Part shown: positions 1 through 64,000 of the stretch, one piece after another | How positions within the stretch are numbered: the first letter of the stretch is position 1 | Layout of the letters: the number at the start of each line of letters is the position of its first letter | Assembly: GCA_965223845.1 (NCBI GenBank) | Contig: CBDCXR010000004.1 | Coordinates: 4,992,001 to 5,056,000 of the forward strand | Source: Planctomycetota bacterium | GTDB lineage: Bacteria > Planctomycetota > UBA8108 > SXIK01 | DNA length: 64,000 nucleotides | Direction of reading: 5' to 3' | Notes under the pieces: model-generated | Seen by the model: the letters and a program-made list of their open reading frames with translations, nothing else | The model's database searches: none | What the model was told of the DNA's origin: nothing | Position numbers and translations under genes: made by a program

Positions 1-32
1 GCCAGCTCGGAATCGAATCATTCCTCGACTGA
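1..32 (+). CDS. 3' end of an upstream gene (partial; ...QLGIESFLD*), possibly an ECF sigma factor paired with the kinase
   Basis: Open frame from nt 3 to TGA at 30-32, 14 nt before the kinase ATG. Identity is only inferred from the common planctomycete ECF-kinase pairing. Confidence 0.3.
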
Positions 33-46
33 TCGCGGAGAGTGCG

Positions 47-3000
47 ATGATCGACAGCGCCGCACCTCGACCGGACGACGACCGGAGCTCGGAAGAACTA
101 GACGTCGACCGCGAACTGTCGTCGCCGGAGTCGCACGATCCGTTCGAAGACATCGCCGAACAGTTTCTCGAGCGCCATCGCCGCGGCGAGTGCCCATCGG
201 TCGAAGAGTACGCCGAGCGCAACCCCGCGCTCGCCGAGCGCATCCGTCGCGTCCTCCCCACTCTGCGCGCCCTCGAGGAACTCGGGCCCGATACTCGGAC
301 GCCCGACGCCGCCCCTCTCGCTCCCGATCCCGAACTCGAGCAGCTCGGCGAGTACCGAATCCTCGGTGAGATCGGACGCGGAGGCATGGGCGTCGTCTAC
401 GAAGCCGAGCAGGAGAGCCTCCGCCGGCGTGTCGCGCTCAAGGTGCTTCCCCGGCGCGCACTCGCCGATCCGGTCGATGCGGATCGCTTCCGTCTCGAGG
501 CCCGCGCGGCCGCTCGCCTCCACCACACGAACATCGTTCCGGTGTTCGCCGTGGGCGAAGCGAGCGGCGTCCACTACTACGCGATGCAGTTCATCCACGG
601 GCAGAGCCTCGCGGAAGTTTTGATCGAACTCCGCCGACTCGGCTCGTCGAGCTCCGGCTCGACCCGCACGGCCGCGACCCGCCTCGCGGAATCTTCGGCG
701 GCGAGCGTCGCGCTCTCGCTCATTCACGGCTCCGTATCGCGACTGGATCGCGGAGTCTCCGACACGAGCGAAGACACCCCTTCCGCCCGGCGCGGCTCCG
801 TCGACACATCGAGCGCTCAGCTCCGCGAGCTCATGGCGTCGGAATCGGAGAGCGGCCCCCGCGCGACCTACCACCGGCGCGCCGCCGGCGTTGCGCTTCA
901 AGTTGCCGAAGCGCTGGCGTACGCACACGCCGAGGGAATCCTCCACCGCGACATCAAGCCGGCGAACATTCTTCTCGATACGCGCGGGAACGCGTGGATC
1001 ACCGACTTCGGTCTCGCGAAGGACGAAGACGCGGGCGACCTCACGGCGTCGGGAAACGTCGTCGGAACTCTGCGCTACATGGCGCCGGAGCGCCTGAACG
1101 GCGAAGCCGACGTGCGGAGCGACGTCTACAGCCTCGGCATGACCCTCTACGAGCTCGTGACGCTCAAGCCGGCGTTCGAGTCCGCCGACCGCGCGCAGAT
1201 CGTTCGCGACATCGCGGAACGAGATCCGATCCGCCCGCGACGGGCCGACTCATCGATTCCGCAGGATCTCGAGACGATCGTTCTCAAGGCGATCGCGAAG
1301 AAGTCGTCCGAACGATACGCAACCGCAGATCGACTCGCCGACGATCTCCGGCGCTTCCTCAACTACGAACCGGTTGCCGCGCGCCGGGCGACGCTGCGCG
1401 TTCGGCTCTGGCGCTGGTGTCAGCGGAACCCGACGGTCGCAACGCTCGCTACAACTTCGGCGCTGCTCCTCGCTGCGCTCGTCATCGGCGCCGTGGCGGC
1501 CAGCTTTCGCCTCAAAGCGGAGCGTGACACCGCGATCGATCGATTGGTCGCCGCCAAGATCGCCGAAGCGCGCGCGTGGCGAAACAGCGATTCGCCCCAC
1601 CGCCGGCGGCGAGCGCTCGAAGCCGTGCGCGAGGTCGTCGCCGTCAGGCGTTCGGCCGAAGTTCGCAACGAAGCGATCGGTGCGCTCGCGATCGTCGACC
1701 TCGATCGCGGCGAGGAGAGCGCGGTCGACGGAACGTGCCGGTTCGATCCCACATCTTCGCTCGGCGTCCGCGCGATGGGCGACGGGAGCGTTCTCGTCTT
1801 CCGCGGCCTCGATCCGACGCCGATCGCAATCCTTCGGGGAGGGAAGGGCTCGGTCGACGACGTGCGCGTCAGTCGCTCCGAACGATGGCTCGCCGTCGTC
1901 GCGTACGATCGGGAAGTCGCGACGGTTTGGGACCTAGAGAGCGAGAGCCCCGTACTCGAGCTCCCCTGTCGCAAATACACCGCGCCGATCGCGTTCCATC
2001 CGTCCGACGACGCCATCTTCGTTCAGACGCCGGACCGCGAGTTGGTCGGGCTCGCGCTTCCCGAGGGAGCCGAGCTCCGGCGCTCGTCGTTTCTTTCGCG
2101 GTTCGACTATGCGCGCATCGATCCTAGCGGTCGGTTCATCGCGCTGTCCGCCGGCAGCTCGAACGCGGTCGACGTTCTCATCGTGAACCTCGATACGGGC
2201 GAGCCGACCGCGTCGCTTTACCATCCCGCGCAGACGAATCAGGTCGCTTGGCATCCGGACGGCGAGACGCTCGCGGTGGCGTGCCACGACTACAACGTGC
2301 ACGTGTGGCGCCCGTTCGAGCAGCGCCGCATCGGAGTCCTTCGCGGACACTCCGCTGAGGTGCTCCGCGTCGCCTACAGCGGAGGGGGCGGATTCCTCGC
2401 GTCTTCGGGGTGGGACGGCCGCACCGTCCTTTGGGACACGCTGAGCGCGAGCGCGCTCTCCGTCACGCTCGGGACATTCAGCGCATTCGGCGCGGACGAT
2501 CGCGAGATTCTCTACGTCCGCCGAGATGCGCTCGGCAGCTGGCGCGTGCAGAACGCGGGTGTCTACCGGCGACTCGCGGTCGATTTCCTCGGAGGAAAGG
2601 GGCCGTTCGATATCGCCTTTTCGCCGGACGGGCGCTGGATCGCGGCGGCGGCCGAGTTGGGCGGAGCGGCGATCTGGAGCGTCGAGGATCCCTCGATTCG
2701 CGCTTCGATTCAGCCGGGTCGGGTCCGAAGCATCGAGTTTCATCCCACTCGCCCCGAGCTCTGGACGGCGGGCGATCGCGGCCTTCTCCGCTGGAAGATT
2801 CGTCCCGGAGTCGACGACGGTCGCTGGACGTTCGGTCCCGCGGAGTCCGCCGGACTTCGAGTGACGAAATTTGCGCTGCATCGGGGCGGGACCCTTCTCG
2901 GAGCGATCCACGACTCCGGTGCCCGCGGAACGGAAGCGGGGATCTACGAGCTCCGCGGTGAGAAGCTCCGAGAACGCTTCCGCGTTCGCCACGCGCGAGT

Positions 3001-4399
3001 GAACTATCTCGCATTCGATAACGCGGGGGAACGATTCGCGACGTCGACGTGGCAGGGGGAAGACGTTTACGTGTGGGATGCGAACGAAGGCCGCCGCCTC
3101 AAGACCCTCCCCGCGGGTTCAACGCGAGTTGCGTGGGGCGCAGACGATCGCTGGCTCGTCATCGGCGTCGACCGCACCCTTCTCGTCTACGACACGCAAT
3201 CCTGGAGCGTCGTTCATCGCGTGGAGCGCCAGCGGCGTAGCGGTCCGGTCGCGTTCAGCGCTGACGGCGAGACGCTCGTCACGTTCGGAGGCGAGAATCG
3301 CCTGGAGCTGCACTCCGTCGGGGACTGGAGCTCGTTCGCCCGGCTCGAGGCGCCCGGCGGGATCCTCGACCTCACGGACGTTCGTTTCTCCCTCGACGGG
3401 CGATTCATCGCCGCCGCTTCTCCGTCGAACGCGATCGATATCTGGGATCTCACACGCCTTCGTGAGGAGCTCGCGCCGCTCGGGGTCGATTGGGACGGCG
3501 AGCGTCTTCCATCGACGACCGACCGAGCGCCGCCGCGATCGATCGCAGTCGAATACGTCGAAGCCCCTCGCCGCTCGATCGCTTCGCCGAGCGAGCGGCA
3601 CGCCCGCCTCGCGGATCTCTTCACTCGCATCCTCTCGCTACGAAACGATGTCGACGTCGTGGGAAAGCGCGCGGCAATCGCCTGGCAGCTCGGCCGCAAC
3701 GACTCGGCGCTGCTCGACTGGACGCGAGCGATCGACCGCCGTCCGAGCGACCTCACACTCGTTCTCCAGCTCGGAAAGTTCTTTCTCGACGTGGGTCACG
3801 CGCGCGAGGCCGCGGAGTACATGGATCAGGCGCTCGCGCTCGCCGAATCCGGACGCGGCACGGCGGATCTATCGCGCGAAGCCGAGAGGGGAGTGTTCGG
3901 CACGATTCACTGGCTGAGGGCTCGCGCCCGACGCTTGCTCGAGGATCGAGCGGGCGCGCGACGCGACTGCGAACGCGTCATCGAATTCGTTCCGGGCCAT
4001 CCCGAAGCGATCTTACTCGCCGCGTGGCTCTGGGCGCTCGAGCCGGCGGCGGGCGACTCGGAGCGCCTCGCGCGCACTCGGGCCAAGACGGGAACGCGGT
4101 TTCATGGACGGATGCACCAAGCGGCTCTCGCGACATCGGCAGTCGCCGTGCTCACCGGCAGCCCCGATGATGCGATCGGCTGGCTCGAACGGGTAACGGA
4201 TCGAGGTGAGGACGGCGCGGCGAAGTCCTACATCCTCGCGATCGCGTACGCGAAAAAAGGCGACCTCGCCGCGGCGGACGAACACGGCCGAGAGGCGAGA
4301 CGCCGAGCGGAGAAGCTCAAATCGCTCGCAGAATGGAAACAGAGCGAGCTCGCGCTCCTCCGCGGGATCGCGGAGCGCGAGCTCGCAGCGGCGCGGTGA
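47..4399 (+). CDS. Membrane Ser/Thr protein kinase with WD40 beta-propeller repeats and C-terminal TPRs
   Basis: Hanks motifs [45 protein letters not shown] segment ([17 protein letters not shown]). Many WD40-like repeats (AFSPDG...W, GHSAEV...LWD) and a helical TPR-like tail. The N-terminal '[19 protein letters not shown]' helix is typical of planctomycete kinases. Confidence 0.93.
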
Positions 4400-4402
4400 C
4401 GA

Positions 4403-6595
4403 TCACTCCGCCGCGCATGCCGCCGGTGAGGAAGCACAATCCACGCCGTCGTCCGTCGGATCGATTCCGCACTGATTCATTCCGGGTGCCGGAACCGTGC
4501 CGAAGCCCGAAAAGAGGACGTTCAGGGTCAAGATCGGATCCGAGATGTCGACGCGTCCGTCGTCGTTCGTATCACACGCGTCTCTGCAGCCCGGCTCCCC
4601 GCCGATCGAGAACAGCATTCCGAGGACCGAGAGGACGTCGGAGATATCGACGGAGCGGTCGCTGTTGCAATCTCCGCGCGTGAAGAGAGGGTCGGTCGAC
4701 TTCGATTCGCTTTCGTGTCTCCCGACTCTGGCGGCATCGTGCGCGGCGCGGACGAGCGACCGCGCGAGCCCTCCGTCGATCGTACCGATTCTCATCTGCC
4801 GCTCGACTTCAAGGATGAAAAGACCGACGAGCTCATCGCCGCGTTCTGCGTCTTCGTCTTCGTAGGCGGCGGCTGCCGACAGAATGAAACCGGCCATCGT
4901 CTCTCGTTCGGCGACGCTCACGTCGACGAGCAGACGAACTTCGCTCGCTAGATTGCGAGCGAGCAGCCCGATCCGAAACGGGGCCGTCTTCGCGATCCAT
5001 CCCTCCCATGTTCCGGGTGCGGTCGTTCGATCGGGATCCGGGCGAACGGCGTCGTCGGTCGTCGGGAAGTTCGACGACCAGGTAAATCCGCCGAGCCACG
5101 CCGTGTCGCCCTCTGGGTTCACCGCGATGGAGAAACCGGCATCGCGCGGACCGGCGATGAGAAGGCCTCCCTCACCACCCCCGAGAAAGCTCGAGTGGAG
5201 GAGCGTGCGGCCGGTCGGTGAGACGACGGCGACGAACGCGTCGCTGTCGTCACCTTCGAGAGTCTCCTGAAAAGGTGCCTCGGTGATGAAATCCTTCGAT
5301 CTTGTCCAGCCCGTCACCCACACTCGGTCCAGTCGATCGACCGCGATGGCGCGCGCTTCATCGTGCTGGTTTCCTCCGAGATACGTCGCCCAATCGAATT
5401 CGTCGGAGCTCGGATTCCATCGTCCGACCCACGCGGCGCTGAAGGAACTCTGTTCCTCCCCGTGGCATTCGCACCGAGGCTGAGCCGCATCCGACGACAC
5501 GGGAAAGTCGCTCGATTGAGTCGCCCCCGCCACGTAGAGCGAGTTCGACCGCCCGAACTCGACGGCGAGGATCTCATCGGCGTACGAACCGCCGATAACG
5601 TCGACGTCGATGATGCTTTTCAGACCCGGAGCCGAGAGGTCGATCTCCATGATCCACGCGTCCCGTCCCCCTTTCGGCGGGAGATTCCCTCCCGGCGCGG
5701 GAAACCCGTCGGAGTGGATCACCGAAGTCCCGCCGATCCAAAGGCGATCGTTCCGGTCGACGGCGACGTCGTGCGCCCGGTCGTCCGCGCTTCCGCCGAG
5801 ATAGCCCGACGAGATCAAGTGGCGCCCGTCGGGTGAGATCATCGCGACGAAAGCGTCGTGGATTCCCCCGTTGTACGTAAAGTCGGGACCGAACTCCGTA
5901 AGCTGAAAATCGCCCGACGTGTATCCGACGACGATGATCCGATCGCGCGAGTCGACCGCGACCGCCTTCGGCTCGTCGTCCTCGCAGCCGCCGAGGTACG
6001 TCGCGAACTCGAGACTGCCGCCGTCCCTTGCGAGCTTTGCGACGAATGCGTCGACGTTGCCCTCATCGTCAGGACAGTCGCCGCCTCCGTGCTCCGCGGG
6101 AAACGAGCTCGTCGCGGGAAAGTCGCGCGAGTTCGTCGTCCCGAGCACGATCAGGTCGCCGCTCCTCGAGAACGCGAGATCGACCGCGGCGTCGTCTCCC
6201 GACCCACCGAGGTAGCTCACCCACTCGACCCGGCGACCCGTCGAGTCGAGCTTCATGACAAATGCATCGGTCGCCGGCTCCCCACTCGCGGTTCCGCACG
6301 TGCCGTCGAGCCCGCAGCCGCGGTCGTACTCGTAGCCTTGAACCGGGAGGTCGGGAGAGCTGGTCAGTCCGGCGAGATAGACCGCGCCTTCCGAGTCGAC
6401 GAGGACGGCTTCTACCGTATCGCCACCGGTACCGCCGATGTGAGTTGCGTATTCGAGGTCGACGTTCGCGTCGAGCGACGAGTGAGACGTCCCCGCCGCG
6501 GTGACGAGCGCCGCGACGAGAATCCAGTGAGCACGGCGAGAACGCGGCAGAGGACGACTTCGGGTGAAACGCAGCTCGAATCTGAGGCGACGCAT
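4403..6595 (-). CDS. Secreted SBBP/beta-propeller repeat protein with a small helical (FIMAH-like) domain and C-terminal dockerin-like domain
   Basis: Signal peptide; repeated 'Y(L/I)GG..D....(I/V)AVD....(V/I)..G.T.S.DFP' and 'DAFV.KL' units; C-terminal FTRGDCNSDRSVDISD...CDTNDDGRVDISDP...CGIDPTDD. Confidence 0.85.
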   Translation of the reverse strand: MRRLRFELRFTRSRPLPRSRRAHWILVAALVTAAGTSHSSLDANVDLEYATHIGGTGGDTVEAVLVDSEGAVYLAGLTSSPDLPVQGYEYDRGCGLDGTCGTASGEPATDAFVMKLDSTGRRVEWVSYLGGSGDDAAVDLAFSRSGDLIVLGTTNSRDFPATSSFPAEHGGGDCPDDEGNVDAFVAKLARDGGSLEFATYLGGCEDDEPKAVAVDSRDRIIVVGYTSGDFQLTEFGPDFTYNGGIHDAFVAMISPDGRHLISSGYLGGSADDRAHDVAVDRNDRLWIGGTSVIHSDGFPAPGGNLPPKGGRDAWIMEIDLSAPGLKSIIDVDVIGGSYADEILAVEFGRSNSLYVAGATQSSDFPVSSDAAQPRCECHGEEQSSFSAAWVGRWNPSSDEFDWATYLGGNQHDEARAIAVDRLDRVWVTGWTRSKDFITEAPFQETLEGDDSDAFVAVVSPTGRTLLHSSFLGGGEGGLLIAGPRDAGFSIAVNPEGDTAWLGGFTWSSNFPTTDDAVRPDPDRTTAPGTWEGWIAKTAPFRIGLLARNLASEVRLLVDVSVAERETMAGFILSAAAAYEDEDAERGDELVGLFILEVERQMRIGTIDGGLARSLVRAAHDAARVGRHESESKSTDPLFTRGDCNSDRSVDISDVLSVLGMLFSIGGEPGCRDACDTNDDGRVDISDPILTLNVLFSGFGTVPAPGMNQCGIDPTDDGVDCASSPAACAAE

Positions 6596-6683
6596 GGGAA
6601 GACTCCTGACTCAACGGCCGAACCGAACGGGCCGGCTCACGCCGACCTCAGGAGCCCAACTGCGATCCGCGAAGTCGCGAGAC

Positions 6684-6728
6684 AAAAAAGTCGAAAAAGC
6701 TCGACGGGCCCGCCGGCGCCCCCCGTCG
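6684..6728 (-). terminator. Possible intrinsic terminator after the symporter
   Basis: On the minus strand a CGACGGG/CCCGTCG stem is followed by T-runs (AGCTTTTTCGACTTTTTT). Confidence 0.35.
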
Positions 6729-6758
6729 CCTGGGACGAACCCCGACGCTCGACGGTCC

Positions 6759-8258
6759 TCAGATCTTCATCGCGCGCTCGACGCGCTCACTGAGGCGCTG
6801 CGGAGGCGTCGCGAGCGAGACGACGATGAAGACGAGAATCGACACCATCAGCGATACGGCGCCGGCGCTCACGCCGCGGGGAAGAGTGTAGAGCGGATCA
6901 TCCTGCGGATACCGGCGAAGCAGTTCTAGACTCAGGTGGACGGCAACACCGCAAGCCATCGCCGCCGACGCGCCCTGCCACGTCGCGCGCTGCCAATTGA
7001 AGCCGATCGCGACCGTCGGCACGAGCGCGGCCGCGAACATGCCCCAGCTGAAGATGCCGAGGATCGCGACTAGGTCCTCCGCCCAGAGCGCCACTCCCGC
7101 CGCGGCGATGGCGACAACGGCGGTCGCCACACGCGCCGCCGCGAGCTCGTTTCGCATCGGGCGCCCGATGAGTGCCTGCGGAATGTCGCGCACGAAGACG
7201 GCGGCGCCGAGGTTGAGAAACGCATCCGCCGTCGACATGATCGCGGCGAAGAGCCCGGCGAAGACGATTCCCGCGAGCCAAGCCGGAGTGTACTCGAGTA
7301 GGAACATCGGCGCAGCGTGATCCGGGTCGGCGAGCGCCGGGCGCGCGTCGGTGAGGACGAGGTACTTCATCGTGAAGCCGACGCTGATCCAGAGAAGCAT
7401 ACAGATCGAGTATGCGAGCGCCGTGACGATGAGCCCACCGCGCAGATCGCCGACTCGGCGAAGCATGATGCTCTTCGTTATCACGTGCGGCTGGCCGGAT
7501 CCGCCCACTGCGAATACGAAGAGCCAACTGAGGCAGAGCATCGGTCCAGCCATTCCCCACGGCCCGACGGCTTCCGGCGTGTCGGACGCGAGAAAGGCGT
7601 CGGTGATCCGCCGGGGCGCCTCGAAAACCGAGCCGTCGCCCGCGACGTCGAGCGCTAGGTAGAAAATCGCGAGAGACGCGAAAACCATGAGCGCGCCCTG
7701 GAAGAGATCCGTGTAGAGCCCCGCGATGATCCCTCCCGCAACAGAGTAGACGAGGACAACGCCCGTTCCCGCGAGAATCGCGGTCACGTGATCGATCGCG
7801 AAAAAGCTCTGCGCGATCATTCCGAACGCGAGGATCTGCACGCCGAGGTAGCCGGCGACTCCGAGGAGAACGACGAGCGCGCCGAGAAAACGGCAAGTCC
7901 GACTCTCGTAGCGCGCGGCGATCGCGTCCGGAAGCGTGAGGACGTCGAAGAGCTGAGAGAAAATGCGGAGCCGCTTCGAGACGAGGATCCAAGAAAAGAC
8001 GAACGCGAACGTGGCGGGGACGCAGATCCAGAAGGACGAAGCCCCGAGCGAGTAGACGAGTCCCGGGCCGCCGATGAACCCGAAGCCGCTCATGAGCGTG
8101 GAGAAGTTCGCGATCCCGAAGATCCAGATCCCGATGCCCTTTCCGGCGACGAAGAAGTCGGCGGCGCTTTTCGTGCGGCGCGACGCCCAGACGCCGATCG
8201 CGATGCAGGCGACCATATACACGCCGACGACCGAGAGAATCACCGCGCGATCGGTCAT
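6759..8258 (-). CDS. Sodium:solute symporter (SSS, PutP/PanF-like)
   Basis: About 13 TM helices; motifs DFFVAG, SGFGFIGGPG, TLPDAIAARY, YTDLFQG, GQPH, AAIMSTADA. Start set at the ATG (8258) that overlaps the upstream stop (ATGA). Confidence 0.92.
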   Translation of the reverse strand: MTDRAVILSVVGVYMVACIAIGVWASRRTKSAADFFVAGKGIGIWIFGIANFSTLMSGFGFIGGPGLVYSLGASSFWICVPATFAFVFSWILVSKRLRIFSQLFDVLTLPDAIAARYESRTCRFLGALVVLLGVAGYLGVQILAFGMIAQSFFAIDHVTAILAGTGVVLVYSVAGGIIAGLYTDLFQGALMVFASLAIFYLALDVAGDGSVFEAPRRITDAFLASDTPEAVGPWGMAGPMLCLSWLFVFAVGGSGQPHVITKSIMLRRVGDLRGGLIVTALAYSICMLLWISVGFTMKYLVLTDARPALADPDHAAPMFLLEYTPAWLAGIVFAGLFAAIMSTADAFLNLGAAVFVRDIPQALIGRPMRNELAAARVATAVVAIAAAGVALWAEDLVAILGIFSWGMFAAALVPTVAIGFNWQRATWQGASAAMACGVAVHLSLELLRRYPQDDPLYTLPRGVSAGAVSLMVSILVFIVVSLATPPQRLSERVERAMKI

Positions 8259-8755
8259 CGCTCGTCCGCTCCGGACGACGGCGAACCCGCACTCGGTGAC
8301 TGATCGACGGGCAGCTCCTCGATCGCCGCGAGCTCGCGCTCCTCTTTCGGCCCGAACACGCAACGCTCAAAAAGGACGAGGTACCCGACGACCATCCCGA
8401 AGCCGAGTCCGACGAGACCGAAGAGAAGAAGCGCGGTCGCGGGAAGGAGCCCGGCGATTCGCGGCTCTCTCCGGTCGCCGAGGAGAACCGCTCCGACGAT
8501 GATCGCCCCGAAAAGGACCGTTCCAACGGCGATGAGTCGGCGGAGCGGCCGGCGACGCCCGCCGCGAGCGCCGGCGAGCATCGCGACGCCGATCGCAGCG
8601 GCGACGACGAGCCCCAAGAGAAGGGGCGGGGACAGTCCGACCATCGCCTCGACCTGATCGCTGAACACGATCGCGGCGATTCCGACGACCATCAACACGG
8701 AGAGAAGCTCCATCCACGAGTTCTCGTTTCGCACTATCGCTCTCCGCTCGACCAT
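8255..8755 (-). CDS. Hypothetical four-TM membrane protein, translationally coupled to the symporter
   Basis: Four hydrophobic segments; ATGA overlap with the SSS gene; TAGAAT-like -10 about 40 nt upstream on the minus strand. Confidence 0.7.
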   Translation of the reverse strand: MVERRAIVRNENSWMELLSVLMVVGIAAIVFSDQVEAMVGLSPPLLLGLVVAAAIGVAMLAGARGGRRRPLRRLIAVGTVLFGAIIVGAVLLGDRREPRIAGLLPATALLLFGLVGLGFGMVVGYLVLFERCVFGPKEERELAAIEELPVDQSPSAGSPSSGADER

Positions 8756-9153
8756 CTCCCGGGGACCCGCCGCCAGAATTCCGGGACGCGGATTCTACCT
8801 CACCGAGGGCGCGAAAGGTCGAACTCGCTCTCGACGGCTAGAGCTCAGCGTAGCGAAATTGGAGAGCGGCGTTTCCGGTCCGTGAGCGCTCTCGTTCTCC
8901 TCCGCGTTTCCGACGAAGCGCGTAGTAGGTCGATTCGATCCAGATCGGCTCGACGCGGTTGAGGTCCGAGGGGTTCGTCTTCCGGGCGAACGTCGGAGCG
9001 GACACCGACGTCCCGGTCCCGACGAGCGGAGAGATTCGTGTCGATGCTCGCTCGCCTCGCGCGAGGTGACAAACACTCGGGAACGGAAGCGGGAACGAAA
9101 GCGAGGACCGAACCGAGCGACTCCCGCGTAGGAGCAATCGCAGCGGGGCGCCT

Positions 9154-11235
9154 TCACCGCCCGAGCATCTCCGAAAAGCGATGGATCGCGGGCTCGAGCT
9201 CCTGTCGATCGGTGAGAACGGCGGCGAACAGCTCGCCGCGATGCGCGATGCGCCGTGCCATCGTCTCGAGGCTGAAGTCTTCGCGCCGGAGCTTCGAGTC
9301 GAGCTCGTCCCACTCGAGCGGCGCGGACACCGTCGCCGCCTCGACCGGCCGGACGACGTACGGCGGCACGACCGTCTGCCCGCGGCGGTTCTGCAGGTAG
9401 TCGATGTACACCTTGCCCCCGCGACGGGCCTTCACTCGCTCGACCGTACAGAGATCGCTTCGCTCGGAGGCTATGTGCCGCGCGACGCCTTCGGCGAACA
9501 TCCGCGTCTGCTCGTAGGAATAGCGCGCGACGAGCGGAACGAACACATGGACTCCGCTCGCGCCCGACGTCTTCACGTACGGCCTGAGTCCGATCCCACG
9601 CAGCACTCGACCGACGCGCTGAGCGACTCGGACGACGAGCGAAAACTCGGCACCGTTGGGATCGAGGTCGAACACGATCCAGTCCGGCACATCGAGGCTG
9701 CCGACGCTCGACAGCCACGGGTGAAGATCGATGCTGCCGAGATTGACGAGGTACGCGAGCGTCTCGCGATCGTCGCACACCGGATATCGCACCGGCTCGC
9801 CGTCCGCGTCGATGACGGTCTCCGTACGAACCCACACGGGCGCCGTGTCGGGGAGATTGTGGTGATAGAACGACTTTCCGTCGATCCCGTCCGGAAAGCG
9901 CCGGAGGTGACAAGGGCGACCCCGAAGGTGCGGGAGGAGCGCGTCGGCGACATCGTGGTAATAGTCGAGAAGATCTCCCTTCGTGCATCCGCGCGAAGGA
10001 AAATAGATTTTCTGTCGATGCGTGAATCGAACGCGACCGAACTCGCTCTTGCGAGTACCCGAAGCAGCGCGGAGAACGTCGAGGGCGCTTCCCGAGATCG
10101 GCTCTCGACCGGGAAGCTCGATGCGTCGCCACGTCGGCGATGTACCGTGCACGTACGGACTCGCCGCGCATTTCGCGATCACGCCGCCGAGCCCGGCGGT
10201 TGCGACCGATCGAGCGAAGGATCCACCCTCGGCGCGCACCGACTCGACGAACGAGATCGCCCGCGAGCGGGGTACGATCGATCGGAGGATCTGCCGTCGT
10301 TCATAGAGGGTCAGCTTCTCGACGTTCCACCGGTCGTACTGAACGATGTCGAAAGCGCAGAGGGTGAGTTCATCTCCCGTGTCCTCGGCGAGCCTCCGTT
10401 CGAGTCGAGCACGCGAGGGGCGGGAGTCGTCGTCGAGGCACACGAGGACTCCGTCGAGAGCCGCAGTCCGTGCGCGCAGCTTTCGCAGCGAAGCGAGAAC
10501 GGAGTCGGTCTTTCCTTCGACCGCGCGGCCGCTCGAGTCGCGAAGTCGCACGTCCTCGCCGCGCTTGAGCGCAGAAACTCGCATGCCGGCGAACTCAATC
10601 TCGAAGAGCCACTCGTGATCCGTGAACGGGGGCGTCGTCGCTTCGGGCTCCATGGGAACCAGCCGCCGCGGGAACTCGCGCGCAGGAGCGCGCCCGAAGT
10701 CGACCCCGAATGGATACGGCGGATCATCGGCGTCGCGCTCGTAGACATCGCGCCCCTTGATGAGAAGCCACTCCTTGGGATTCCTCGAGGTACGAACGAG
10801 ATGCCACTCGCCGCGGAGACGCTCACCGTCGAACTCGACGACGAGCTTGCCCGCGTCGGCGCCCTCCTCCACCGTGCCTCCTTCGAGCACGCGGTAGACG
10901 CCCTTGTCCCAAATCGTCATCGTTCCGGCGCCGTACTCGCCCTCGGGAATCACGCCGTCGAAGTCGACGTATTCGATGGGATGGTCTTCCGTGCGAACCG
11001 CGAGCCGCTTGTCTTCGCGTGAGTAGCTGAATCCGCGCGGGACGGCCCACGACTTCAGCACCCCACCGGATTCGAGGCGGAGATCGTAGTGGACGTGCGT
11101 CGCTTCGTGGCGATGGACGACGAAGACCTGCGCCTCCGAAGTGGCGCGCGTCGCTCGAGAGCCGGTCCGAGCACTCGGCTCGGGCGTCTTTCGAAAATCC
11201 CGCTTTCGCCGATATTCACTGAGGTCGTCGGACAT
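9154..11235 (-). CDS. ligD: LigD-like NHEJ protein: 3'-phosphoesterase + degenerate ligase (NTase) domain + AEP polymerase
   Basis: PE domain: LSEYRRKRDF..TPEP, HEATHVHYDLRLE, SWAVP, EDHPIEY. POL domain: FDLDP, KTSG..GVH, YIDYLQN..GQT..PY..R. The middle domain aligns to ligase motifs but reads EIEFAGMR instead of ExKxDGxR. Start at MSDDLSEY (11235). Confidence 0.92.
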   Translation of the reverse strand: MSDDLSEYRRKRDFRKTPEPSARTGSRATRATSEAQVFVVHRHEATHVHYDLRLESGGVLKSWAVPRGFSYSREDKRLAVRTEDHPIEYVDFDGVIPEGEYGAGTMTIWDKGVYRVLEGGTVEEGADAGKLVVEFDGERLRGEWHLVRTSRNPKEWLLIKGRDVYERDADDPPYPFGVDFGRAPAREFPRRLVPMEPEATTPPFTDHEWLFEIEFAGMRVSALKRGEDVRLRDSSGRAVEGKTDSVLASLRKLRARTAALDGVLVCLDDDSRPSRARLERRLAEDTGDELTLCAFDIVQYDRWNVEKLTLYERRQILRSIVPRSRAISFVESVRAEGGSFARSVATAGLGGVIAKCAASPYVHGTSPTWRRIELPGREPISGSALDVLRAASGTRKSEFGRVRFTHRQKIYFPSRGCTKGDLLDYYHDVADALLPHLRGRPCHLRRFPDGIDGKSFYHHNLPDTAPVWVRTETVIDADGEPVRYPVCDDRETLAYLVNLGSIDLHPWLSSVGSLDVPDWIVFDLDPNGAEFSLVVRVAQRVGRVLRGIGLRPYVKTSGASGVHVFVPLVARYSYEQTRMFAEGVARHIASERSDLCTVERVKARRGGKVYIDYLQNRRGQTVVPPYVVRPVEAATVSAPLEWDELDSKLRREDFSLETMARRIAHRGELFAAVLTDRQELEPAIHRFSEMLGR

Positions 11236-11528
11236 CCGGTTCGCTCTCCCTCGAGTCACCGCGAACGATCGTACCGCGGAACCGGCCGGAACGAGCCCCC
11301 GCCGCTCCACGAGTTATCGGACGCAGTGCGGCCACTCTCGTTCACTTCACCGAGATTCACACAACGCGCGGGGGGTCACCGGCCGATATTCCCGTCCAGG
11401 AACCGAACCACGCGAAGCTAGCGGGCGCAAAATTGTTAGAGGCCCTCGCACCGAGCGGGTAGGTTCGAATCGGTCGGGCGCACGACGCGCGAAACCTCAG
11501 GACGCCAGCGAGAGAGAGGGTTTCCAAT

Positions 11529-12422
11529 ATGGCTCCGCGTTCGAGCTGGAAGGGATTCATCCGGCTCAGTCTCGTCTCGATCCCCGTAAAGGCGTACACC
11601 GCGAATGCGACGGGATCCGAGATTCGGCTGAATCAACTGCACCGCGACTGCAACAGCCCGATCAAGTACCGCAAGGTCTGCCCAGCGCACGGTGAGCTCG
11701 ACGCCGAGTCGATCGTCTCCGGCTACCAGTACTCGAAGGGCCAGTACGTCGTCATCGATCCGAAGGAGATCGAGCAGCTCCGCACGGAGAGCGACAAGGC
11801 GATTGCGATCGACGGCTTCGTCGAGCGCGGCGCGATCGACGCGCGTTACTTCGCGGGCAAGAATCACTACCTCGTTCCCGATGGGCCCGTCGGGCAGAAG
11901 GCGTACGTGCTCCTTCAGAGAGTGATGGACGAAAAGGGGCTCCACGCGATCGCTCAGGTGGTTCTCTCCGGCAAGGAACAACTCGTCGCACTCCGCACGG
12001 TTGGACGGCTCCTCGTGATGACCGGACTCTCGTACGAGAGTCAAGTGAAGCGGCCCGATCTCTTCGAGGACGAAGTCGTCGACGTCGACGTCTCTCGCGA
12101 CGAGCTCAAGCTGACCGAGAACCTCGTCGACGCGACCACGTTCGCCGAGCTCGATCTCGCGAAGTACAAGGACGTCTACGTCGAGAAGTTGACCCAGCTC
12201 ATCGAGGCGAAGGTCGAAGGGAAAGAGATCGTCGCCGCGCCGGACACTGAAGAGCCCAAGGTGATCGAGCTCATGGAGGCCCTGAAGCGAAGCGTCGCGG
12301 ACGCGGCGGCGCAGACGCCGGCCGGAGGCACACCGGCGAAGAAGTCCAAGGCGAAGAAGAAGATGGCGCCGAGCGCCGGCTCAAAGCGGCAAGCCGCGAA
12401 GAAGAAGCGAAAGACGAGCTGA
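11529..12422 (+). CDS. ku: Ku protein (non-homologous end joining)
   Basis: R.SWKGFIRLSLVSIPVK, QLHRDC...CPAHG bridge, GYQYSKGQYVVI, IAIDGFV, VIELMEALKRS, Lys-rich C-terminal tail. Confidence 0.96.
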   Translation: MAPRSSWKGFIRLSLVSIPVKAYTANATGSEIRLNQLHRDCNSPIKYRKVCPAHGELDAESIVSGYQYSKGQYVVIDPKEIEQLRTESDKAIAIDGFVERGAIDARYFAGKNHYLVPDGPVGQKAYVLLQRVMDEKGLHAIAQVVLSGKEQLVALRTVGRLLVMTGLSYESQVKRPDLFEDEVVDVDVSRDELKLTENLVDATTFAELDLAKYKDVYVEKLTQLIEAKVEGKEIVAAPDTEEPKVIELMEALKRSVADAAAQTPAGGTPAKKSKAKKKMAPSAGSKRQAAKKKRKTS

Positions 12423-12512
12423 TGCGGCGCTGCGATTCCGAGGTCGGACGCGAGCCACTCGCGCGCGGCCACGCCGTTTGACGTCCGAACGAAGATCGAT
12501 CGACTGCCGCCG

Positions 12513-13430
12513 ATGTCCGCGCGGGAATCTCTCCCATCGTTCGTTCCTCCGATGCTCGCCTCTTCCGGCGAGCCCTTCGACGGTGAAGATTGGTTCTTCG
12601 AGGTCAAGTGGGATGGAATGCGCGCGCTCGCCTTCGTCGAAACCGACTCCGTTCGGATCGTGAACCGGCAGCGGCGCGACGCCACGCTGCGCTATCCGGA
12701 GCTCGCTCCGTTCTGCGAGCTGCCGCCGGGATCCGTCATCGACGGCGAAATCGTCGTCTTGCGGAGCGGGAAACCCGATTTCGAGCGTCTCGTCTCGCGC
12801 GAGCAGGCTCGCTCCGCCCGGCGCGCGCGAATCGCCGCCCAAACGAATCCGGCGACGTTCATCGCGTTCGATCTCCTCTACGAGAAGTTCGTTCCGATCC
12901 AGTCGCGAGCACTCCGCGAACGACGCGAGCGGCTTCGTACCCTGCTCGAGAGCGCGAAGGTCGATCCCGTAGTGCTCTCCGATGGAGTGGAGGCAGAAGG
13001 CCGAGCGTTCTTCGACGGAGTCTGCGAACGCGGCCTCGAAGGTGTCGTCGCGAAGCGACTCGAGAGCCGTTACACGCCGGGAGTCCGCAGTCCGCACTGG
13101 ATCAAGATCAAGCGCCGCCACCAGCTCTGTTGTGCGGTGATCGGCTACCTGGCCGAAGGCGACGATGTGAGGAGTCTCGTCATCGCAGCGGACACCGACG
13201 GCGGACTCGCGTACGTCGGACGCGTCGGCAGCGGGATCGACGAAGCCACGCGCGCTCGGCTCCTCGAGGAGCTCGCGCGCCGCCCGGCCGAGCAGCCGAT
13301 CGTCGAGTGCCCGATCGCGGCGCGCTGGGTCGCTCCGGGCGTCTACTGTACCGTCGATTACCTCGAGATCAGCAAGAGCGGAAAGCTGCGGGGGCCGGTG
13401 TTTCGCTCACTCGTCATCGACGGCGATTGA
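12513..13430 (+). CDS. Stand-alone ATP-dependent DNA ligase (LigD ligase-domain / LigC-like, NTase+OB)
   Basis: Intact motifs: PMLA, EVKWDGMRA (I), DGEIVV (III), FDLL (IIIa), EGVVAKR (IV), WIKIK (V); OB fold VGRVGSG...LRGPVF. Confidence 0.93.
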   Translation: MSARESLPSFVPPMLASSGEPFDGEDWFFEVKWDGMRALAFVETDSVRIVNRQRRDATLRYPELAPFCELPPGSVIDGEIVVLRSGKPDFERLVSREQARSARRARIAAQTNPATFIAFDLLYEKFVPIQSRALRERRERLRTLLESAKVDPVVLSDGVEAEGRAFFDGVCERGLEGVVAKRLESRYTPGVRSPHWIKIKRRHQLCCAVIGYLAEGDDVRSLVIAADTDGGLAYVGRVGSGIDEATRARLLEELARRPAEQPIVECPIAARWVAPGVYCTVDYLEISKSGKLRGPVFRSLVIDGD

Positions 13431-13559
13431 GGGGAACGAGTCGGAGAGTTCCCGCGCGAGAGTTGCAAAACCGACGACGAGGTTCCAGGCTCTCCCGTAC
13501 GAAAAGTGCGGCCGGGGGGACCGACCGCAGGCTCGAATCGGGTGACGGCAGCGGAGACG

Positions 13560-14771
13560 ATGAAAGACTACGTCCCGGTCGAAAGGCGGCTCGCCGGCCT
13601 CGAGTTCGCATTCACCGGCCGACTGGCGTCGATGACGCAATCCGAAGCCGAGCGCGTCGTCGTGGCGCACGGTGGGCGTTGCGTTCAGCTCCCCGGCCGA
13701 CGGACTCGATTCCTCGTCGTAGGGGGAGAGGGTCCGCCCATCGGACGCGACGGCAACGTCAGCCGAAAACTCTCTCGCGCACGCGAGCTCGAGGCGGAGG
13801 GACTCTCGATCGAGATCCTTCCCGAAACCGAATTCCTGCGGAAGCTCGATCTCGAGAGCCGCGATGAACGCGTCCGCCAACTCTTTACGACCGCTCAGAT
13901 CACGAGGCTCCTGGGCGTTCCTCGCGACACCGTGCGACGGTGGGTTCGCCTCGGCATCCTGCGTCCGGCGGTAACCGTCCACCGTCTCGCGTACTTCGAG
14001 TTCGCGCAAGTAGCGAGCGCGCGGGCCCTCTGCGCGCTCCTTCAAGAGAATGTCCCGCTTCACCGGATTCGCCGGAGCCTCGAACAGCTGCGCGACTGGA
14101 TGCCCGACATAGAGAACCCGCTCGCGCAATTGAGCCTCCTCCACCACGATCGAGAGCTCCTCCTTCGTCTCGAGTCGGGAGACATCGCGGACACGAGCGG
14201 TCAGCTCTATTTCCCGTTCGACGAATTTCAACCCGGCGATCATTCGCCATCGTCCTCGCCGCGAGACGCGGAACGATCCCGTCGCGCCGAGCAGATCCTC
14301 ACGCCGATCGGTCCGGCGGCCGCGGGCCAGAGCGATTTCGAGCGCGGTCTCGCTCGCGAGGACGTCGGTGACCTCGACGGTGCGGCTGCCGCGTACGAAG
14401 AAGCGCTGACCGCGGGGGGCGCGAAACCGGAGGTTCACTTCAACCTCGGAAACGTGCGCTACGAGCAGGGTGATCGCGCCGCCGCGGCCGAACAGTACCG
14501 TGCGGCGCTCGAGCTCGATCCCGAATACGTAGAGACTTGGAACAATCTCGGAAACACGCTTTCGGAGTTGGGACGAACCGCAGAGGCCGTAGTCGCGTAC
14601 CGCGAAGCCCTCCGACTCGCGCCCGAGTACGCCGACGTTCATTTCAATCTCGCGGAGCTTCTCTACGAAAGCGGTGACGACGCTGAGGCACGGTCTCACT
14701 GGCGCACGTACCTCCGCTACGATCAACACAGCGAATGGGCCGCTCTGGCTCGACGGCGGCTCGAGGAGTGA
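13560..14771 (+). CDS. BRCT domain - MerR-like HTH - TPR protein
   Basis: BRCT: LAGLEFAFTGRLASMTQSEA..VV.AHGG......TRFLVVG...KL.RA.EL...IEILPE.EF. HTH: FTTAQITRLLGVPRDTVRRWVRLGIL. TPRs: VHFNLGNV, TWNNLGNTL, VHFNLAELL. GGAG RBS before ATG 13560. Confidence 0.88.
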   Translation: MKDYVPVERRLAGLEFAFTGRLASMTQSEAERVVVAHGGRCVQLPGRRTRFLVVGGEGPPIGRDGNVSRKLSRARELEAEGLSIEILPETEFLRKLDLESRDERVRQLFTTAQITRLLGVPRDTVRRWVRLGILRPAVTVHRLAYFEFAQVASARALCALLQENVPLHRIRRSLEQLRDWMPDIENPLAQLSLLHHDRELLLRLESGDIADTSGQLYFPFDEFQPGDHSPSSSPRDAERSRRAEQILTPIGPAAAGQSDFERGLAREDVGDLDGAAAAYEEALTAGGAKPEVHFNLGNVRYEQGDRAAAAEQYRAALELDPEYVETWNNLGNTLSELGRTAEAVVAYREALRLAPEYADVHFNLAELLYESGDDAEARSHWRTYLRYDQHSEWAALARRRLEE

Positions 14772-15053
14772 GCCCGCGATCGATTCCGGACCCGAGACTA
14801 TGATGCGTGGTCGCGGTCCACCGTGAAGGTCCACGCACCCGCGGTGCGCGCGACGAATCGATGAATGACGACCTTACAATCGCCGATTCGAGCGCGGAGA
14901 CGAGGTCGCGTGCTGTCACCGGGGACGAGTTTCGCGCCGTCGCGATCGGGTCCGAAGCAACGCTCGCATCGTCTCCGACTCTCGATCAAAATGGGCGGCT
15001 GCGTTCGACACCTACCGCGCGAACGATTCAGCCCGCCGATCAAGGAAAGACTC

Positions 15054-17537
15054 ATGCCTCGATTCTCCGTCCGCGTAGCGCCCCGGCTCGCCGTCGCGCT
15101 CACTCTCTCGTCGATCGCGTTGTTTTCGCCGGCGCATTCGGAAGAAGCCGGTGAGGGACCATGGTGGAGCGAGCGCGCGGACACCACGCTCGCCGGCGCG
15201 GGCGAAAACGCTGAGCAACTCCGAGAGGCTCTCGGCCGCGTGCCCGCCGAGCAGCGGCCGGGAATGCAGTTCATCGTCGAGAACATGCCGAAGTCGGACG
15301 CCGCCGAGCTCTCCGCCGAGTTTCTCCTCGAGAACGTCGCGCTCGCGTACAAAGCCCGCGCCGAGATGCCCTGGGGGAAAACCGTGCCGGAGGACATTTT
15401 TCTGAACGACGTCCTCCCCTACGTCAACGTGAGCGAAACGCGGGAGGCGTGGCGAAAGGACTTCTTCGAGCGATTCCGGCCGGTCGTCGAAGACTGCAAG
15501 ACGGCGGCGGAGGCCGCGCAGCGGCTCAACGAAAAGATGTTCGGGATCATCGGGGTCAAGTACTCCACGAAGCGACGGCGAGCGGACCAAAGTCCGTCGG
15601 AGAGCATCGAGATCGGCATGGCGTCGTGCACGGGACTCTCGATTCTCCTCGTCGACGCGTGCCGCGCGGTCGGAATCCCGGCGCGCGTCGTCGGGATTCC
15701 GCGCTGGCCGAACAAGCGCGGGAATCACACGTGGGCCGAGATCTGGGACGGGTCGTGGCACTTCACCGGGGCGTGCGAACCGAATCCTCGCGGTCTCAAT
15801 CACACCTGGTTTCAGAAGGACGCGGCCCTCGCACAAAAGGACAATCCGCGTCACGCGATTTGGGCGGCGAGCTTTCGCCGGACGGAGACGCCGTTCCCGA
15901 TGGTGTGGTCGCGCGACGCCGATCGGGTGAGTGCCGTCAACGTGACCGATCGGTACGCCAAGAAGGCCGTCGTCCCCGAGGGATTCGTTCGGCTTTTGGT
16001 GAACGTCTACGACCGCGCGGGCGGGGAGCGCATCGCCGCGAAGGTCAGCGTCGCGCCGGCAGAAGGCGAGCCGGAGGCGGTCCGTCGCGACACGAAGAGC
16101 GGGACCAGCCGCGACGTAGGAGCGGATACGAACGACATCCTCGGGTTCGAAGTTCCGAAGGAGCGGCGCTACATCGTCCGCGCGGAAGCGGGCGATCGGC
16201 GGGGCGAGAGGGAGGTCGAGATCGAATCGAGCCAGAAGACCGTGTCGCTGGTGCTCGCGGGCGACCCGACGGTGGGCGAAGACGCCGCTCCAGATCCCGC
16301 TCCCAGCGCGAAACTTCCACCGGCGCGCCGAGCCGCGCTTCGGTCGGCGCTGGACGCGTACTTCGCGGCGGACGCGAACGCGCGCGAAAAGCACGCCTTT
16401 GCCGACGATCTCGAGTCGATCCTCCGCGAGGACGACGCCGCAGCACGCAGCGTGGCGTGGGAAGCGTACCGGGAAGCGGACCTCCACGCCGAAGCGAAGC
16501 AGAACTTTAAGGAAAACGTCGTGCGGTGGAAGGAGTACGAGAGTCCCTACGTCGTCCGCTCCGTCGGCACGAAGCCTGATGCGGGGTGGCCGCTCTTCAT
16601 CGCGATGCACGGCGGCGGAGGAACGGCTCAGCGGATCAACGACCAGCAATGGCGCGTCATGCAGCGGTATTATCGCGATCAGGACTCGGTCCCGGGCTAT
16701 CTGTACCTCGCGCTTCGGGCGCCGAACAACAAGTGGAATGGCTTCTACGACGACTACGTCTATCCGCTCGTCACCAATCTGATCCGTCAGTTCCTCCTCT
16801 TCGGCGATGTCGACCCCGACAAAGTCTTCATCATGGGTTACTCCCACGGCGGGTACGGTGCGTTCGCGATCGGACCGAAGATTCCGTACCGCTTCGCGGC
16901 GATTCACAGCTCGGCGGCGGCGCCGACGGACGGTGAAACCTCAGCGAAAACGCTGCGCACGACGGTATTCACCTACATGATCGGCGAGCGCGACCTCCGC
17001 TACGGCCGGCTGAAACGATGTCAGGCATTCGACGAGCTCATCACGAAGCTCCGTGGCGAGCGCTCGGACATCTATCCAGTTACGATGGAGTACAAGGAAG
17101 GCTTCGGGCACGGCGGCCTTCCCGACCGCGACAAGATCCGCGACATGTACTCGGCGAAGAGGAACGCATCGCCCCGGGAGATCACGTGGGAGATGACCGA
17201 CACCGTCGTCCGTGATTTCTTCTGGCTCGCCGTCCCCGATCCCGCGAAGAAGAAGGAGATCGACGCCGCAATCAAGAAGAACGCCGTCGAGGTGACAACG
17301 ACGAACGTGGCGGCATTCGCGCTCCTTCTCGACGCGCGGCTCGTCGACTTCGAGCGTCCGATTCAGGTCAAGCTCAACGGCGAGAAGCGAACCGTCGAAG
17401 CGAAGCCGAGCCTGCGAACGCTCTGCGACTCCCTTCTCGAGCGCGGTGACCCGCAACTCGCGTACACCGCTCGAGTGTCCTTCGAAGTCGCGCCGACCGA
17501 AGTTGCGCCGACGGCTTCGTCGACCGGCAGCGACTAG
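15054..17537 (+). CDS. Secreted transglutaminase-like domain + alpha/beta-hydrolase (esterase) fusion protein
   Basis: Signal peptide after AAGGA RBS; TGase-like ASCTGLS...GIPARVVG...GNHTWAEIW; hydrolase MHGGGG, GYSHGG, GHGG. Confidence 0.85.
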   Translation: MPRFSVRVAPRLAVALTLSSIALFSPAHSEEAGEGPWWSERADTTLAGAGENAEQLREALGRVPAEQRPGMQFIVENMPKSDAAELSAEFLLENVALAYKARAEMPWGKTVPEDIFLNDVLPYVNVSETREAWRKDFFERFRPVVEDCKTAAEAAQRLNEKMFGIIGVKYSTKRRRADQSPSESIEIGMASCTGLSILLVDACRAVGIPARVVGIPRWPNKRGNHTWAEIWDGSWHFTGACEPNPRGLNHTWFQKDAALAQKDNPRHAIWAASFRRTETPFPMVWSRDADRVSAVNVTDRYAKKAVVPEGFVRLLVNVYDRAGGERIAAKVSVAPAEGEPEAVRRDTKSGTSRDVGADTNDILGFEVPKERRYIVRAEAGDRRGEREVEIESSQKTVSLVLAGDPTVGEDAAPDPAPSAKLPPARRAALRSALDAYFAADANAREKHAFADDLESILREDDAAARSVAWEAYREADLHAEAKQNFKENVVRWKEYESPYVVRSVGTKPDAGWPLFIAMHGGGGTAQRINDQQWRVMQRYYRDQDSVPGYLYLALRAPNNKWNGFYDDYVYPLVTNLIRQFLLFGDVDPDKVFIMGYSHGGYGAFAIGPKIPYRFAAIHSSAAAPTDGETSAKTLRTTVFTYMIGERDLRYGRLKRCQAFDELITKLRGERSDIYPVTMEYKEGFGHGGLPDRDKIRDMYSAKRNASPREITWEMTDTVVRDFFWLAVPDPAKKKEIDAAIKKNAVEVTTTNVAAFALLLDARLVDFERPIQVKLNGEKRTVEAKPSLRTLCDSLLERGDPQLAYTARVSFEVAPTEVAPTASSTGSD

Positions 17538-17563
17538 CGCGACTGAGCGACCGTGCCTCCGCG

Positions 17564-19123
17564 ATGAAGATCCACTCCCTCGGACACAGCTCGTTTCTGC
17601 TCGAGTTGCTGCCGGCCGCGAGCGATCGCCCGGTGCGGATCCTCGCCGATCCGTGGCTAAGCGACGGGCTCGTCGGCGACCTTTCGGGACGGTTTCCGCG
17701 CGTGCGATTCTCCCCGCGCGATTGGGGCGAAATCGATGCCGTATTCATCTCGCACGCCCACACGGACCACCTCGATCCGTACTCGCTCGTTCCGCTCTGG
17801 CGCGAGCTCACGCCGACACCGTCGCTCATTCTTCCGGAGAGTCTCGCCTTCCTCGAGGACGTCTTCCGGGAGTTCCTCACTCCACTCGAGCTCGTGTACC
17901 TTCACGACCAAAGGCCGATCGCGTTTCGCGGCGTCCAGCTCATGGGTTTCTTCAGCCCCGAGCAGCGCGCGACGAACGAAGACGACGTGATGCTCCTCCT
18001 CGCAAAGAACGGCCGGGAATCGTTCCTGAGTGAGGCCGACGCTCTCTTTCCGTTCTACGACGGAGACGCGCGCGCGGCGCTCGCCGACTTTCTCGACCTT
18101 GGTGCGGCGCAAACGATCTGCTTTCTCACGACCAAGAACGAAGGCGACGCGACGATGGCGATGCTCGATGCCGAGAACGCAGCGGAACGAGCCGAAGCAC
18201 TCGGGCGAGAACTAGATCGGACGTACGCGGAGGTCCACTCGACGTACGCGCCGCCCGGCGGCGAGGAGGAGGACATGGCCAGCGATGTGTGGCAGTGCGA
18301 TCGCGTGGTCCGCCTCATCGGAGGCCAGGGAATCTGTTTCCCCCAGTCGCTCGGGACCGCGTGGAATCGCGTGCTCTTTCCGATCCGGCTGCGAGATCGA
18401 GTGGAGATGGAGCGCGAAGTCGCTGCGCAGTACGACTGCCGGCACCGCGTCGAGGAGTTTGTTCCGGGAACGACCTACGAGCTCGCCGGCGGAGGTATCG
18501 AGTCCACCTCGCGCTGGACGCCTCTTCAGGTCCTCGACTGCGAAGACGACCGCGGCCACGACGAGACGATCGAGCTCTTCGAAGATTTTCCGCGTGCCCC
18601 CCTCCGATCGGACGAGCGGGACTGGGCGGGGCAAGAAGCGCGTATTCTAGATCTTCTCAACGACCGGTTTCTTCCCCACGTGATCGGCGCCCGCAATCCT
18701 CCGTTCGAACACCTCCTCGCCGCGGGCGGAGGCGAGTACCGCGTGCGCGTCCGCTTCGGGACCATGGAGTGTGGTGAGAATCGAGACTACGTCGCATCGT
18801 TCCGCGCCCTGCGCTTTACGGCCGCCGAGGCGAACTCTCGCGCCGACGAACACTACTTCGCGAACGACCTCGAGGACGTGCTCGACGGGCACGCCGACGA
18901 GTTTTCGACGATCTGCCGGCGGCCGCCTGCCCCAGGTGCGCAACGAGTGTGGACCACCCTCGGCTTGCCGTACCTCAACAACGACCTCGTCGAGCGGAAG
19001 ATCCGCCTTCACTTCGAACGCGCCGCGCGCGGCGGGACGTCGGAGAGCTGGGTGCTCGCTTTCTATCGGGACGACGCGATGCCTGAATCCTCTGGGAGCA
19101 CCGCTGGACCGGCGGTAGGCTGA
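17564..19123 (+). CDS. MBL-fold metallo-hydrolase with long C-terminal extension
   Basis: LGHSSFLL, ILADPW, ISHAHTDHLD (HxHxDH). Confidence 0.85.
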   Translation: MKIHSLGHSSFLLELLPAASDRPVRILADPWLSDGLVGDLSGRFPRVRFSPRDWGEIDAVFISHAHTDHLDPYSLVPLWRELTPTPSLILPESLAFLEDVFREFLTPLELVYLHDQRPIAFRGVQLMGFFSPEQRATNEDDVMLLLAKNGRESFLSEADALFPFYDGDARAALADFLDLGAAQTICFLTTKNEGDATMAMLDAENAAERAEALGRELDRTYAEVHSTYAPPGGEEEDMASDVWQCDRVVRLIGGQGICFPQSLGTAWNRVLFPIRLRDRVEMEREVAAQYDCRHRVEEFVPGTTYELAGGGIESTSRWTPLQVLDCEDDRGHDETIELFEDFPRAPLRSDERDWAGQEARILDLLNDRFLPHVIGARNPPFEHLLAAGGGEYRVRVRFGTMECGENRDYVASFRALRFTAAEANSRADEHYFANDLEDVLDGHADEFSTICRRPPAPGAQRVWTTLGLPYLNNDLVERKIRLHFERAARGGTSESWVLAFYRDDAMPESSGSTAGPAVG

Positions 19124-19167
19124 GGTCCGTGTGCGCGACTTCGCCTTGTTCGAACCCCGAGACGACG

Positions 19168-19788
19168 ATGAATTCCCGCGGCCTCCGCCGAATCTCGGCC
19201 ATCCTCCTCGTTCTCGCTCAGGTCGGCTGTGTTCCGCTCGTACCCAGCGAGCCGCCGCGCGCACGTGTCGCGCCGCGGGCTCCAATCCCCCACGCAATCA
19301 AACCCTCCGCAGAGGTCGACATCGCGGAGAGTGCGGTGCCGGCCGGCAGCGACGGGCAGAACGAAGGGTCGCGGGTGGAGAAGGATCGCCCTCCTCTCGG
19401 GCAGACGAAATTCGATCGAAGCGTGGATCCGCACGCCGCCGAGGGAGCAGCCGCCGCGCACTCCCCGACTGCCGCCGCTGCGGCGGGCGACGCGGCAGCA
19501 CGACGCTCGTCGCCCCGGCGAAAAAACGCCGAAGGCGTCGCTTCTGCGCGCCCCGATGATCTCGATCCACCGGCGGTGAACGAGCACGCGTTGGCGGATC
19601 GTCCCACCGAAAGCGCGAATGTCGTCCACGCCGCGGCGGGCGATCACACGGCAGTCTGGACTCGACTCACACCGCCGACACGCACTGAACTACGCGCCTC
19701 GACGCCGCGGAGACGACACGCGTTCGTCGATCGCCGTTTCATTTGGGAAGAGGTTCCGCGGCCGATGGACTGCCCCCGGAGTCGATGA
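19168..19788 (+). CDS. Hypothetical Ala/Pro-rich protein, possible lipoprotein
   Basis: Signal-like N-terminus ending QVGC; stop overlaps the next ATG (ATGA at 19785-19788); otherwise low complexity. Confidence 0.5.
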   Translation: MNSRGLRRISAILLVLAQVGCVPLVPSEPPRARVAPRAPIPHAIKPSAEVDIAESAVPAGSDGQNEGSRVEKDRPPLGQTKFDRSVDPHAAEGAAAAHSPTAAAAAGDAAARRSSPRRKNAEGVASARPDDLDPPAVNEHALADRPTESANVVHAAAGDHTAVWTRLTPPTRTELRASTPRRRHAFVDRRFIWEEVPRPMDCPRSR

Positions 19789-20492
19789 AAGTTCTCTACG
19801 TCTTTCCGCACCCCGACGATGAGTCCTTCGGCGTCGGCCAGGTGATGGCGAAACAAAGCCGGGAAGGGCACGAGGTCCATCTCCTCACCCTGACTCGCGG
19901 CGGCGCGACAAAGCAGCGTCACAGATTCGGCTATACGGTCGATGAGATGGGCGCGGTGCGAGCGCGCGAAATGACGGACGTCGCCAGCGTGCTCGACCTC
20001 GCGAGCCTCGAGGTCCTCGACTTTCCGGACAGTGGCCTCAAGGAAGTCGATCCGCGCGATGTCGAAGCTGCGATCGCGATCCACACTCGAACGATCGAAC
20101 CGGACGTCCTCGTCACCTACCCCGTTCACGGCGTCTCCGGATTCCACGACCACCTCGTCGCGCACGCACTCGTCAAGCGCGTCTTCGTCGAGCTCGAGAG
20201 CGAGATTCCCGCGCTCCGGCGACTCGCGTTCTCGACCGTGTCCGAGGAAACTGCCGAAGCGAGCAAGGTCTTCCCGCTTTCGCACTCCACGTCGGCGGAA
20301 ATCGACTGCGTCGTCTCCGTCGAAGACCGAGATCTCGAAGCCTGTCGCCGCGCGCTCGACTGCTACGTCACCTTCAAGGAGACGATCGACCGCACCGGAA
20401 TCAAAGACCTGCTTCCTCGAGATGTGCCGTTCGAGTTCTTCGCCGAGTCGTGCGAGCCTCCCGTCGAAGATGTATTCGCGGGGCTCGGGTAG
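19785..20492 (+). CDS. PIG-L family de-N-acetylase (LmbE/BshB-like)
   Basis: VFPHPDDE, TLTRGG, R.REM, DFPD, G..GFHDH. Confidence 0.9.
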   Translation: MKVLYVFPHPDDESFGVGQVMAKQSREGHEVHLLTLTRGGATKQRHRFGYTVDEMGAVRAREMTDVASVLDLASLEVLDFPDSGLKEVDPRDVEAAIAIHTRTIEPDVLVTYPVHGVSGFHDHLVAHALVKRVFVELESEIPALRRLAFSTVSEETAEASKVFPLSHSTSAEIDCVVSVEDRDLEACRRALDCYVTFKETIDRTGIKDLLPRDVPFEFFAESCEPPVEDVFAGLG

Positions 20493-20563
20493 ATCCGCTC
20501 GGTCGCAACGAGTACGAGCGCTCCGCAGCGCGACGACGCATCACCGATAGTGTTCACGTCAAC

Positions 20564-21148
20564 ATGACCGATCCCCTTCCGTTCGAATGGCTGAATGAGC
20601 CCGCAGACTGCGAGCGAAGCTCGTCGTCGCTCTCGTTCAGCGTTTCGGGCGGCACCGACTTCTGGCGGAAGACCCACGATGGAGGCGTGCGGGCGAACGG
20701 TCACTTCGGCTTCGTCACGGTCACGGGCGACTTCACGCTCAGCGCCAACGTGAGCGGTGAGTTTGGAAGCCAGTACGATCAGGCTGGACTCATGGCGCGC
20801 CTGGACGACGAGACGTGGCTCAAATGCGGCGTCGAGTACGTCGATGCCGCGCCCTACGCGAGCGCCGTCGTCACCCGCGCTTGGTCCGATTGGTCGGTCG
20901 TCCCGATTGAGCGGTCGACGCTCCGCTGGCGCCTGACGCGCCACGGCGAGACCTTCACGGTCGATTACTCAGATGCAGACGACTCGAGCCCCGCGCGTGA
21001 GGGGAGGATGATTCGCCAGGCGTTTCTCACCGACCGTCCCGAGCTCGCTATCGGCTTCATGGCCTGCGCACCCAAGGGCAACGGTTTCGCCGTTCGGTTT
21101 TCGGCGATCGAGCTCACCGGTTCGGCCACGCAGAGTCGAGCAGAATGA
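20564..21148 (+). CDS. DUF1349 family (concanavalin-like) protein
   Basis: WLNEP, TDFWRKTH, YDQAGLM, WLKCGVEY, WSDWS, G.MACAP...GF. Confidence 0.88.
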   Translation: MTDPLPFEWLNEPADCERSSSSLSFSVSGGTDFWRKTHDGGVRANGHFGFVTVTGDFTLSANVSGEFGSQYDQAGLMARLDDETWLKCGVEYVDAAPYASAVVTRAWSDWSVVPIERSTLRWRLTRHGETFTVDYSDADDSSPAREGRMIRQAFLTDRPELAIGFMACAPKGNGFAVRFSAIELTGSATQSRAE

Positions 21149-22176
21149 ATTCGTCGCTACGCCGCTACAATCCCCGAGCTCGGGCGAACGCCCGGTCGGC
21201 CCTCACGACTCGCATCGCCTTCGGAGCGCTCGGACTCTCCCTTCTGTCCACGGCCGCGACCGCGGACCGCGTTCGCTACCGCCTCGAGATCGTGAACACT
21301 TGGAGCGAAGAGACGCACCCCGGTGCCTTCCCCGAGGACGCACACTTTTCTTGGTTCGGCGGAGCGACTCACGACGACCGGGTTTCGTTCTGGGAAGTCG
21401 GCGAGCGAGCGTCGCCAGGAATCAAGCAAATGGCGGAAGACGGGAGAACGCTCGTTCTCACCGGCGAGGAAATCGCAGCCGCCATCGAAGCGCGTACTGC
21501 GGATCGCAGTCTCTCCTACCGCTGGTGGATCTGCCCACACGGCATCCGGGCCGACGCCTGCGGAGAATCCGTCGTCGAATTCGACATCGACGAACGATGG
21601 CCGCTCGTGACTCTCGTATCGATGCTCGGACCGAGTCCCGACTGGTTCATCGGCGTGTCGGGGCTCGCTCTCCGCGAGAACGATCGCTGGCTGCCGAGTG
21701 TCGTCGTCGATCTGACGCCTTACGACGCCGGAACTCGCTCCCCCAATCGCTTCGCGCTTTTCGGAAGCGAAACGTCCCCGCCCGATCTGATTCAGCCGAT
21801 CACCGAAGAATCCGGCCAGCTCATCGGCCCCGGGTCGCTCGGCGAGTTGCGGTTCACTCTCCTCGCTCCGCGCCAGACCCCGGGTGACTGCAACGCCGAC
21901 GGGCGACTCGACATCTCCGACGCGATGTGCATCCTTCTCGTCCTCTTCGGCGGGCGCGCGGAAGGCTTTCCGTGCGGTGACGGGACGGCAACCGACGCGG
22001 CCAACCGGATGCTCCTCGATTGGCAGGCTGACGGCGACGTCAACATCGCGGACGCCGTCGCGATCCTTCAGTCGCTCTTCGCAGACGGTCCCGAACACGC
22101 GCTGTCCGGCCCTCCGGGCGAAAGTCCTCGCTGCGTCACGATCGACACCTGCGAAACTGCCCCCGGCTGTGAGTAG
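21145..22176 (+). CDS. Spondin_N domain protein with C-terminal dockerin-like domain
   Basis: HFSW..GATH, FWEVG..ASPG.K.MAEDG, SMLGPSPDWFIGV, YDAGT; C-terminal GDCNADGRLDISDA...DGDVNIADA; ATGA overlap with the previous gene. Confidence 0.87.
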   Translation: MNSSLRRYNPRARANARSALTTRIAFGALGLSLLSTAATADRVRYRLEIVNTWSEETHPGAFPEDAHFSWFGGATHDDRVSFWEVGERASPGIKQMAEDGRTLVLTGEEIAAAIEARTADRSLSYRWWICPHGIRADACGESVVEFDIDERWPLVTLVSMLGPSPDWFIGVSGLALRENDRWLPSVVVDLTPYDAGTRSPNRFALFGSETSPPDLIQPITEESGQLIGPGSLGELRFTLLAPRQTPGDCNADGRLDISDAMCILLVLFGGRAEGFPCGDGTATDAANRMLLDWQADGDVNIADAVAILQSLFADGPEHALSGPPGESPRCVTIDTCETAPGCE

Positions 22177-22327
22177 CTCTCCGATCGATCTTCCCGGAGA
22201 TGCTTCTTAAACGACAACGCGGACTCTCGGTCGATGTCGAACGACGAGCTCCTGTCGCTTCTCACCCTTCCTCGCAAGCTTCGCGTCCCGCGTTTAAGTC
22301 ACGGGGACCCGGATCCCGGACGCAAAT

Positions 22328-25300
22328 CTAGCGCGCCCCGATCCTCACCGTCCGATCTTGCTCGGTGAGATCGACCGCCTGCGTCGAAATCAGTCCCCCG
22401 CGAGCACGCCGCACGCTGAAGTGATGGACACCCGGAAGCAGCGAGCGCAGGTGGACGAGCGGTCCCTCGATCGCCTCCTCCGCTTTGAACGCACGGAAGT
22501 GTCGCCCGGTCCACTCGTAGTGTTGGAAGGTCAGATAGGCGCCGGGATAGCGCGTGAGGAAATCGGTCGCGAACTTGACGGTGAGGTCGTGAGCCGCGTA
22601 GTCGAAGTGGAGATCACCCGTGCGAAGCGCGGTCGGATAACTCCTCACTCGAATGGGGATCGCCTCGCCGCGGTAGATGTTCTGGATCGTTTGCGGCTGC
22701 GACTTCTCGATGACCGCGCCGTAGACCGACGCGCCAGTCGGCGGATCGATCATCAGAAACTCGCCATCCACGACTCGACCGACTCGCGTCCCGGATTCGA
22801 TGCTCGGCGTGTCGGTCAATAGAATCCAGCCGTCACGGACGGGAACGCCGTTCCGCCGCGCGCGCCCCCGCAGCTCCCGCCCCTCGAGGACGAGCGCGAG
22901 CGCGCTCTCGAGTCCGGCTTCGACGAGAACCTCTTCGGTGACCGGCGGGATCGCATCGTACGCGTCCTCGAGACCCCAGCGCACCCGATAGATTCCGGGC
23001 TCGATTCCGACAAACCGGTTTACGCCGAAGGCGGAAGCCGCGATCTCGCCGAGCTCGAAGCGCGACGACGGATCCCGCGCGTCTCGCTGGTATTCGAGAC
23101 TGAATCGGAATCCGCTCCGATCACCGCCTTCGAGGTAGCCGACCTCGAGCGCGAGCGTCGCCGCAAAATCGAGCACGAGCTCGTACTGCGAGTCGCTCGG
23201 ATCCGCTGCGAGCACGGAGATCCGATCGCCGTATCCGGCGAGACGCGCAACGAGAACGTAACTCGGATCGAGATCGATCGGCAGCGCGTCGACGCGAAAC
23301 CGCCCTTCGGCGTCGGAGACCGCCTTGAATCTCTCACGCGCGAAGTCGAGCGGCTCCTTGAGCGGAAAGCGTCCGGCGAGCTCCTCGCGGATGACGGCGA
23401 CCGCCGCGCCCGGCGCTGGCGTACCGTCCGGAAAAAACACCGTTCCCGAGATCGATCGCGACTCGCGAAGCTCGATATCACCGAGATCGATCTCGCTCTC
23501 CGACTCCGGAAGCGAGTAGCGCCGCGTGACGCTCACCGCGGAGTCGGCGAGACGAAACGTAAAGAGGAGCGGGAGGGCCGGCAGAGGAACGCCGTGGAAT
23601 CGCCCGCTGCGAATCTCGAGATCGATGGGAGCCCCGTAGGAGATCGCGCGCGGCTCCTCCGGTTCCCAGCTCACCTGCACGGCGCCGCGCACGGGATGGC
23701 CGTCCACGTCGATCAACCGCCCTCTCACGTTCACCGGGCGCGGAAGCTGCACCTTCGTCGGGATCACCTCTCCCGGCTCGGTGACGATCGTCGCGTCGAC
23801 GAACTGGGGTGCCCTCACCCGGATCTCGTTTCGCTCGCGCGTTCGGATCACCGCCAGCACCGTTCCCGGAGCGCGCGGCGGGTGGTGCGAAATGATCACC
23901 GGCGCCGGATGCTCCGGCCCGCCCTTCGTATCGACACGGCCGTGCCGAATCGGCATGTCGCTGCTGTCGACGAGAAGGATCTCGATCCGCTCCGTTGCGA
24001 ATGCACTGCGCTTGGCGGTGACTTCGACTTCTTGTGCCGAGTCGACGCGAAATCGAACCGCGTCGCGCCGCTCGTCGCCGCTCGACCACTCGAGCTGGTA
24101 CTCGCCCTGCGCGAGGTTGTCGACCACGAGTCGACGATCGAAGACGCGGAAGCGCGAGATTTCTTCGATGCCATCGACGCCGCGGAGCGCGACGAACTTC
24201 GGCGGATCGACGGCGCCGACTCCCTCGACCACGAAGGTCACTTCTGCGCGCGCGCGCGGAAGGAGGTAGAGGTCACCGAAGTCGAAGAGCGGCGGGCCGG
24301 CGTCGCGGCGCTGGACGACGTTGACCGCCTTCGCTCCGCTCGAGATTGCGGTGACCCGCGCTTCCCTCGCGCCGCGGATGCGACGCCGACTCCCGAAGCT
24401 TCCGTCCGCACCGAGCGCGTAGGATGGATAGACTCGAGGGCGCGTCTCGCCGTCGACCCAGATCCTCTCGATGACCCGACTGCCTTCGAGCTCGTCCCCC
24501 GCCCCGCGGGCGATTCGCCCGCGCACGACGACGCTCTCGTCGGTCGTCGGCCTGAGGGCGAGCGCGATCGGCTCGGGATCGTCAGCGTCTTCGTCCGCCT
24601 TGAGCTCGAATCGTCCCGTGTACGACTCGACGCCCGGGCCTACGACCGCGACGTCGTAGAGCGAGTTCTCGCTCAGGCCCGAGACCGTCACGCGATCGCG
24701 TTCGCCGTCGAGAGCGTAGCGGTGGACGTAGCCGACGCCTTCGACTCGGACGAAGGAGAGCTCGGCGCCGCGGAGTGCTCCGCGCGGGACGTCAGAGAGA
24801 ACGACGGTCCGGGACAAACCCCGCTCGAGGGGGACGTCGCCGAGCTCGATCACCTCGTCGACGGTCGTATACGCCGGCATCGTCAGTACGCCGGGGAGCC
24901 ACCCGCGGCAGGCGACGACGACCGTTTCGCCGGGCTCGGGTGGAGCCCCGACGTACTTCGCCTCGCCCGCAGACGTGACGCGAACGAGAGTGAGATCGTG
25001 CGAGAGCTCGATCCCGTGGGGCGGAACGGGGCTCGGCTCCTCGGCCGCTTCGCTCTTCTCGCCGTCGACGAGTCGGAGACGCATCCGCGGGAGAGGTCGA
25101 CCGGGGACGACAACCCGCGGTGTACGTTCGGGGACCTTAAACGAGAGTCCGCGGCGAAAGAACGCGGGGATCTCGACGCGAACGGTGACGTCTTCCGGCT
25201 TCGAGTAGACGAGCGGAAACTTCGGGCCGAGGACGAGTCGACCATCCTCGTCGGTGCGAGTGCGGAGCTCGATTCCGCGAAAATCGACCACGACCTCCGC

Positions 25301-26392
25301 GTCGCGCAGCGCGTCACCCGCACTGTCGACGAGCTGCACCTCGTACGTCGCCTGCGGATACGCGTAAACGAACGGCTCTCCGCTCTCGGGGAGATGGTAG
25401 AGAATCTTCCCTTCGTAGTTGGCCTTCAGGATCTTGTCCTCATGCGCGAGGCGGTAGAGCGGATGGAGAACCTCGAGCCAGTAGAAGTAGTGCGTTCGTT
25501 CGAGCCGGATCGCTCCGTTTCCGTCCGTGTACTGAACGCGAGGCTCCGCGTCGATGACGAGACGGTCCCGGGCGCGCGGCGCGATCCACACGTCTGGCGC
25601 GTCGATCGTCGAATGTGTTCCGCGAACCGGAATGACGCGCACGGGGACGCGCACGAGAGGCGCGCGCGACGGGCGAAGAACGCGCACGTCGACCGTCCCG
25701 GCGCGGCGGAGCTCGATATCCGGAATCGTCCACCGGCCGCCCAACGGCTCGCGTCGCGAGAGGACAATCGTCTCCGTCGCGTATCCGTCCGCATCGACTT
25801 GGAGGTGCACGCGGAGGGTCGGATCCTCCACGTCGAAGACCGGAATCTCGAAGGAACCGTCGGGGGACAACTCCAGTTCGCGCTGGTAGCGCGCCGGATG
25901 CCCGGCGTGACTCGGGTCGGAATCGCCCCGGTAGGCGGTCGCGATCACACGGCCGCGGATCGAGTCTCCGTTGAGAGCATCGACGAGACGGCCGGCCGCG
26001 AACGCCGCTGACGCTCCGGCCTCGGGTCGTTCAACATCCGCCTCCGGCGCGCGCGGCTCCGCGTTCGTAATCGGCCGGGCGAGTCCCGGCCCGAATGACG
26101 TGAACGGAACGACCGACATCGCGTCCGAGCCGGACGCCTCCCCGTCGACCTCGGAATCCTGAGCGTCCTCTTCCGCCGATTCGGACACCGGATCGGCGCG
26201 AACGCTGACGGCGCGAGAATCGTGCTCGGCGACAGCGTCGAACGGTTCGTCTCCGCCCGCGTCACCCCAATTCGAGGGATCCGCCTGCGTGAGGTAGATC
26301 CCGAGCACGAGGAGAAGCGTGCTGAACAGAGCGCCGACCACGAGCGCAACTCTCACGGCGCCGGCGGCGCGTACCGCATCGCTCGAGTTCAC
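22328..26392 (-). CDS. Large membrane-anchored protein with repeated carboxypeptidase-regulatory-like (transthyretin-like) beta domains
   Basis: N-terminal TM (VALVVGALFSTLLLVLGIYL); repeats of 'G.V.D..G.P....V...TD..G.F'; start placed at GTG 26392 after an AGGGAG RBS (upstream part of the ORF overlaps the divergent gene). Confidence 0.8.
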   Translation of the reverse strand: MNSSDAVRAAGAVRVALVVGALFSTLLLVLGIYLTQADPSNWGDAGGDEPFDAVAEHDSRAVSVRADPVSESAEEDAQDSEVDGEASGSDAMSVVPFTSFGPGLARPITNAEPRAPEADVERPEAGASAAFAAGRLVDALNGDSIRGRVIATAYRGDSDPSHAGHPARYQRELELSPDGSFEIPVFDVEDPTLRVHLQVDADGYATETIVLSRREPLGGRWTIPDIELRRAGTVDVRVLRPSRAPLVRVPVRVIPVRGTHSTIDAPDVWIAPRARDRLVIDAEPRVQYTDGNGAIRLERTHYFYWLEVLHPLYRLAHEDKILKANYEGKILYHLPESGEPFVYAYPQATYEVQLVDSAGDALRDAEVVVDFRGIELRTRTDEDGRLVLGPKFPLVYSKPEDVTVRVEIPAFFRRGLSFKVPERTPRVVVPGRPLPRMRLRLVDGEKSEAAEEPSPVPPHGIELSHDLTLVRVTSAGEAKYVGAPPEPGETVVVACRGWLPGVLTMPAYTTVDEVIELGDVPLERGLSRTVVLSDVPRGALRGAELSFVRVEGVGYVHRYALDGERDRVTVSGLSENSLYDVAVVGPGVESYTGRFELKADEDADDPEPIALALRPTTDESVVVRGRIARGAGDELEGSRVIERIWVDGETRPRVYPSYALGADGSFGSRRRIRGAREARVTAISSGAKAVNVVQRRDAGPPLFDFGDLYLLPRARAEVTFVVEGVGAVDPPKFVALRGVDGIEEISRFRVFDRRLVVDNLAQGEYQLEWSSGDERRDAVRFRVDSAQEVEVTAKRSAFATERIEILLVDSSDMPIRHGRVDTKGGPEHPAPVIISHHPPRAPGTVLAVIRTRERNEIRVRAPQFVDATIVTEPGEVIPTKVQLPRPVNVRGRLIDVDGHPVRGAVQVSWEPEEPRAISYGAPIDLEIRSGRFHGVPLPALPLLFTFRLADSAVSVTRRYSLPESESEIDLGDIELRESRSISGTVFFPDGTPAPGAAVAVIREELAGRFPLKEPLDFARERFKAVSDAEGRFRVDALPIDLDPSYVLVARLAGYGDRISVLAADPSDSQYELVLDFAATLALEVGYLEGGDRSGFRFSLEYQRDARDPSSRFELGEIAASAFGVNRFVGIEPGIYRVRWGLEDAYDAIPPVTEEVLVEAGLESALALVLEGRELRGRARRNGVPVRDGWILLTDTPSIESGTRVGRVVDGEFLMIDPPTGASVYGAVIEKSQPQTIQNIYRGEAIPIRVRSYPTALRTGDLHFDYAAHDLTVKFATDFLTRYPGAYLTFQHYEWTGRHFRAFKAEEAIEGPLVHLRSLLPGVHHFSVRRARGGLISTQAVDLTEQDRTVRIGAR

Positions 26393-26569
26393 GAAACTCT
26401 CCCTTTCGCGATTGGATCGACGACCATCGCTGAGACGAGGCCACGCAATCGGGCATTCACCGAGAATTGACTCGGCTGAAGGATCTCGCTCCTGCGTTCG
26501 GATTCTCCGGGCGTCGCGCCGCCGCATCGAGAAGAATGTGGCGGTTCGCATCCCCCGCAGAGAGGAACG

Positions 26570-27934
26570 ATGAGCCGACCTCCATCGGAAGACCGCTCCG
26601 AAGGCGATCTCAATCTCGGCGCGCCGCGCGAACGCTGGGTCCGCGAGCAGCTCGATGACGAAACTCGCGCTCTCCTCGCCGACGACGAGCAGTACTATCT
26701 TCGTCAGGCGCTCTCGACGCCGTGCCTCGACGTCCTCACCGGCGCCGCGGGCGCACGTCTCACGACGCACAGCGGACGCGAGCTCCTCGACTTTCACGGA
26801 AACAGCGTCCACCAAGTCGGGTACGGACATCCGCGGGTCGTCGAGGCGATCAAGCGCCAGCTGGACACGCTCCCCTTTTGTCCTCGACGCTACACGAACG
26901 AGCCGGCGATCGAGCTCGCCCAGAAGCTCGCCGAACTCGCACCGGCGGACCTCGACAAGGTCCTTCTCGCTCCGGGGGGCACGAGCGCGATCGGAATCGC
27001 CCTCAAGCTCGCCCGCGTGGCGACCGGACGGTTCAAGACGATCTCGATGTGGGACTCATTCCACGGTGCTTCCCTCGACGCGATTTCGATCGGCGGCGAA
27101 GCGATGTTTCGCCGCGGTATCGGTCCGCTCCTCCCCGGCGCGGAGCACGTACCCCCGCCGGAACCCGCGGGATGTCCCTGGCGCTGTGGTGCAGCGTGCT
27201 CGCTCGAATGCGCTGATTACATCGAGTACGTCCTCGAGAAGGAAGGTGACGTCGCCGCGGTCGTCGCCGAGACGATCCGCAGCACCCCGTCGGTCCCGCC
27301 GGCGGACTACTGGAAGCGCATCCGCGCTGCGTGCGATCGTCACGGCGCGCTTCTCATCCTCGATGAGATTCCACACGCGCTCGGGCGAACGGGCAAAATG
27401 TTCACCTGCGAGCACTTCGGGATCGCGCCGGACATGCTCGTCGTCGGAAAGGGGCTCGGTGGCGGCGTGTTTCCTCTCGCCGCCCTGATCGCGCGGCGGA
27501 GCCTCGACCTAGCCCCCGCTGCGGCCCTCGGACACTACACGCACGAAAAAAACCCGGTCGCCTGCGCCGCCGCGCTCGCGACGATCGCGTGCATCGAGGA
27601 AGAAGGACTCCTCGAGCGCTCGCGCGCGCTCGGAGCGAAGGCGCTCGAACGACTCCGGGCGATGCAGAAGCGCCACCCCCTCATCGGTGAGGTGAGGGGT
27701 CTCGGGCTCTTCCTCGGCGTCGTGCTCGTTCGCGATGGCGATCCGAAGAAGCCGGCGATCGACGAGGCCGAAGCCGTACTCTACCACGCACTCACGCGCG
27801 GGCTCAGCTTCAAGGTGACGATGGGAAACGTACTCGCACTCAGCCCACCGCTCACGATTTCGGAGGACGAGCTCACGCGGGCGTTTGATATTCTGGAACG
27901 CTCGATCGAGCTCGCGAACGAGCCCGAACGGTGA
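26570..27934 (+). CDS. pbfA: Class III PLP enzyme, most like (R)-1-hydroxy-2-aminoethylphosphonate ammonia-lyase
   Basis: Class III motifs SFHG, DEIP..LGRTG, GKGLGGG. The N-terminus RSEGDLN...LRQALSTPCL, plus DFHGNSVHQVGYGH and GHYTHEKNP, match PbfA as I recall it. Confidence 0.75.
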   Translation: MSRPPSEDRSEGDLNLGAPRERWVREQLDDETRALLADDEQYYLRQALSTPCLDVLTGAAGARLTTHSGRELLDFHGNSVHQVGYGHPRVVEAIKRQLDTLPFCPRRYTNEPAIELAQKLAELAPADLDKVLLAPGGTSAIGIALKLARVATGRFKTISMWDSFHGASLDAISIGGEAMFRRGIGPLLPGAEHVPPPEPAGCPWRCGAACSLECADYIEYVLEKEGDVAAVVAETIRSTPSVPPADYWKRIRAACDRHGALLILDEIPHALGRTGKMFTCEHFGIAPDMLVVGKGLGGGVFPLAALIARRSLDLAPAAALGHYTHEKNPVACAAALATIACIEEEGLLERSRALGAKALERLRAMQKRHPLIGEVRGLGLFLGVVLVRDGDPKKPAIDEAEAVLYHALTRGLSFKVTMGNVLALSPPLTISEDELTRAFDILERSIELANEPER

Positions 27935-27954
27935 GCCGAGATGAGGAGGGACAG

Positions 27955-29991
27955 ATGTCGAACGGGGCTGGTGAATTGGGGAAGGGTTCAGCACAAGATG
28001 CGGTCGATCCATCCGCACGGCCGCAGTCGGACGAGTCTTCGGTCGCCGCGCAGGCGACGCGCCGCTTGAGCACATTTTGGCGTCGAGGCGCGACGATTCT
28101 CGACCAGGCCACAAAGTGGGCCATTTTGTTCGCGGTAGCGAATTGGGTGCACTGGCACTTCTTCGTACGCGACGGCGAACAGCGAGCTCAGAGCGTTCGC
28201 GAGTCCTGGGTCGCGATCTACCAGTCCAAAGGACAGGGCGGCGATGGCGGCCGGAGGGAAGCGCTCGAGACTCTCCATCGGTTCGGCGAGAACTTGTCGC
28301 ACGTCGACATTTCGTCCGCGTATCTGGCCGGCGCCGAGCTCGACGGCGTTGTGCTCGCGAACGCGAACATAGAGAGCGCCTCGTTTTCCGGGGCGAAGCT
28401 GTTCGGCGCCGACCTCTCCGGGGCCGTGCTTCGGTCAGCGAAACTCGACGGCGCAGATCTCCGGCGGGCGACACTCGAAGGCAGCGACCTCTCGAACGCG
28501 ACTCTGAGCGGCACATCGCTCGAAGGGGCGAACTTAAAAGGCGCGAATCTCAAGGGCGCGAATCTCGAAGGCACGTCCCTCCCGGGAACGGTGCTCACCG
28601 GCGCGAATCTCGAAGGCGCGAACGTCGCCGGTGCCGCACTGGAGGAGGCCGTAGGCCTGACTCTCGCGCAGGTGTTCTCTGCTCGACCGGACGCCGAAAC
28701 CGGATTCCCTTCCGCGATCGCCGCCGAGCTGAAGAGGCGGAACATCACCGCGTGGACGAACGGTGGAACCCTCACCCGTGCCGGTTTGGAAGGGCTCGAC
28801 CTATCCGCAGCGGCCGAGCTCTCGTTCGAACGGATCTTCGCCGCGAGACGATGGGACGAGAAGACGATCTTTCCACCCGCGATTCGTGCTGAGCTCGAGA
28901 AACGGCGGATCAAATCGTGGGGAAACTCGCGAGATATCCGCGGAGCGGATCTGAGCGGTCTCGATCTCCGAGGAGCGATGCTTCGAGACTCGGACCTCGA
29001 GGGAGCCGACTTGACCCGAGCGACTCTCCGAGACGCGAATCTGTGGGGGACGAATCTAAGGGAAGCGGCGCTGACGGGTGCCGATCTACACGGTGCGGAG
29101 CTCGAAGGCACGTTCTTGGAAAAAGCGACGGGACTGAAACTCTACCAGCTACTCACGGCGAAATGGCGGCACCCGCCCCAGCTTCCGCGCGAGCTGCAAG
29201 CGGAGATCGAACGCCGGCGCATCCGTACGTGGGGATTCGAAGACTACACCGACGTGGACCTGAGTGGGCTGAAGCTGCACGGACGGTCGTTCGAAAACAC
29301 CAAGCTGGAATCAGCAAATCTCGACGGGACCGACCTCCGAGACGCGAATCTCGCTCGAGCGAACCTCGCGAAGGCGTCGCTGCTGAAAACCGATCTCGAC
29401 GGAACGGATCTTTCGGGCGCCGTTCTTTCGGACGCCAACGGGCTGGAATTCGAGCAGATCCTTCGAGCCCGGTGGGACGAGTCGACGCAGTTCCCCGCTC
29501 CCCTCGCTGCGGAGCTCCAGCGGCGAAAGATCCGAACCTGGGCACCGGGCGCAAGCCTCGTCGACGCGAACCTGAGTGGGCTGACGATTCGCGGGCGAAA
29601 CGCCTTCGAGCGAGTCGAGCGGTTTCGGGGATCTGACCTCACTCGGGTCGACTTCAGTGGATCCACGCTGCGCGGTGTCGACTTCTCGCAGTCGAATCTC
29701 TCCGGCGCGAACTTTCGCGACGCCGTGCTCGAAGACTCCGTGTTCGTCGAAGCGGACGTGACCGCAGCCGACTTTGCGGGCGCGGATCTCCAGGGAGCGA
29801 TCTTCTGCCCGATCGCTCCCGGTAGCGGAAGACGGCATCGAATCGTCGATCCCGCGTGGGAAGGCCGCGCGGCGAAAGGGCTGACGGTCGAGCAGATTCG
29901 TTCCACGAAGAACTACGACTATTCGACCGTGTTCCCGCCGCCGATCACGGAGGCGCTGCGAGCCGCCAAGTCACCGGACCGAGGTCGATAG
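27955..29991 (+). CDS. Pentapeptide-repeat protein with N-terminal TM and interspersed ~35-aa modules
   Basis: Many A(D/N)LxG/A pentapeptides; GAGGAGG RBS before ATG 27955; TM WAILFAVANWVHWHFF. Confidence 0.88.
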   Translation: MSNGAGELGKGSAQDAVDPSARPQSDESSVAAQATRRLSTFWRRGATILDQATKWAILFAVANWVHWHFFVRDGEQRAQSVRESWVAIYQSKGQGGDGGRREALETLHRFGENLSHVDISSAYLAGAELDGVVLANANIESASFSGAKLFGADLSGAVLRSAKLDGADLRRATLEGSDLSNATLSGTSLEGANLKGANLKGANLEGTSLPGTVLTGANLEGANVAGAALEEAVGLTLAQVFSARPDAETGFPSAIAAELKRRNITAWTNGGTLTRAGLEGLDLSAAAELSFERIFAARRWDEKTIFPPAIRAELEKRRIKSWGNSRDIRGADLSGLDLRGAMLRDSDLEGADLTRATLRDANLWGTNLREAALTGADLHGAELEGTFLEKATGLKLYQLLTAKWRHPPQLPRELQAEIERRRIRTWGFEDYTDVDLSGLKLHGRSFENTKLESANLDGTDLRDANLARANLAKASLLKTDLDGTDLSGAVLSDANGLEFEQILRARWDESTQFPAPLAAELQRRKIRTWAPGASLVDANLSGLTIRGRNAFERVERFRGSDLTRVDFSGSTLRGVDFSQSNLSGANFRDAVLEDSVFVEADVTAADFAGADLQGAIFCPIAPGSGRRHRIVDPAWEGRAAKGLTVEQIRSTKNYDYSTVFPPPITEALRAAKSPDRGR

Positions 29992-32900
29992 TCATCGCGG
30001 AGAAAGAACGCCCGACGTTTCCCGGGTGACGCCGCGAAGGACGAAGTCCACCTCCTGCGATTCCGCTCCCTCGCAGTCGAACTCGAGCGCGAGGTCATCT
30101 CGTCCCGACGGAAAAACACGATAGCGTCCCGGGAGAAACCCCGAGCGACGCCAGCTTCCGTCACGCTGGATCGCCGCATAGGCGGCCGGCGGCGGTGAAC
30201 CATCGCTCGCGAGCGGGTGGATCTCGACGGTCCCGCCGCGAACGGGTTGCTCCTTGTCGTCGTAGACCACGCCGGAAAACCTCGTCCCGGCATCGATCGT
30301 CACCCGGCCGACGTCGACTCCCCGAAGCGTCACATCGATCTTCTTCGAGTCATAGGTCAGGTACTCGTCGTGTCGAACTCGAAAGAACACCGTTCCCGCC
30401 GGCACTCCCACGAGTCGAAAGGCTCCGGACTCGTCGGACGTTGCACTGCCTTGTCGCGAGTGCTGCCGGCGAATCAGCCGGCGCGTTCGATCGATCCCCG
30501 TCGTCATCATCATCGTCGTCGGTGCGTGCTCCTCCGCTCCCACCTCATCCTCCGAGATCAGATAGATGCTCGCTCCGGCCACGGGACGTCCATCCGTTCC
30601 AACGAGCGTTCCCGCGACAAACGCACCGCGCTCGAGATCGATCTCGAAGTGTGACTCCACGTCGTCACCGAGGTTCACTTCGAGCGTGGAGATCGCGTAC
30701 CCGGGCGCGTAGACACGCAGCCGGTATTCCTTCGGATCCCGGTCGAGGAGCGCGAAGTGCCCTTCCGGATCCGAGAATCGGGTTCCGCTCCGGTACGCGC
30801 GGCGACTGTGGACCCGGTCGAGATGGACGGAGAACTCTCGAATCGGTTCTCCCGTTTCGGCGTCGCGAACGACCCCGGAGAGCGACGCCTTTCTGGTCAC
30901 CCGGAGCTCCACCCGTTCCCCCGCGCGCGCTTTCACCGCCGGCGACGAGCTTCCGCGAGCGATCGCGTTTAGCTTGTATTCGGCATCGCCGGCGCCGTGA
31001 AACGTGAAGGTTCCGTCCGAGTCCGAGATCACCCACGCCTCGTCGCCGTAACGGATGCGCGCTTCGACCCGCGCGAGACCGATCGGCGCTCCTCGAGCGT
31101 CGACGACGCGCCCGGTGATGGCGCCACTCTCGACGACGATCGAAACATCGTCGACATCGCCCGCGACCTCGAGCTCTCGAGCTTGCTCGAGAATCCGCTC
31201 GCCCGTGACAACGACCCGATACCGCCCCTCCCTCCGCCCGCGAAACGAAAACTCGCCCGCGTCATCGGTCCGCGTGTGCTGGGCTGAACCCGTACGCTCA
31301 CCGAAGTATCGCTGGAGACCCACCCGCGCCCCGACGAGCGGCGCTCCCGTGCTGTCGGTCACGCTTCCCGCAATGACGAATCCCCGAGCGAGCTCGATGC
31401 TGCCGAGGTCGAGCACTCCCGAAGTCAAGGTGACCGAGCTCGACTGAGGTCTCAGGTAGCCGTCCTTCCGCGCGCGAAACGAGTACTCCGCACCGACTGC
31501 GCCGAGGAGCTCGAACTTCCCCTCCGGGTCGGTCTTCGCTCGCACATCCCCCGGATTGCCTCGAGTCGGCGAAATCGACACGTTCGCATCCGCGATCGCC
31601 TCGCCATCGCTATCGACGATGCGACCGCGTACGAGTCCGGACTCGGCGAGCACGGCATCGACACGAAACGGATCGCGACTCGCCTCGTCGATCTCGAAGG
31701 TATCGCTCTCGTAGCGAGGGAATCCGTCCGCCTCGACCGAAACGAGTGCCGGTCCGCCGGCGAGACGCAGGATCTCCCATCGCCCGTCGGAGTCGGTCAC
31801 GGCCACGAGGTTCGATCGCATTCTCTTGTCCCAAAAGCGCTCGCGCTCGTAGTGGACTTTGACGCGAGCCCCGTCAACGGGTTCGCCGCCTGCGGTCGTC
31901 ACCCTCCCGGCGACACCGCCCCCCTGAGCCAGCCGAATGATGAGCCCGCGGCTCCCGGCTGCGATCGAGTTGAGCTCCGCTGGAGCCCACGCCGGGTGAC
32001 GCGCGACGATCCGGCGATTTCCCGACGGCAGCCGCGTCAGCTCGAATCGGCCGTCCGCGCCGGTTCGCTCCGCGAGGCGATCCCAAGCCCAACCGTCGTT
32101 CGTCGAGCGGAGTGCGAGCATGGAGGGAAGCCCGTTGCCGCTCAGCGCGGTCGTGCTCCGCACGTCCGCCCCTTCGACCGGCTGGCCGTACGGGTCGACG
32201 ACGACCCCGGAGAGACCGAGGCCGCGCTGAAGCGCGAGCTCGACTTCGGTCACCTCGCCTTCGGCGATGACGAGATCGCGAACCTCGTTGGGAATCCGTT
32301 CCGGTCCGATCGCGCGGACGACGTATGCGCCGACCGGAACGGCCGCGAACTCGAACGCGCCGTCGGCCGCGGATTCGGTCTCGCTCTCGACTTCCGCGTC
32401 GAATCTCATGAAGTCGGAGTCCGTGACCCGAGCCGCGGTCACGCGTATCGCGGGAAGCGGGTTTCCGGCGAGGTCGACGACCACTCCGCGGAGAGTCCCC
32501 GTCTCGGTCGGCTCGGGCGGCTCGAGCGTCACCGCCTCGCTCACCTCAGCCGGTCCCGTCGCACGGTCGATCGTCTCGACCGGAGCGGTCGAGACGACGG
32601 GGTCGTCGATCGGCGGCGAGATCCGCGTCGGATCCGGCCCATCCGTCCGATCGTAGGCCCACCACGCCACCACCCCAAGTAGAAGCACCGCCATCCCGGC
32701 TGCGGTCGTGTTTTTCGCGGTCAACGCTACACCTCCGAGCATCCATCCGGCCATCGCCGTCGACTCGGGCGCGGATGCGAACGTGCTCGCGGTCTCGCCA
32801 GCACTCCTCGACGTCGCGCCTTCGCTCCCGCCCATCGCCCAGCCCGAACCCGAGCCACCCGGAACGAGTACGGACGCCCACATCGAGCGCCCCCCGCACT

Positions 32901-33405
32901 CGCGGTCGAGCCGATTGCGAAGGATCGCGATCCCTCGCCGTAAACGCGTATGGACGGTATCGATGGGAACGCCTTCCGCCTCGGCGATCGCGCGCGTGCT
33001 CATCGCTTCGAAGTAACGAAGGACGATGACGTCGCGGTACTTCGGGGGAAGCGCGAGGACGAACTCGACGAGCTGGAGCTGTAGCTCGGCACGCTCGAGC
33101 GCGAGCCCGCACTCAGCCGAGACCCGTTCCGCGCGGGCGGCGCGCTCTTCGCGACGACGACGCCGGTGCTCTTCGCGTCTGCGCTCGCGGGCCCGATTGC
33201 GGAGAACGCCGCGGAGCCAGCCGAGAGAGCGTTCGGCGCCGTCATGCGATCGACTCGCCGCGACGAGCCACGTCTCCTGGACGATGTCGTCCGCCGATGT
33301 TTCGTCACCGACGAGCGCCCGAGCGAGGCGCCGGAGACGCGGCGCATGGGAGAGGAGAAGCTCGCTGGCGGAGGGTCGATCGGCTGGCGTCAGAGAGGTG
33401 TCCAT
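29992..33405 (-). CDS. ECF sigma-70 factor fused via a TM helix to multiple carboxypeptidase-regulatory-like domains
   Basis: Region 2: LRRLARALVGD..ADDIVQETW...GWLRGVLRN. Region 4: LPPKYRDVIVLRYFEAMS..IA...GVP..TV.TRLRRG. TM AVLLLGVVAWWAY, then many G.V.D..G.P..GA.V repeats. Confidence 0.9.
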   Translation of the reverse strand: MDTSLTPADRPSASELLLSHAPRLRRLARALVGDETSADDIVQETWLVAASRSHDGAERSLGWLRGVLRNRARERRREEHRRRRREERAARAERVSAECGLALERAELQLQLVEFVLALPPKYRDVIVLRYFEAMSTRAIAEAEGVPIDTVHTRLRRGIAILRNRLDRECGGRSMWASVLVPGGSGSGWAMGGSEGATSRSAGETASTFASAPESTAMAGWMLGGVALTAKNTTAAGMAVLLLGVVAWWAYDRTDGPDPTRISPPIDDPVVSTAPVETIDRATGPAEVSEAVTLEPPEPTETGTLRGVVVDLAGNPLPAIRVTAARVTDSDFMRFDAEVESETESAADGAFEFAAVPVGAYVVRAIGPERIPNEVRDLVIAEGEVTEVELALQRGLGLSGVVVDPYGQPVEGADVRSTTALSGNGLPSMLALRSTNDGWAWDRLAERTGADGRFELTRLPSGNRRIVARHPAWAPAELNSIAAGSRGLIIRLAQGGGVAGRVTTAGGEPVDGARVKVHYERERFWDKRMRSNLVAVTDSDGRWEILRLAGGPALVSVEADGFPRYESDTFEIDEASRDPFRVDAVLAESGLVRGRIVDSDGEAIADANVSISPTRGNPGDVRAKTDPEGKFELLGAVGAEYSFRARKDGYLRPQSSSVTLTSGVLDLGSIELARGFVIAGSVTDSTGAPLVGARVGLQRYFGERTGSAQHTRTDDAGEFSFRGRREGRYRVVVTGERILEQARELEVAGDVDDVSIVVESGAITGRVVDARGAPIGLARVEARIRYGDEAWVISDSDGTFTFHGAGDAEYKLNAIARGSSSPAVKARAGERVELRVTRKASLSGVVRDAETGEPIREFSVHLDRVHSRRAYRSGTRFSDPEGHFALLDRDPKEYRLRVYAPGYAISTLEVNLGDDVESHFEIDLERGAFVAGTLVGTDGRPVAGASIYLISEDEVGAEEHAPTTMMMTTGIDRTRRLIRRQHSRQGSATSDESGAFRLVGVPAGTVFFRVRHDEYLTYDSKKIDVTLRGVDVGRVTIDAGTRFSGVVYDDKEQPVRGGTVEIHPLASDGSPPPAAYAAIQRDGSWRRSGFLPGRYRVFPSGRDDLALEFDCEGAESQEVDFVLRGVTRETSGVLSPR

Positions 33406-33674
33406 ACATCGGATGATGGCCACCGCCGGCGAGTTCCGTTCACGGAATTCGGCGCGACGCCCCGCGAATCTCTTCCGCGAGGGCCGTGAGTTCCGAGAAC
33501 CGCCCCCGAGTTCCGCCAACTCGCGCCGATTCGTCGGCTTCGCTCGGGCGATGGTAGCCTCCTCAGGCAACTCTCGCGCGCTCGCGCGACGATCGAGTCG
33601 CCCCCCGCAGAACGGCCTCTCTTCCCTCCCTCCTCTGGCCGTTCGCCATCGCTACTCACAGGCGGTTTCGATCG

Positions 33675-34661
33675 ATGAACATCCGCACGTTTTCATCGTC
33701 GTGGGTCTCCTTCACGTTCCTATTCTCTGCATTCCTCGCAGCTCCTCATGCGACGGCAGCGGACCGGGTCGTCCTCAAGTCGGGAGAGGTTCTCGAGGGG
33801 AGAATCCTCACCGAAGAGAACGGCACGGTCTCGATTCAATCGGGCGACGGGATCGTCACCGTTCTGGCGAGCAACGTCCGGTCGATCGATCGGGACCGAG
33901 AGCCGTCCGTAACGCGGACGCCGAACCGCGCCCGCGAACGCGGCTCGACTGCCGCGCGTCTGGAACGCGGGCAACTGCGCCGCTCGCCGCCGCGAAGCCC
34001 CGGAGGCCCCGCGAGTGCACTACGCCTGAAGCTCGACCGCACGCTCGAGGAAATCGAAGCGAACGAACTCGGGACGTGGGTCGCCGGACCACGCGAAGGC
34101 GCGAGCGGTGCGTCTCTTCCGTACCGCGTCCTCAGAGACGACTCGGAGCTCTACGAATACGTCGAGCGGCTCCCTCGCACCTCCGAGGGCGTCCGCGAGG
34201 CGTGGACACGGCGCGCCGACCTCCCGGCGAATGCTCGCGCCGGTCTCGGCGTGCCGAGGAAGGCGACGTCGTACGTCTGGGTACGCATCCACTGGGACGA
34301 CCGCAGCGAGCGCTGGACGCTCAGCCACCCCAACGAGTCGCGCCTCCGCTGGGAGGATTCGCAGATCCGAACCGCCTTACGGCGCATCGCGAAGAAGAGC
34401 GACGCCGCCAAGGCCGCGCGCATCGAGCGGCTGGTCGGCTCCCTCCGCCGTGCGCGCTCGCTCCGCGAGGAGGCCGATCTCCACCGCGAGCTCCGCGTTC
34501 TCACGCGCGAGGTCAGCGAGCCGTGGAGCGACGGAGACCTGTACTACGACGTGATCCTCTCGTCGGAGAGAATTCGAGAAGTCGCGCGCGTAGAGCAGAA
34601 GGTGGAGATCGCCCGCGAACGCCGCGTGCTCTTTCGCGAGCTCGTCGCGGCAGTTCCGTAG
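33675..34661 (+). CDS. Secreted hypothetical protein
   Basis: Signal peptide followed by the small beta domain DRVVLKSGEVLEGRI...VRSI, frequent in planctomycete exported proteins. Confidence 0.75.
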   Translation: MNIRTFSSSWVSFTFLFSAFLAAPHATAADRVVLKSGEVLEGRILTEENGTVSIQSGDGIVTVLASNVRSIDRDREPSVTRTPNRARERGSTAARLERGQLRRSPPRSPGGPASALRLKLDRTLEEIEANELGTWVAGPREGASGASLPYRVLRDDSELYEYVERLPRTSEGVREAWTRRADLPANARAGLGVPRKATSYVWVRIHWDDRSERWTLSHPNESRLRWEDSQIRTALRRIAKKSDAAKAARIERLVGSLRRARSLREEADLHRELRVLTREVSEPWSDGDLYYDVILSSERIREVARVEQKVEIARERRVLFRELVAAVP

Positions 34662-34700
34662 AGGGACGATCGCCGAGCGACGCGGGCCGCGCGCGCGAGT

Positions 34701-35612
34701 TCAGTCTCCGCCGTAGAACTCGTCGATCTTCCGCCGCAGGAACTCGATCGACTCGCGCATCTCCCCCATCCCGTTCATGCCGTCTTCGATCGAGATCCAG
34801 TCGCTGAACTCGACGGAGCGGAGGACCCGAAAGATCGCATCGTAGTCGTTGAGTCCCTTCCCGGTGACACCGTGGCAGAGGAACTCGGGATAGCCGAGGG
34901 TGCCGTCCGCCTGGCGCATGTCTTCGAGCGTCGAGCCCGGCGCGAGAAAGCGGTCGGATGCGTGAACGCTCACGACGCGATCCTTCACCTTCTCGAGGAA
35001 CGCGATCGGATCCTCTCCGGCGACGACGGTGTTCGACGGATCGTACTGCACGCCGAAGAACGGTGATTCGATTTCGGCGATGATCTCGAGGAAGACGTCG
35101 CTCCGCTGGGCGAACTCGGGATACCGCCACGCGCCGTCCTTGAAGTGATTTTCCATCGCCAGCGTAACGCCGCAGCTCGCCGCGTGCTCGAGCGACTCTC
35201 GGATACCGTCGACCGTCCAGCCGATGCCGTCGGCGCGGGAAACCTCTGGACGACGCTGCCCCGAGAGAATGCGGCAAAACCGCGCGCCGAGGTCGACCGT
35301 GACATCGATCGCGCGCCGCTGCCGTTCGACCTCCTCCGCCCGGCGCGCTGCGTCCGGCTGCGTGAAGTCCGGCGAGTAGCAGACGAGCGAGCATTCGCGC
35401 CCGGAGTCTTCGATTCTTCGGCGAATCGAGCGCACGCCGTCGCGATCGTCGAGGGGAAGCCACGGGACATAGATCTCGAGACCTTCCGCCTCGAGCTCGA
35501 GCGACATGTCGAGCCACTCCTCGAGCCGCATCTTTCCCGATGCGAGATCGTCGAGATAGCACTTGGGAAAGGCCGAGACGCGCGGCCGACGAGTCGCCGA
35601 GGTATCCGTCAT
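34701..35612 (-). CDS. Sugar phosphate isomerase/epimerase (xylose-isomerase-like TIM barrel)
   Basis: Metal ligands LAMENH, YDPSN, VHASD, SIED. Confidence 0.9.
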   Translation of the reverse strand: MTDTSATRRPRVSAFPKCYLDDLASGKMRLEEWLDMSLELEAEGLEIYVPWLPLDDRDGVRSIRRRIEDSGRECSLVCYSPDFTQPDAARRAEEVERQRRAIDVTVDLGARFCRILSGQRRPEVSRADGIGWTVDGIRESLEHAASCGVTLAMENHFKDGAWRYPEFAQRSDVFLEIIAEIESPFFGVQYDPSNTVVAGEDPIAFLEKVKDRVVSVHASDRFLAPGSTLEDMRQADGTLGYPEFLCHGVTGKGLNDYDAIFRVLRSVEFSDWISIEDGMNGMGEMRESIEFLRRKIDEFYGGD

Positions 35613-35633
35613 GCGCGATCCGCCCTCATTCCC

Positions 35634-36680
35634 TCACGGTCGAAGCACAGCCTTGATCACGTCGCCCGAGTGCATCGCGTCGAACGCTTCACGCCACTCC
35701 GCGAGAGGAAGCTCACAGCCGACGATGCGGCCGACGGGAATCTTCCCGACGGCAAGAAGGTGGAGCACGCGCTCCCACATGTCGTACGTGTGGCTGAAGC
35801 TTCCCTGAAGCGTCACGTTCTTCTGCACGAGAGGATCGAGCGACGCTCCGTAAGGCTGGGCTCCCCAGCCGACCTTGCTCACGCGACCGTCCGCGCGGAC
35901 GAGATCGATCGCGGCGGCGAGCGACTTCGACGATCCGGAAGCGTCGACGACGAGATCTGCGCCTTGGCCGTCGCCGAGCGCGCGCACGACTCGCGCGAGA
36001 TCCTCTCGCTGGATGTCGACCGTGTGCGTCGCGCCGAAATCACGAGCCGCGTCGAAGCGCTCGGCGTCGCGGGTCAATCCAGCCACAACGAGGGGATCCG
36101 CGCCCGAGAGCGCCGCCATCCGGGCGCACAAAAGCCCGATCGGACCCGGCCCGAGAACGACGACGAGGTCGCCGGGCCGGACCGCGGCGTTCACGCAAAC
36201 GGCGTGGTAAGCGACGCAGCAGGGCTCGGCGAGCGCGGCGTGCTCGAACGGGAGCCCGTCCGGCATGCGGTGAAGACAGCGTTCGGGAACGCGGACGAAG
36301 CCGGTCATCGCCCCGTCGGTTCCGTATCCGAATCCTTTCCGCTCGGGGCACAAGTTGTAGCGACCCCGACGGCACTCGCGACACGAACCGCAGATCTCGG
36401 CTGCGGTCTCACTGACGACGCGCTCGCCGACCTCGAACTGAGTCACGCGCTCCCCGCAGGCAGCGACGGTCCCCGAGAACTCGTGACCGAGAATCACCGG
36501 AAGGCGCACGGGCCAGGAGTGCGTGTTGTGGGCCTGGTGCAGATCGGACCCGCAGACGCCGACCGCGCCGACTTCGACGAGGACATCGTCCGCGCCGATC
36601 TCGGGCCGCGGGACTTCGCGGATCTCGACCGCCATCTCGCGCAGCTCGTAGTGGACGACCGCCGGACTCGTCATCGCCAT
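35634..36680 (-). CDS. Zn-dependent (MDR) polyol/sugar alcohol dehydrogenase
   Basis: GVCGSDLH, GHEFSG, CGSCRECRRGRYNLC, GPGPIG. Confidence 0.93.
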   Translation of the reverse strand: MAMTSPAVVHYELREMAVEIREVPRPEIGADDVLVEVGAVGVCGSDLHQAHNTHSWPVRLPVILGHEFSGTVAACGERVTQFEVGERVVSETAAEICGSCRECRRGRYNLCPERKGFGYGTDGAMTGFVRVPERCLHRMPDGLPFEHAALAEPCCVAYHAVCVNAAVRPGDLVVVLGPGPIGLLCARMAALSGADPLVVAGLTRDAERFDAARDFGATHTVDIQREDLARVVRALGDGQGADLVVDASGSSKSLAAAIDLVRADGRVSKVGWGAQPYGASLDPLVQKNVTLQGSFSHTYDMWERVLHLLAVGKIPVGRIVGCELPLAEWREAFDAMHSGDVIKAVLRP

Positions 36681-36698
36681 CGCCGCGCCCCCTTTCGG

Positions 36699-37415
36699 TC
36701 AGGCCGGACGCACGAACGGCGTCGCGCGGATTTCGGTCACGATCTCGCGGAGGACCGCCTCGAGCCCATCACCGGCCGATTTGAACTCGTCGGGGTCGAT
36801 CGCGAGGGGTGCGCCGATCACGACGAGCGGCGCGCCGTGACGAGGACACTCGATCGCCTCACGAATCGAGAGTCCGCCGACGGCCTGCACCGGGATCTCG
36901 ACCGCTCGCACGACCGCTTCGAGCTCGTCCATCGGACTGAGCCCCGAGATCAAGCGTCGCTCGTCGTAGCCGACGTGATGAATAATGAAATCGACGCCGA
37001 GCTCCTCCATCCAGCGCGCGTTCGCGGCCTTGTCCTCGGCGCCGAGGTTGTCTCCCATCACGCGACAACCGTAATCCTTTCCCGCGTCCACCACCGCTCG
37101 CAGGGTCGCCTCGTGCGCGCGGCCCATCACGACGACGAGGTCCGCGCCGGCCTGCGCCATCATCTCTGCTTCGAGGTAGCCGCCGTCCATGGTCTTGAGA
37201 TCGGCGACGATCGGATGCGATGGGTACCGCTCGCGAAGAGCACGCACGGCGTGAAGACCTTCGGCAAGAATGAGCGGAGTTCCGATTTCGAGCCAATCGA
37301 CGCCCGCACGAACGGCGATCTCCGCGGTCTCGAGAGCTTCGTCGATCGAAGTGAGATCGAGGGAGATTTGGACGACGGGATAGTCGATGCTCGCTAGCCG
37401 GTCAGACGCGTTCAT
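36699..37415 (-). CDS. 3-hexulose-6-phosphate synthase / KGPDC (OMP decarboxylase-HUMPS family) protein
   Basis: QISLD, WLEIGTPLI..EG, ADLKTMDGG.LEA, H.GYD, AVGG. Confidence 0.88.
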   Translation of the reverse strand: MNASDRLASIDYPVVQISLDLTSIDEALETAEIAVRAGVDWLEIGTPLILAEGLHAVRALRERYPSHPIVADLKTMDGGYLEAEMMAQAGADLVVVMGRAHEATLRAVVDAGKDYGCRVMGDNLGAEDKAANARWMEELGVDFIIHHVGYDERRLISGLSPMDELEAVVRAVEIPVQAVGGLSIREAIECPRHGAPLVVIGAPLAIDPDEFKSAGDGLEAVLREIVTEIRATPFVRPA

Positions 37416-37515
37416 CGGGCTACAGGATTCTCTTCCGCTGCTTCGCGCATCACGGGGCAGAGTATGACGGAAGGTCGATGCGGCTGCAACCGAGACGGCG
37501 GAGCGGCGATCTCGC

Positions 37516-38925
37516 CTACCGGGGGTCTTCGAGGAGCGTGTAGAGGACGTTGTCGGTGAACGCCGGATCGCGCGTGAGACCGAGGTGATCCGAAAAAAGG
37601 AACGTCACTTTCGACCACGAGATCGGCGAGTCGAGGAACGGCTTCCATTCACGACCTTCGCGCTCGTCGAGGAGCGCGCTCGAGCGGAGAACGGTGCCGT
37701 CGCCGGCTGCGGTCTTGACGATGCGAACGCCGCCGTGGCTCTGGCGGACGGCCGCGACGGCGTTGGTCTCGTTTGCATCGCCTGCGACCAAAAAGAGCTC
37801 CACGCCGTCCGGCGGAGTCGCGGGTGAATCGAGGGCGTCCATGAAACGAGCTGCGCGCACGAGACATTTTCGCTGGTGATCGAGCGCTATGCGCCGTCTC
37901 TCGGCGGGGTCGGCCACGTCGGGAAGAAGGAATTGAAGCACGGGATCCTGGCGGTGAGAGGCGAGCCCCCAGCGCATTCGCTCCCAAAACTCCGGATCGA
38001 GATAGTCTGCGATCGGCTCCCCCGTCGCATCGTCGATGACCGCTCCGTGGCGCGCGCGAGGAAGAAGCTGATAGATCGACGGCATCGTGCCGAGGAGCGC
38101 CGCCTCGTAGAGCGGGAACACGGACGAGAACACGATCCCGTGAACGAGCTGCTCGAGGGCGAGAACGGATCCTGAGTTCGGAGTGCCGACGAGGATGACC
38201 CGCTCGACGTTCCGGGCGCCGGCCCAGGTGATCACGGGCTCCGATCCGTCCGCCGGGAGGTCGGCGGCGCCGTAGCGGAGGTAGTAGCGGCTGATCAGCC
38301 CGCCCATCGAGTGGGCGACAATGTCGAACTTGACGTCGGGGTTCTCGACCCCGTACCGGCGCGTCATCTCCGCAGCCACGTACGCTTTCTTCTCGAGAAT
38401 GAACTCGTGGAGAAGTCGCGCGTTCTCGACGTTGTCGCGGCGCCAGTCGTACGGAAACTGAAAGCAAGTGAAGTGATCGTCCCCGTAGTCGACGGCGCCG
38501 GCGAGCCCGAGCTCCTCGTCGCGGTAGCCACCGACACCGAGCGCCTTCAGGATCCCGATGTACGCCTGAAGCTCGATCGGGATGCCGAGCAGCTTGACCT
38601 CCAGGCGGTCGAGAACCCCGTCGGGATCGATGGTGTCGGTCAAGCGCGCGAGCGGCTCTCCGTGGCGCATCGGTACGCCGATCGTCATCGCGCCCTCGAG
38701 CGTGGTCGGGTCGGTGTAGTCGCCGCCGAAGAGGCCCCAAACGATACGGCCGGTCGTCGAGTCGACGAGCCGGGAGCCGAGGATTCCCGGAATCACGATG
38801 ATCGGGTTCCGATCGGCCCCGTGGTATTGCGCGGCGCGGTCGTAGATGCGACCCAGATCGGGAACCGGCGGAGCGCCGACGCAGCCGGGAGCGAGGGCGA
38901 GAAGCACGAAGAGGAGACGTTTCAT
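37516..38925 (-). CDS. Lipoprotein alpha/beta hydrolase (lipase/LCAT-like acyltransferase)
   Basis: Lipobox LAPGC; PIIVIPGILGSRL, FPYDWR, VAHSMGG, GTPNSGS, GDGTV, terminal His; GGAGG RBS. Confidence 0.88.
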   Translation of the reverse strand: MKRLLFVLLALAPGCVGAPPVPDLGRIYDRAAQYHGADRNPIIVIPGILGSRLVDSTTGRIVWGLFGGDYTDPTTLEGAMTIGVPMRHGEPLARLTDTIDPDGVLDRLEVKLLGIPIELQAYIGILKALGVGGYRDEELGLAGAVDYGDDHFTCFQFPYDWRRDNVENARLLHEFILEKKAYVAAEMTRRYGVENPDVKFDIVAHSMGGLISRYYLRYGAADLPADGSEPVITWAGARNVERVILVGTPNSGSVLALEQLVHGIVFSSVFPLYEAALLGTMPSIYQLLPRARHGAVIDDATGEPIADYLDPEFWERMRWGLASHRQDPVLQFLLPDVADPAERRRIALDHQRKCLVRAARFMDALDSPATPPDGVELFLVAGDANETNAVAAVRQSHGGVRIVKTAAGDGTVLRSSALLDEREGREWKPFLDSPISWSKVTFLFSDHLGLTRDPAFTDNVLYTLLEDPR

Positions 38926-39277
38926 CGGGGAATCCTCCGGAAGCGGAAGCCGAGTCGGGGGGATGTCCGGCTCGAATCGATCGCGTCGCTCGAGAGGGAG
39001 CGCCACCGGAGATCGACGCCGGTGCTCTCGCGCCGACCGACGGTGATCGGCTCGAGAGTACCGACGCGAGGCTCGATCCGGAAGCGCCCTGGCCCCGCCG
39101 GGTCCGGGCAAGCGTGGCGATCCCGCCAGTTCTTCGCTACGTAAGTCGCTCCGCGGAAACGGGCTCCGCGAGGGAGCACCGGACGCTTCACGCTCGGCGG
39201 AAAGGGGGCCCCATTCGCGATAAGGAACGTGTTAGGGGCCCGCCCGATCGCCCCTCCCCCCTTCACGCGATTCTCGC

Positions 39278-39417
39278 TTGATGCGGGATTCCAACCAAGT
39301 AGACTCGTCCCCGCTGAGACGAGTCCGCCGGCGCGCTGAGCGCGGTCCACCTGCGTCAGATTTCCGGGAAGATTTCGTCGGATTCTCTTCTGATGACCGG
39401 AGTCTCGCTGATAGAAT
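39278..39417 (+). promoter_or_regulatory. Candidate sigma70 promoters upstream of the PEP-CTERM gene
   Basis: TTGATG-N16-TAGACT (39278-39305) and an extended -10 TGATAGAAT (39409-39417). Confidence 0.35.
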
Positions 39418-39710
39418 CGGGACTCGAAGTGCGGAGGCCCTTCGTGGGGCACCGTCACTAAAGGTCTGAGGCACTGGCAGTTGAAACGGGGGGTTCGAAC
39501 CGTTGGGCGCAACGCACTCGAAGCGAGCCGCGCGCGCCCGGGGCAAGTCGGTCAACACAATCGGATCTTCATTCGCGCAGACTCTTCGCATCGCTCGATT
39601 GTGCGCGGCGCTTGAGTTCTGCAGAACGGGTTGAGAAAGCACATCACCGCTCGTCGATTGCGCGAGCGCTGAAAACTCAAAAGAGGGCACCTCGCGAGGC
39701 GCTGGGATCC

Positions 39711-40361
39711 ATGAAGAAGCTTTTCACTCTGACGATGATTTGCGTGTCGGCGGCGTTTCTCGTGCCGTCGGAGGTCAACGCAGAAGCGATGACGTTCAAC
39801 TTCCGAGGCGGGAAGCGGCCGCGCGTTGCGCGCTCGCTCGAGTTCTCGCAGGGTGGAGCGACGGCGATCGTAACGGGACACAACTCGCGGGAGGCGCAGG
39901 CGCGTCTCGTACGCGGCCGACCCGGACTCGGAGTCTACGCGGGCCGCTGGGACAGCCTCACGGTCGACGGATTCCGCGGACGCGACTCGGTTCGCGTCGA
40001 TTTCGGCGATCAGCTCTTCGAGCTCGACACCGTGCGTTTCGGCATGACGAACAGTCGGAGATCGCGGGGAGACAGCTTTTCGCTCGCGATCGACGGTGAG
40101 ATCGTGATCGCAGACGCCGTCGCCCCGAGAGGGCGCGGGCTCTTCGACGTGAGCTTCAAGCTCCCGGCGGGCATGAACCGCGGCACGGTCTTCGAATTCT
40201 TCACCGTCAACCGGCTCGATAGCTGGACCCTGTCGTCGATCTCGGGGAACTTGGCCGGCGGCGCTTCTGCGGCGCCCGAGCCCGCGAGCCTCCTCCTCAT
40301 CGGCCTCGGAGCCGGTGGCGTCGCTCTCGCGCGCCGCCGACGGCGGTCGAAGGAAGGCTGA
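39711..40361 (+). CDS. PEP-CTERM sorting-domain surface protein
   Basis: Signal peptide MKKLFTL...VNA; C-terminal APEPASLLLIGLGAGGVALARRRRR. Confidence 0.9.
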   Translation: MKKLFTLTMICVSAAFLVPSEVNAEAMTFNFRGGKRPRVARSLEFSQGGATAIVTGHNSREAQARLVRGRPGLGVYAGRWDSLTVDGFRGRDSVRVDFGDQLFELDTVRFGMTNSRRSRGDSFSLAIDGEIVIADAVAPRGRGLFDVSFKLPAGMNRGTVFEFFTVNRLDSWTLSSISGNLAGGASAAPEPASLLLIGLGAGGVALARRRRRSKEG

Positions 40362-40391
40362 GTCGAAGATTCCCGAATTTCTCGGCTAACG

Positions 40392-40438
40392 AAGAGCGGT
40401 CTGAGGCGTCTAAGATGCCGCAGACCGCTCTTTTTTTT
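40392..40438 (+). terminator. Rho-independent terminator
   Basis: AAGAGCGGTCTG...CAGACCGCTCTT stem followed by a T-run (T8 at 40431-40438). Confidence 0.85.
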
Positions 40439-40607
40439 GTTGCTGAGAGGGGTCCGCGGTAGAACGAGGGAGAATCGGAAGGGGAACGCGCCGGCCCGAG
40501 ACGGCTAGCCCTCCCCGTCAACTCGAGGCAGCGGGCGCGTCTGCTGGGGAGCAGACGAGAGGAACGTCCCGCCGCGGCCAAAGACGGTAACGGAGCAGGG
40601 GGAACTC

Positions 40608-41471
40608 ATGATGCGCAATCGGAATCTCCGCCTCGGAGCCGGCCCCTTCCTCGCTGTCGCCATCGCCGCGGTGATGGCGTTCAGCGTAGGGACCGCCTTC
40701 GCTTCCGAATCCACTTCCTCATCGGCGTTCGCTCAGTCGGATTCGAAGAAGAAGTCCGGATCCAAGAAGAATCGGACTTCGCTTCCGCCCGAAGCGAAGA
40801 TCGTCAAGAAGTACCTCAAAGACCACCTGAACCCGGATTCGCTCAAGTTCTTGAAGGGCGGTCGGGTGCAGATGACGTTTCTCCTCTCCAAGAAGAACGA
40901 GGCCCACGAAGAGATCTTCATCCCGCGGATGGGAACGGGAGTGAAGGCGCCGTTTCGCTGGTCGCTCGAGGGCGAGGACATCTGGGTCGGGAGCGACGAC
41001 GGAATCCGGATTTCCGACAAGGGATTCGCGTTCGTCAACTGCTGGTTCGTCGACGACCTCGAAGCCGAAGCGAGCTTCTTGCAGCACGCGAACCAGAACC
41101 CGCGCATGCACCTCGCCGTCACTTTCGGCAATGAAAGGGGAATCGCGCTCGCGTCGAATTACGGCACACAGTGTGCGATCCTGAAGGGGAGTCGCATCGG
41201 CAAGCGTGGGAAGACCAAAGCGCAGGGGATCGCGTTCGACTCGCTGACGAAGATCAAGCTCGTCGTGCGCAACGGTGAATTCGAAGCGCGCCGAGGAAAC
41301 TCGTCGAAGGCGAAAGCGAAGATGAAGTACAAGCCGAAGCAGTTCAAGTCGGGACGAGTCGGCTTCTCGTGGGGAGGCTCGACCGCCGCCACGATCACGC
41401 GCCTTCAGATCACGGGGAAGATCGACATGCCGCGGATGGCGAAGTTCCTCGAGAAGAAGTTCGGCGACTAG
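40608..41471 (+). CDS. Secreted Lys-rich hypothetical protein
   Basis: Signal peptide (...GTAFA), strong GC3 codon bias, beta-rich body; no family recognised. Confidence 0.8.
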   Translation: MMRNRNLRLGAGPFLAVAIAAVMAFSVGTAFASESTSSSAFAQSDSKKKSGSKKNRTSLPPEAKIVKKYLKDHLNPDSLKFLKGGRVQMTFLLSKKNEAHEEIFIPRMGTGVKAPFRWSLEGEDIWVGSDDGIRISDKGFAFVNCWFVDDLEAEASFLQHANQNPRMHLAVTFGNERGIALASNYGTQCAILKGSRIGKRGKTKAQGIAFDSLTKIKLVVRNGEFEARRGNSSKAKAKMKYKPKQFKSGRVGFSWGGSTAATITRLQITGKIDMPRMAKFLEKKFGD

Positions 41472-41478
41472 TTTTTAA

Positions 41479-42075
41479 GGGGGCTTTCGCGAAGCCCCCT
41501 CGCCGACGCGGCGGAGCCGCGACGGCTTCACCCCGACGAGCTCGCCTTCGGCTCGGCGCTCAAGCTACGCGTGGTCTGCTTCGTTTGCCCAACGCGTGTG
41601 GCTATGGCCGTACTAAGGGCTTTCGCGAAGCCCCCGCGCCGACGCGGCGGAGCCGCGACGGCTTCACCCCGACGAGCTCGCCTTCGGCTCGGCGCTCAAG
41701 CTACGCGTGGTCTGCTTCGTTTGCCCAACGCGTGTGGCTATGGCCGTACTAAGGGCTTTCGCGAAGCCCCCGCGCCGACGCGGCGGAGCCGCGACGGCTT
41801 CACCCCAACGAGCTCGCCTTCGGCTCGGCGCTCAAGCTACGCGTGGTCTACTTCGTTTGCCCAACGCGTGTGGCTATGGCCGTACTAAGGGCTTTCGCGA
41901 AGCCCCCGCGCCGACGCGGCGGAGCCGCGACGGCTTCACCCCGACGAGCTCGCCTTCGGCTCGGCGCTCAAGCTACGCGTGGTCTGCTTCGTTTGCCCAA
42001 CGCGTGTGGCTATGGCTGTTCCAAGGGCTTTTGCGAAGCCCCCTCGCCGACGAGCTCGCCTTCGGCTCGGCGCCG
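41479..42075. repeat. Tandem array of a 136-bp palindrome-rich unit (4 full copies + 1 internally deleted copy)
   Basis: GGGCTTTCGCGAAGCCCCC starts at 41481, 41617, 41753 and 41889, with a variant at 42025 (exact 136-nt period); units are near-identical. Confidence 0.97.
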
Positions 42076-42194
42076 AAGCACGCTGTGATCTCGTTCGCGC
42101 GTCTCACGTCGCTCGACGATCTGGCCGACCACGTCTAGCGTATGCCGGGCGACCGATCGGCCGATCTCTCGAGGTCCGCGGGGACCGTCGCGGG

Positions 42195-43193
42195 TCAGGG
42201 CGCGAGGATTCGGTCCCACTGGAAAGCCGGGCCCGGATCGACCTTTCGCGTTGTGACGTGCCAGTGCGCGACGACCCCCTCGAAAGCGTGGAGCTCCTCG
42301 TCCGTCGGGAACGCGTCCGGACGAATCTGCCCCGACGCGTCGCGCGGGGCATCGAGCCGGATCCGCGGGAAGATCTCAGCGAGCGTCCGGACGAGACGTT
42401 CGAGCGCGACGTACTGCGCTTCGGTGAAGTCGTACTGAACGAGCTCGCGACCGTTGATCCGGCCGGACTGAAGCTCCGCGCGCACCGGGCGGGCGACGAA
42501 ACCGTCGGGAAGCCCGGTCTCTCCGTAGGAATCGGGGAAAGTCGCGCGGAGTCCTTCGCCGTCGGGATCGCCGTACCAGACCTCGAGATCGGCCGGGTCT
42601 TCGACGGCCCCGATATTTGCGATCTCGATTCCGATCGAACGATCGTTCGCCGCGGCGGCGTGCCAAGCGCGCTCCTTGACGTCGAGCGTCTGATAGATCG
42701 TCCCGTCGAGATCGAGAAGAAAATGACACGAGAGCCCACGGATATCGTGGAGAACTTCGAAGCATCTTCGCGACGTGCCGCACGCGTCGAAATGAATGAC
42801 GATCTGGGACACGACCGAGGCGAGGTCGTCCACCGTCCACCCATGCTCGCGGGCGCGCGTCGCAATCGACTCGGGAGTGTGACGGCGAAACGAGCCGTAG
42901 CGGGCCGTACGCTCGGGTGCGGCGGACGGAGCCGCCTCGGCCGGGTCGAAGTGGCGGTGGACGCGGTAAGCATCGTAGCCGCGCGGGTCGTTCCAAAGGA
43001 CGACCTTCGTCCCGGTGTGGTAGAGCTGACCGCAGACGGAGATCTCGTCGCCTCTTCGCGGGAGTCGGTCTCCCGGACGCGGGGCGCTACAGGCTGCACT
43101 CGACAAGACGAGCACGACGGCGAACAGGGAGCCGTACGCCTCTCTGGCGGTCGTGCGTCGAGTCACGCGGGAACATAGTAAACGGTGCTTCAT
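42195..43193 (-). CDS. N-acetylmuramoyl-L-alanine amidase (Amidase_2/AmpD-like), probable lipoprotein
   Basis: IVIHFD, SCHFLLD.DG, ERAWHA, SIGIEIAN, AHWH...KVDPGP; lipobox SAAC; exact start uncertain. Confidence 0.88.
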   Translation of the reverse strand: MKHRLLCSRVTRRTTAREAYGSLFAVVLVLSSAACSAPRPGDRLPRRGDEISVCGQLYHTGTKVVLWNDPRGYDAYRVHRHFDPAEAAPSAAPERTARYGSFRRHTPESIATRAREHGWTVDDLASVVSQIVIHFDACGTSRRCFEVLHDIRGLSCHFLLDLDGTIYQTLDVKERAWHAAAANDRSIGIEIANIGAVEDPADLEVWYGDPDGEGLRATFPDSYGETGLPDGFVARPVRAELQSGRINGRELVQYDFTEAQYVALERLVRTLAEIFPRIRLDAPRDASGQIRPDAFPTDEELHAFEGVVAHWHVTTRKVDPGPAFQWDRILAP

Positions 43194-43392
43194 GGTGGCC
43201 GGTCTCGAGGAGTGGGCTGCATGGCCGCCGACGGAGTCATCTTCAGCGCCGTCGCGGCGCTCCAACTTAGCCCGCCTCTCTGGCCGGATTCTCGGGAAAA
43301 ACCTCTTGGGCATCTCCACTTCCGGGGCACAGCATCGAGGAGACGCCTTCGCTCCTTCCTCCAAACGGACGATTCGCCTCACGGAGTCCTCC

Positions 43393-44262
43393 ATGAAGTT
43401 CAACCGATTTCGACCAGTCGCCGGCGCGAAACTGATCGCTGCGGCCGCGGTCGTCGGGCTCGCGGTCGAGCTCGACGCGGACGACGACCATTTTCCGCTC
43501 GTCGAGGGAGCGCGCTGGAGCTACGTCGCGACAAAGCCGTTCGAGCAGCGTTTCGAGCTCGTCCTCGATCGTTTCGACGGCGAAGCCGGCACTCTCTTCT
43601 TTCAGGGTCCGACCGAGAACGGGGAGGAGCCTGTGTGGCGACAGGAGGTCCCAATCGTGGAGCTCGCCGAAGACGAGATCGACGTCATCGTCGAAGGGAC
43701 GCAGGCTCCGTACTACCGCTTCAAGGAAGACGTGTGGCGCCACGGCGACGTCGACCTGTGCATGAACAACACTTCGGCCGAGGTGATCGATCGCAACGTG
43801 ACCGTCGAGACTCCGGCGGGGATTTTTGACGAGTGCCTCCAGCTCCGGTTTTCCGGCGCGGCCTGTGCCGACGCCGGGACGATCGCTGAATACTGGTGTC
43901 GCGATGTCGGACTCGTCCGGCGGGACACCGTGACTATCGCGGGAGTCTCGGTCTACCTCCTCGAATCGTTCGACTTCGAACCGGGTGAGACGCGATTTCG
44001 GCGAGGCGACTTTGACGCCGACGGCCAGATCGTGATTTCCGACGCGATCGCGGTCCTCAATTGGCTCTTCGCCAGCGCCGAAAAGCCGGAGTGCGAGCGC
44101 GCCACGGATATGAATGCCGACGGCAGCGTGAACGTCGCCGATCCGATTTATCTTCTTCAGTTCCTCTTCGGGGACGGCGCGCCGCCGCCCCCTCCGTACG
44201 AGGACTGCGGCACCGACTCGAGCCCGGCCGAAGTGGGCTGCGTCGCCTTCGCGGGCTGTTGA
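43393..44262 (+). CDS. Secreted protein (VETPAG.F..C beta domain, DUF3108-like) with C-terminal dockerin-like domain
   Basis: GGAG RBS, signal peptide; TVETPAGIFDEC...YWCRDVGLV; FRRGDFDADGQIVISDA...DMNADGSVNVADP...CGTD. Confidence 0.85.
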   Translation: MKFNRFRPVAGAKLIAAAAVVGLAVELDADDDHFPLVEGARWSYVATKPFEQRFELVLDRFDGEAGTLFFQGPTENGEEPVWRQEVPIVELAEDEIDVIVEGTQAPYYRFKEDVWRHGDVDLCMNNTSAEVIDRNVTVETPAGIFDECLQLRFSGAACADAGTIAEYWCRDVGLVRRDTVTIAGVSVYLLESFDFEPGETRFRRGDFDADGQIVISDAIAVLNWLFASAEKPECERATDMNADGSVNVADPIYLLQFLFGDGAPPPPPYEDCGTDSSPAEVGCVAFAGC

Positions 44263-44364
44263 CCCGAAGGACGGCTTCGCGCGTAATAGACGGAGTCCCT
44301 CGGGCGTTCCCTCGACACGTCGCCCGGGGTTCGAACCGCCTCAAGGGATGAGCTTCACCGCGCG

Positions 44365-44856
44365 ATGGAAAACTCTGCCGACACTGAGCCGAACTCCGAT
44401 TCGATCGTCGCCGCCGTCCGCGAAGCGTGCGAGCGGGGCGACTCGATGGACGCGTGTCTCGATCTGATTCTCTCGGGATTCGATTGTTCCGTGGGCACCG
44501 TCCATCGATTCGACTCGGACTCGCAGCATCTCGAGATCTTGAGCCAGCGCGGCGTGCCGCCGGCGCTCCTCGAAAAAGTCAGTCGCATTCCGATCGGAAA
44601 GGGGATGGCCGGTCTCGCGGCCGAGCGGCGGGAACCGGTCCAGGTGTGCAATCTCCAAACGGACGAGAGCGGCGTCGCTAAGCCAGGCGCGAAGGAGACG
44701 CGCATGGAGGGATGCATCTCGGTACCGATGCTGGTCGGCAGCGCGCTCGCGGGAACGCTCGGAATCGCGAAACCCGTCGAGTACGAGTTTTCACCGGAGG
44801 AGACGGAGCGCCTCGCCGCCGTCGCCTCGGTCCTCGGTGCACACGTCGGCGACTGA
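44365..44856 (+). CDS. Stand-alone GAF domain protein
   Basis: GTVHR, IPIGKGMAGLAAERREPVQV, ISVPM...GTLGI. Confidence 0.85.
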   Translation: MENSADTEPNSDSIVAAVREACERGDSMDACLDLILSGFDCSVGTVHRFDSDSQHLEILSQRGVPPALLEKVSRIPIGKGMAGLAAERREPVQVCNLQTDESGVAKPGAKETRMEGCISVPMLVGSALAGTLGIAKPVEYEFSPEETERLAAVASVLGAHVGD

Positions 44857-44883
44857 GCTCTCGAGCCCGCCGACGCGCCCGCC

Positions 44884-45666
44884 ATGCAGTACCGCGAGAT
44901 CGACTGGTACGACGTTCCCCGCTACTACGACCTCATCTTCTCGGAGGGAACGGAAGAGGAGGCCGACTTCCTGGAGGCGATGCACCGTCTTTACGGCCGA
45001 AGCTCGGGCAAGCGGATGCTCGAGCCCGGCTGCGGCAGCGGGCGGCTCGTCGCGGAGATGGCGCGGCGAGGCTATACGGTGACGGGACTCGACCTGAGTG
45101 AGCCGATGCTCGACTTCGCCCGTACGCGGCTCGAGCGGGACAAGCTCTCGGCCGTTCTCCGGCGCGGCGACATGGCGAAGTTTCGCATCCGTGGGAAGTG
45201 CGATATCGCTCACTGCCTCGTCAGCACCTTCAAGTACCTCCTCGACGAAGAGAGCGCGCGCTCACACCTCGAATCCGTTCGCGACGCCCTCCGCGAAGGC
45301 GGCATCTACATTCTCGGCTTCCACTTGAGCGACTACGACAGCCGCTCGCGCGTTCGGGAACGCTGGACGGCGAACCAGGATGGACTCGACGTGCGCTGCA
45401 ACATCCAGGCTTGGCCGCCCGATCGGAAGACGCGCATCGAGCGCGTGCGCTCGCGCCTCGTCGTGGAGGAGCGCGGAAAAACGATGCGCTCGGAGACTCA
45501 CTGGGACTTTCGCACCTACGACGCGCGCCAAGTACGGGAGCTCCTCGCGTCGGTTTCCGGCCTCAAGCACATCGCGACCTACGACATGACCTACGAGCTC
45601 GGACGCAAGCGACGCTTCGACGACGAACAGCTCGACAACGTCCTCGTTCTCCGCCGGACGTCGTGA
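44884..45666 (+). CDS. Class I SAM-dependent methyltransferase
   Basis: MLEPGCGSGR, VTGLDLSEPML, GDM, LREGGIYIL. Confidence 0.92.
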   Translation: MQYREIDWYDVPRYYDLIFSEGTEEEADFLEAMHRLYGRSSGKRMLEPGCGSGRLVAEMARRGYTVTGLDLSEPMLDFARTRLERDKLSAVLRRGDMAKFRIRGKCDIAHCLVSTFKYLLDEESARSHLESVRDALREGGIYILGFHLSDYDSRSRVRERWTANQDGLDVRCNIQAWPPDRKTRIERVRSRLVVEERGKTMRSETHWDFRTYDARQVRELLASVSGLKHIATYDMTYELGRKRRFDDEQLDNVLVLRRTS

Positions 45667-45675
45667 ATCCGCGGC

Positions 45676-48600
45676 TCAACGCGAAAGCGATGGTACGTGT
45701 TGCGAACGTACCGCCCCGGTCTCCGTCTCGCCGTACTCCCCGAGCGACCAAACGAGATCGCGGTAGTTCTGAACATCGAGCACGGTCAGCGTCTGGATGG
45801 CTCGCACCGTGACGATCTTGCGCGTCCAGTTGTCGTAGTCGCGCGCGACGCGGCGCATCTCACCGAGGACGACGTCGGTGTGCTCCGCTCCGCACCGTGC
45901 TTCTTCGAGAGTCATCGCCACCGCGCGTTCGATCGCTCGTCCCGCTCCCAAGAAACGCCGGAGAAACTTCCGTCGCATCTTTCCGGGGAGGTCCTTCGCG
46001 AGGACGCCGTGGTCCATCGCTTCACGAAAGAGCCGGCGACGGCGGCGGTTCCGAGGCAGGAACCAGAGGAAACCACCGAACACGAAGATCTCGAGTCGGG
46101 CTCCCCACGACTCGCGCTCCGTCGATGCGCGAGCGAAGAATTCGCGCGTCCGCTCCGGAGCGGTAATTCGGGAGCGCAGGCGACCGTGGTCGTTCACGTA
46201 GGCGGTCGCGAGCGCGCGGAGCACTTCGCCACCGTGCTCGGCGAACCCGCTCGACTCTCCGAGGGCGGAGAAGAGACCCGCCGCGCCGTTCTCGAGCCAG
46301 CCGTGACGGGCAAGGTAGAACCGGAACCGGCGGAGATCCTGCTCGACCTCGGCCCGAAACGCCTCGAGCGGACTGCGCTCGGTCTCGAAAGCGCCGATGA
46401 AGTTGAGGTCGTCGCGGTACGAGTGCGTCGAATCGGCGTCGCTCGCCGCGCGTGCGCGTTCGACCCCGGGAATTCGAAGGTCGAGATAGGCGATGTCGAT
46501 CGCCATGCGAAGCTCGAGCAGCTCCATGAAAATCGGCTTCCGCATTCGATTGATCTTGCGGACCGCGACATCGAAATTCGCGACGCGCGACAGCTGACTC
46601 CGCAGGAGACTCGTCCCGCCGATGACCTCACGGACGAGCTGGGCGACCTGTCGAACCGCACCGACGACGAGCTTTCCCGCCGCGAGGACCGCGACGAGTG
46701 GCAAAAAGATGAATCTCGCCCCGCCGAAATAGCGGTGGTAGATCCGGTACGGGTTGAAGACGCGCTGGTGGCGCGGCAGTTGGTGGTAGGGTCGGGTGCC
46801 GAAGACGTCGCGAATCACTCCGCGTCGGTCGCGCCGGAGGGCTTCGAACACGTCATCGCCGAAGCGTCGACGAACCTCGGCGTCGCGCACGGGGTCGACG
46901 GTCAGGAAGTGAAGCGCGTGGAACTCGTCCGTCAGGAGGGTCTGGGCTCGAGTTCCTTCGCGCCGCGCGGTGCGCCGCTCATACGCGCCCTCGTCGCCCA
47001 GCTCGCGCGCGCGTAGAAAACTCTGAAGGCGATCGTTTTCCTCCGGCGTTGCGAGCGCGCGCTTTTCGAGCGGTAGGCAGGTCCGGTTGTACTCCGTGAC
47101 GAGCTTCGCCGTTTCGATCGAGAGACTCTCCGTGATGAAGCGGAACCAGAAGTAGGGCCCGAGGGTGAGGAGGCTGTTCTTTTCGAGATTGAGCTTCTCG
47201 AGCCGCCTCCGCGCCCGTCGCGAGAGAGACAGCGTGTGGGTGCGGATGTCGTCGAGAACAAGATTTCCGAGGAGCTGCACGGACGTTCCGCCGTCGCTCC
47301 GATGGAGAATCGGGCCGTCGAGAAACGACGCGTAGTGAAGCTGGATCGCGTCACGATCCCCCGCGAACGGCAGCCACGCGTCCGTCTCGAGAGTTCCCGT
47401 CTCGTCGGCGAGGAATTCGACCCACGCGCTCCGCTTCGAGCTCGGCGGCGGCCGGACTTCGAACTCCGGCGCGATGACGGATTGGAAGAGGCGGTCGAGG
47501 TCTTCGCTCCGCCGCCGACGCTTCCACTCTTTCGTGAGCGTGTAAAAGTGCGCATCGGCGGTCCGGAGATGAACATCGAGGGCCTCCCCGGCGATTTTCT
47601 TCAGCCAAAGCCCGATGACGAACACGACGAGACAGATCGATCCGAGGACGAGAATCGGGACGCCGAGGATCTCGAAGAGTCGATTGGACACGCTCGAGAG
47701 CATGCCGCCGAAGCCCTCACTCGTCGCTCCGAAGAGGTGCGCGAGCCCGCGAAAGAGGAAGAAGAGACCGCCGAGAAGAAGAAGTCGAATCGCGGGCCGC
47801 TTCGACGCGAGGATCATCGCGCTCGCGATGCGATCGAGGATCTGAGGACCGGTGGTGATTCCGGAGACGTCTCCCCAGAATCGAAGTGCACCGAGAAAAT
47901 CCTCGAGGACACGGCCGATGGCGCGGATCGCGGTGGCGACGGCCTCCCCGGGATCTTCGAGGCGAGCGGCGGGCGCGATGCGCCGAACGAGAGGGGCTCG
48001 CCGAAAGACCGGAACGTCGAGGAACCGAAGCCAGCGCGCGACGCGCTGCGCACCTTCGCGTCCGAGATGCGTCATGGAACGCGTGACGTCGCAATCGAGG
48101 CAGCGGACGATGACTTCGTCGAGCCGAATCTCGTCCGCGCCGCCGAGCACGCTCCGGCGGTAGGGAACGCCGAGCTCAACGAGAACATCGGCCTCGAGCC
48201 CGAGGAGCTCGGCATGCCGGCGGAGGAGCTCGGCGCGCTCGGACCACTCGACGTCGCGATAGACCAGCCGGAACGCACGTCGATGCCTCTCGGCGAGCTG
48301 GCTCAACTGATTCTCGACGGCCGAATCGGGCGCGTCGTCGACTCCGCGAAGGTCGAAGAGCACGACGTCGCGATCGAGAACGCCGCGAAAACGTTCGACC
48401 GTACGGTCGGCGCCCCGCACGAAGAACGCCAGCACCCGAAGACTTCGAAAGAGCGCCGGAAGCCGGAGGAAGCGCTGGAACTGAAACAAGCGAACTACGA
48501 TGACGCTGCTCAGCGCCGGCATGAGAAGGCCGTAGGGAAGCGCCGGCAGACTTTCGAGGAAGAAATGACGGCGGAAGTACCAACCGCGCCAGCGCGCGTG

Positions 48601-49926
48601 ATGCCAGCGGACGAAGAAGTCGACTTGGAAACCGACGCAGAGGATCAAGTCCGCGAGATGGAGCCAGAGGATCAGCGGATGACGCTCTTCTGAGCCACCG
48701 CCCGCGCCGAGCCCACCGGGCGAGGAGTCGGCGCTGTTCGCGCCGCTGCCCGATGCCCCTCCGGCTCCGGTCGAGCCCAGCCACCACTCGAGCGCGGCGA
48801 TGCCGAGAAACGCGAAGATCATCCAGAGCACGACCATCTCGGCCCAGCGGACGCCGCGCGCTCCGAACGTCGCCCGGAGACGCCGATAGACCGTCTCCTC
48901 GCGTTCGGCGTTTCGCGTCCGTTTCCGGATCCGTTCGAGCCGGCGGAGCTTCCTTTTGAGGTCGCGCGCTTCGACGCGCGGCAGCGCTCCCTTTCTCAGA
49001 AGCGCCTTCTGGTCGTCCTGAACGACTTTGAAAAAGAAATCGATGCGATCTCGCAACGCGCGGAGGGACGGAATCTTGCGGCACTCATCCGCACCGGCGA
49101 CATCGGTCAGAATCGCGCTCGCGTAGTCGATGAGATCGCTCGCTGCGCGGTCGCAAAACTGCGCTTTTTCGGTCGGCGTCGATTCTCCGAACGCTTTCGC
49201 ACAGCGGTCGACAAATTCGGCGCGCTGCGTCTTGAGCGCGCGAACGCCCTTCTCACCCAATTCGAGCTTCGCTTCGAGACTCGATGGCTCGGAGGCAGCC
49301 GACGGTGTCGCGGAAGAGTAGCCGCGCGCCGCCGCCTCGATCTCCACCTGGTACGACTCCCCCGCCGCGAACCAAAGATGAAGCGCCTCTTCGAACGACG
49401 ACCGGCCAGCCGGAACGTCGCTCTCATCGAGAAACCGCACGAGCTTCTTGTGAAGGAGCCGCCGGCGGACGCCCTCGGCGGTTTCGTCGACGACGCGGGC
49501 GCCGAGTTCGAGCGCGGGGTCCCAGCGTGCGACCCCTTTCGCCTCCGATTCGACCCAGTCGAGCTCACTCTCGACGAACGACACGGGATCGGCCGAAAGC
49601 TCGCCCGAGGCACTCTCGCCGAGCCAACGAAGCCAGCGCACCTCTGCGCCGAGATCGAGAGCGGCGTCGAGTGCCGCCGCGGGATCGCTCTCGGCTCCGT
49701 CCTCGAAAGAACGGACGCGCTCGGCGACTTCAGCGGCGCGCTCGGAGATCCTCTCCTGCACCTCGTCGGCACGCAGCTCGCCGTAGGCGGCGATTTCCCC
49801 GCGCCGCACTTCGCGGAGATCCGCGACGAGCTCGGAGGGGATGGATCGCCCATCGCGGACGTGGGCGTGCGCTGCGGTGGAGATCCTCCAAGCGGAGCGG
49901 GGGGAGTCGGAGTCGAGAGGCGCCAT
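45676..49926 (-). CDS. Large membrane protein containing an Ion_trans-like S1-S4 voltage-sensor module, no recognisable pore
   Basis: S1 EMVVLWMIFAFLGIAALE; S2 DLILCVGFQVDFFVR; S3 YFRRHFFLESLPALPY; S4 RLFQFQRFLRLPALFRSLRV; further hydrophobic segments downstream. Confidence 0.8.
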   Translation of the reverse strand: MAPLDSDSPRSAWRISTAAHAHVRDGRSIPSELVADLREVRRGEIAAYGELRADEVQERISERAAEVAERVRSFEDGAESDPAAALDAALDLGAEVRWLRWLGESASGELSADPVSFVESELDWVESEAKGVARWDPALELGARVVDETAEGVRRRLLHKKLVRFLDESDVPAGRSSFEEALHLWFAAGESYQVEIEAAARGYSSATPSAASEPSSLEAKLELGEKGVRALKTQRAEFVDRCAKAFGESTPTEKAQFCDRAASDLIDYASAILTDVAGADECRKIPSLRALRDRIDFFFKVVQDDQKALLRKGALPRVEARDLKRKLRRLERIRKRTRNAEREETVYRRLRATFGARGVRWAEMVVLWMIFAFLGIAALEWWLGSTGAGGASGSGANSADSSPGGLGAGGGSEERHPLILWLHLADLILCVGFQVDFFVRWHHARWRGWYFRRHFFLESLPALPYGLLMPALSSVIVVRLFQFQRFLRLPALFRSLRVLAFFVRGADRTVERFRGVLDRDVVLFDLRGVDDAPDSAVENQLSQLAERHRRAFRLVYRDVEWSERAELLRRHAELLGLEADVLVELGVPYRRSVLGGADEIRLDEVIVRCLDCDVTRSMTHLGREGAQRVARWLRFLDVPVFRRAPLVRRIAPAARLEDPGEAVATAIRAIGRVLEDFLGALRFWGDVSGITTGPQILDRIASAMILASKRPAIRLLLLGGLFFLFRGLAHLFGATSEGFGGMLSSVSNRLFEILGVPILVLGSICLVVFVIGLWLKKIAGEALDVHLRTADAHFYTLTKEWKRRRRSEDLDRLFQSVIAPEFEVRPPPSSKRSAWVEFLADETGTLETDAWLPFAGDRDAIQLHYASFLDGPILHRSDGGTSVQLLGNLVLDDIRTHTLSLSRRARRRLEKLNLEKNSLLTLGPYFWFRFITESLSIETAKLVTEYNRTCLPLEKRALATPEENDRLQSFLRARELGDEGAYERRTARREGTRAQTLLTDEFHALHFLTVDPVRDAEVRRRFGDDVFEALRRDRRGVIRDVFGTRPYHQLPRHQRVFNPYRIYHRYFGGARFIFLPLVAVLAAGKLVVGAVRQVAQLVREVIGGTSLLRSQLSRVANFDVAVRKINRMRKPIFMELLELRMAIDIAYLDLRIPGVERARAASDADSTHSYRDDLNFIGAFETERSPLEAFRAEVEQDLRRFRFYLARHGWLENGAAGLFSALGESSGFAEHGGEVLRALATAYVNDHGRLRSRITAPERTREFFARASTERESWGARLEIFVFGGFLWFLPRNRRRRRLFREAMDHGVLAKDLPGKMRRKFLRRFLGAGRAIERAVAMTLEEARCGAEHTDVVLGEMRRVARDYDNWTRKIVTVRAIQTLTVLDVQNYRDLVWSLGEYGETETGAVRSQHVPSLSR

Positions 49927-50067
49927 CGCGGGACGGATCAAGTACGAAAAAACACGGGCGACCGGCCGCTCGAGGCGCGAGCTCGCGGACGATCTCGTAG
50001 CGAGCGAGGACGGAGACTACAATGCTCCGGGAAGTCACCGGCGAAGTCACGAGAAGAAGCGAGCAAG

Positions 50068-51423
50068 ATGGCCGATCTCAAAAGCCTTGTCCATGACCGC
50101 GAAGACGCACTCCTCGACGAGCTGAAGGCTCTTCTTCGAATTCCGAGCGTCAGCACCGACCCCGCTCGCGCGAGCGACGTCGCCCGCTGCGCCGCTTGGG
50201 TTCACGAGCGCGCGGCGAATGCCGGATTTCGAGTCGAAACGATCGCAACCGACGGCCATCCGGTCGTTCTCGGCGAGCTGCTCGTCGACCCCTCCCGCCC
50301 CACCGTTCTCATCTACGGCCACTACGACGTCCAGCCGCCCGACCCGCTCGACCTGTGGCGCCACGGTCCCTTCGAGCCGACAGTCGAAGGTGAGTATCTC
50401 GTCGCGCGCGGCTCGACGGACGACAAGGGTCAATTCTACGCCCTCCTCAAGGGAACGGAGCTCGCGCGCGAGCTCGCCGGTTCGCTCTCGGTCAACGTGA
50501 AAATCCTGATCGAGGGAGAGGAAGAAGTCGGAAGCCCGAATCTCGTTCCGTTCATTCGCTCGCACGCGGATCGCCTCACCTGCGACGTCGTCGTCATCGC
50601 GGATTCCTGTCAATTCGCGCGCGACGTGCCGGCGATCACCTACGGACTGAAGGGGCTCGCCTACCTCGAGATCGTCGTCCGCGGAGCGGCCACCGACCTT
50701 CACTCCGGATCGTTCGGGGGCGCGGTCGCGAATCCCGCCAATGTCCTCACGCGGCTGATCGCCGCCTGCCAATGCCCCTTCGGACGCGTCGCGATTCCCG
50801 GATTCTACGACGACGTGAAACCGATCGAGGACTGGGAACGAAAAGAGTTCGCCAAGCTGCCGTTCGACGACGAGCAGTTTCGCCAGTCGATCGGTGCCCC
50901 GGAGCTCTTCGGAGAAGAAGGCTACTCGACGCTCGAGCGACGCTGGGCGCGGCCGACGCTCGACGTGAACGGTCTCCTCAGTGGATTTACTGGCGAAGGC
51001 GCGAAGACGGTGCTTCCGTGCGAGGCGCGCGCGAAGTTCTCGATGCGCCTCGTACCCGATCAGACCCCCGAGCGCATCACCGAGCTCGTTCGCGAGTTTC
51101 TGAACGAGATCGCTCCGTCGACGGTCGAGCTCGACATCATCGACCACCACGGCGCACACCCCGTGCTCCTTCCGACGGAGGGGCGGTTCGTGGACGCCGC
51201 GATGCGTGCCTACGAACACGGCTTCGGGTGCCGGCCGGTGTTTATCCGCGAGGGCGGCTCGATCCCCGTCGTCAACACGTTCCGCGAGGAGCTCGGTGCG
51301 GACAGCTTGCTCCTCGGCCTCGGCCTACCCGACGACGGCGCCCACGCGCCGAACGAGCGATTTCGCATCGAAGACTACTACCGCGGCATCGTCACGATGG
51401 GTCGATTTCTCGCGGAGATCTAG
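50068..51423 (+). CDS. M20 family dipeptidase (ArgE/DapE-like)
   Basis: YGHYDVQP, RGSTDDKG, EGEEEVGS, DLHSG..GG, GGSIP, HAPNE. Confidence 0.94.
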   Translation: MADLKSLVHDREDALLDELKALLRIPSVSTDPARASDVARCAAWVHERAANAGFRVETIATDGHPVVLGELLVDPSRPTVLIYGHYDVQPPDPLDLWRHGPFEPTVEGEYLVARGSTDDKGQFYALLKGTELARELAGSLSVNVKILIEGEEEVGSPNLVPFIRSHADRLTCDVVVIADSCQFARDVPAITYGLKGLAYLEIVVRGAATDLHSGSFGGAVANPANVLTRLIAACQCPFGRVAIPGFYDDVKPIEDWERKEFAKLPFDDEQFRQSIGAPELFGEEGYSTLERRWARPTLDVNGLLSGFTGEGAKTVLPCEARAKFSMRLVPDQTPERITELVREFLNEIAPSTVELDIIDHHGAHPVLLPTEGRFVDAAMRAYEHGFGCRPVFIREGGSIPVVNTFREELGADSLLLGLGLPDDGAHAPNERFRIEDYYRGIVTMGRFLAEI

Positions 51424-51634
51424 CCACGGTGCGTCCTCTCTCGAGAGGCTCGACGTTCCACCGCGGCCTTTATCATTCGCGCAGGTCGGGGAACGGGCTA
51501 TACTGCGCCCTTCTTAAGCTCGGGTCTGGCCGAAGGACGAGTCGCGGATGCCTCGACGCCGCCAGCCCGCGTCGACCGGCTCCGAAGCCGGATGCGAAGT
51601 GAAGAATGAGTTGTGGAGAAACTGAGGAGCCCCC

Positions 51635-52417
51635 GTGGTTCAGACAACCGTCCCGAGTGGACGTCTAGAAGACGCCCGCATCGCGTTCTTTTGCGATTTC
51701 GAGAACATCGCGCTCGGAGTGCGCGACGCGAAGTACAAGAGCTTCGACATCGGCAAGGTTCTCGAACGCATCGTCGAGTACGGCAAGATCGTCGTTCGCC
51801 GCGCCTACGCCGACTGGGACGCGTACAGTCGCTACAAGCGAGCGTTTCACGAAGCGGGAATCGAGCTCATCGAGATTCCACGAAAGGCGTACAGCGGGAA
51901 GAACTCGGCGGATATCCGGATGGTGGTCGACGCGATGGATCTATCGTTTTCGAAAGATCACATCAACTGCTTCGCACTCGTGAGCGGAGACAGCGACTTC
52001 TCTCCACTCGTTTCGAAGCTCCGCGAGAACGACAAGTACATCGTCGGGGTCGGCGTCAAGAATTCGACGAGCGATCTCCTCGTCGAGAGCTGCGACGAGT
52101 TCATCTATTACGATGACATCGTCCGGGTGCAGCAGGGCTCATCCTCGACGAAGCGCCTCCGCGGGGCGACGGACAAAGAGAAAGAAGCGTTCTCCCGCGT
52201 CCTCAACGCGATCGAGGCTCTCGTGCGTCAGGATCGCGAGATCATCTGGAGCTCGATGGTCAAGCAAGCGATCAAACGCAAGTACCCGCAGTTCAACGAG
52301 CAGTACTACGGCTACCGTTCCTTCTCCCACCTGCTTCAGGACGCGCAGAAGAAGAAGCTCCTCACGCTCTCGCGCGACGAACGGAGCGGGGGTTACGAGG
52401 TGCGGCTCCCGGAGTAG
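51635..52417 (+). CDS. NYN domain (LabA/DUF88) protein with C-terminal OST-HTH/LOTUS domain
   Basis: FCDFENI, RAYADW, GKNSADI.MVVDAM, SGDSDF.PLV, CDEFIYYD; FNE.YYGYRSFS.LL; GAGGAG RBS + GTG. Confidence 0.92.
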   Translation: MVQTTVPSGRLEDARIAFFCDFENIALGVRDAKYKSFDIGKVLERIVEYGKIVVRRAYADWDAYSRYKRAFHEAGIELIEIPRKAYSGKNSADIRMVVDAMDLSFSKDHINCFALVSGDSDFSPLVSKLRENDKYIVGVGVKNSTSDLLVESCDEFIYYDDIVRVQQGSSSTKRLRGATDKEKEAFSRVLNAIEALVRQDREIIWSSMVKQAIKRKYPQFNEQYYGYRSFSHLLQDAQKKKLLTLSRDERSGGYEVRLPE

Positions 52418-52472
52418 GAGCTCGAGCGCATTCGCGTTTCTTGGGGTTATCCAACCACCAAGGGCATCGTCG

Positions 52473-52955
52473 CTAGTGCCCCCAATCGAGCACGCGCTCC
52501 CCGCTCGATTCGAATCGCCGCGCGTGGAGTACGATCTGCCCGGTGTGATACGCGTAGTGCGTTGCTACGTGGAGAGCCATGCGGAGGACCGTCGGCGACG
52601 CGCGTGACCAGTCGCTTTCCACGGCTCGGTCGAGGTCTTCCGGCCGAAGAGCGGCGAATACACCGCGCGTAACTCCCCGTGCCGACGCGAGCCCGTCGAG
52701 AAGGCCCGCGGCGTCCGGCCCGCTCTCCGCGTTGAACTCTCCGGCGCGATCACGCACGTAGCCGTTTCTACCGATGCAGGCCCCGATGTAGTGGTTTTCG
52801 TTTCCGGCGAGGTGGAGGCAGAGGTTTCCCACCGAGTTGCCCCCGTCCGGCGGGCGCAGCCAGAGATTGTCGGCTGGGATCCGTTCGAGGGCCGCGGCGA
52901 CAAAGCGGCGATGTTCCTCCATGGTGTCGAGGATCCCTTCGAGCGCCTTCTCCAT
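52473..52955 (-). CDS. DinB family protein (DUF1572-like)
   Basis: NSVGNLCLHLAGN, RDR..EF, H...H..YHTGQI; ATG starts 2 nt after the preceding stop. Confidence 0.88.
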   Translation of the reverse strand: MEKALEGILDTMEEHRRFVAAALERIPADNLWLRPPDGGNSVGNLCLHLAGNENHYIGACIGRNGYVRDRAGEFNAESGPDAAGLLDGLASARGVTRGVFAALRPEDLDRAVESDWSRASPTVLRMALHVATHYAYHTGQIVLHARRFESSGERVLDWGH

Positions 52956-52956
52956 T

Positions 52957-53523
52957 TCAGTCTCCCTCCGTGGATTCCCACATCGACGGCTCGAGATCGC
53001 ATCCGAGCCCGTCGACGAGGCGATTCGCGTACGCAAAGAAGCCGACGACGTGAGCGACGTCGAGAATCTCGCGATCCGAAAGGCCCGCGCGTCGCATCGC
53101 TTCGAGATCGTTCTCGGCCATCCCGTGGGGTGTATGCGTGAGTTTCGCCGCGTACTCGCTCATCGCGCGTTCGCGCGCGCCGAGCTCCGACGAGCGCCAC
53201 TCGCGAGCGACCGCGTCCACCCAAGCCCGGCGCTCTCGAGGGACCACCGACCGGAGGTCCGCGGCGTGGGCGAGAAGTCAGTACCGGCAACCGTTCTCCG
53301 CCGAGACGACGACCGCGACGAGCTCGCGCTCGACTCGCGACAGCGGTGACGGGCCGAACATGAGCCGCTTGTAGAGCTCGACCCATGCGCGCAGCAGCTC
53401 GGGATGGAGACTCGAAATCTGGAGGACTTGCGACACGCGGCCCGCGCGGCGGAGCGCCTCCTCGTACTCCTCTTCGAGCACTCCGGTCGCTTCGTCGGGC
53501 GTCACTCGGCGAATCCAAGCCAT
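52957..53523 (-). CDS. AhpD-like / CMD family peroxidase-related protein, probable selenoprotein (in-frame TGA at 53280-53278 = Sec)
   Basis: ORFs 53278-53523 and 52957-53247 are in the same frame. Read-through gives ...ERELVAVVVSAENGCRY-U-LLAHAADLR..., matching the family CxxCxxxH motif; the C-terminal half has AAKLT..P, R.AGLSD.EI, F..ANR. Confidence 0.85.
53241..53260 (-). promoter_or_regulatory. Candidate bacterial SECIS element
   Basis: Minus strand GGACC-T-CC-GGTC-GG-T-GGTCC hairpin begins 17 nt after the TGA; G-starting apical loop about 25 nt from the TGA. Confidence 0.65.
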
Positions 53524-53586
53524 CGCTCTCGTCTCCGCGTTTCGTAAGCGACTAGCCCGAGTTCCTCACCAGATTCGGTGAGCTCA

Positions 53587-53727
53587 GCGGCGAGCCGCCG
53601 TAGGTCGTGAACTGACAAGGAGGTGGCGCCGCACTGACCGGAGGTGTGCTTTTGGCACAGTGAGGATCAGGGTGGCGACACAACCGATGCTCAGTTCGCG
53701 CCAATAAGACGGCGCGGTCGGTGGCGC
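53587..53727. ncRNA. Structured ncRNA candidate (long irregular hairpin, 6S RNA-like)
   Basis: Nested complementary blocks: 53596-601/53709-714, 53607-615/53691-699, 53623-632/53672-681, 53634-637/53667-670, 53645-649/53655-659, with internal bubbles. Confidence 0.45.
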
Positions 53728-53752
53728 AGTAGAATCTATCGAGAAATCCAGG

Positions 53753-54136
53753 CTAGGCTCCCAGTCGGGCGAGCGCGATTCCGCCGAGAAGCGCGACCGC
53801 GCCGACGCCGAGGTGAAGCAGGACATTCCCCACCGCCGACATCCCGGCGCCTTCGCGCGCCAGCGTGTACGAGTCGAGAGCGAATGTCGAGTACGTCGTA
53901 AAACTCCCGAGAAAGCCGGTCAGCAAGAAGAGTCGCACGTCGGGGGTAAACCAAGCGCGCGACTCGATCAGACCGGTCGCGAGCCCGATGAGAAAACAAC
54001 CGGCCATGTTCACCACGAGTGTTCCCGCGGGGAACTCGCTCCCGACCCGCCGCTGGATCCAAGTGCTCACGAAGAAGCGAAGGAGAGCTCCCACCGCGCC
54101 TCCGAGGGCGATCGCCGTCCAGCGTGCGGCCATCAT
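53753..54136 (-). CDS. crcB: Fluoride efflux channel FluC/CrcB
   Basis: IALGGAVGALLRF, FPAGTLVVN..GCFLIG, TGFLGSFTTYSTF; ATGA overlap with the upstream TPR gene. Confidence 0.95.
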   Translation of the reverse strand: MMAARWTAIALGGAVGALLRFFVSTWIQRRVGSEFPAGTLVVNMAGCFLIGLATGLIESRAWFTPDVRLFLLTGFLGSFTTYSTFALDSYTLAREGAGMSAVGNVLLHLGVGAVALLGGIALARLGA

Positions 54137-56253
54137 TCGCCTCCGCCGGACCGAGCCGCGGCGAGCGCCGCGGACAGCCGCTCGTCGCCGGGGAAGCGAT
54201 CGAGCCCCGCTTCGAGGATACGGATGCCAACGACCGTGTCCCCCGCGAGCTTCGTGGCTTCGCCGAGAAGGCGAAAGCTGACGGGAGACACCTCGCGGCG
54301 GTGAAGCCGCTGGGCGAGCTCGAGCGCCCGCCCGCTGCGCACCTTCATCTTGACGTAGATTCCCGCGGCGTCGGCGAGCGCCGCTGGGAGATCGGGCTCG
54401 AGCGCGAGATATCGTTCGAGAAAATGGAGGCGGAGAAACACGTCCTGCGGCGCAGTCATCCCACCGAGGAGACCTCGAATCACATCCGCGTGGTCCGGCA
54501 GGAGATCGGACGCGAGGAAAAGGCAATCGAACGCGCGGGGGTCGCGCAGCGTCACGTAGAGCGATCCGAGCTCCTTGTACGTCGAACCGAGCTCCACGAG
54601 CGGCTTCTCTCCGATCGAAGCACGGAGCGCGTCGGCGCGGTCGCGCGCGCCGACCGCCGATCCGTACCGGCTGCGCAGCTCACCGGCGCGATCGGGCGGC
54701 GCGGACTCGAGCAGTAGCTCGTACGCATCGCGATGCTCCGGATGCGAAGCGAGAAGCCCTTCGAGAATTCGGACCGCTTCGGCCGTTTTCTTTGCGGCGA
54801 TCAACGCTCGGGCGCCCCAGAGGCGAACGTCGGGATACCGCTCACCGCCGCTGGCTTCCGCAGCGCGAAATCGCTCGAGCGCGGCTTCGTGATCGCGCTC
54901 GACGAGCCGAATGCGCCCCTCCCAGTACGGAATTTCCCACGCCTCCGGAGCCGAGTTCCTCACCGCCTCCAGCGAGCTTCGAGCGAGCTCGGGCTGGCCG
55001 GTCTCGACCGCGCCGCGCACGGCAGCGAACTGGAGTGGAAGCTCCGGCGCCTGCCCTTTGTCACGACCGCCGAGATCGCCTTCGGCCCGAAGCGCATCGA
55101 CGCCGGCACGCGCTGCCGCGTGCGCTTCGACCGACCGTTCGACGTCGAAAAGCAGGATCGCCTTCGCGAAGAGCAGACCCGACCGCGGCTGAGATCCGGC
55201 GGCGAGCGCCGCGTCGAGTGCGCGGATCCCAGTGAGCGTGCGGCCGAAGCGACCGCACAGCTCCGCGTAGTAGATGCGGAATCGCGGGTCGCGAGCGTCG
55301 ACCGCCATCGCCCGCTCGTAGTTCGCGAATGCGGCGGCAAAGCGTCGCTGTCGAGTGAGGTTTGCGGCGCTCTGCCCGAGTGCGAACGCGGTCATCCCCG
55401 TCCGTGTGAGCTGCTCCTCGACGAACTCCTCGAACGCGTACTTCGAAATGTTCTGGTAGATGCTCTCGACGAACTTCCCCTCTCCGCGCAATCGGCGGCG
55501 GTAGTACGTCTTCGCGAGCTCCGAGTAGGCAGCGCCGAAAAACGGGTCCGCGGTGAGCAGCTCGACGAATTGATCGCACGCGTCTTCGTAGCGCCGCGCC
55601 GAACGCAGCGCGCGGCCGTAGTCGAGACGAGCGCGCCGCGCTTCGACACCGAGATCCCCGGCGAGAGCGGCTTCGATGCGTTCCACCGCGGCCTCCGCCT
55701 CGCCGAGCTCGAGAAGAACTCGTCCGAGTGACACCGACGCCCGGACATCCTTCGGCCGGGCGCGAAGAAGTGCTTCGAATCGCTCTCGAGACTCGTCGAA
55801 TCGCCGGAGGAGAAAGAGGCTGTCGCCGAGGAGCCCGAGGAGCGCGGGGTCCGTACCTCCCGAGCACGCGAGCGCGCGTTCGCCGGTGGTCACGGCGGAT
55901 TCGAAGCGCTCGGTACGGTGATACGCGCGGGCGAGGATTCCGTCGAGGCGACACCGTTCGTCCGCGGAAACCGGTCCGGCCACCGTGCTCGCCACCCGCA
56001 CCGCGTCGTCCCAGCGGCTCTCTCCGAGGAGTCCTTCGGCGCGGGAGATCGCAGCCGCGGCGCCGAGGCCGGTCTCGACTGTCGACGACGACGGCGGCCT
56101 TGCCGTCTCTCGCGTCGCGCCGGCATCCGAGCCGGGGGTCGAGGCGCGCGGTTCACACGCGACGAGCGCGATTGCGACGAGCAGGACTTGCGCCGCGCCA
56201 AGCCCGTCGACGTCGCCCGGGAGCGTTCTCGATCTGCGACGGAACCGAGTCAC
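54133..56253 (-). CDS. Tetratricopeptide-repeat protein, probable lipoprotein
   Basis: Lipobox LVAC; numerous TPR helix pairs; GTGA overlap with the PPIase gene. Confidence 0.85.
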   Translation of the reverse strand: MTRFRRRSRTLPGDVDGLGAAQVLLVAIALVACEPRASTPGSDAGATRETARPPSSSTVETGLGAAAAISRAEGLLGESRWDDAVRVASTVAGPVSADERCRLDGILARAYHRTERFESAVTTGERALACSGGTDPALLGLLGDSLFLLRRFDESRERFEALLRARPKDVRASVSLGRVLLELGEAEAAVERIEAALAGDLGVEARRARLDYGRALRSARRYEDACDQFVELLTADPFFGAAYSELAKTYYRRRLRGEGKFVESIYQNISKYAFEEFVEEQLTRTGMTAFALGQSAANLTRQRRFAAAFANYERAMAVDARDPRFRIYYAELCGRFGRTLTGIRALDAALAAGSQPRSGLLFAKAILLFDVERSVEAHAAARAGVDALRAEGDLGGRDKGQAPELPLQFAAVRGAVETGQPELARSSLEAVRNSAPEAWEIPYWEGRIRLVERDHEAALERFRAAEASGGERYPDVRLWGARALIAAKKTAEAVRILEGLLASHPEHRDAYELLLESAPPDRAGELRSRYGSAVGARDRADALRASIGEKPLVELGSTYKELGSLYVTLRDPRAFDCLFLASDLLPDHADVIRGLLGGMTAPQDVFLRLHFLERYLALEPDLPAALADAAGIYVKMKVRSGRALELAQRLHRREVSPVSFRLLGEATKLAGDTVVGIRILEAGLDRFPGDERLSAALAAARSGGGE

Positions 56254-57392
56254 GGGTCCTTCGGCTCAACGGGCTCGGCGGCCCGCGGTGCGCCCTCTTC
56301 CGGAGGCGGTTCCTGCGGGCGCGGGGGGAGCGTCGGCAAGAAGATGTCGATGCGAGTCTTGCGCCGTTGCTCCTCGAGAAACGCCCGGCGCGCGAGCACC
56401 CTCCGCTGGTCGAGAAGATCCCCGCGGATCGCGACCTGAACGTCGTCGAAGGACTGCGGATCACCCGTGACGACGTCTTCGACCTTGAAATAGTGAACGC
56501 CCACGCCCGTCAAGACGCGCTGCGACGTTTCTCCCTTCCGGAGCTTCTTCAGCTCATCGCGAATCTTCGGGCGGGAACTTTCGAGCTCGTCGGCAGTCAG
56601 AGTGCGCACGGACGCAGCAAGATCGGGAAAACCGTTCACGGCGTCGTCGGCGTACCGACGCGCGAGCTCGTCGAACGTGACGCCTTTCGCCAGTCCGTCG
56701 TCGACCGCCGCGGCGGCCCGGCTCGCGTCCGGGCGCTTGATCGAGATGAAGATCTGCCGAAACGATACTTCGAGCGGCGTACTGAACTGATCTTGATTTC
56801 GCAGATAGAACTCGCGGAGCTCTTTCGGTGTGACAAACGCGTTCACTCGCTGAGGAAATACCTCTCGCCAGAGGTACTTCTCTTCCATCATCTGGTGCTT
56901 CAAAAACTCCCGGTACTCCTGCGCGCGCCATCCGTTCGTGCGTCGGAGAAGCTGGAAGAGATCCTTCACGCTGTGTACGGGGTACCCTTCTTGACGCATG
57001 CGCTCGACGCGTTTCCGCAGTTGCGCTTCGACCTGCTCGGGAGCGATATACGGCTTCTCTTCCTTCCGCTCGATTCGATGAACGAGGTGGAGGATCAGCT
57101 TCTGGTCGATGAGCTGCTGAAGCTCGCGGTGCTGGAGATCGAGCCGCGCCCAGTCGAGGAGGGGTTTCGAGTATCCAGGCGGCGCGGACTGCACTTCGAA
57201 GCGGACCTGCCGGTCGAGCTCGGATTGCGTGACGAACGTGTCACCGACGATCGCTACGATGCCCCCCGACTGTCCATCGCGAAGCGGCCGGGCCTCTTCG
57301 ACCGGCTCCTGGGCGCGGAGAGAGACCGCAAGCAGCAGGCCGACAAAAACGGCCTCGAAGCGACGGGAAGATGGGGACGTCAGGAAGCGCAT
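56250..57392 (-). CDS. SurA/PrsA-type peptidyl-prolyl cis-trans isomerase
   Basis: IVAIVG...VT.SEL, LQQLIDQKLI, FRQIFI, FDELARRYADD, GVHYFKV; directly downstream of mfd. Confidence 0.85.
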   Translation of the reverse strand: MRFLTSPSSRRFEAVFVGLLLAVSLRAQEPVEEARPLRDGQSGGIVAIVGDTFVTQSELDRQVRFEVQSAPPGYSKPLLDWARLDLQHRELQQLIDQKLILHLVHRIERKEEKPYIAPEQVEAQLRKRVERMRQEGYPVHSVKDLFQLLRRTNGWRAQEYREFLKHQMMEEKYLWREVFPQRVNAFVTPKELREFYLRNQDQFSTPLEVSFRQIFISIKRPDASRAAAAVDDGLAKGVTFDELARRYADDAVNGFPDLAASVRTLTADELESSRPKIRDELKKLRKGETSQRVLTGVGVHYFKVEDVVTGDPQSFDDVQVAIRGDLLDQRRVLARRAFLEEQRRKTRIDIFLPTLPPRPQEPPPEEGAPRAAEPVEPKDP

Positions 57393-57493
57393 CGCGAATT
57401 CGAACGGACGAGGACTAGTTACGGCGACCTTCCCTTACTTTACCGCGGAGCTCGCGCTCGCTTCTACTCCGCCGCGAGAAACCCACGCGAACG

Positions 57494-60400
57494 TCACCGC
57501 GCCCGGGCGCCGGACGGCACGGCACCCCCGTCCAACAGATCGACCGGAAACTCGCGATTCCGCACCCATTCGAGGGCAATCCGAAACGCGAGATCGTCGC
57601 TCGGGGGTTCCGCGTAGCGACGCGCCGGATGAACGAGGCGAATCGCCGCCGTCCGGCTATCGAGAACCGCAACGCGCAGCGGACAGCTCTCCAGCAGCTC
57701 GCCCATCGATTCGCGCCCCTCGAGGACGAGACTTCCGTCCTGGACGCGGATCGCTTCCACGCCGCTCCGAGCGCAATGAATGCGCAGAATCTGGAGGTCG
57801 ATCAGCGTCTCCACCGGCGGCGGCAACTCGCCGAATCGATCCCGGATCTCCGCCGCGATCTCGCGCACGTCGTTTTCGTTGGCGGCCTGCGACACGCGCC
57901 GATAGACGTCGATCTTCGGTCCTTCGCCCGGAAGGTAATCGTCCGGGATCAACGCCTGAACGGCGAACTCGACCTCGACATGAACCGGTTCGGCGTAGTC
58001 CTCCTCGCGGAGCCTTCGTACCGTGGCCTCGAGCAATCGGCAGTACATTTCGTAGCCGACCGCGGCGATATGCCCACTCTGTTCCGGCCCGAGGATGTTG
58101 CCGGCTCCGCGCAGCTCGAGATCGCGCATCGCGATCTGGAACCCGGCGCCGAGATCGGAAAACTCGACGAGCGCCTGGAGGCGCTTCGCCGCCTCCGGAT
58201 TTACGTGGCGGTGTTCAGGCAGAATCAGATAGCAGTACGCCTGGTGCCGGTAGCGACCGACGCGTCCGCGAAGCTGATGGAGGTCGGCGAGACCGTAGAT
58301 GTCCGCTTCGTCGACGAAGATGGTGTTTGCGCTTCGGATGTCGATCCCGCTTCCGATGATCGTCGTCGAGACGAGAACGTCGATCTCGCCGCCGAGAAAG
58401 CGCACCATCACCTCTTCGAGCTCGTCCTCCTTCATCCGGCCGTGCGCCGACACGATTCGCGCCTCGGGAACGATGCGCTCGAGCTCGAAGCGGACCCGGT
58501 CGATATCGTGGATCCGATTGTGGAGGAAAAACACCTGACCGTCGCGGTTGAGCTCGCGGATGATGATCTCGCGGACACGGTCGGGATCAAAGCGCATCAC
58601 TTCGGTGTCGACCGACGTCCGTCCGGCGGGTGCCGTCGTCAGACTCGAAATGTCCTTGATCCCGAGAAGGGACATATGAAGGGTGCGCGGGATCGGCGTC
58701 GCGGTCATGGTGAGGACGTCGACGCACGAGCGAAGGCGCTTGAACTTCTCCTTGTGCGCAACACCGAAACGCTGCTCTTCGTCGACGACGAGCAGGCCCA
58801 GGTTGCGAAAGACCACGTCGTCCGAAAGCAGTCGATGCGTTCCGACGAGAACGTCCACTCGACCCTCGGCCGCGGCGCGCAGCACCGCTCGCTGCTCTTT
58901 TGCCGAGCGGAATCGACTGAGGACGTCGACCGTGACCGGGAAACCCTTCGCGCGCTCGGTAAACGTCCGGAAGTGTTGCTGCGCGAGGATCGTCGTCGGA
59001 ACGAGGATTCCCACTTGGTAGCCGTTCTCGACCGCTTTGAACGCCGCACGCATCGCGAGCTCGGTCTTCCCGTAGCCGACGTCTCCGCAGATGAGACGAT
59101 CCATCGGCCGGTCCGAGACCATGTCGCGTTTGATCGCCTCGGTCGCCGTCACTTGATCCGGCGTGTCCTCGAACGGAAACGCTGCCTCGAATGCGCGCTG
59201 CCATTCGGTGTCGCCCTCGAACCGGACGCCCTTGCGTTCCGTGCGGAGGGCTTGGAGCTCGAGGAGATCCGAGGCGAGATCGACGAGCGCGCTCTCCACC
59301 GCTTCCTTCTTGCGCGCCCAGCTGACGCCGCCGATCTTGTCGAGCGTCGGTGGCCGATCCCCGCTCCCGATGTACTTCTGAACGAGCTCGATCTTCGAGA
59401 CCGGAACGTACACTTTGGTCTGACCGCGATACTCGAGGGCGAGGAACTCTTGGAGGAGACCGTCTTTCTTGAACCGCTCGATCCCGAGGTAGCGTCCGAT
59501 GCCGTGAACGACGTGAACGATGTAGTCGCCCTGCTTGAGCTCGACGAAGTTGGTGATCGCCCGACCGGGTGCCGTTCTCGATCGCACTCGCCGGACGATC
59601 TGCCGGCCGAGAAGCTCGCGCGCGGTGAGCACGGCCGTATTCAGAACGTGCGCCTCGAATCCCCGACGAAAGCTCCCGACTTCGAGGACGAGCGAAGTCG
59701 CGGCGGGATCTTGGAGCCCATGGTCGCCGAGAAGCTCCGCGAGCCGGTCGACTTCCGCCTCGGAATCGCAGATGAGGCGAACGGAGCGTCCCGAGGCGGC
59801 GTACGAGCGGAGTTCGGCGACCGTACGATCGAGGTCAGCCGACTGAAACCGCTCGACCGACCCGAACTCGAGCGCGACCGCGCTCGACGCTCCCGATGCC
59901 GACGCACCCGACTCGGGATGTACCGAAGTACGAAGAGACGCCTTCGCATCCACCCGTTCGCGCCACGAAGCGAACACGTCGTCTGAGGCTCCGCCGAGCA
60001 CGTTGCGAAAGATCTTCGCGGCACGCGCGTGGACCGCCGCGGAATCCTGGACGACGACTTCCCCATGCGTACCGAGGAGATCGACGAGGAGCGGCTCCTC
60101 GCCGCGGAAGCAATCGCGGAAGAGCGCAGACTTCTCGACGAGCAGGAATCCGCAGGCCTCGCGCTCCGACCCGGCGATCGATCGCTGCGTCTCCGGCCGA
60201 AACTCGCGAATCGATTCGACGGTGTCGCCGAAGAACTCGATCCGGAGCGGATTCGGTCCCTCGAATCCGAAGACGTCGAGGACGTCGCCTCGGTGCGAGA
60301 GCTCGCCCCGCTTGTCGGTGAGCGGGACAGCGCGCATTCCGCGCTCGACGAGAGACGCGGCGAGAGCGGCCGGGTCGAGGTCCGCGCCGACCGAGACGTC

Positions 60401-60820
60401 CACCCGGGCCGCTCGGAGTACCTCGGCGGGCGGTACGGGCTGAAGAATCGACTGCACCGGCGCGACGACGAAGCAGGGCTCGCTCGGCCGGTGCGTGAGC
60501 TGCTCGAGCACACTCAGCCGCAGGTAACAGCTCTCCGGATCGGGCTCGCTGTCGGGCAGAAAGAGCGACTCCCACGGTGGAAAGAAGAAGGCCGGCGCCT
60601 CCACCGCGCTCGAGATCTCCTCGAAGAGCTGATCCGCCTCGTCCTGACTCGGGGCGATGACGACGACGGGACCGCTCCCTTTCCGCGTTTCCCAAGCCGC
60701 GAGAAAGAACGCGAGCGACGCACCCCAAAACCCGGACGCCTCAACGCGTCCGGCTTCGAGGCGGTTCAAGACGAGATCCATCTCGCCGGAGCGGGAGTAC
60801 TCGGTAATGAGATCGCGCAT
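57494..60820 (-). CDS. mfd: Transcription-repair coupling factor
   Basis: UvrB-like N-terminus (RGDVLDVF, RIEFFGD.VESIREF), CarD/RID (GDYIVH..HGIGRY), CGDVGYGKTE, DEEQRFGV, TATPIPRTL, QLRGRVGR, TRG motif DLELRGAGN.LG.EQSG. Confidence 0.97.
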   Translation of the reverse strand: MRDLITEYSRSGEMDLVLNRLEAGRVEASGFWGASLAFFLAAWETRKGSGPVVVIAPSQDEADQLFEEISSAVEAPAFFFPPWESLFLPDSEPDPESCYLRLSVLEQLTHRPSEPCFVVAPVQSILQPVPPAEVLRAARVDVSVGADLDPAALAASLVERGMRAVPLTDKRGELSHRGDVLDVFGFEGPNPLRIEFFGDTVESIREFRPETQRSIAGSEREACGFLLVEKSALFRDCFRGEEPLLVDLLGTHGEVVVQDSAAVHARAAKIFRNVLGGASDDVFASWRERVDAKASLRTSVHPESGASASGASSAVALEFGSVERFQSADLDRTVAELRSYAASGRSVRLICDSEAEVDRLAELLGDHGLQDPAATSLVLEVGSFRRGFEAHVLNTAVLTARELLGRQIVRRVRSRTAPGRAITNFVELKQGDYIVHVVHGIGRYLGIERFKKDGLLQEFLALEYRGQTKVYVPVSKIELVQKYIGSGDRPPTLDKIGGVSWARKKEAVESALVDLASDLLELQALRTERKGVRFEGDTEWQRAFEAAFPFEDTPDQVTATEAIKRDMVSDRPMDRLICGDVGYGKTELAMRAAFKAVENGYQVGILVPTTILAQQHFRTFTERAKGFPVTVDVLSRFRSAKEQRAVLRAAAEGRVDVLVGTHRLLSDDVVFRNLGLLVVDEEQRFGVAHKEKFKRLRSCVDVLTMTATPIPRTLHMSLLGIKDISSLTTAPAGRTSVDTEVMRFDPDRVREIIIRELNRDGQVFFLHNRIHDIDRVRFELERIVPEARIVSAHGRMKEDELEEVMVRFLGGEIDVLVSTTIIGSGIDIRSANTIFVDEADIYGLADLHQLRGRVGRYRHQAYCYLILPEHRHVNPEAAKRLQALVEFSDLGAGFQIAMRDLELRGAGNILGPEQSGHIAAVGYEMYCRLLEATVRRLREEDYAEPVHVEVEFAVQALIPDDYLPGEGPKIDVYRRVSQAANENDVREIAAEIRDRFGELPPPVETLIDLQILRIHCARSGVEAIRVQDGSLVLEGRESMGELLESCPLRVAVLDSRTAAIRLVHPARRYAEPPSDDLAFRIALEWVRNREFPVDLLDGGAVPSGARAR

Positions 60821-61149
60821 GTTCCTTCATCGGCGAACCGCGCGTTTCGACGTTTACCCGACGCCGCTTCCTCGCTCGTTCGCGTTCCGTTTCGGTTTCC
60901 CCGTTCGGTCCGGGGTTCTCATTGATCTGCGGCGTCTCGCCGCTGCCCCGAAGTCAGCCGCCAGGGATTCTCACCGGTCGCTAAGCTCGAGCTCGTCCGT
61001 TCTTCGGCGTGCTGACCGGCCTCCAGCTCGACCTGATCTCGGCGATGGGAGTCTTCGGCATCCCTGACATGATTCCGAGGAATGAAGTTGGTCGACGGCC
61101 GGACCGCGGGGCGCTGAGATCCCCCTCACGGATTCACGGCCGAACTGAT

Positions 61150-61890
61150 CTAGAGAGACTCGCCCCACGTCTCCTCCGGGCCGAGGAGATCCTCGAGAGT
61201 CGCCTTCGCCGCCATCTGCTCTGCATCTTTCTTCGACCGTCCCTTGCCCCGCTGCTGGCGCTCTCGCCCGAGGACGGCGACGACTTCGAACGACTTGTGG
61301 TGATCCGGTCCCTTCTCGGACACCACGCGGTAGCTCGGAGTGAGTCCGCGCTCCCTCTGGACCCACTGCTGGAGGAGAGACTTGTAGTTCTTCTGGTGTT
61401 GGTTGCCGACAACCGCGAGCACGTGGTGATAAAGATTCCTCAGAATGAACCTTCGAGCGGTTTCGAGTCCGGCGTCCTTGTAGATCGCGGCGACAACCGC
61501 CTCGAACAGATTGGCCTGAAGTGAAACCGGGATCTTCTTTCGCCCGATACCCTTTCCGACGTTGTAGTACTCGCTGATCCCGAGTCGTTCACTTTCGGCC
61601 GCGAGCGCGCGAGTGCTGACCACGACCGACTTGATCTGCGTGAGCTCGCCCTCGTCCTTCTCCGAGTAGAAGTTGTAGAGAAACTCGGTCATCACGAGCC
61701 CGAGGACGGAATCCCCGAGAAACTCGAGTCGCTCGTTCGAGGGAAGATCGTGCTTCTTGATCGACGAGTGCGTGAGTGCGTGCACGAGATACGTGACGTC
61801 CGCGAATCGGTGTCCCACACGCTCCTCGACGGCGTGGAGGCGGTCGAGATCTGCGTTCGAGATCGACGGGTCGGACGAAGCGGTGGTCAT
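61150..61890 (-). CDS. rnc: Ribonuclease III
   Basis: ALTHSS, SNERLEFLGDSVL, EGELT, FEA..AAIY.D.G; dsRBD NYKS.LQ...GPDH.K.F...G.SKK.AEQ.AA. Confidence 0.96.
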   Translation of the reverse strand: MTTASSDPSISNADLDRLHAVEERVGHRFADVTYLVHALTHSSIKKHDLPSNERLEFLGDSVLGLVMTEFLYNFYSEKDEGELTQIKSVVVSTRALAAESERLGISEYYNVGKGIGRKKIPVSLQANLFEAVVAAIYKDAGLETARRFILRNLYHHVLAVVGNQHQKNYKSLLQQWVQRERGLTPSYRVVSEKGPDHHKSFEVVAVLGRERQQRGKGRSKKDAEQMAAKATLEDLLGPEETWGESL

Positions 61891-62033
61891 CGCGGGAAGT
61901 GGGGACGGATCGAGAGAGCGTGCGGGGTTGGACGGTTCACTATGCTAACTCGGCGCTCTCTTCAGATTCTACGGGCGTCGCCGGACGCATCCGGCGAGAA
62001 ACGCGCCGAGCGAGGAGTCCGCCCGAGACCCGA

Positions 62034-62456
62034 TCAAGAAGCGAAAAAACGCGGGAACCACCGGATCTCGCGCACGCTTCCGGTTGTCGACGACGCCAGC
62101 TCCACGGTGACGAGATCGATCCGATAGGACGGAGCCGGTCGCCGAAGCCGAAGAATGTAGGCCCTCGCCGTTCTCGCGAGCGCCCGACGCTTCGCGCGCC
62201 CCAGGTTCTCGAGTCCCGTCCACTCGCTCTCCGGGAGATGGACGCGAGTCTTCACTTCGACGAACACGATCTCGTCGCCGTCGCGCGCGACGAGATCGAT
62301 CTCGCCGCGACCGATCCGGACGTTTCTCGCCACGACCTTGAGTCCCCGGCGCGCGAGGAAGACGGCCGCTTCCCACTCGCCGAACGAGCCGACGCGCGAG
62401 CGACGCCTCCCGCGATAGCGCCAGCCGCTCACCCACCACCTCAAGCGTGAACCCAT
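62034..62456 (-). CDS. yraN: YraN family (UPF0102) endonuclease-like protein
   Basis: G..GE..AA.FL...G..VVARN....GEIDLVARDG..IVFVEVKTR, YRIDLV; start uncertain. Confidence 0.88.
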   Translation of the reverse strand: MGSRLRWWVSGWRYRGRRRSRVGSFGEWEAAVFLARRGLKVVARNVRIGRGEIDLVARDGDEIVFVEVKTRVHLPESEWTGLENLGRAKRRALARTARAYILRLRRPAPSYRIDLVTVELASSTTGSVREIRWFPRFFAS

Positions 62457-62637
62457 CGATCCCGCCCCGTTCGCCACCGATTCTCGCCACCGCGCCGGGC
62501 CGCGCCCCCTGCATCTGAATCTCGCACGGATGCCGCGGATTGCAAATCCCGTCGAACGAGAAAGACAAGCGCGCGCACCAGGCCGCGAGCCGCACCGGCT
62601 CGCGCTCGTCGGCGAGGAGGCTTCGCGAGAGCCCCTC

Positions 62638-62682
62638 AAAAGAAAACCGGGGCCGCGCCGACGTGCGGTGCGGCCCCGGTTT
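62638..62682 (-). terminator. Rho-independent terminator after rplS
   Basis: Minus strand CCGGGGCCGCACCG-loop-CGGCGCGGCCCCGG hairpin followed by TTTTCTTTT. Confidence 0.8.
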
Positions 62683-62711
62683 CCACTGCCCGGCGATCTG
62701 GGAGAGAGGCG

Positions 62712-63092
62712 CTACTTCTTGTCCTTGCTCTTCTTCTTCCCGTACTCGCGTCGCTCCTTGACCTTGGTCGCCTTGCCGACCCGGTCGCGGAGATAGTAGA
62801 GCTTCGCGCGGCGCACTTTTCCGGGTCGCTTCACGATCACCTGCTGCACCGAGGGACAATGGAACGGGAAGACGCGCTCGACGCCCTCGCCCTGGACGAT
62901 GCGACGGACCGTGAACGCGCCGTTGATCCCCTTTCCGGATCGCATCTTGATCACCGTCCCGCTGAACACCTGCACACGCTCCTTCTCGCCCTCGCGAATC
63001 TTCACGTGGACGTCGACCGTGTCGCCGATGCGAAACTCCGGGACTTTCTTCTTGAGGCTGCTCGCCTCAACCTTGCGCAGCACTTCGTGCAT
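62712..63092 (-). CDS. rplS: 50S ribosomal protein L19
   Basis: PEFRIGDTV.VHVKIREG.KERVQ.F.G.VI, GEGVERVFP, GKVRRAKLYYLR; AAGGAG RBS. Confidence 0.98.
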   Translation of the reverse strand: MHEVLRKVEASSLKKKVPEFRIGDTVDVHVKIREGEKERVQVFSGTVIKMRSGKGINGAFTVRRIVQGEGVERVFPFHCPSVQQVIVKRPGKVRRAKLYYLRDRVGKATKVKERREYGKKKSKDKK

Positions 63093-63320
63093 GGCGTCTC
63101 TCCTTTCGGCCGGACGCGCGGACTCGATGGAGTCCGGCTTCCCGCCGCTCTAACTCGCAGTTCTAACCAGATTTCTACGACGACGCCGTAGGACGGGCAT
63201 CGCTCGCGCCGGCGCCCGGCGTCTCGCCGCGTCTCTCACCGACTCTGGTGAGAACTGCGGGCTGAGCATCGTAGTCGGATATCCGTTCTTCGTCATCGTT
63301 CTCGTCTCTTCCTTCTCGGC

Positions 63321-64000
63321 TCACTCGCTCGCTTCGCCTCTCGCGCGATCGGATCGCGCGCCGTGCTCTCGAGCGTGGATCCCTTCGCCCGGCATGTCGC
63401 CACGGGTGAGCAGATCCGCTCGACGCTCTCGCGTCCGCCGGAGTGCGTGGTCACGCCGCCAGGCCTCGACCTTCGCGTGATCGCCGGAGAGAAGCACCGG
63501 CGGAACTCGCATGCCGCGAAACTCCGGAGGGCGCGTGAAATGCGGACAGTCGAGAAGGTCGTTCTCGAACGACTCCTGCGCGGCGGAATCCGGGTCGCCG
63601 AGCGCACCGGGGAGGAGTCGAACCACGCCGTCGAGAATCGTCATCGCCGGCAGCTCGCCGCCGGTGAGGACGTAGTCACCGACCGAGCACTCCTCGAAAC
63701 GGACGCCGGGGACGGCGAGCTCTCTGGCCGCCTCGGCGGCGCTCGCGTCGCCGTTCGGTTCGATTGGCGCCACCTCGCCCGCGGGAGCCGTTCCCGTGAG
63801 CAACGCGCGGATCCGCTCGTCGAAACCTTCGTAGTGACCGCAGAGAAGCACGATGCGATCCGCCGAAGCGAACGCCCGAAAGTCACGCTGGGAGAGCGTG
63901 CGGCCTTGCGGGCAGAGCATCAGGAAGCGAGTGCGTCCCGCCGGTATGTCGCTGTCTCGCACGACGGATTCGACCGCTTCGACGACCGGCTCGGGCCGAA
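63321..64000 (-). CDS. trmD: tRNA (guanine37-N1)-methyltransferase, 5'-truncated by the window edge
   Basis: PEPVVEAVE, PQG, LLCGHYEGFDER, S.GDYVLTGGE.PA, ESF...LLD.PHFTRP, VP.VLLSGDH; frame is open to the window end. Confidence 0.96.
   Translation of the reverse strand, partial: RPEPVVEAVESVVRDSDIPAGRTRFLMLCPQGRTLSQRDFRAFASADRIVLLCGHYEGFDERIRALLTGTAPAGEVAPIEPNGDASAAEAARELAVPGVRFEECSVGDYVLTGGELPAMTILDGVVRLLPGALGDPDSAAQESFENDLLDCPHFTRPPEFRGMRVPPVLLSGDHAKVEAWRRDHALRRTRERRADLLTRGDMPGEGIHAREHGARSDRARGEASE

Follow-up and report, generated by a model that had tools for sequence, protein, structure and literature searches.

In its canonical form in bacteria, non-homologous end-joining (NHEJ), as in M. 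tuberculosis, P. aeruginosa and B. subtilis, is a two-component system of a Ku homodimer and a multidomain LigD. The locus at positions 9154 to 14771 of the window (the whole 64,000-nucleotide stretch of planctomycete DNA analysed here) raises the question of how this work is shared out when a ligD-like gene on the minus strand diverges from a plus-strand series of ku, a stand-alone ligase and a further gene, which we call X. An earlier note on this DNA had placed four genes here, and all of them were recovered at those positions with Pfam and NCBIfam profiles; the divergent spacer, which it put at about 290 nt, measures 293 nt (11236..11528) with ligD starting at 11235. This ATG is the likely start because the public protein for the gene has 693 aa, while the open frame itself (9154-11310, minus strand, 718 aa) extends to a GTG at 11310. 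The spacer yielded neither a sigma-70-like site nor an Rfam family. The ku gene (11529..12422, plus strand) encodes a 297-aa protein with a lysine-rich C-terminal tail, which scores 248.8 with TIGR02772 (cut-off 150) and is the sole Ku of the genome. The whole genome encodes a single Ku, a single POL domain and just two domains of ATP-ligase type, and every one of them lies within this locus. The locus is probably a form of the Ku/LigD cluster of bacterial NHEJ that relatives have conserved, in which the work would be split over four proteins.

The ligase remnant of LigD and the adjoining ligase

The LigD-like gene (9154..11235, minus strand) encodes a PE domain, a remnant of a ligase NTase domain and a POL domain, in the PE-x-POL order of Pseudomonas-type LigD. 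The PE (3'-phosphoesterase) domain (10741..11223, minus strand; residues 30-190 of the 718-aa frame) is detected by Pfam at 1.9e-39 and by TIGR02777 with a score of 198.4 (cut-off 144), and aligns to 2lj6_A ('Probable ATP-dependent DNA ligase'; E 2.2e-45) with its H-x-H-Y-D-x-R-L-E residues retained. The POL (primase-polymerase) domain (9211..10035, minus strand) matches LigD_Prim-Pol at 2.9e-87 and TIGR02778 with 247.1 (cut-off 214.7), and aligns to 5dmu_A, an 'NHEJ Polymerase', at E 1.1e-55 with FDLDP, KTSGxxGxH and DYLQN preserved. With the motifs of both domains intact, the earlier proposal that end-processing stays in LigD is supported by their sequences.

Between them lies a stretch (10126..10647, minus strand) which Pfam matches weakly as DNA_ligase_A_M (38.7 bits, cut-off 26.2; residues 230-394 only), and full-length LigD models fall under their cut-off on this protein (TIGR02776, 344 against 373.2). 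It has lost the motif I lysine, the glutamates of motifs III and IV and the motif V lysines, and neither an OB domain nor motif VI is present. Motif I reads E-I-E-F-A-G-M-R as opposed to E-V-K-W-D-G-M-R in the adjoining ligase, and a BLASTP alignment of the two (30% identity, E 2e-14) sets the lysine of KWDG opposite the glutamate of EFAG. The label 'pseudoligase' given to this domain by the earlier note accordingly stands: it is a ligase remnant devoid of its catalytic residues and presumably inactive. Since the NTase fold is catalytically dead and the OB domain lost, this LigD is predicted to be unable to self-adenylate or seal.

The stand-alone ligase (12513..13430, plus strand; 305 aa) comprises NTase and OB domains of the LigD-LIG type. 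It scores just over the cut-off of TIGR02779 (228.5 against 227.75) and far under that of NF006078 (144.5 against 296), a model that we take for the LigC type, and its alignment with 1vs0, the ligase domain of M. tuberculosis LigD, runs from end to end (E 7.1e-32). None of the six motifs (I, III, IIIa, IV, V and VI) is damaged, and the LigD remnant aside it is the only ATP-ligase domain of the genome; on these two grounds sealing may be assigned to it. The claim that sealing has been outsourced is thus supported by sequence: the key residues, the OB domain and motif VI that LigD has lost are all present in the separate ligase. A division of labour between a dead-ligase LigD and a separate ligase is very likely.

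Conservation of the split arrangement

The dead-ligase LigD with a separate ligase is a conserved arrangement and no one-off decay. Nor is it a product of chance. When 7 loci were fetched by way of X homologues in class relatives, 6 had the order ku-ligase-X; of 41 relatives sampled, 8 encode Ku, and in 7 of these the three genes are contiguous. The same order is found in 12 of the 39 Ku-positive genomes in a sample of 301 Planctomycetota, 11 of these 12 having a pseudo-LigD in the same fetched stretch. These counts, like those given below, overstate independence because kin inherit gene order by descent. The failure of the ligase and the BRCT-TPR gene to be conserved beside ku, which the earlier note had named as fatal to its proposal, did not occur across the relatives.

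We compared 14 pseudo-LigDs (G000, G003, G021, G025, G037, G072, G083, G102, G118, G191, G215, G216, G246 and L048, the last from a Spirochaetaceae contig), all of which come from genomes or contigs with ku-ligase-X. Every one has another residue in place of the motif I lysine and DGV or DAV in place of the motif III DGE, has lost the motif IV glutamate and motif V lysines, and continues without an OB domain or motif VI. Their mean pairwise identity is nonetheless 0.43 in the dead domain as against 0.18 in the adjacent linker, with 0.60 in PE and 0.57 in POL, and at 40 of the 174 positions of the dead domain 12 or more of the 14 sequences agree. The domain is therefore probably maintained by selection, perhaps for a structural or spacing role or for docking DNA or a partner.

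Motifs I-VI are retained in all 21 stand-alone ligases examined, seven of which lie on a short contig or show no LigD within the fetched stretch; for G007 and G014, whose genomes are 89% and 85% complete, no LigD match was obtained with this query. Conversely, no stand-alone ligase match was found in the fetched ku cluster of 18 intact LigDs or of 12 further intact LigDs from Acidobacteriota (0/30). In a 53-row tree the pseudo-domains and the stand-alone ligases are each set apart by a single split, with an SH-aLRT of 100 in both cases.

Gene X and its association with ku

Gene X (13560..14771, plus strand) encodes 403 aa comprising a BRCT domain, a MerR-type winged helix-turn-helix with a beta-meander, a disordered linker and TPRs; the open frame is longer (13506-14771), with 13560 as the likely start because the public protein has 403 aa. 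Its AlphaFold2 model has a pLDDT of 85. The BRCT domain (13602..13844, plus strand; residues 15-95) scores 24.3 against the Pfam cut-off of 21.3, and its nearest solved relatives by sequence are those of LigA (9vse_A, 4.4e-5) and RFC1 (2ebu, 8.9e-4; 2k6g, 1.1e-3), a class that binds 5'-phosphate DNA ends. The T-G motif is conserved: all 46 of the 46 sequences have G20, and at least 90% have T49. The winged helix and beta-meander (13884..14192, plus strand; residues 109-211) are matched by Pfam MerR_1 at 4.8e-10, and the winged-helix domain is modeled with a pLDDT of 88. In VIA-align it superimposes on DNA-bound TipAL-N with a Z of 9.3 (rmsd 1.4 over 69 residues) and on TnrA, GlnR, SoxR, BmrR and RacA with Z of 8-9, in agreement with Foldseek; no listed structural match stood out for the small beta-meander. 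The TPR region (14334..14765, plus strand; residues 259-402) is detected by many Pfam TPR families, and Foldseek matches it to consensus TPRs and the TPRs of OGT. Public records give proteins like X no name beyond 'TPR repeat protein' or 'MerR regulator', and we found no published description of X or of a dead-ligase LigD.

The family includes a form without the BRCT domain, which accounts for 7 of the 20 Ku-adjacent X genes in Planctomycetota and for the Acidobacteriota form. As many Ku-adjacent X genes thus lack it, end recognition by the BRCT domain cannot be the core function of X. With either form counted, 20 of the 39 Ku-positive Planctomycetota have X downstream of ku at a distance of no more than 4 kb, and X is present in 22 of these 39 as against 16 of 262 Ku-negative genomes. 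In a sample of 201 Acidobacteriota, 74 encode Ku; 52 of the 74 have the core of X, versus 10 of the 127 that lack Ku, and by hand comparison of two tables 35 of the 74 have it about 1 kb or less from ku (32/71 without three unpublished genomes). All 20 of the Acidobacteriota loci fetched show ku-X. A search limited to a single genome for each species gave 41 loci with full-length X, of which 23 have Ku and/or a ligase or LigD beside X, and these linked loci carry labels of six phyla; in another 11 of the 41 the flanks that were fetched contain neither Ku nor ligase, and the genes around X differ from locus to locus. The gene orders are diverse (ku-X, ku-lig-X, ku-LigD-X, ku-X-LigD and LigD-ku-X), S. 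meliloti (Sinorhizobium) having ligD2, ku2, X and xth, in this order, on pSymB, and Ku-linked X genes are dispersed across the entire X tree.

X also accompanies ku alongside an intact LigD, and occurs in genomes without Ku. The idea of a four-gene module holds as regards the conserved ku-ligase-X order; X itself is not special to the re-divided form, and the module makes most sense as a ligD/ku/X cluster of wide distribution in which a ligase gene now stands between ku and X. In one planctomycete family X is present in 15 of 15 genomes and Ku in only 3; its neighbours there are housekeeping genes, with SHMT adjoining in 4 of 8 loci, and we found no recurrent X neighbourhood other than the Ku-linked one. 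X is likely to be functionally tied to NHEJ.

A candidate mechanism and its alternatives

Our preferred reading of X, held tentatively and at slightly less than even chances, is that it takes a physical part at DNA ends and is not a regulator. Ku would bind the ends, as is the rule in its family, LigD would heal and fill them with its intact PE and POL domains, and the 305-aa LigD-type ligase would seal in place of the dead LigD domain. X would be a Ku-linked accessory protein, most plausibly a scaffold binding DNA or DNA ends: its LigA/RFC1-type BRCT domain and MerR-type winged helix may hold DNA, and its TPRs may hold a partner peptide, for instance the conserved basic tail of Ku, the ligase or LigD, so as to couple Ku to the separated enzymes.

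It is less probable, though to be taken seriously, that X stands outside the repair reaction as a MerR-type transcription factor that turns the ku operon, or a broader regulon for stress or damage, on or off, with its TPR and BRCT regions as sensor or partner domains. The MerR_1 match and the resemblance of the winged helix to the promoter-bound domains of TipAL, BmrR, SoxR, CueR and EcmrR (Z 6.8-9.3) suit such a role, a homologue goes by the name 'DNA-binding transcriptional MerR regulator' in one source, genes for regulators often adjoin their targets, a wider regulon fits the retention of X in Ku-less genomes, and S. meliloti ku2 is induced by stress according to a passage of PMC6379672. 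Yet the same fold serves non-regulators, such as RacA (5i41), CbpM (3ucs) and a partition protein from a plasmid (8csh), the models of X show none of the long antiparallel coiled-coil helix by which classical MerR activators dimerise, and the BRCT domain is of the LigA/RFC1 type. Moreover, nearly every linked locus has X on the strand of ku and downstream of it, G452 being the only divergent case. Upstream of ku in 37 X-linked loci, no 8-mer beyond GC-rich words was common (at most 7/37) and no inverted-repeat arm was shared by more than 2, nor did four aligned ligD-ku spacers contain a conserved palindrome or common motif; these tests are crude, and operators may differ between phyla.

A general role of X in DNA metabolism or the nucleoid, its place after ku being merely an inherited order, would account for its presence in Ku-negative genomes of both phyla, where housekeeping genes surround it, but sits poorly with its enrichment alongside Ku, a linkage recurring on contigs labelled as six phyla in several gene orders and over the full X tree, and the want of any other recurring neighbourhood; we consider it improbable. 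More improbable still is that the middle domain of LigD remains an active ligase by means of another nucleophile and that the adjoining ligase is a LigC-type back-up serving excision repair instead of end joining. The remnant does remain above the Pfam cut-off and retains motif IIIa (FDLL-like) and the motif IV lysine, and back-up ligases of the LigC type exist in other bacteria (PMC5663958). Against this, four NTase motifs lack their key residues in all 14 pseudo-LigDs, with OB and motif VI absent, and the stand-alone ligase, best matched by TIGR02779, always lies between ku and X and accompanies an intact LigD in none of the 30 clusters.

Relative to the canonical system, the locus shares clustered Ku, PE, POL and LigD-type ligase, and its PE and POL give good alignments with LigD domains of solved structure; it differs in that its LigD ligase domain is dead and OB-less, the active ligase is separate and X accompanies ku. 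Split sets are known, the archaeal Methanocella system among them. Ligase, polymerase and nuclease genes that stand alone occur in other prokaryotes according to PMC1378119 and PMC7719229; the former describes such sets in S. coelicolor and A. fulgidus, and the latter distinguishes 'nonconventional' from conventional sets. Like these, the locus has sealing and end-processing on different polypeptides beside ku, and the best solved match of its POL is the stand-alone polymerase 5dmu; unlike them, its PE and POL remain fused with a conserved dead ligase fold between. The mycobacterial LigC/Prim-PolC system, described in PMC5663958, likewise adds a stand-alone ATP-dependent ligase to a LigD genome, but the ligase here is of the LigD-LIG type, replaces a dead domain and sits between ku and X.

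For X itself, eukaryotic NHEJ and base-excision repair offer BRCT scaffolds in XRCC4/XLF with the Lig4 BRCTs, XRCC1 and the BRCT of Pol lambda/mu. By analogy, X may be a non-catalytic BRCT protein linking Ku-bound ends to a ligase and a polymerase or nuclease on subunits of their own, but only the BRCT fold is common, the eukaryotic proteins lacking the MerR-type winged helix and TPRs. As opposed to the BRCT domains of LigA and RFC1, that of X is N-terminal in a non-enzymatic protein and missing from many family members. Its winged helix resembles the MerR family including RacA, BldC, GlnR/TnrA and CbpM (Z 8-9.3, rmsd 1.4-2.9 over 67-81 residues), yet is followed by a beta-meander instead of the long coiled coil and is flanked by BRCT and TPRs. 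Given a dead-ligase LigD, a ligase beside Ku and an X gene with Ku in several phyla, the 'two-protein' pathway of bacteria probably has more parts; a survey based on domain counts would class the window's LigD as complete, three-domain and 'conventional', since its ligase domain is still recognised by Pfam.

Genes of the locus and the state of its two ligase domains

The locus consists of a LigD-like gene on the minus strand (a 718-codon frame at 9154-11310, likely start 11235), which is divergent from a plus-strand row of ku (11529-12422), a gene for a stand-alone ligase of 305 aa with adenylation and OB domains (12513-13430), and a gene that we call X (13506-14771, likely start 13560), whose product combines BRCT, MerR-type HTH and TPR parts. 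The two likely starts are taken from public protein clusters, where the LigD-like protein has 693 aa and X has 403 aa; with LigD starting at 11235, the divergent spacer measures 293 nt (11236-11528). The earlier note's description of four genes, with ligD diverging from ku, ligase and X over approximately 290 nt, stands in every part. The host genome (7.9 Mb in 4 contigs, 91.7% complete) has one Ku, one POL (primase-polymerase) domain and two ATP-ligase domains, all of which lie within this locus. The flanking genes, which code for an SBBP-repeat protein, a transglutaminase-like protein and an MBL-like protein, are unrelated to the module and were excluded as members of it because none of them was seen to accompany the cluster in relatives. 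In the ligD-ku region the analysis detected no sigma-70-like promoter and no Rfam family, and terminator-like sites were not in excess over shuffled sequences. In the comparison of ligD-ku spacers, an alignment of 4 sequences, the short word CCGATAT / GACGATAT (window 11350-11400; also in loci L024 and L026) is common to three of the four and is too short for interpretation.

The PE (3'-phosphoesterase) and POL domains of the LigD-like protein are both preserved. Pfam recognizes them in the 718-codon frame at 1.9e-39 and 2.9e-87 respectively, and both score above the cut-offs of their dedicated models (TIGR02777, 198.4 against a cut-off of 144; TIGR02778, 247.1 against 214.7). Their signature motifs are retained against solved LigD domains: H-x-H-Y-D-x-R-L-E, which we take to be the metal-binding His/Asp/Arg motif of PE, aligns to 2lj6, and FDLDP and KTSGASGVH of POL (its D-x-D and SGxxGxH motifs) align to 5dmu, 6sa0 and 2iru. 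The adenylation domain of the ATP-ligases is matched weakly (Pfam, 38.7 bits, residues 230-394). In terms of motifs I to VI, the nomenclature of the covalent nucleotidyltransferase (NTase) family, the adenylation lysine of motif I (KxDG) is absent, with E-F-A-G in its place, and DGE of motif III has become DGV, EGxxAK of motif IV GGxxAK, and WxKxK of motif V WRRIE. A pairwise alignment of this remnant with the stand-alone ligase (30% identity, E 2e-14) sets the lysine of the ligase's E-V-K-W-D-G-M-R opposite a glutamate in the E-I-E-F-A-G-M-R of LigD. Pfam yields no PF04679 match, and no OB domain with motif VI follows the NTase remnant, which is separated from POL by only ~30-50 poorly conserved residues. 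The cut-offs of the full-length LigD models are all missed (TIGR02776, 344 against 373.2; NF004628, 525.6 against 895; NF007210, 460.3 against 989). As judged from its sequence, this LigD has neither a canonical adenylation site nor an OB domain.

The stand-alone ligase has motifs I, III, IIIa, IV, V and VI, and aligns end to end with the LigD ligase domain of M. tuberculosis (1vs0, E 7.1e-32). It passes TIGR02779, the model of the NHEJ/LigD ligase domain, narrowly (228.5 against 227.75) and scores 144.5, far under the cut-off of 296, with NF006078/PRK08224, which we take to be the model of the LigC-type ligases. The neighboring ligase is therefore of the LigD kind by these models and is predicted to possess everything needed for ligation.

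Covariation and inheritance of the split arrangement

The survey did not bear out the result that the earlier note named as refuting its reading, namely a ligase and an X that are not conserved beside Ku in relatives. Ku occurs in 8 of 41 relatives, 7 of which have ku, ligase and X in one row; in the eighth (G017) Ku is weak and lies at a contig end, and X is not matched. In the phylum sample Ku is present in 39 of 301 genomes, with the ku-lig-X row in 12 of the 39 and ku followed by X without an intervening ligase in 8.

Ligase-like domains were compared from three sources, namely the relatives in the same class, the loci recovered in an X scan of one genome per species, and the ku regions of all Ku-positive genomes of the 301-genome phylum sample. 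These furnished 14 LigDs of the dead type, with PE and POL and an NTase remnant devoid of catalytic residues. None of the 14 retains the motif I lysine, the glutamates of motifs III and IV, the lysines of motif V or the OB domain with motif VI, and all come from genomes or contigs that carry ku-lig-X. LigDs that adjoin ku and are intact in every motif number 18, with 12 more in Acidobacteriota; the motif I lysine is present in all 30, and the fetched ku cluster of none of the 30 has a stand-alone ligase match. The stand-alone ligases themselves are intact in their motifs in 21 of 21 cases. Seven of these (L035, L040, L042, L046, L066, L073 and G319) stand outside the comparison of LigD states, and in genomes G007 and G014, which are 89% and 85% complete, this query detected no LigD.

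A maximum-likelihood tree with 53 rows of ligase-like domains, from which the partial ligase of L069 and three duplicates of twice-fetched loci were left out, places the dead domains in one split and the stand-alone ligases in another, each with an SH-aLRT of 100. This fits a single origin of the pairing of a dead-type LigD with a stand-alone ligase; as the tree is unrooted, we make no claim on the order of events. The arrangement is evidently inherited as a unit. The position of the dead-type LigD varies across the set: it is divergent from ku in G000, G021, G025, G037 and G102, convergent and downstream of X in G072, G083, G118, G191, G215, G216, G246 and the Spirochaetaceae-labelled contig L048, and 5 Mb from the ku cluster in G003. 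Within the 14 dead-type LigDs the mean pairwise identity is 0.43 for the dead domain and 0.18 for the linker that follows it, as against 0.60 for PE and 0.57 for POL, a pattern by which the dead ligase domain appears to be under constraint. LigDs of this type would represent a clean natural instance of a multidomain repair enzyme that retains a pseudoenzyme domain. A word-indexed search with the pseudo-ligase region returned 9 proteins while missing known relatives and is no gauge of the size of the family.

A few loci depart from the common pattern in their labels or spacing. L046 and L048, labelled Spirochaetia and Spirochaetaceae, both have ku-lig-X, with a convergent pseudo-LigD in addition in L048, and their ligases nest within the Planctomycetota stand-alone clade of the tree; this suggests either a transfer of the whole module or mis-binning. 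Two further loci labelled 'uncultured Alcaligenaceae' (L042 and L073) have ku-lig-X with an X that groups with those of Planctomycetota in the X tree, and are probably mislabelled or chimeric bins, or else hold a transferred cluster. In L128 (from G118; 2357-4546), an otherwise typical ku-lig-X/pseudo-LigD module, the stand-alone ligase and X are separated by approximately 2.2 kb of additional sequence.

Architecture of X and its linkage to ku

An AlphaFold2 model of X from an alignment of 46 sequences (pLDDT 85) comprises a BRCT domain (residues 15-95), a winged helix (109-162) succeeded by a further helix and a small beta-meander up to residue 211, a disordered linker (222-251) and the TPRs (259-402). 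The BRCT is recognized by Pfam (24.3 against 21.3) and has an invariant residue, G20, as part of a conserved T-G motif; its best solved relatives by sequence are 9vse_A, 2ebu and 2k6g, which are BRCTs of LigA and RFC1. The BRCT of RFC1 binds 5'-phosphorylated DNA ends. The winged helix is matched by the MerR_1 model of Pfam (39.8 against a cut-off of 21.6), and the middle domain folded alone (pLDDT 88) superposes on DNA-bound TipAL-N with a VIA-align Z of 9.3 and an rmsd of 1.4 over 69 residues, and on TnrA, GlnR, SoxR, BmrR and RacA with Z of 8-9, in agreement with Foldseek. The predicted models are devoid of a long antiparallel coiled-coil dimerization helix, the helices after the wing being of 14-15 residues and followed by the beta-meander, for which no match stood out among those listed in the fold searches of the middle domain. 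Fold searches with the whole model retrieve TPR proteins only. Members of the family bear no public names other than 'TPR repeat protein' or 'MerR regulator'. With the middle domain as a profile, 1,634 cluster representatives are matched at E <= 1e-10, of which 184 pass E <= 1e-30, and the proteins have either ~390 aa, with the middle domain after an N-terminal part of ~100 residues, or ~300 aa without that part.

X is far more frequent in genomes with Ku than in those without it. In the Planctomycetota sample, with the MerR part covered by the match, X is found in 22 of 39 Ku-positive as against 16 of 262 Ku-negative genomes; in 20 of the 39, the distance from ku to a downstream X is <=4 kb, and 7 of these 20 X genes have no BRCT. 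Among 201 sampled Acidobacteriota, 74 have Ku and 62 have the X core, which is distributed over 52 Ku-positive and 10 of the 127 Ku-negative genomes. X is within ~1 kb of ku in 35 of the 74 (34 downstream on the same strand and 1 divergent, by hand comparison of coordinate tables), or in 32 of 71 if the unpublished genomes G352, G377 and G480 are set aside. In each of the 20 published Acidobacteriota loci that were fetched, a BRCT-less X comes after ku. Eleven of the loci have an intact LigD divergent from ku and one has it co-directional; in another it is cut and ~6 kb away, and in the remaining 7 it is outside the stretch. The BRCT is dispensable in many lineages. In two large phyla of soil and water, roughly one in two of the sampled Ku-positive genomes has ku next to a member of this family, which lacks a proper name.

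The species scan extends this linkage. Full-length X was recovered in 41 loci. In 23 of them Ku and/or a ligase or LigD adjoins X, in 11 none of these does, and in the other 7 the flank is too short for a call; the linked loci are labelled Planctomycetota, Acidobacteriota, Verrucomicrobiota, Spirochaetota, Gemmatimonadota and Pseudomonadota, and display five gene orders. Ku-linked members are scattered throughout the X tree, with at least 8 changes of state among 38 scored rows. X also has a life apart from Ku: one Planctomycetota family has it in 15 of 15 genomes and Ku in only 3 of 15. The surroundings of X in that family are housekeeping genes, SHMT being next to it in 4 of 8 loci as the sole repeated neighbor, and no second recurrent partner of Ku-unlinked X emerged from 58 ORFs of 12 loci and the 8 loci of this family; the neighbors of other unlinked X loci are heterogeneous. 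Two Terriglobia-labelled loci with no nearby Ku have X followed by a gene for a class I SAM-dependent methyltransferase (L049:7956-9209 and L072:5418-6488), and G112, a genome in which no Ku was found, has two X-family genes in tandem (C4:217152-219158). In the Planctomycetaceae-labelled L071 (7001-8149) X follows ku and its MerR part fails to align, as if frameshifted, which may reflect an assembly error or a decaying copy.

The proposed role of X and the relation to known end-joining systems

In the division of labor that these domains suggest, Ku would hold the DNA ends, LigD would process them and the free ligase would seal them, with the dead ligase fold serving as a spacer or docking module and X acting together with Ku. 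We favor the reading of X as a DNA-bound scaffold, the TPRs of which would hold a peptide of a partner. The main rival to this reading casts X as a regulator of the ku operon. Its MerR fold does suggest a transcription factor. In the search for an operator, the ligD-ku spacers of the four aligned genomes yielded no conserved palindrome, and the sequences upstream of ku in 37 X-linked loci had no 8-mer and no inverted-repeat arm in common; these searches were crude and may have missed one. Against a role for X strictly in NHEJ one must also count the carriers without Ku, the heterogeneous neighbors, the dispensable BRCT and, again, the MerR fold.

A potential ligand for the TPRs of the favored scaffold is found in Ku. 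The window Ku itself has the Ku beta-barrel core (TIGR02772, 248.8 against a cut-off of 150; Pfam Ku, 3.3e-42), and Kus encoded beside X have in common a basic tail, K-[MLP]-A-[PAE]-S ... KKK[ST]G (window 12300-12422; our alignment A6, loci L035-L073 and L109-L145), with a K-x-K-A-G variant in Acidobacteriota and Verrucomicrobiota. The tail is missing from many Kus without X, which are also of more distant Ku types. As a marker of linkage to X the tail is suggestive, with its distribution confounded by Ku phylogeny; under the same confounding, it is a possible TPR ligand of X.

More tentatively, and as a composite that we hold to be on balance rather doubtful, we posit that NHEJ in Planctomycetota, Acidobacteriota, Verrucomicrobiota, some Spirochaetota and rhizobia might be a system of more than two proteins, with X as a dedicated non-catalytic third subunit. 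Its MerR-type winged helix would sit on DNA, its BRCT would sense 5'-phosphates in some lineages, and its TPRs would clamp the basic tail of Ku or the ligase, making it a scaffold that bridges ends and recruits partners, a functional counterpart of XRCC4/XLF/XRCC1. Such a scaffold could have let one lineage lose the LigD ligase domain to a free-standing ligase, with the dead domain surviving as a docking module.

Ku plus LigD is the form in which bacterial end joining is taught and, for purposes such as genome editing, engineered. The clade described here consists of LigDs that are named 'DNA ligase D' in databases and for which, by sequence, ligation would be impossible. Surveys that count domains would score these LigDs as complete because Pfam still scores the dead domain above the cut-off, and a transplanted Ku/LigD pair of the dead type would not be expected to seal ends without the neighboring ligase. 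In the fully split archaeal-type NHEJ, Ku, Lig, Pol and PE are encoded by separate genes; the locus differs from it in keeping PE and POL together in one protein, apart from the ligase. Genes for a separate ligase, polymerase and nuclease beside ku are already known, as reported in PMC1378119, and PMC7719229 describes a class of 'nonconventional NHEJ' for separate-gene sets. Within the openly available literature, we found no paper tying a BRCT, MerR or TPR protein to bacterial Ku, and none with a dead-ligase LigD paired obligatorily with a free ligase; the words 'BRCT' and 'TPR' are absent from the main text of PMC7719229, PMC11936186 and PMC6379672. We regard the module as a variant of known NHEJ, with X as a plausible new component.

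Whether X is a further subunit or a dedicated regulator is directly testable, since it adjoins ku widely and lies behind ligD2-ku2 in Sinorhizobium meliloti, where end-joining assays exist. The order on pSymB is ligD, ku, X and xth, with X annotated as 'tetratricopeptide repeat protein'; ku was seen there by tblastn, the gene table being incomplete. PMC6379672 establishes ku2/ligD2 as the main pathway of this species, and its main text makes no mention of an X-like gene. In the pSymB sequence CP073680.1 (L166, 7063-8488) X is followed by an unannotated gap of ~650 nt and then by exodeoxyribonuclease III (xth). Lastly, tandem ku-ku pairs without X occur in five loci (L125, L139, L143, L144 and L145, from G205, G117, G093, G245 and G303 respectively), and recall the Ku3-Ku4 operon of S. 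meliloti, which is proposed in PMC6379672 to yield heterodimers.

Follow-up and report, generated by a model that had tools for sequence, protein, structure and literature searches.

To our knowledge, only a few voltage sensors act on anything but a channel pore, and the known ones are all eukaryotic, comprising the voltage-sensing phosphatases, Hv1, TMEM266 and SLC9C1. Hv1 is a protein of ~270 residues with four transmembrane (TM) helices, in which a voltage-sensor domain (VSD) is followed by a C-terminal coiled coil. According to the available text of a review, neither bacteria nor archaea have Hv channels (PMC13095418). In SLC9C1, according to the available portion of a paper on that protein, an S4 extension engages helical cytoplasmic domains (PMC10620092). 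Here we describe a large planctomycete protein that combines a VSD with extensive soluble sequence and has, as far as its predicted structure allows us to judge, no conventional pore. It is encoded in a 64,000-nucleotide stretch (the window) of contig CBDCXR010000004.1 from a Planctomycetota bacterium, and a reading of the sequence alone (the sequence-only reading) had already drawn attention to it.

The gene occupies window positions 45676-49941 on the minus strand and encodes 1,421 residues in one frame from a TTG start (49941). An alternative ATG start at 49926, which is where the sequence-only reading had ended the gene, would give 1,416 residues, and a predicted protein of that length (P0002) is 100% identical to the window ORF. 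The whole gene is monocistronic: downstream of it lies a methyltransferase gene in convergent orientation, and the M20 peptidase gene on its upstream side is divergent. Hydropathy and AF2 modelling give six predicted TM helices, to which two large soluble domains are added, arranged as follows.

45676..49941, minus strand: whole gene (ORF call; P0002 match)
48922..49941, minus strand: N-terminal region, predicted cytoplasmic, residues 1-340 (composition, conservation, profile search)
48391..48921, minus strand: predicted voltage-sensor domain including S0, residues 341-517 (Pfam Ion_trans, KvAP profile match, AF2 helices, structure match, conservation)
47872..48390, minus strand: helical insert between S4 and TM5, predicted cytoplasmic, residues 518-690 (hydropathy, AF2, conservation)
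47545..47871, minus strand: pre-H5 motif and predicted TM5-TM6 hairpin, residues 691-799 (AF2, structure search, 176-sequence alignment)
45679..47544, minus strand: C-terminal all-helical domain, residues 800-1421 (AF2, structure and family searches, conservation)
46621..46719, minus strand: hydrophobic helix H7 within the C-terminal domain, residues 1075-1107 (hydropathy 1.45, AF2)

Residues 1-340 are rich in Ala, Leu, Glu and Arg and form the least conserved segment of the family (mean top-residue frequency 0.22, with 0 columns at >=90%); in a profile search they gave only low-complexity-type matches to designed helical repeat proteins. Both these N-terminal ~340 residues and the C-terminal domain are probably cytoplasmic.

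The sequence-only reading had placed a voltage-sensor-like module at about 48410-48850. We measured S1-S4 at nt 48391-48861 (residues 361-517) and found the S2, S3 and S4 motifs at the places claimed for them. The individual helices, all on the minus strand, are listed below.

Residues 341-359: S0, pre-S1 helix (AF2 helices)
Residues 361-393: S1, with E368 inner and E385 outer (AF2, alignment)
Residues 422-448: S2, with D431, C435, F438, D441, F442 and R445 (AF2, alignment)
Residues 453-476: S3, with E463, P466 and P469 in E463-S-L-P466-A-L-P469-Y (AF2, alignment)
Residues 478-517: S4, with R484, R490, R493, R499 and R502 (AF2, alignment)

The D431-x6-F438-xx-D441 spacing in S2 reproduces the acid-x6-Phe-xx-acid pattern that we take to be the Kv charge-transfer motif, and S4 runs in a three-residue register (R484, Q487, R490, R493, (A496), R499, R502) before continuing to ~517 as a cytoplasmic helix with conserved R509 and D512 in both the AF2 model and the alignment. 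The S1-S2 loop is rich in Gly and Ser.

When the window protein alone was compared with Pfam Ion_trans (PF00520), the match fell short of the 25-bit cut-off (18.3 bits, E 0.0014) and covered residues 422-506 on profile positions 32-120 of 241. Relatives match better: 28/30 scanned reached E<=0.01 and 18/30 scored above the curated cut-off, with all 28 matches confined to profile positions 2-130 of 241, that is, to the S1-S4 half. The sole canonical channel of the same genome matches positions 2-235 with 122.7 bits. When a profile was built from 54 members of the family, it hit 1ORS, the isolated voltage sensor of KvAP, over S1-S4 at E 1.9e-7, and all of its VSD matches stop at S4. The AF2 model containing the domain (pLDDT 84.9, pTM 0.79) leads to the same fold. 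The top VSD match of residues 346-516 is the Ci-VSP sensor (4G7V; VIA), with Z 9.2 and rmsd 4.6 over 129/136 residues, and the KvAP sensor (VIA) aligns with Z 8.5 and rmsd 4.6 over 127/132 residues at 18% identity; VSD-bearing proteins account for 13 of the 50 structure matches listed. At the level of sequence the resemblance of S1-S4 to a VSD exceeds chance, and judged by sequence profile together with predicted fold it is a genuine, conserved and canonical voltage-sensor domain, as had been claimed.

The conservation pattern, counted in a family alignment of 176 sequences, bears on whether such a sensor still works. S1-S4 might be a vestigial structural membrane anchor, voltage-insensitive as in TRP-type channels, with the function of the protein wholly cytoplasmic. 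Two of the S4 register positions in the window orthologue carry no Arg (Q487 and A496), which leaves five register Arg, and mapping onto KvAP suggests that equivalents of its R1 and R3 are missing, which weighs against a potential sensor; moreover, the S3-S4 loop of the window orthologue is nearly deleted and the S3-S4 turn is poorly modelled (pLDDT <50 at AF2 model residues 138-154). The five-Arg register, the shortened loop and the poorly modelled turn would suit a relic, but strong purifying selection acts on the complete charge-transfer set. D431 and R502 are kept in 176/176 sequences, position 441 is D/E in 175/176 and position 463 in 162/176, while position 438 is F in 129 and L in 47, and D512 beyond the membrane is kept in 174/176. 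The S4 Arg and counter-charges proposed from the single sequence are therefore a property of the homologues also. Across the 28 residues ending at R502, S4 has a median of 7 R/K (range 2-9), so that charge is dense in most members, and we regard a vestigial sensor as improbable.

Compared with KvAP and other Ion_trans proteins, the planctomycete protein has a homologous S1-S4 with the same S2 signature, an acid in S3 and S4 Arg at every third residue. It differs in lacking an S4-S5 linker, an S5-P-loop-S6 pore and a selectivity filter, and in adding a 170-aa insert, a loop-less TM hairpin and ~960 N- and C-terminal residues.

In having a VSD but lacking a classical pore domain, the protein also resembles Hv1, and the sequence-only reading had offered a proton conductor as one possible function. 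Under such a scheme protons or other ions would pass through the gating pore of the sensor itself and the remainder of the protein would be regulatory. In Hv1, proton selectivity depends on an Asp in the middle of S1. The planctomycete S1 has no such residue, since positions 369-384 are hydrophobic across the 176 sequences and acidic residues are confined to the two ends of the helix (E368 and E385). Its S4 is far more charged than that of Hv1, and the 6-9 R/K present in most relatives should occlude a gating pore. Because S1 is acid-free between E368 and E385 and S4 is Arg-dense, the proton-conductor option finds no support. The protein is also five times larger than Hv1, and at least 900 conserved extra residues would be left unaccounted for. 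The non-basic Q487 and A496 of the window orthologue speak for conduction, given that non-basic substitutions in the S4 register of channels can open omega currents, as the available text of the review has it; the same text reports bacteria and archaea to be devoid of Hv channels (PMC13095418). We consider conduction through the sensor very improbable.

We next consider the sequence that follows S4. As the sequence-only reading had stated, S4 runs into soluble sequence (residues 518-690, ~170 aa, helical), and the window protein has no TVGYG-like filter. This insert, which includes the conserved motif R647..P650 (LRxxxxPxxRxLPxxRR), sits where an S4-S5 linker would be. It is followed by the pre-H5 motif D691-x-x-G694-x-x-T-G-P-Q-I-L-D703-R704 and by two long helices that contain the additional TM pair suspected earlier. 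H5 (residues 698-740) crosses the membrane at 716-740 with P716, R719 and L720, and H6 (residues 744-797) at 755-780 with G767, C770, G777 and W779. In the AF2 model these are helices 359-401 and 405-458, joined as a tight hairpin by a 3-residue loop. Neither the model nor the 176-sequence alignment contains a P-helix, P-loop or selectivity filter between them: the alignment has gaps at loop positions 739-744 in >70% of the 176 sequences, at 745 in 43% and at 746 in 36%. A structure search with the hairpin segment returned generic helical hairpins only, and in neither the 30 relatives nor the 54-member profile did a Pfam or PDB profile match ever extend into a pore half. The sequence-only reading had left room for this pair to form a conventional pore; on the predicted structure it is a loop-less hairpin, and a conventional S5-P-S6 pore is absent.

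Channels can also be lined by hairpins, as in CorA and MscL, and the TM5-TM6 hairpins of several subunits might line a central path that has no P-loop. The sensor would then gate that path via the insert, and the C-terminal domain would form a cytoplasmic vestibule or gating ring. Several features are in keeping with such a channel. The six-TM layout mirrors that of channels, with TM5 and TM6 at the S5 and S6 positions; conservation in the family peaks in the hairpin and pre-H5 motif (mean top-residue frequency 0.52), with P716, R719, G767, C770, G777 and W779 near-invariant (n=176); and the long helices project into the cytoplasm like stalk helices. Against it, beyond the missing filter, the short loop that is variable or absent in most sequences and the profile matches that stop short of the pore half, the TM5 and TM6 cores are hydrophobic (polar fraction 0.14-0.16, n=176) and have no conserved polar residue in the 176 sequences except C770. 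The small-residue stripe G767/C770/G777 would moreover be typical of helix packing. An unconventional pore is thus rather unlikely in our estimation, but it carries more weight than either a vestigial or a proton-conducting sensor, and if the protein were such a channel, a P-loop-less pore would be a new architecture in its own right.

H6 continues straight into the C-terminal domain, for which AF2 predicts one compact all-helical domain of ~620 residues (pLDDT 88.0, pTM 0.88). The domain is strongly conserved; numerous Arg, Asp, Asn and aromatic positions in it are invariant, among them R1039, R1044, N1063, R1128, K1129, R1132, R1145, D1149, D1178, R1380 and D1389. Helical-bundle matches cover C-terminal model residues 2..605, although no chain reached Z>=8 (best Z 6.4) and Foldseek gave no match at E<=0.001. 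Pfam, NCBIfam and PADLOC likewise gave no match to the domain, nor did Pfam in 30 relatives, and the family alignment shows no conserved His, Ser, CX5R or Walker motif in it. The idea of a sensor coupled to an effector has therefore fared unevenly: a real, conserved VSD and the lack of a conventional pore agree with it, while the candidate effector has no detectable relative. The invariant Arg/Lys cluster of the domain hints at an anionic ligand, for example a lipid head group or a nucleotide-like molecule. Within the domain, H7 has basic residues on both flanks and the parts before and after it pack into one compact model; for these reasons we read H7 as buried or membrane-facing and not as a seventh pass.

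In joining a VSD to a predicted cytoplasmic effector without a pore, the protein resembles Ci-VSP and TPTE. Its C-terminal domain is all-helical, unlike their PTEN-like phosphatase plus C2, and no phosphatase or C2 Pfam match was found in the window protein (E<=10) or in 30 relatives. The family is bacterial and has two more TM helices, and CX5R is not conserved: the only one in the protein, at 955, has its Cys in 94/176 sequences and its Arg in 42/176. The resemblance to SLC9C1 lies in S4, which the available portion of that paper describes as lacking an S4-S5 linker and running on as a helix in the cytoplasm (PMC10620092), as the planctomycete S4 does to ~517. SLC9C1 is eukaryotic and its modules come in a different order; the planctomycete protein has only six predicted TM helices, and neither it nor the 30 relatives gave a Pfam match to an NhaA-fold transporter or a cyclic-nucleotide-binding domain.

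Weighing these comparisons, we modestly favor the view that the protein is a membrane-potential sensor driving a new cytoplasmic effector, and is no ion channel of the conventional kind. The route of coupling, and whatever output it has, would be as follows. S1-S4 would sit in the usual orientation with the N-terminus inside, and the S4 Arg would face a charge-transfer center to which S2 contributes D431, F438 and D441 and S3 contributes E463. A change in membrane voltage would make S4 slide. S4 would carry this movement on as the conserved cytoplasmic helix with R509 and D512 into the helical insert, and within the membrane it would adjoin the highly conserved hydrophobic TM5-TM6 hairpin, whose long helices are predicted to reach ~20 residues into the cytoplasm, H6 leading into the ~620-residue domain. 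The shift of S4 could then be passed on by the cytoplasmic extension of S4 and by TM5-TM6 acting as lever helices, so as to switch the conformation of the C-terminal domain electromechanically, and that domain would alter its binding or regulatory activity. SLC9C1 offers a precedent, in that its S4, with no S4-S5 linker, is described in the available text as extending into the cytoplasm and moving helical domains (PMC10620092). At bacterial resting potentials, depolarization, that is, loss of proton-motive force, would be the most plausible signal to be reported. If this is true, bacteria have a dedicated protein that turns changes in voltage or proton-motive force into an intracellular signal.

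The family comprises 264 clusters at E<=1e-30 and is nearly confined to Planctomycetota, where it occurs in 72/401 genomes with one locus per genome, effectively as a single-copy gene; the whole architecture is colinear among the matches listed. Among 20 other loci, no neighboring gene recurs at more than 4, and we found no publication on this protein family. We put at about even the chance that it represents the first prokaryotic voltage sensor without a pore, a phylum-wide planctomycetal membrane-potential receptor whose S4 drives a hitherto unseen helical effector of ~620 residues. As a large, conserved, single-gene bacterial family it would then provide an experimentally tractable handle on direct membrane-potential sensing by bacteria, and relatives are present in named isolates such as Kolteria novifilia, Aquisphaera insulae and Candidatus Uabimicrobium amorphum.

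The sensor protein is encoded by a single open reading frame of 1,421 codons (45676..49941, minus strand) that opens with TTG; an in-frame ATG at 49926 would give 1,416 amino acids, which is also the length of the identical recorded protein P0002. The coordinates and the S2, S3 and S4 motifs reported in the sequence-only reading proved right. S2 carries D431-x6-F438-x2-D441-F442-x2-R445, S3 carries E463-SLP466-ALP469-Y, and S4 keeps a three-residue register through R484, Q487, R490, R493, (A496), R499 and R502. The acid-x6-Phe-x2-acid spacing in S2 is the spacing of the Kv charge-transfer centre. Taken by itself, the protein gives a marginal match to a voltage-sensor domain (VSD). The Pfam profile Ion_trans (PF00520) aligned residues 422-506 to profile positions 32-120 of 241 at E 0.0014, with 18.3 bits against a cut-off of 25. 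NCBIfam held no family for the protein, and phmmer against PDB sequences returned nothing significant, with NavRh (4DXW) at E 0.99.

At the level of sequence, homology to VSDs is settled by the family. A word-index search found 55 proteins at E<=0.001, mostly of 1,200-1,480 amino acids and mostly unnamed or titled 'hypothetical protein'; where a source is named, it is a member of the Planctomycetota. The annotation 'ion transporter' appears on one of the 55, and a precomputed PF00520 match on 14 of them. A profile built from 54 relatives matched the isolated KvAP voltage sensor (1ORS) at E 1.9e-7, aligning profile positions 352-474 with chain residues 17-132, which run from S1 through the end of S4. 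The next matches of this profile were full-length KvAP, Kv4, Kv2 and other channels, and each of these alignments ends at S4. When 30 relatives were scanned individually with Pfam, Ion_trans was found at E<=0.01 in 28 and above the curated cut-off in 18, with every match confined to positions 2-130 of the 241-position profile. The KvAP match and these Ion_trans matches establish that the resemblance first read from one protein is real. As a control, the same profile was searched against the protein's own genome, where it recovered one canonical channel over positions 2-235 at 122.7 bits (locus L132, G000:C4:4578774-4579412, outside the window) and the studied protein over positions 33-120 at 20.2 bits. 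Because this channel lies in the same genome, the organism has both a normal six-TM channel and the pore-less sensor protein.

We examined conservation of the sensor in an alignment of 176 family sequences, each of at least 1,100 amino acids.

Conservation of sensor and post-S4 residues in the 176-sequence alignment
S1 inner acid E368: E/D in 169/176
S1 outer acid E385: E/D in 160/176
S2 outer acid D431: 176/176
S2 Phe 438: F in 129, L in 47
S2 inner acid 441: D/E in 175/176
S2 basic residue 445: R/K in 161/176
S3 acid 463: D/E in 162/176
S4 R499: 149/176
S4 R502: 176/176
post-S4 R509: 165/176
post-S4 D512: 174/176

The S4 arginines and their acidic counter-charges are thus kept in homologues, with D431 and R502 present in all 176 sequences and a median of 7 Arg or Lys (range 2-9) in the 28 residues up to R502. 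In several members, for example the family proteins P0028, P0029 and P0030, at least eight successive third positions of S4 are Arg. The studied protein, with five Arg in the S4 register, stands at the charge-poor end of the family, and alignment through the profile suggests that it lacks equivalents of KvAP R1 and R3. Its orientation is standard, with basic residues beside S1, in the S2-S3 loop and in the post-S4 helix. The S3-S4 loop is nearly missing in the studied protein and its nearest relatives. The Gly/Ser-rich S1-S2 loop (residues 394-419; 48685-48762, minus strand) has an AF2 pLDDT below 50 and is an insertion absent from most of the 54 aligned relatives. Judged by its conserved residues, the voltage sensor is canonical and selectively maintained. 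A vestigial sensor, kept as a fold after its function was lost, is improbable in view of this conservation pattern across the 176 sequences. The earlier suggestion that the protein might be a proton conductor is disfavoured as well: conduction of the Hv1 kind through the sensor itself sits poorly with an S1 that has no mid-helix acid and an S4 that is dense in charge, and we regard it as very improbable.

An AF2 model of residues 340-1421 (1,082 residues, built on the 54-sequence alignment) is all-helical, with a pLDDT of 84.9 and a pTM of 0.79. We compared it with 48,161 PDB representatives using VIA-align. Model residues 7-177 (protein residues 346-516) align to the Ci-VSP sensor 4G7V with Z 9.2 and rmsd 4.6 A over 129/136 residues, and model residues 19-184 align to the KvAP sensor 1ORS with Z 8.5 and rmsd 4.6 A over 127/132 residues at 18% identity, so that the four helices do model as a VSD. 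VSD-bearing proteins occupy 13 of the 50 rows listed, among them Kv2.1, KvAP, CNGC15b, NaV1.7, NaVEh, CatSper, SKOR, Slo, CaV2.2 and CaV1.2. Z values of this size can, taken alone, be generic helical matches; the VSD matches carry weight because they agree with the sequence evidence. A Foldseek search of the PDB with the complete 1,082-residue model gave no match at E<=0.001.

Beyond S4 the model provides no conventional pore. The S4 helix runs on into the cytoplasm to about residue 517 and is followed by a helical insert (518-690) and then by a highly conserved stretch, D691-xx-G694-xx-TGPQILD703-R704. In one relative, P0144, residues 748-794 between S4 and TM5 match DUF5372 (E 9.9e-7). This is the only extra Pfam domain above its own cut-off among the 30 relatives scanned; P0082 has a weak DUF327 match, and no extra domain in this set was informative. 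After the conserved stretch come two long helices, 698-740 and 744-797, which meet at a three-residue joint and have membrane-span hydrophobicity only in their distal parts (716-740 and 755-780). Across the 176 sequences the hairpin loop is gapped (positions 739-744 are gaps in >70% of members, 745 in 43% and 746 in 36%) and the polar fractions of the two TM cores are 0.16 and 0.14. Conserved residues comprise P716, R719 and L720 at the inner end of TM5 and G767, C770, G777 and W779 in TM6. In VIA-align the hairpin matched generic helical hairpins and coiled coils only (Z 7.5-9.5). Because the loop has three residues and the matches are generic hairpins alone, there is no re-entrant P-helix or filter, nor space for one. 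The short and gapped loop together with the hydrophobic cores rules out a conventional S5-P-S6 pore, and the absence of such a pore noted from the sequence holds in both the model and the alignment, where the downstream TM pair is a loop-less hairpin.

The TM5-TM6 hairpin is conserved and lever-like. Its mean top-residue frequency (0.52) makes it the most conserved segment of the family, whereas the sensor reaches 0.40 and the N-terminus 0.22. Such conservation would also suit an unconventional channel in which several TM5-TM6 hairpins line a pore within an oligomer, a reading that we consider rather unlikely. A complex prediction with four copies of residues 694-800 scored 0.00 against a mark of 0.42, with the fold of the partner itself uncertain, and so speaks neither for nor against such an assembly. 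In a co-evolution analysis of 294 columns by 176 sequences the top pairs lay mostly beside loop indels and carried no information. The family has only two conserved cysteines, C435 in S2 (48637-48639, minus strand; 167/176) and C770 in TM6 (47632-47634, minus strand; 161/176). Both lie mid-membrane, and they may mark a contact between S2 and TM6, or a metal or redox site.

Residues 800-1421 were folded alone on a 53-sequence alignment and gave an all-helical model with a pLDDT of 88.0 and a pTM of 0.88. No PDB chain reached Z 8 against this model in VIA-align, where the best scores (Z 6.4) were to helical parts of Cas12a3 and CasX; Foldseek found no match at E<=0.001 in the PDB or BFVD, ESM Atlas gave no usable match, Pfam (studied protein and 30 relatives) and NCBIfam contained no family for the domain, and PADLOC returned nothing for three family members. 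Arg, Lys, Asp, Asn, aromatics, Gly and Pro make up most of the positions that hardly vary in the family alignments (for example R1039, R1044, N1063, R1128, K1129, R1132, R1145, D1149, D1178, R1380 and D1389). Neither His nor Ser reaches 80% conservation at any position, there is no conserved CX5R, and Walker A and HExxH motifs are absent from the domain. Its net charge is +20. The hydrophobic helix H7 (1075-1107) was considered as a seventh membrane pass and rejected, on the basis of basic flanks on either side and a single compact fold. The basic flanks, and the packing of the N-terminal against the C-terminal helices (bundle matches span model residues 2..605), lead us to infer that the whole domain is cytoplasmic. 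The domain is thus large, conserved and novel, and is predicted to be cytoplasmic.

The first three helices of this domain (residues 800-883; 47293-47544, minus strand) align to S5-P-S6 pore domains of Kv, Kir, TRP, CNG, PKD and TPC channels in 23 of the 50 VIA rows, at Z 4.8-6.2 and rmsd ~5 A. A cryptic pore here was rejected: the Z values are too low for a helical match to signify more than a shared arrangement of helices, and HRDC domains fit the same stretch equally. Because the helices are charged and soluble (13 of the 26 residues from 803 to 828 are charged, hydropathy -1.38), we take the likeness as a geometric coincidence. Ten shorter proteins match the C-terminal domain, of which eight are on contigs of 1-2.8 kb or have no contig listed; the other two, P0198 and P0060, are on contigs of 33,071 bases and resemble parts of a split gene. 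Stand-alone or fused forms of the domain were rejected, the short matches being fragments or split-gene pieces.

We lean towards the protein being a membrane-potential sensor that drives a new cytoplasmic effector. Voltage would move S4, and the movement would be transmitted by two routes, one through the conserved post-S4 helix (R509, D512) and the other through the neighbouring TM5-TM6 helices, which extend into the cytoplasm and connect directly to the C-terminal domain. That domain would then switch conformation, changing some regulatory or binding activity. For such coupling the closest precedents in mechanism are Ci-VSP, whose sensor drives an enzyme where here it is proposed to drive a helical domain, and SLC9C1, whose S4, according to a passage in PMC10620092, has no S4-S5 linker, reaches ~60 A into the cytoplasm and is clamped by helical motifs. 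Pore-less voltage-sensor proteins are already known; what is new here is a bacterial one with a new fold as the putative effector. According to a passage in a 2024 review (PMC13095418), bacteria and archaea lack Hv channels. A survey from 2014 (PMC4001776) refers to a VSD cluster labelled 'unclassified' and detailed in its supplementary Fig. S1, which could include relatives of the planctomycete family; the contents of that cluster aside, the literature that we searched describes neither this family nor any prokaryotic pore-less VSD protein.

An exhaustive HMMER search with residues 340-1421 against 1.84 billion representative proteins gave 449 clusters at E<=0.001, of which 346 reached E<=1e-10 and 264 reached E<=1e-30. 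Among the 150 clusters listed, most have a length of 1,100-1,650 amino acids and align colinearly all the way between sensor and C-terminus. Within the phylum sample, matches occurred in 72/401 genomes, 57/287 genera and 35/244 high-quality genomes. Nearly all matching genomes have one locus, as does the protein's own genome, and the double entries examined (sampled genomes G074, G176, G372, G083, G104 and G291) are adjacent pieces on one contig. Scanning 185,579 species genomes with one peptide pattern, which divergent relatives outside Planctomycetota may have escaped, found 145 relatives. Of these, 80 were listed, almost all titled Planctomycetota, with a few MAGs labelled otherwise. Those listed come from Planctomycetia, Pirellulales, Isosphaeraceae-type isolates (Aquisphaera, Singulisphaera), Phycisphaeraceae, Brocadiia/Brocadiaceae and Candidatus Uabimicrobium.

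The sensor-protein gene stands alone in the window. Its neighbours are as follows.

44884-45666, plus strand: SAM-methyltransferase gene, convergent with and downstream of the sensor gene
downstream, with the SAM-methyltransferase gene: GAF-domain gene
upstream, divergent: M20 peptidase gene
51635-52417, plus strand: NYN-LOTUS (OST-HTH) protein, two genes upstream, beyond the M20 peptidase

We compared ~8 kb on each side of the sensor gene in 20 other genomes. The most recurrent neighbour was a homologue of the NYN-LOTUS protein, found in 4/20, which is too low to call linkage. As no neighbour recurs in more than 4 of the 20 loci, the sensor protein appears self-contained, without a conserved partner gene. 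Four sequencing runs contain the stretch, all from one study and not on record as RNA.

The window holds three further features of note.

47-4399, plus strand: a 1,450-aa Ser/Thr protein kinase fused with WD40 beta-propellers and TPR repeats
9154-13430: a non-homologous end-joining cluster of LigD (minus strand; phosphoesterase, ligase and primase-polymerase domains), Ku (plus) and a separate ATP-dependent DNA ligase (plus)
29992-33570, minus strand: a 1,192-aa protein that begins with ECF sigma-factor regions 2 and 4 and continues with eight or more CarboxypepD_reg-like repeats
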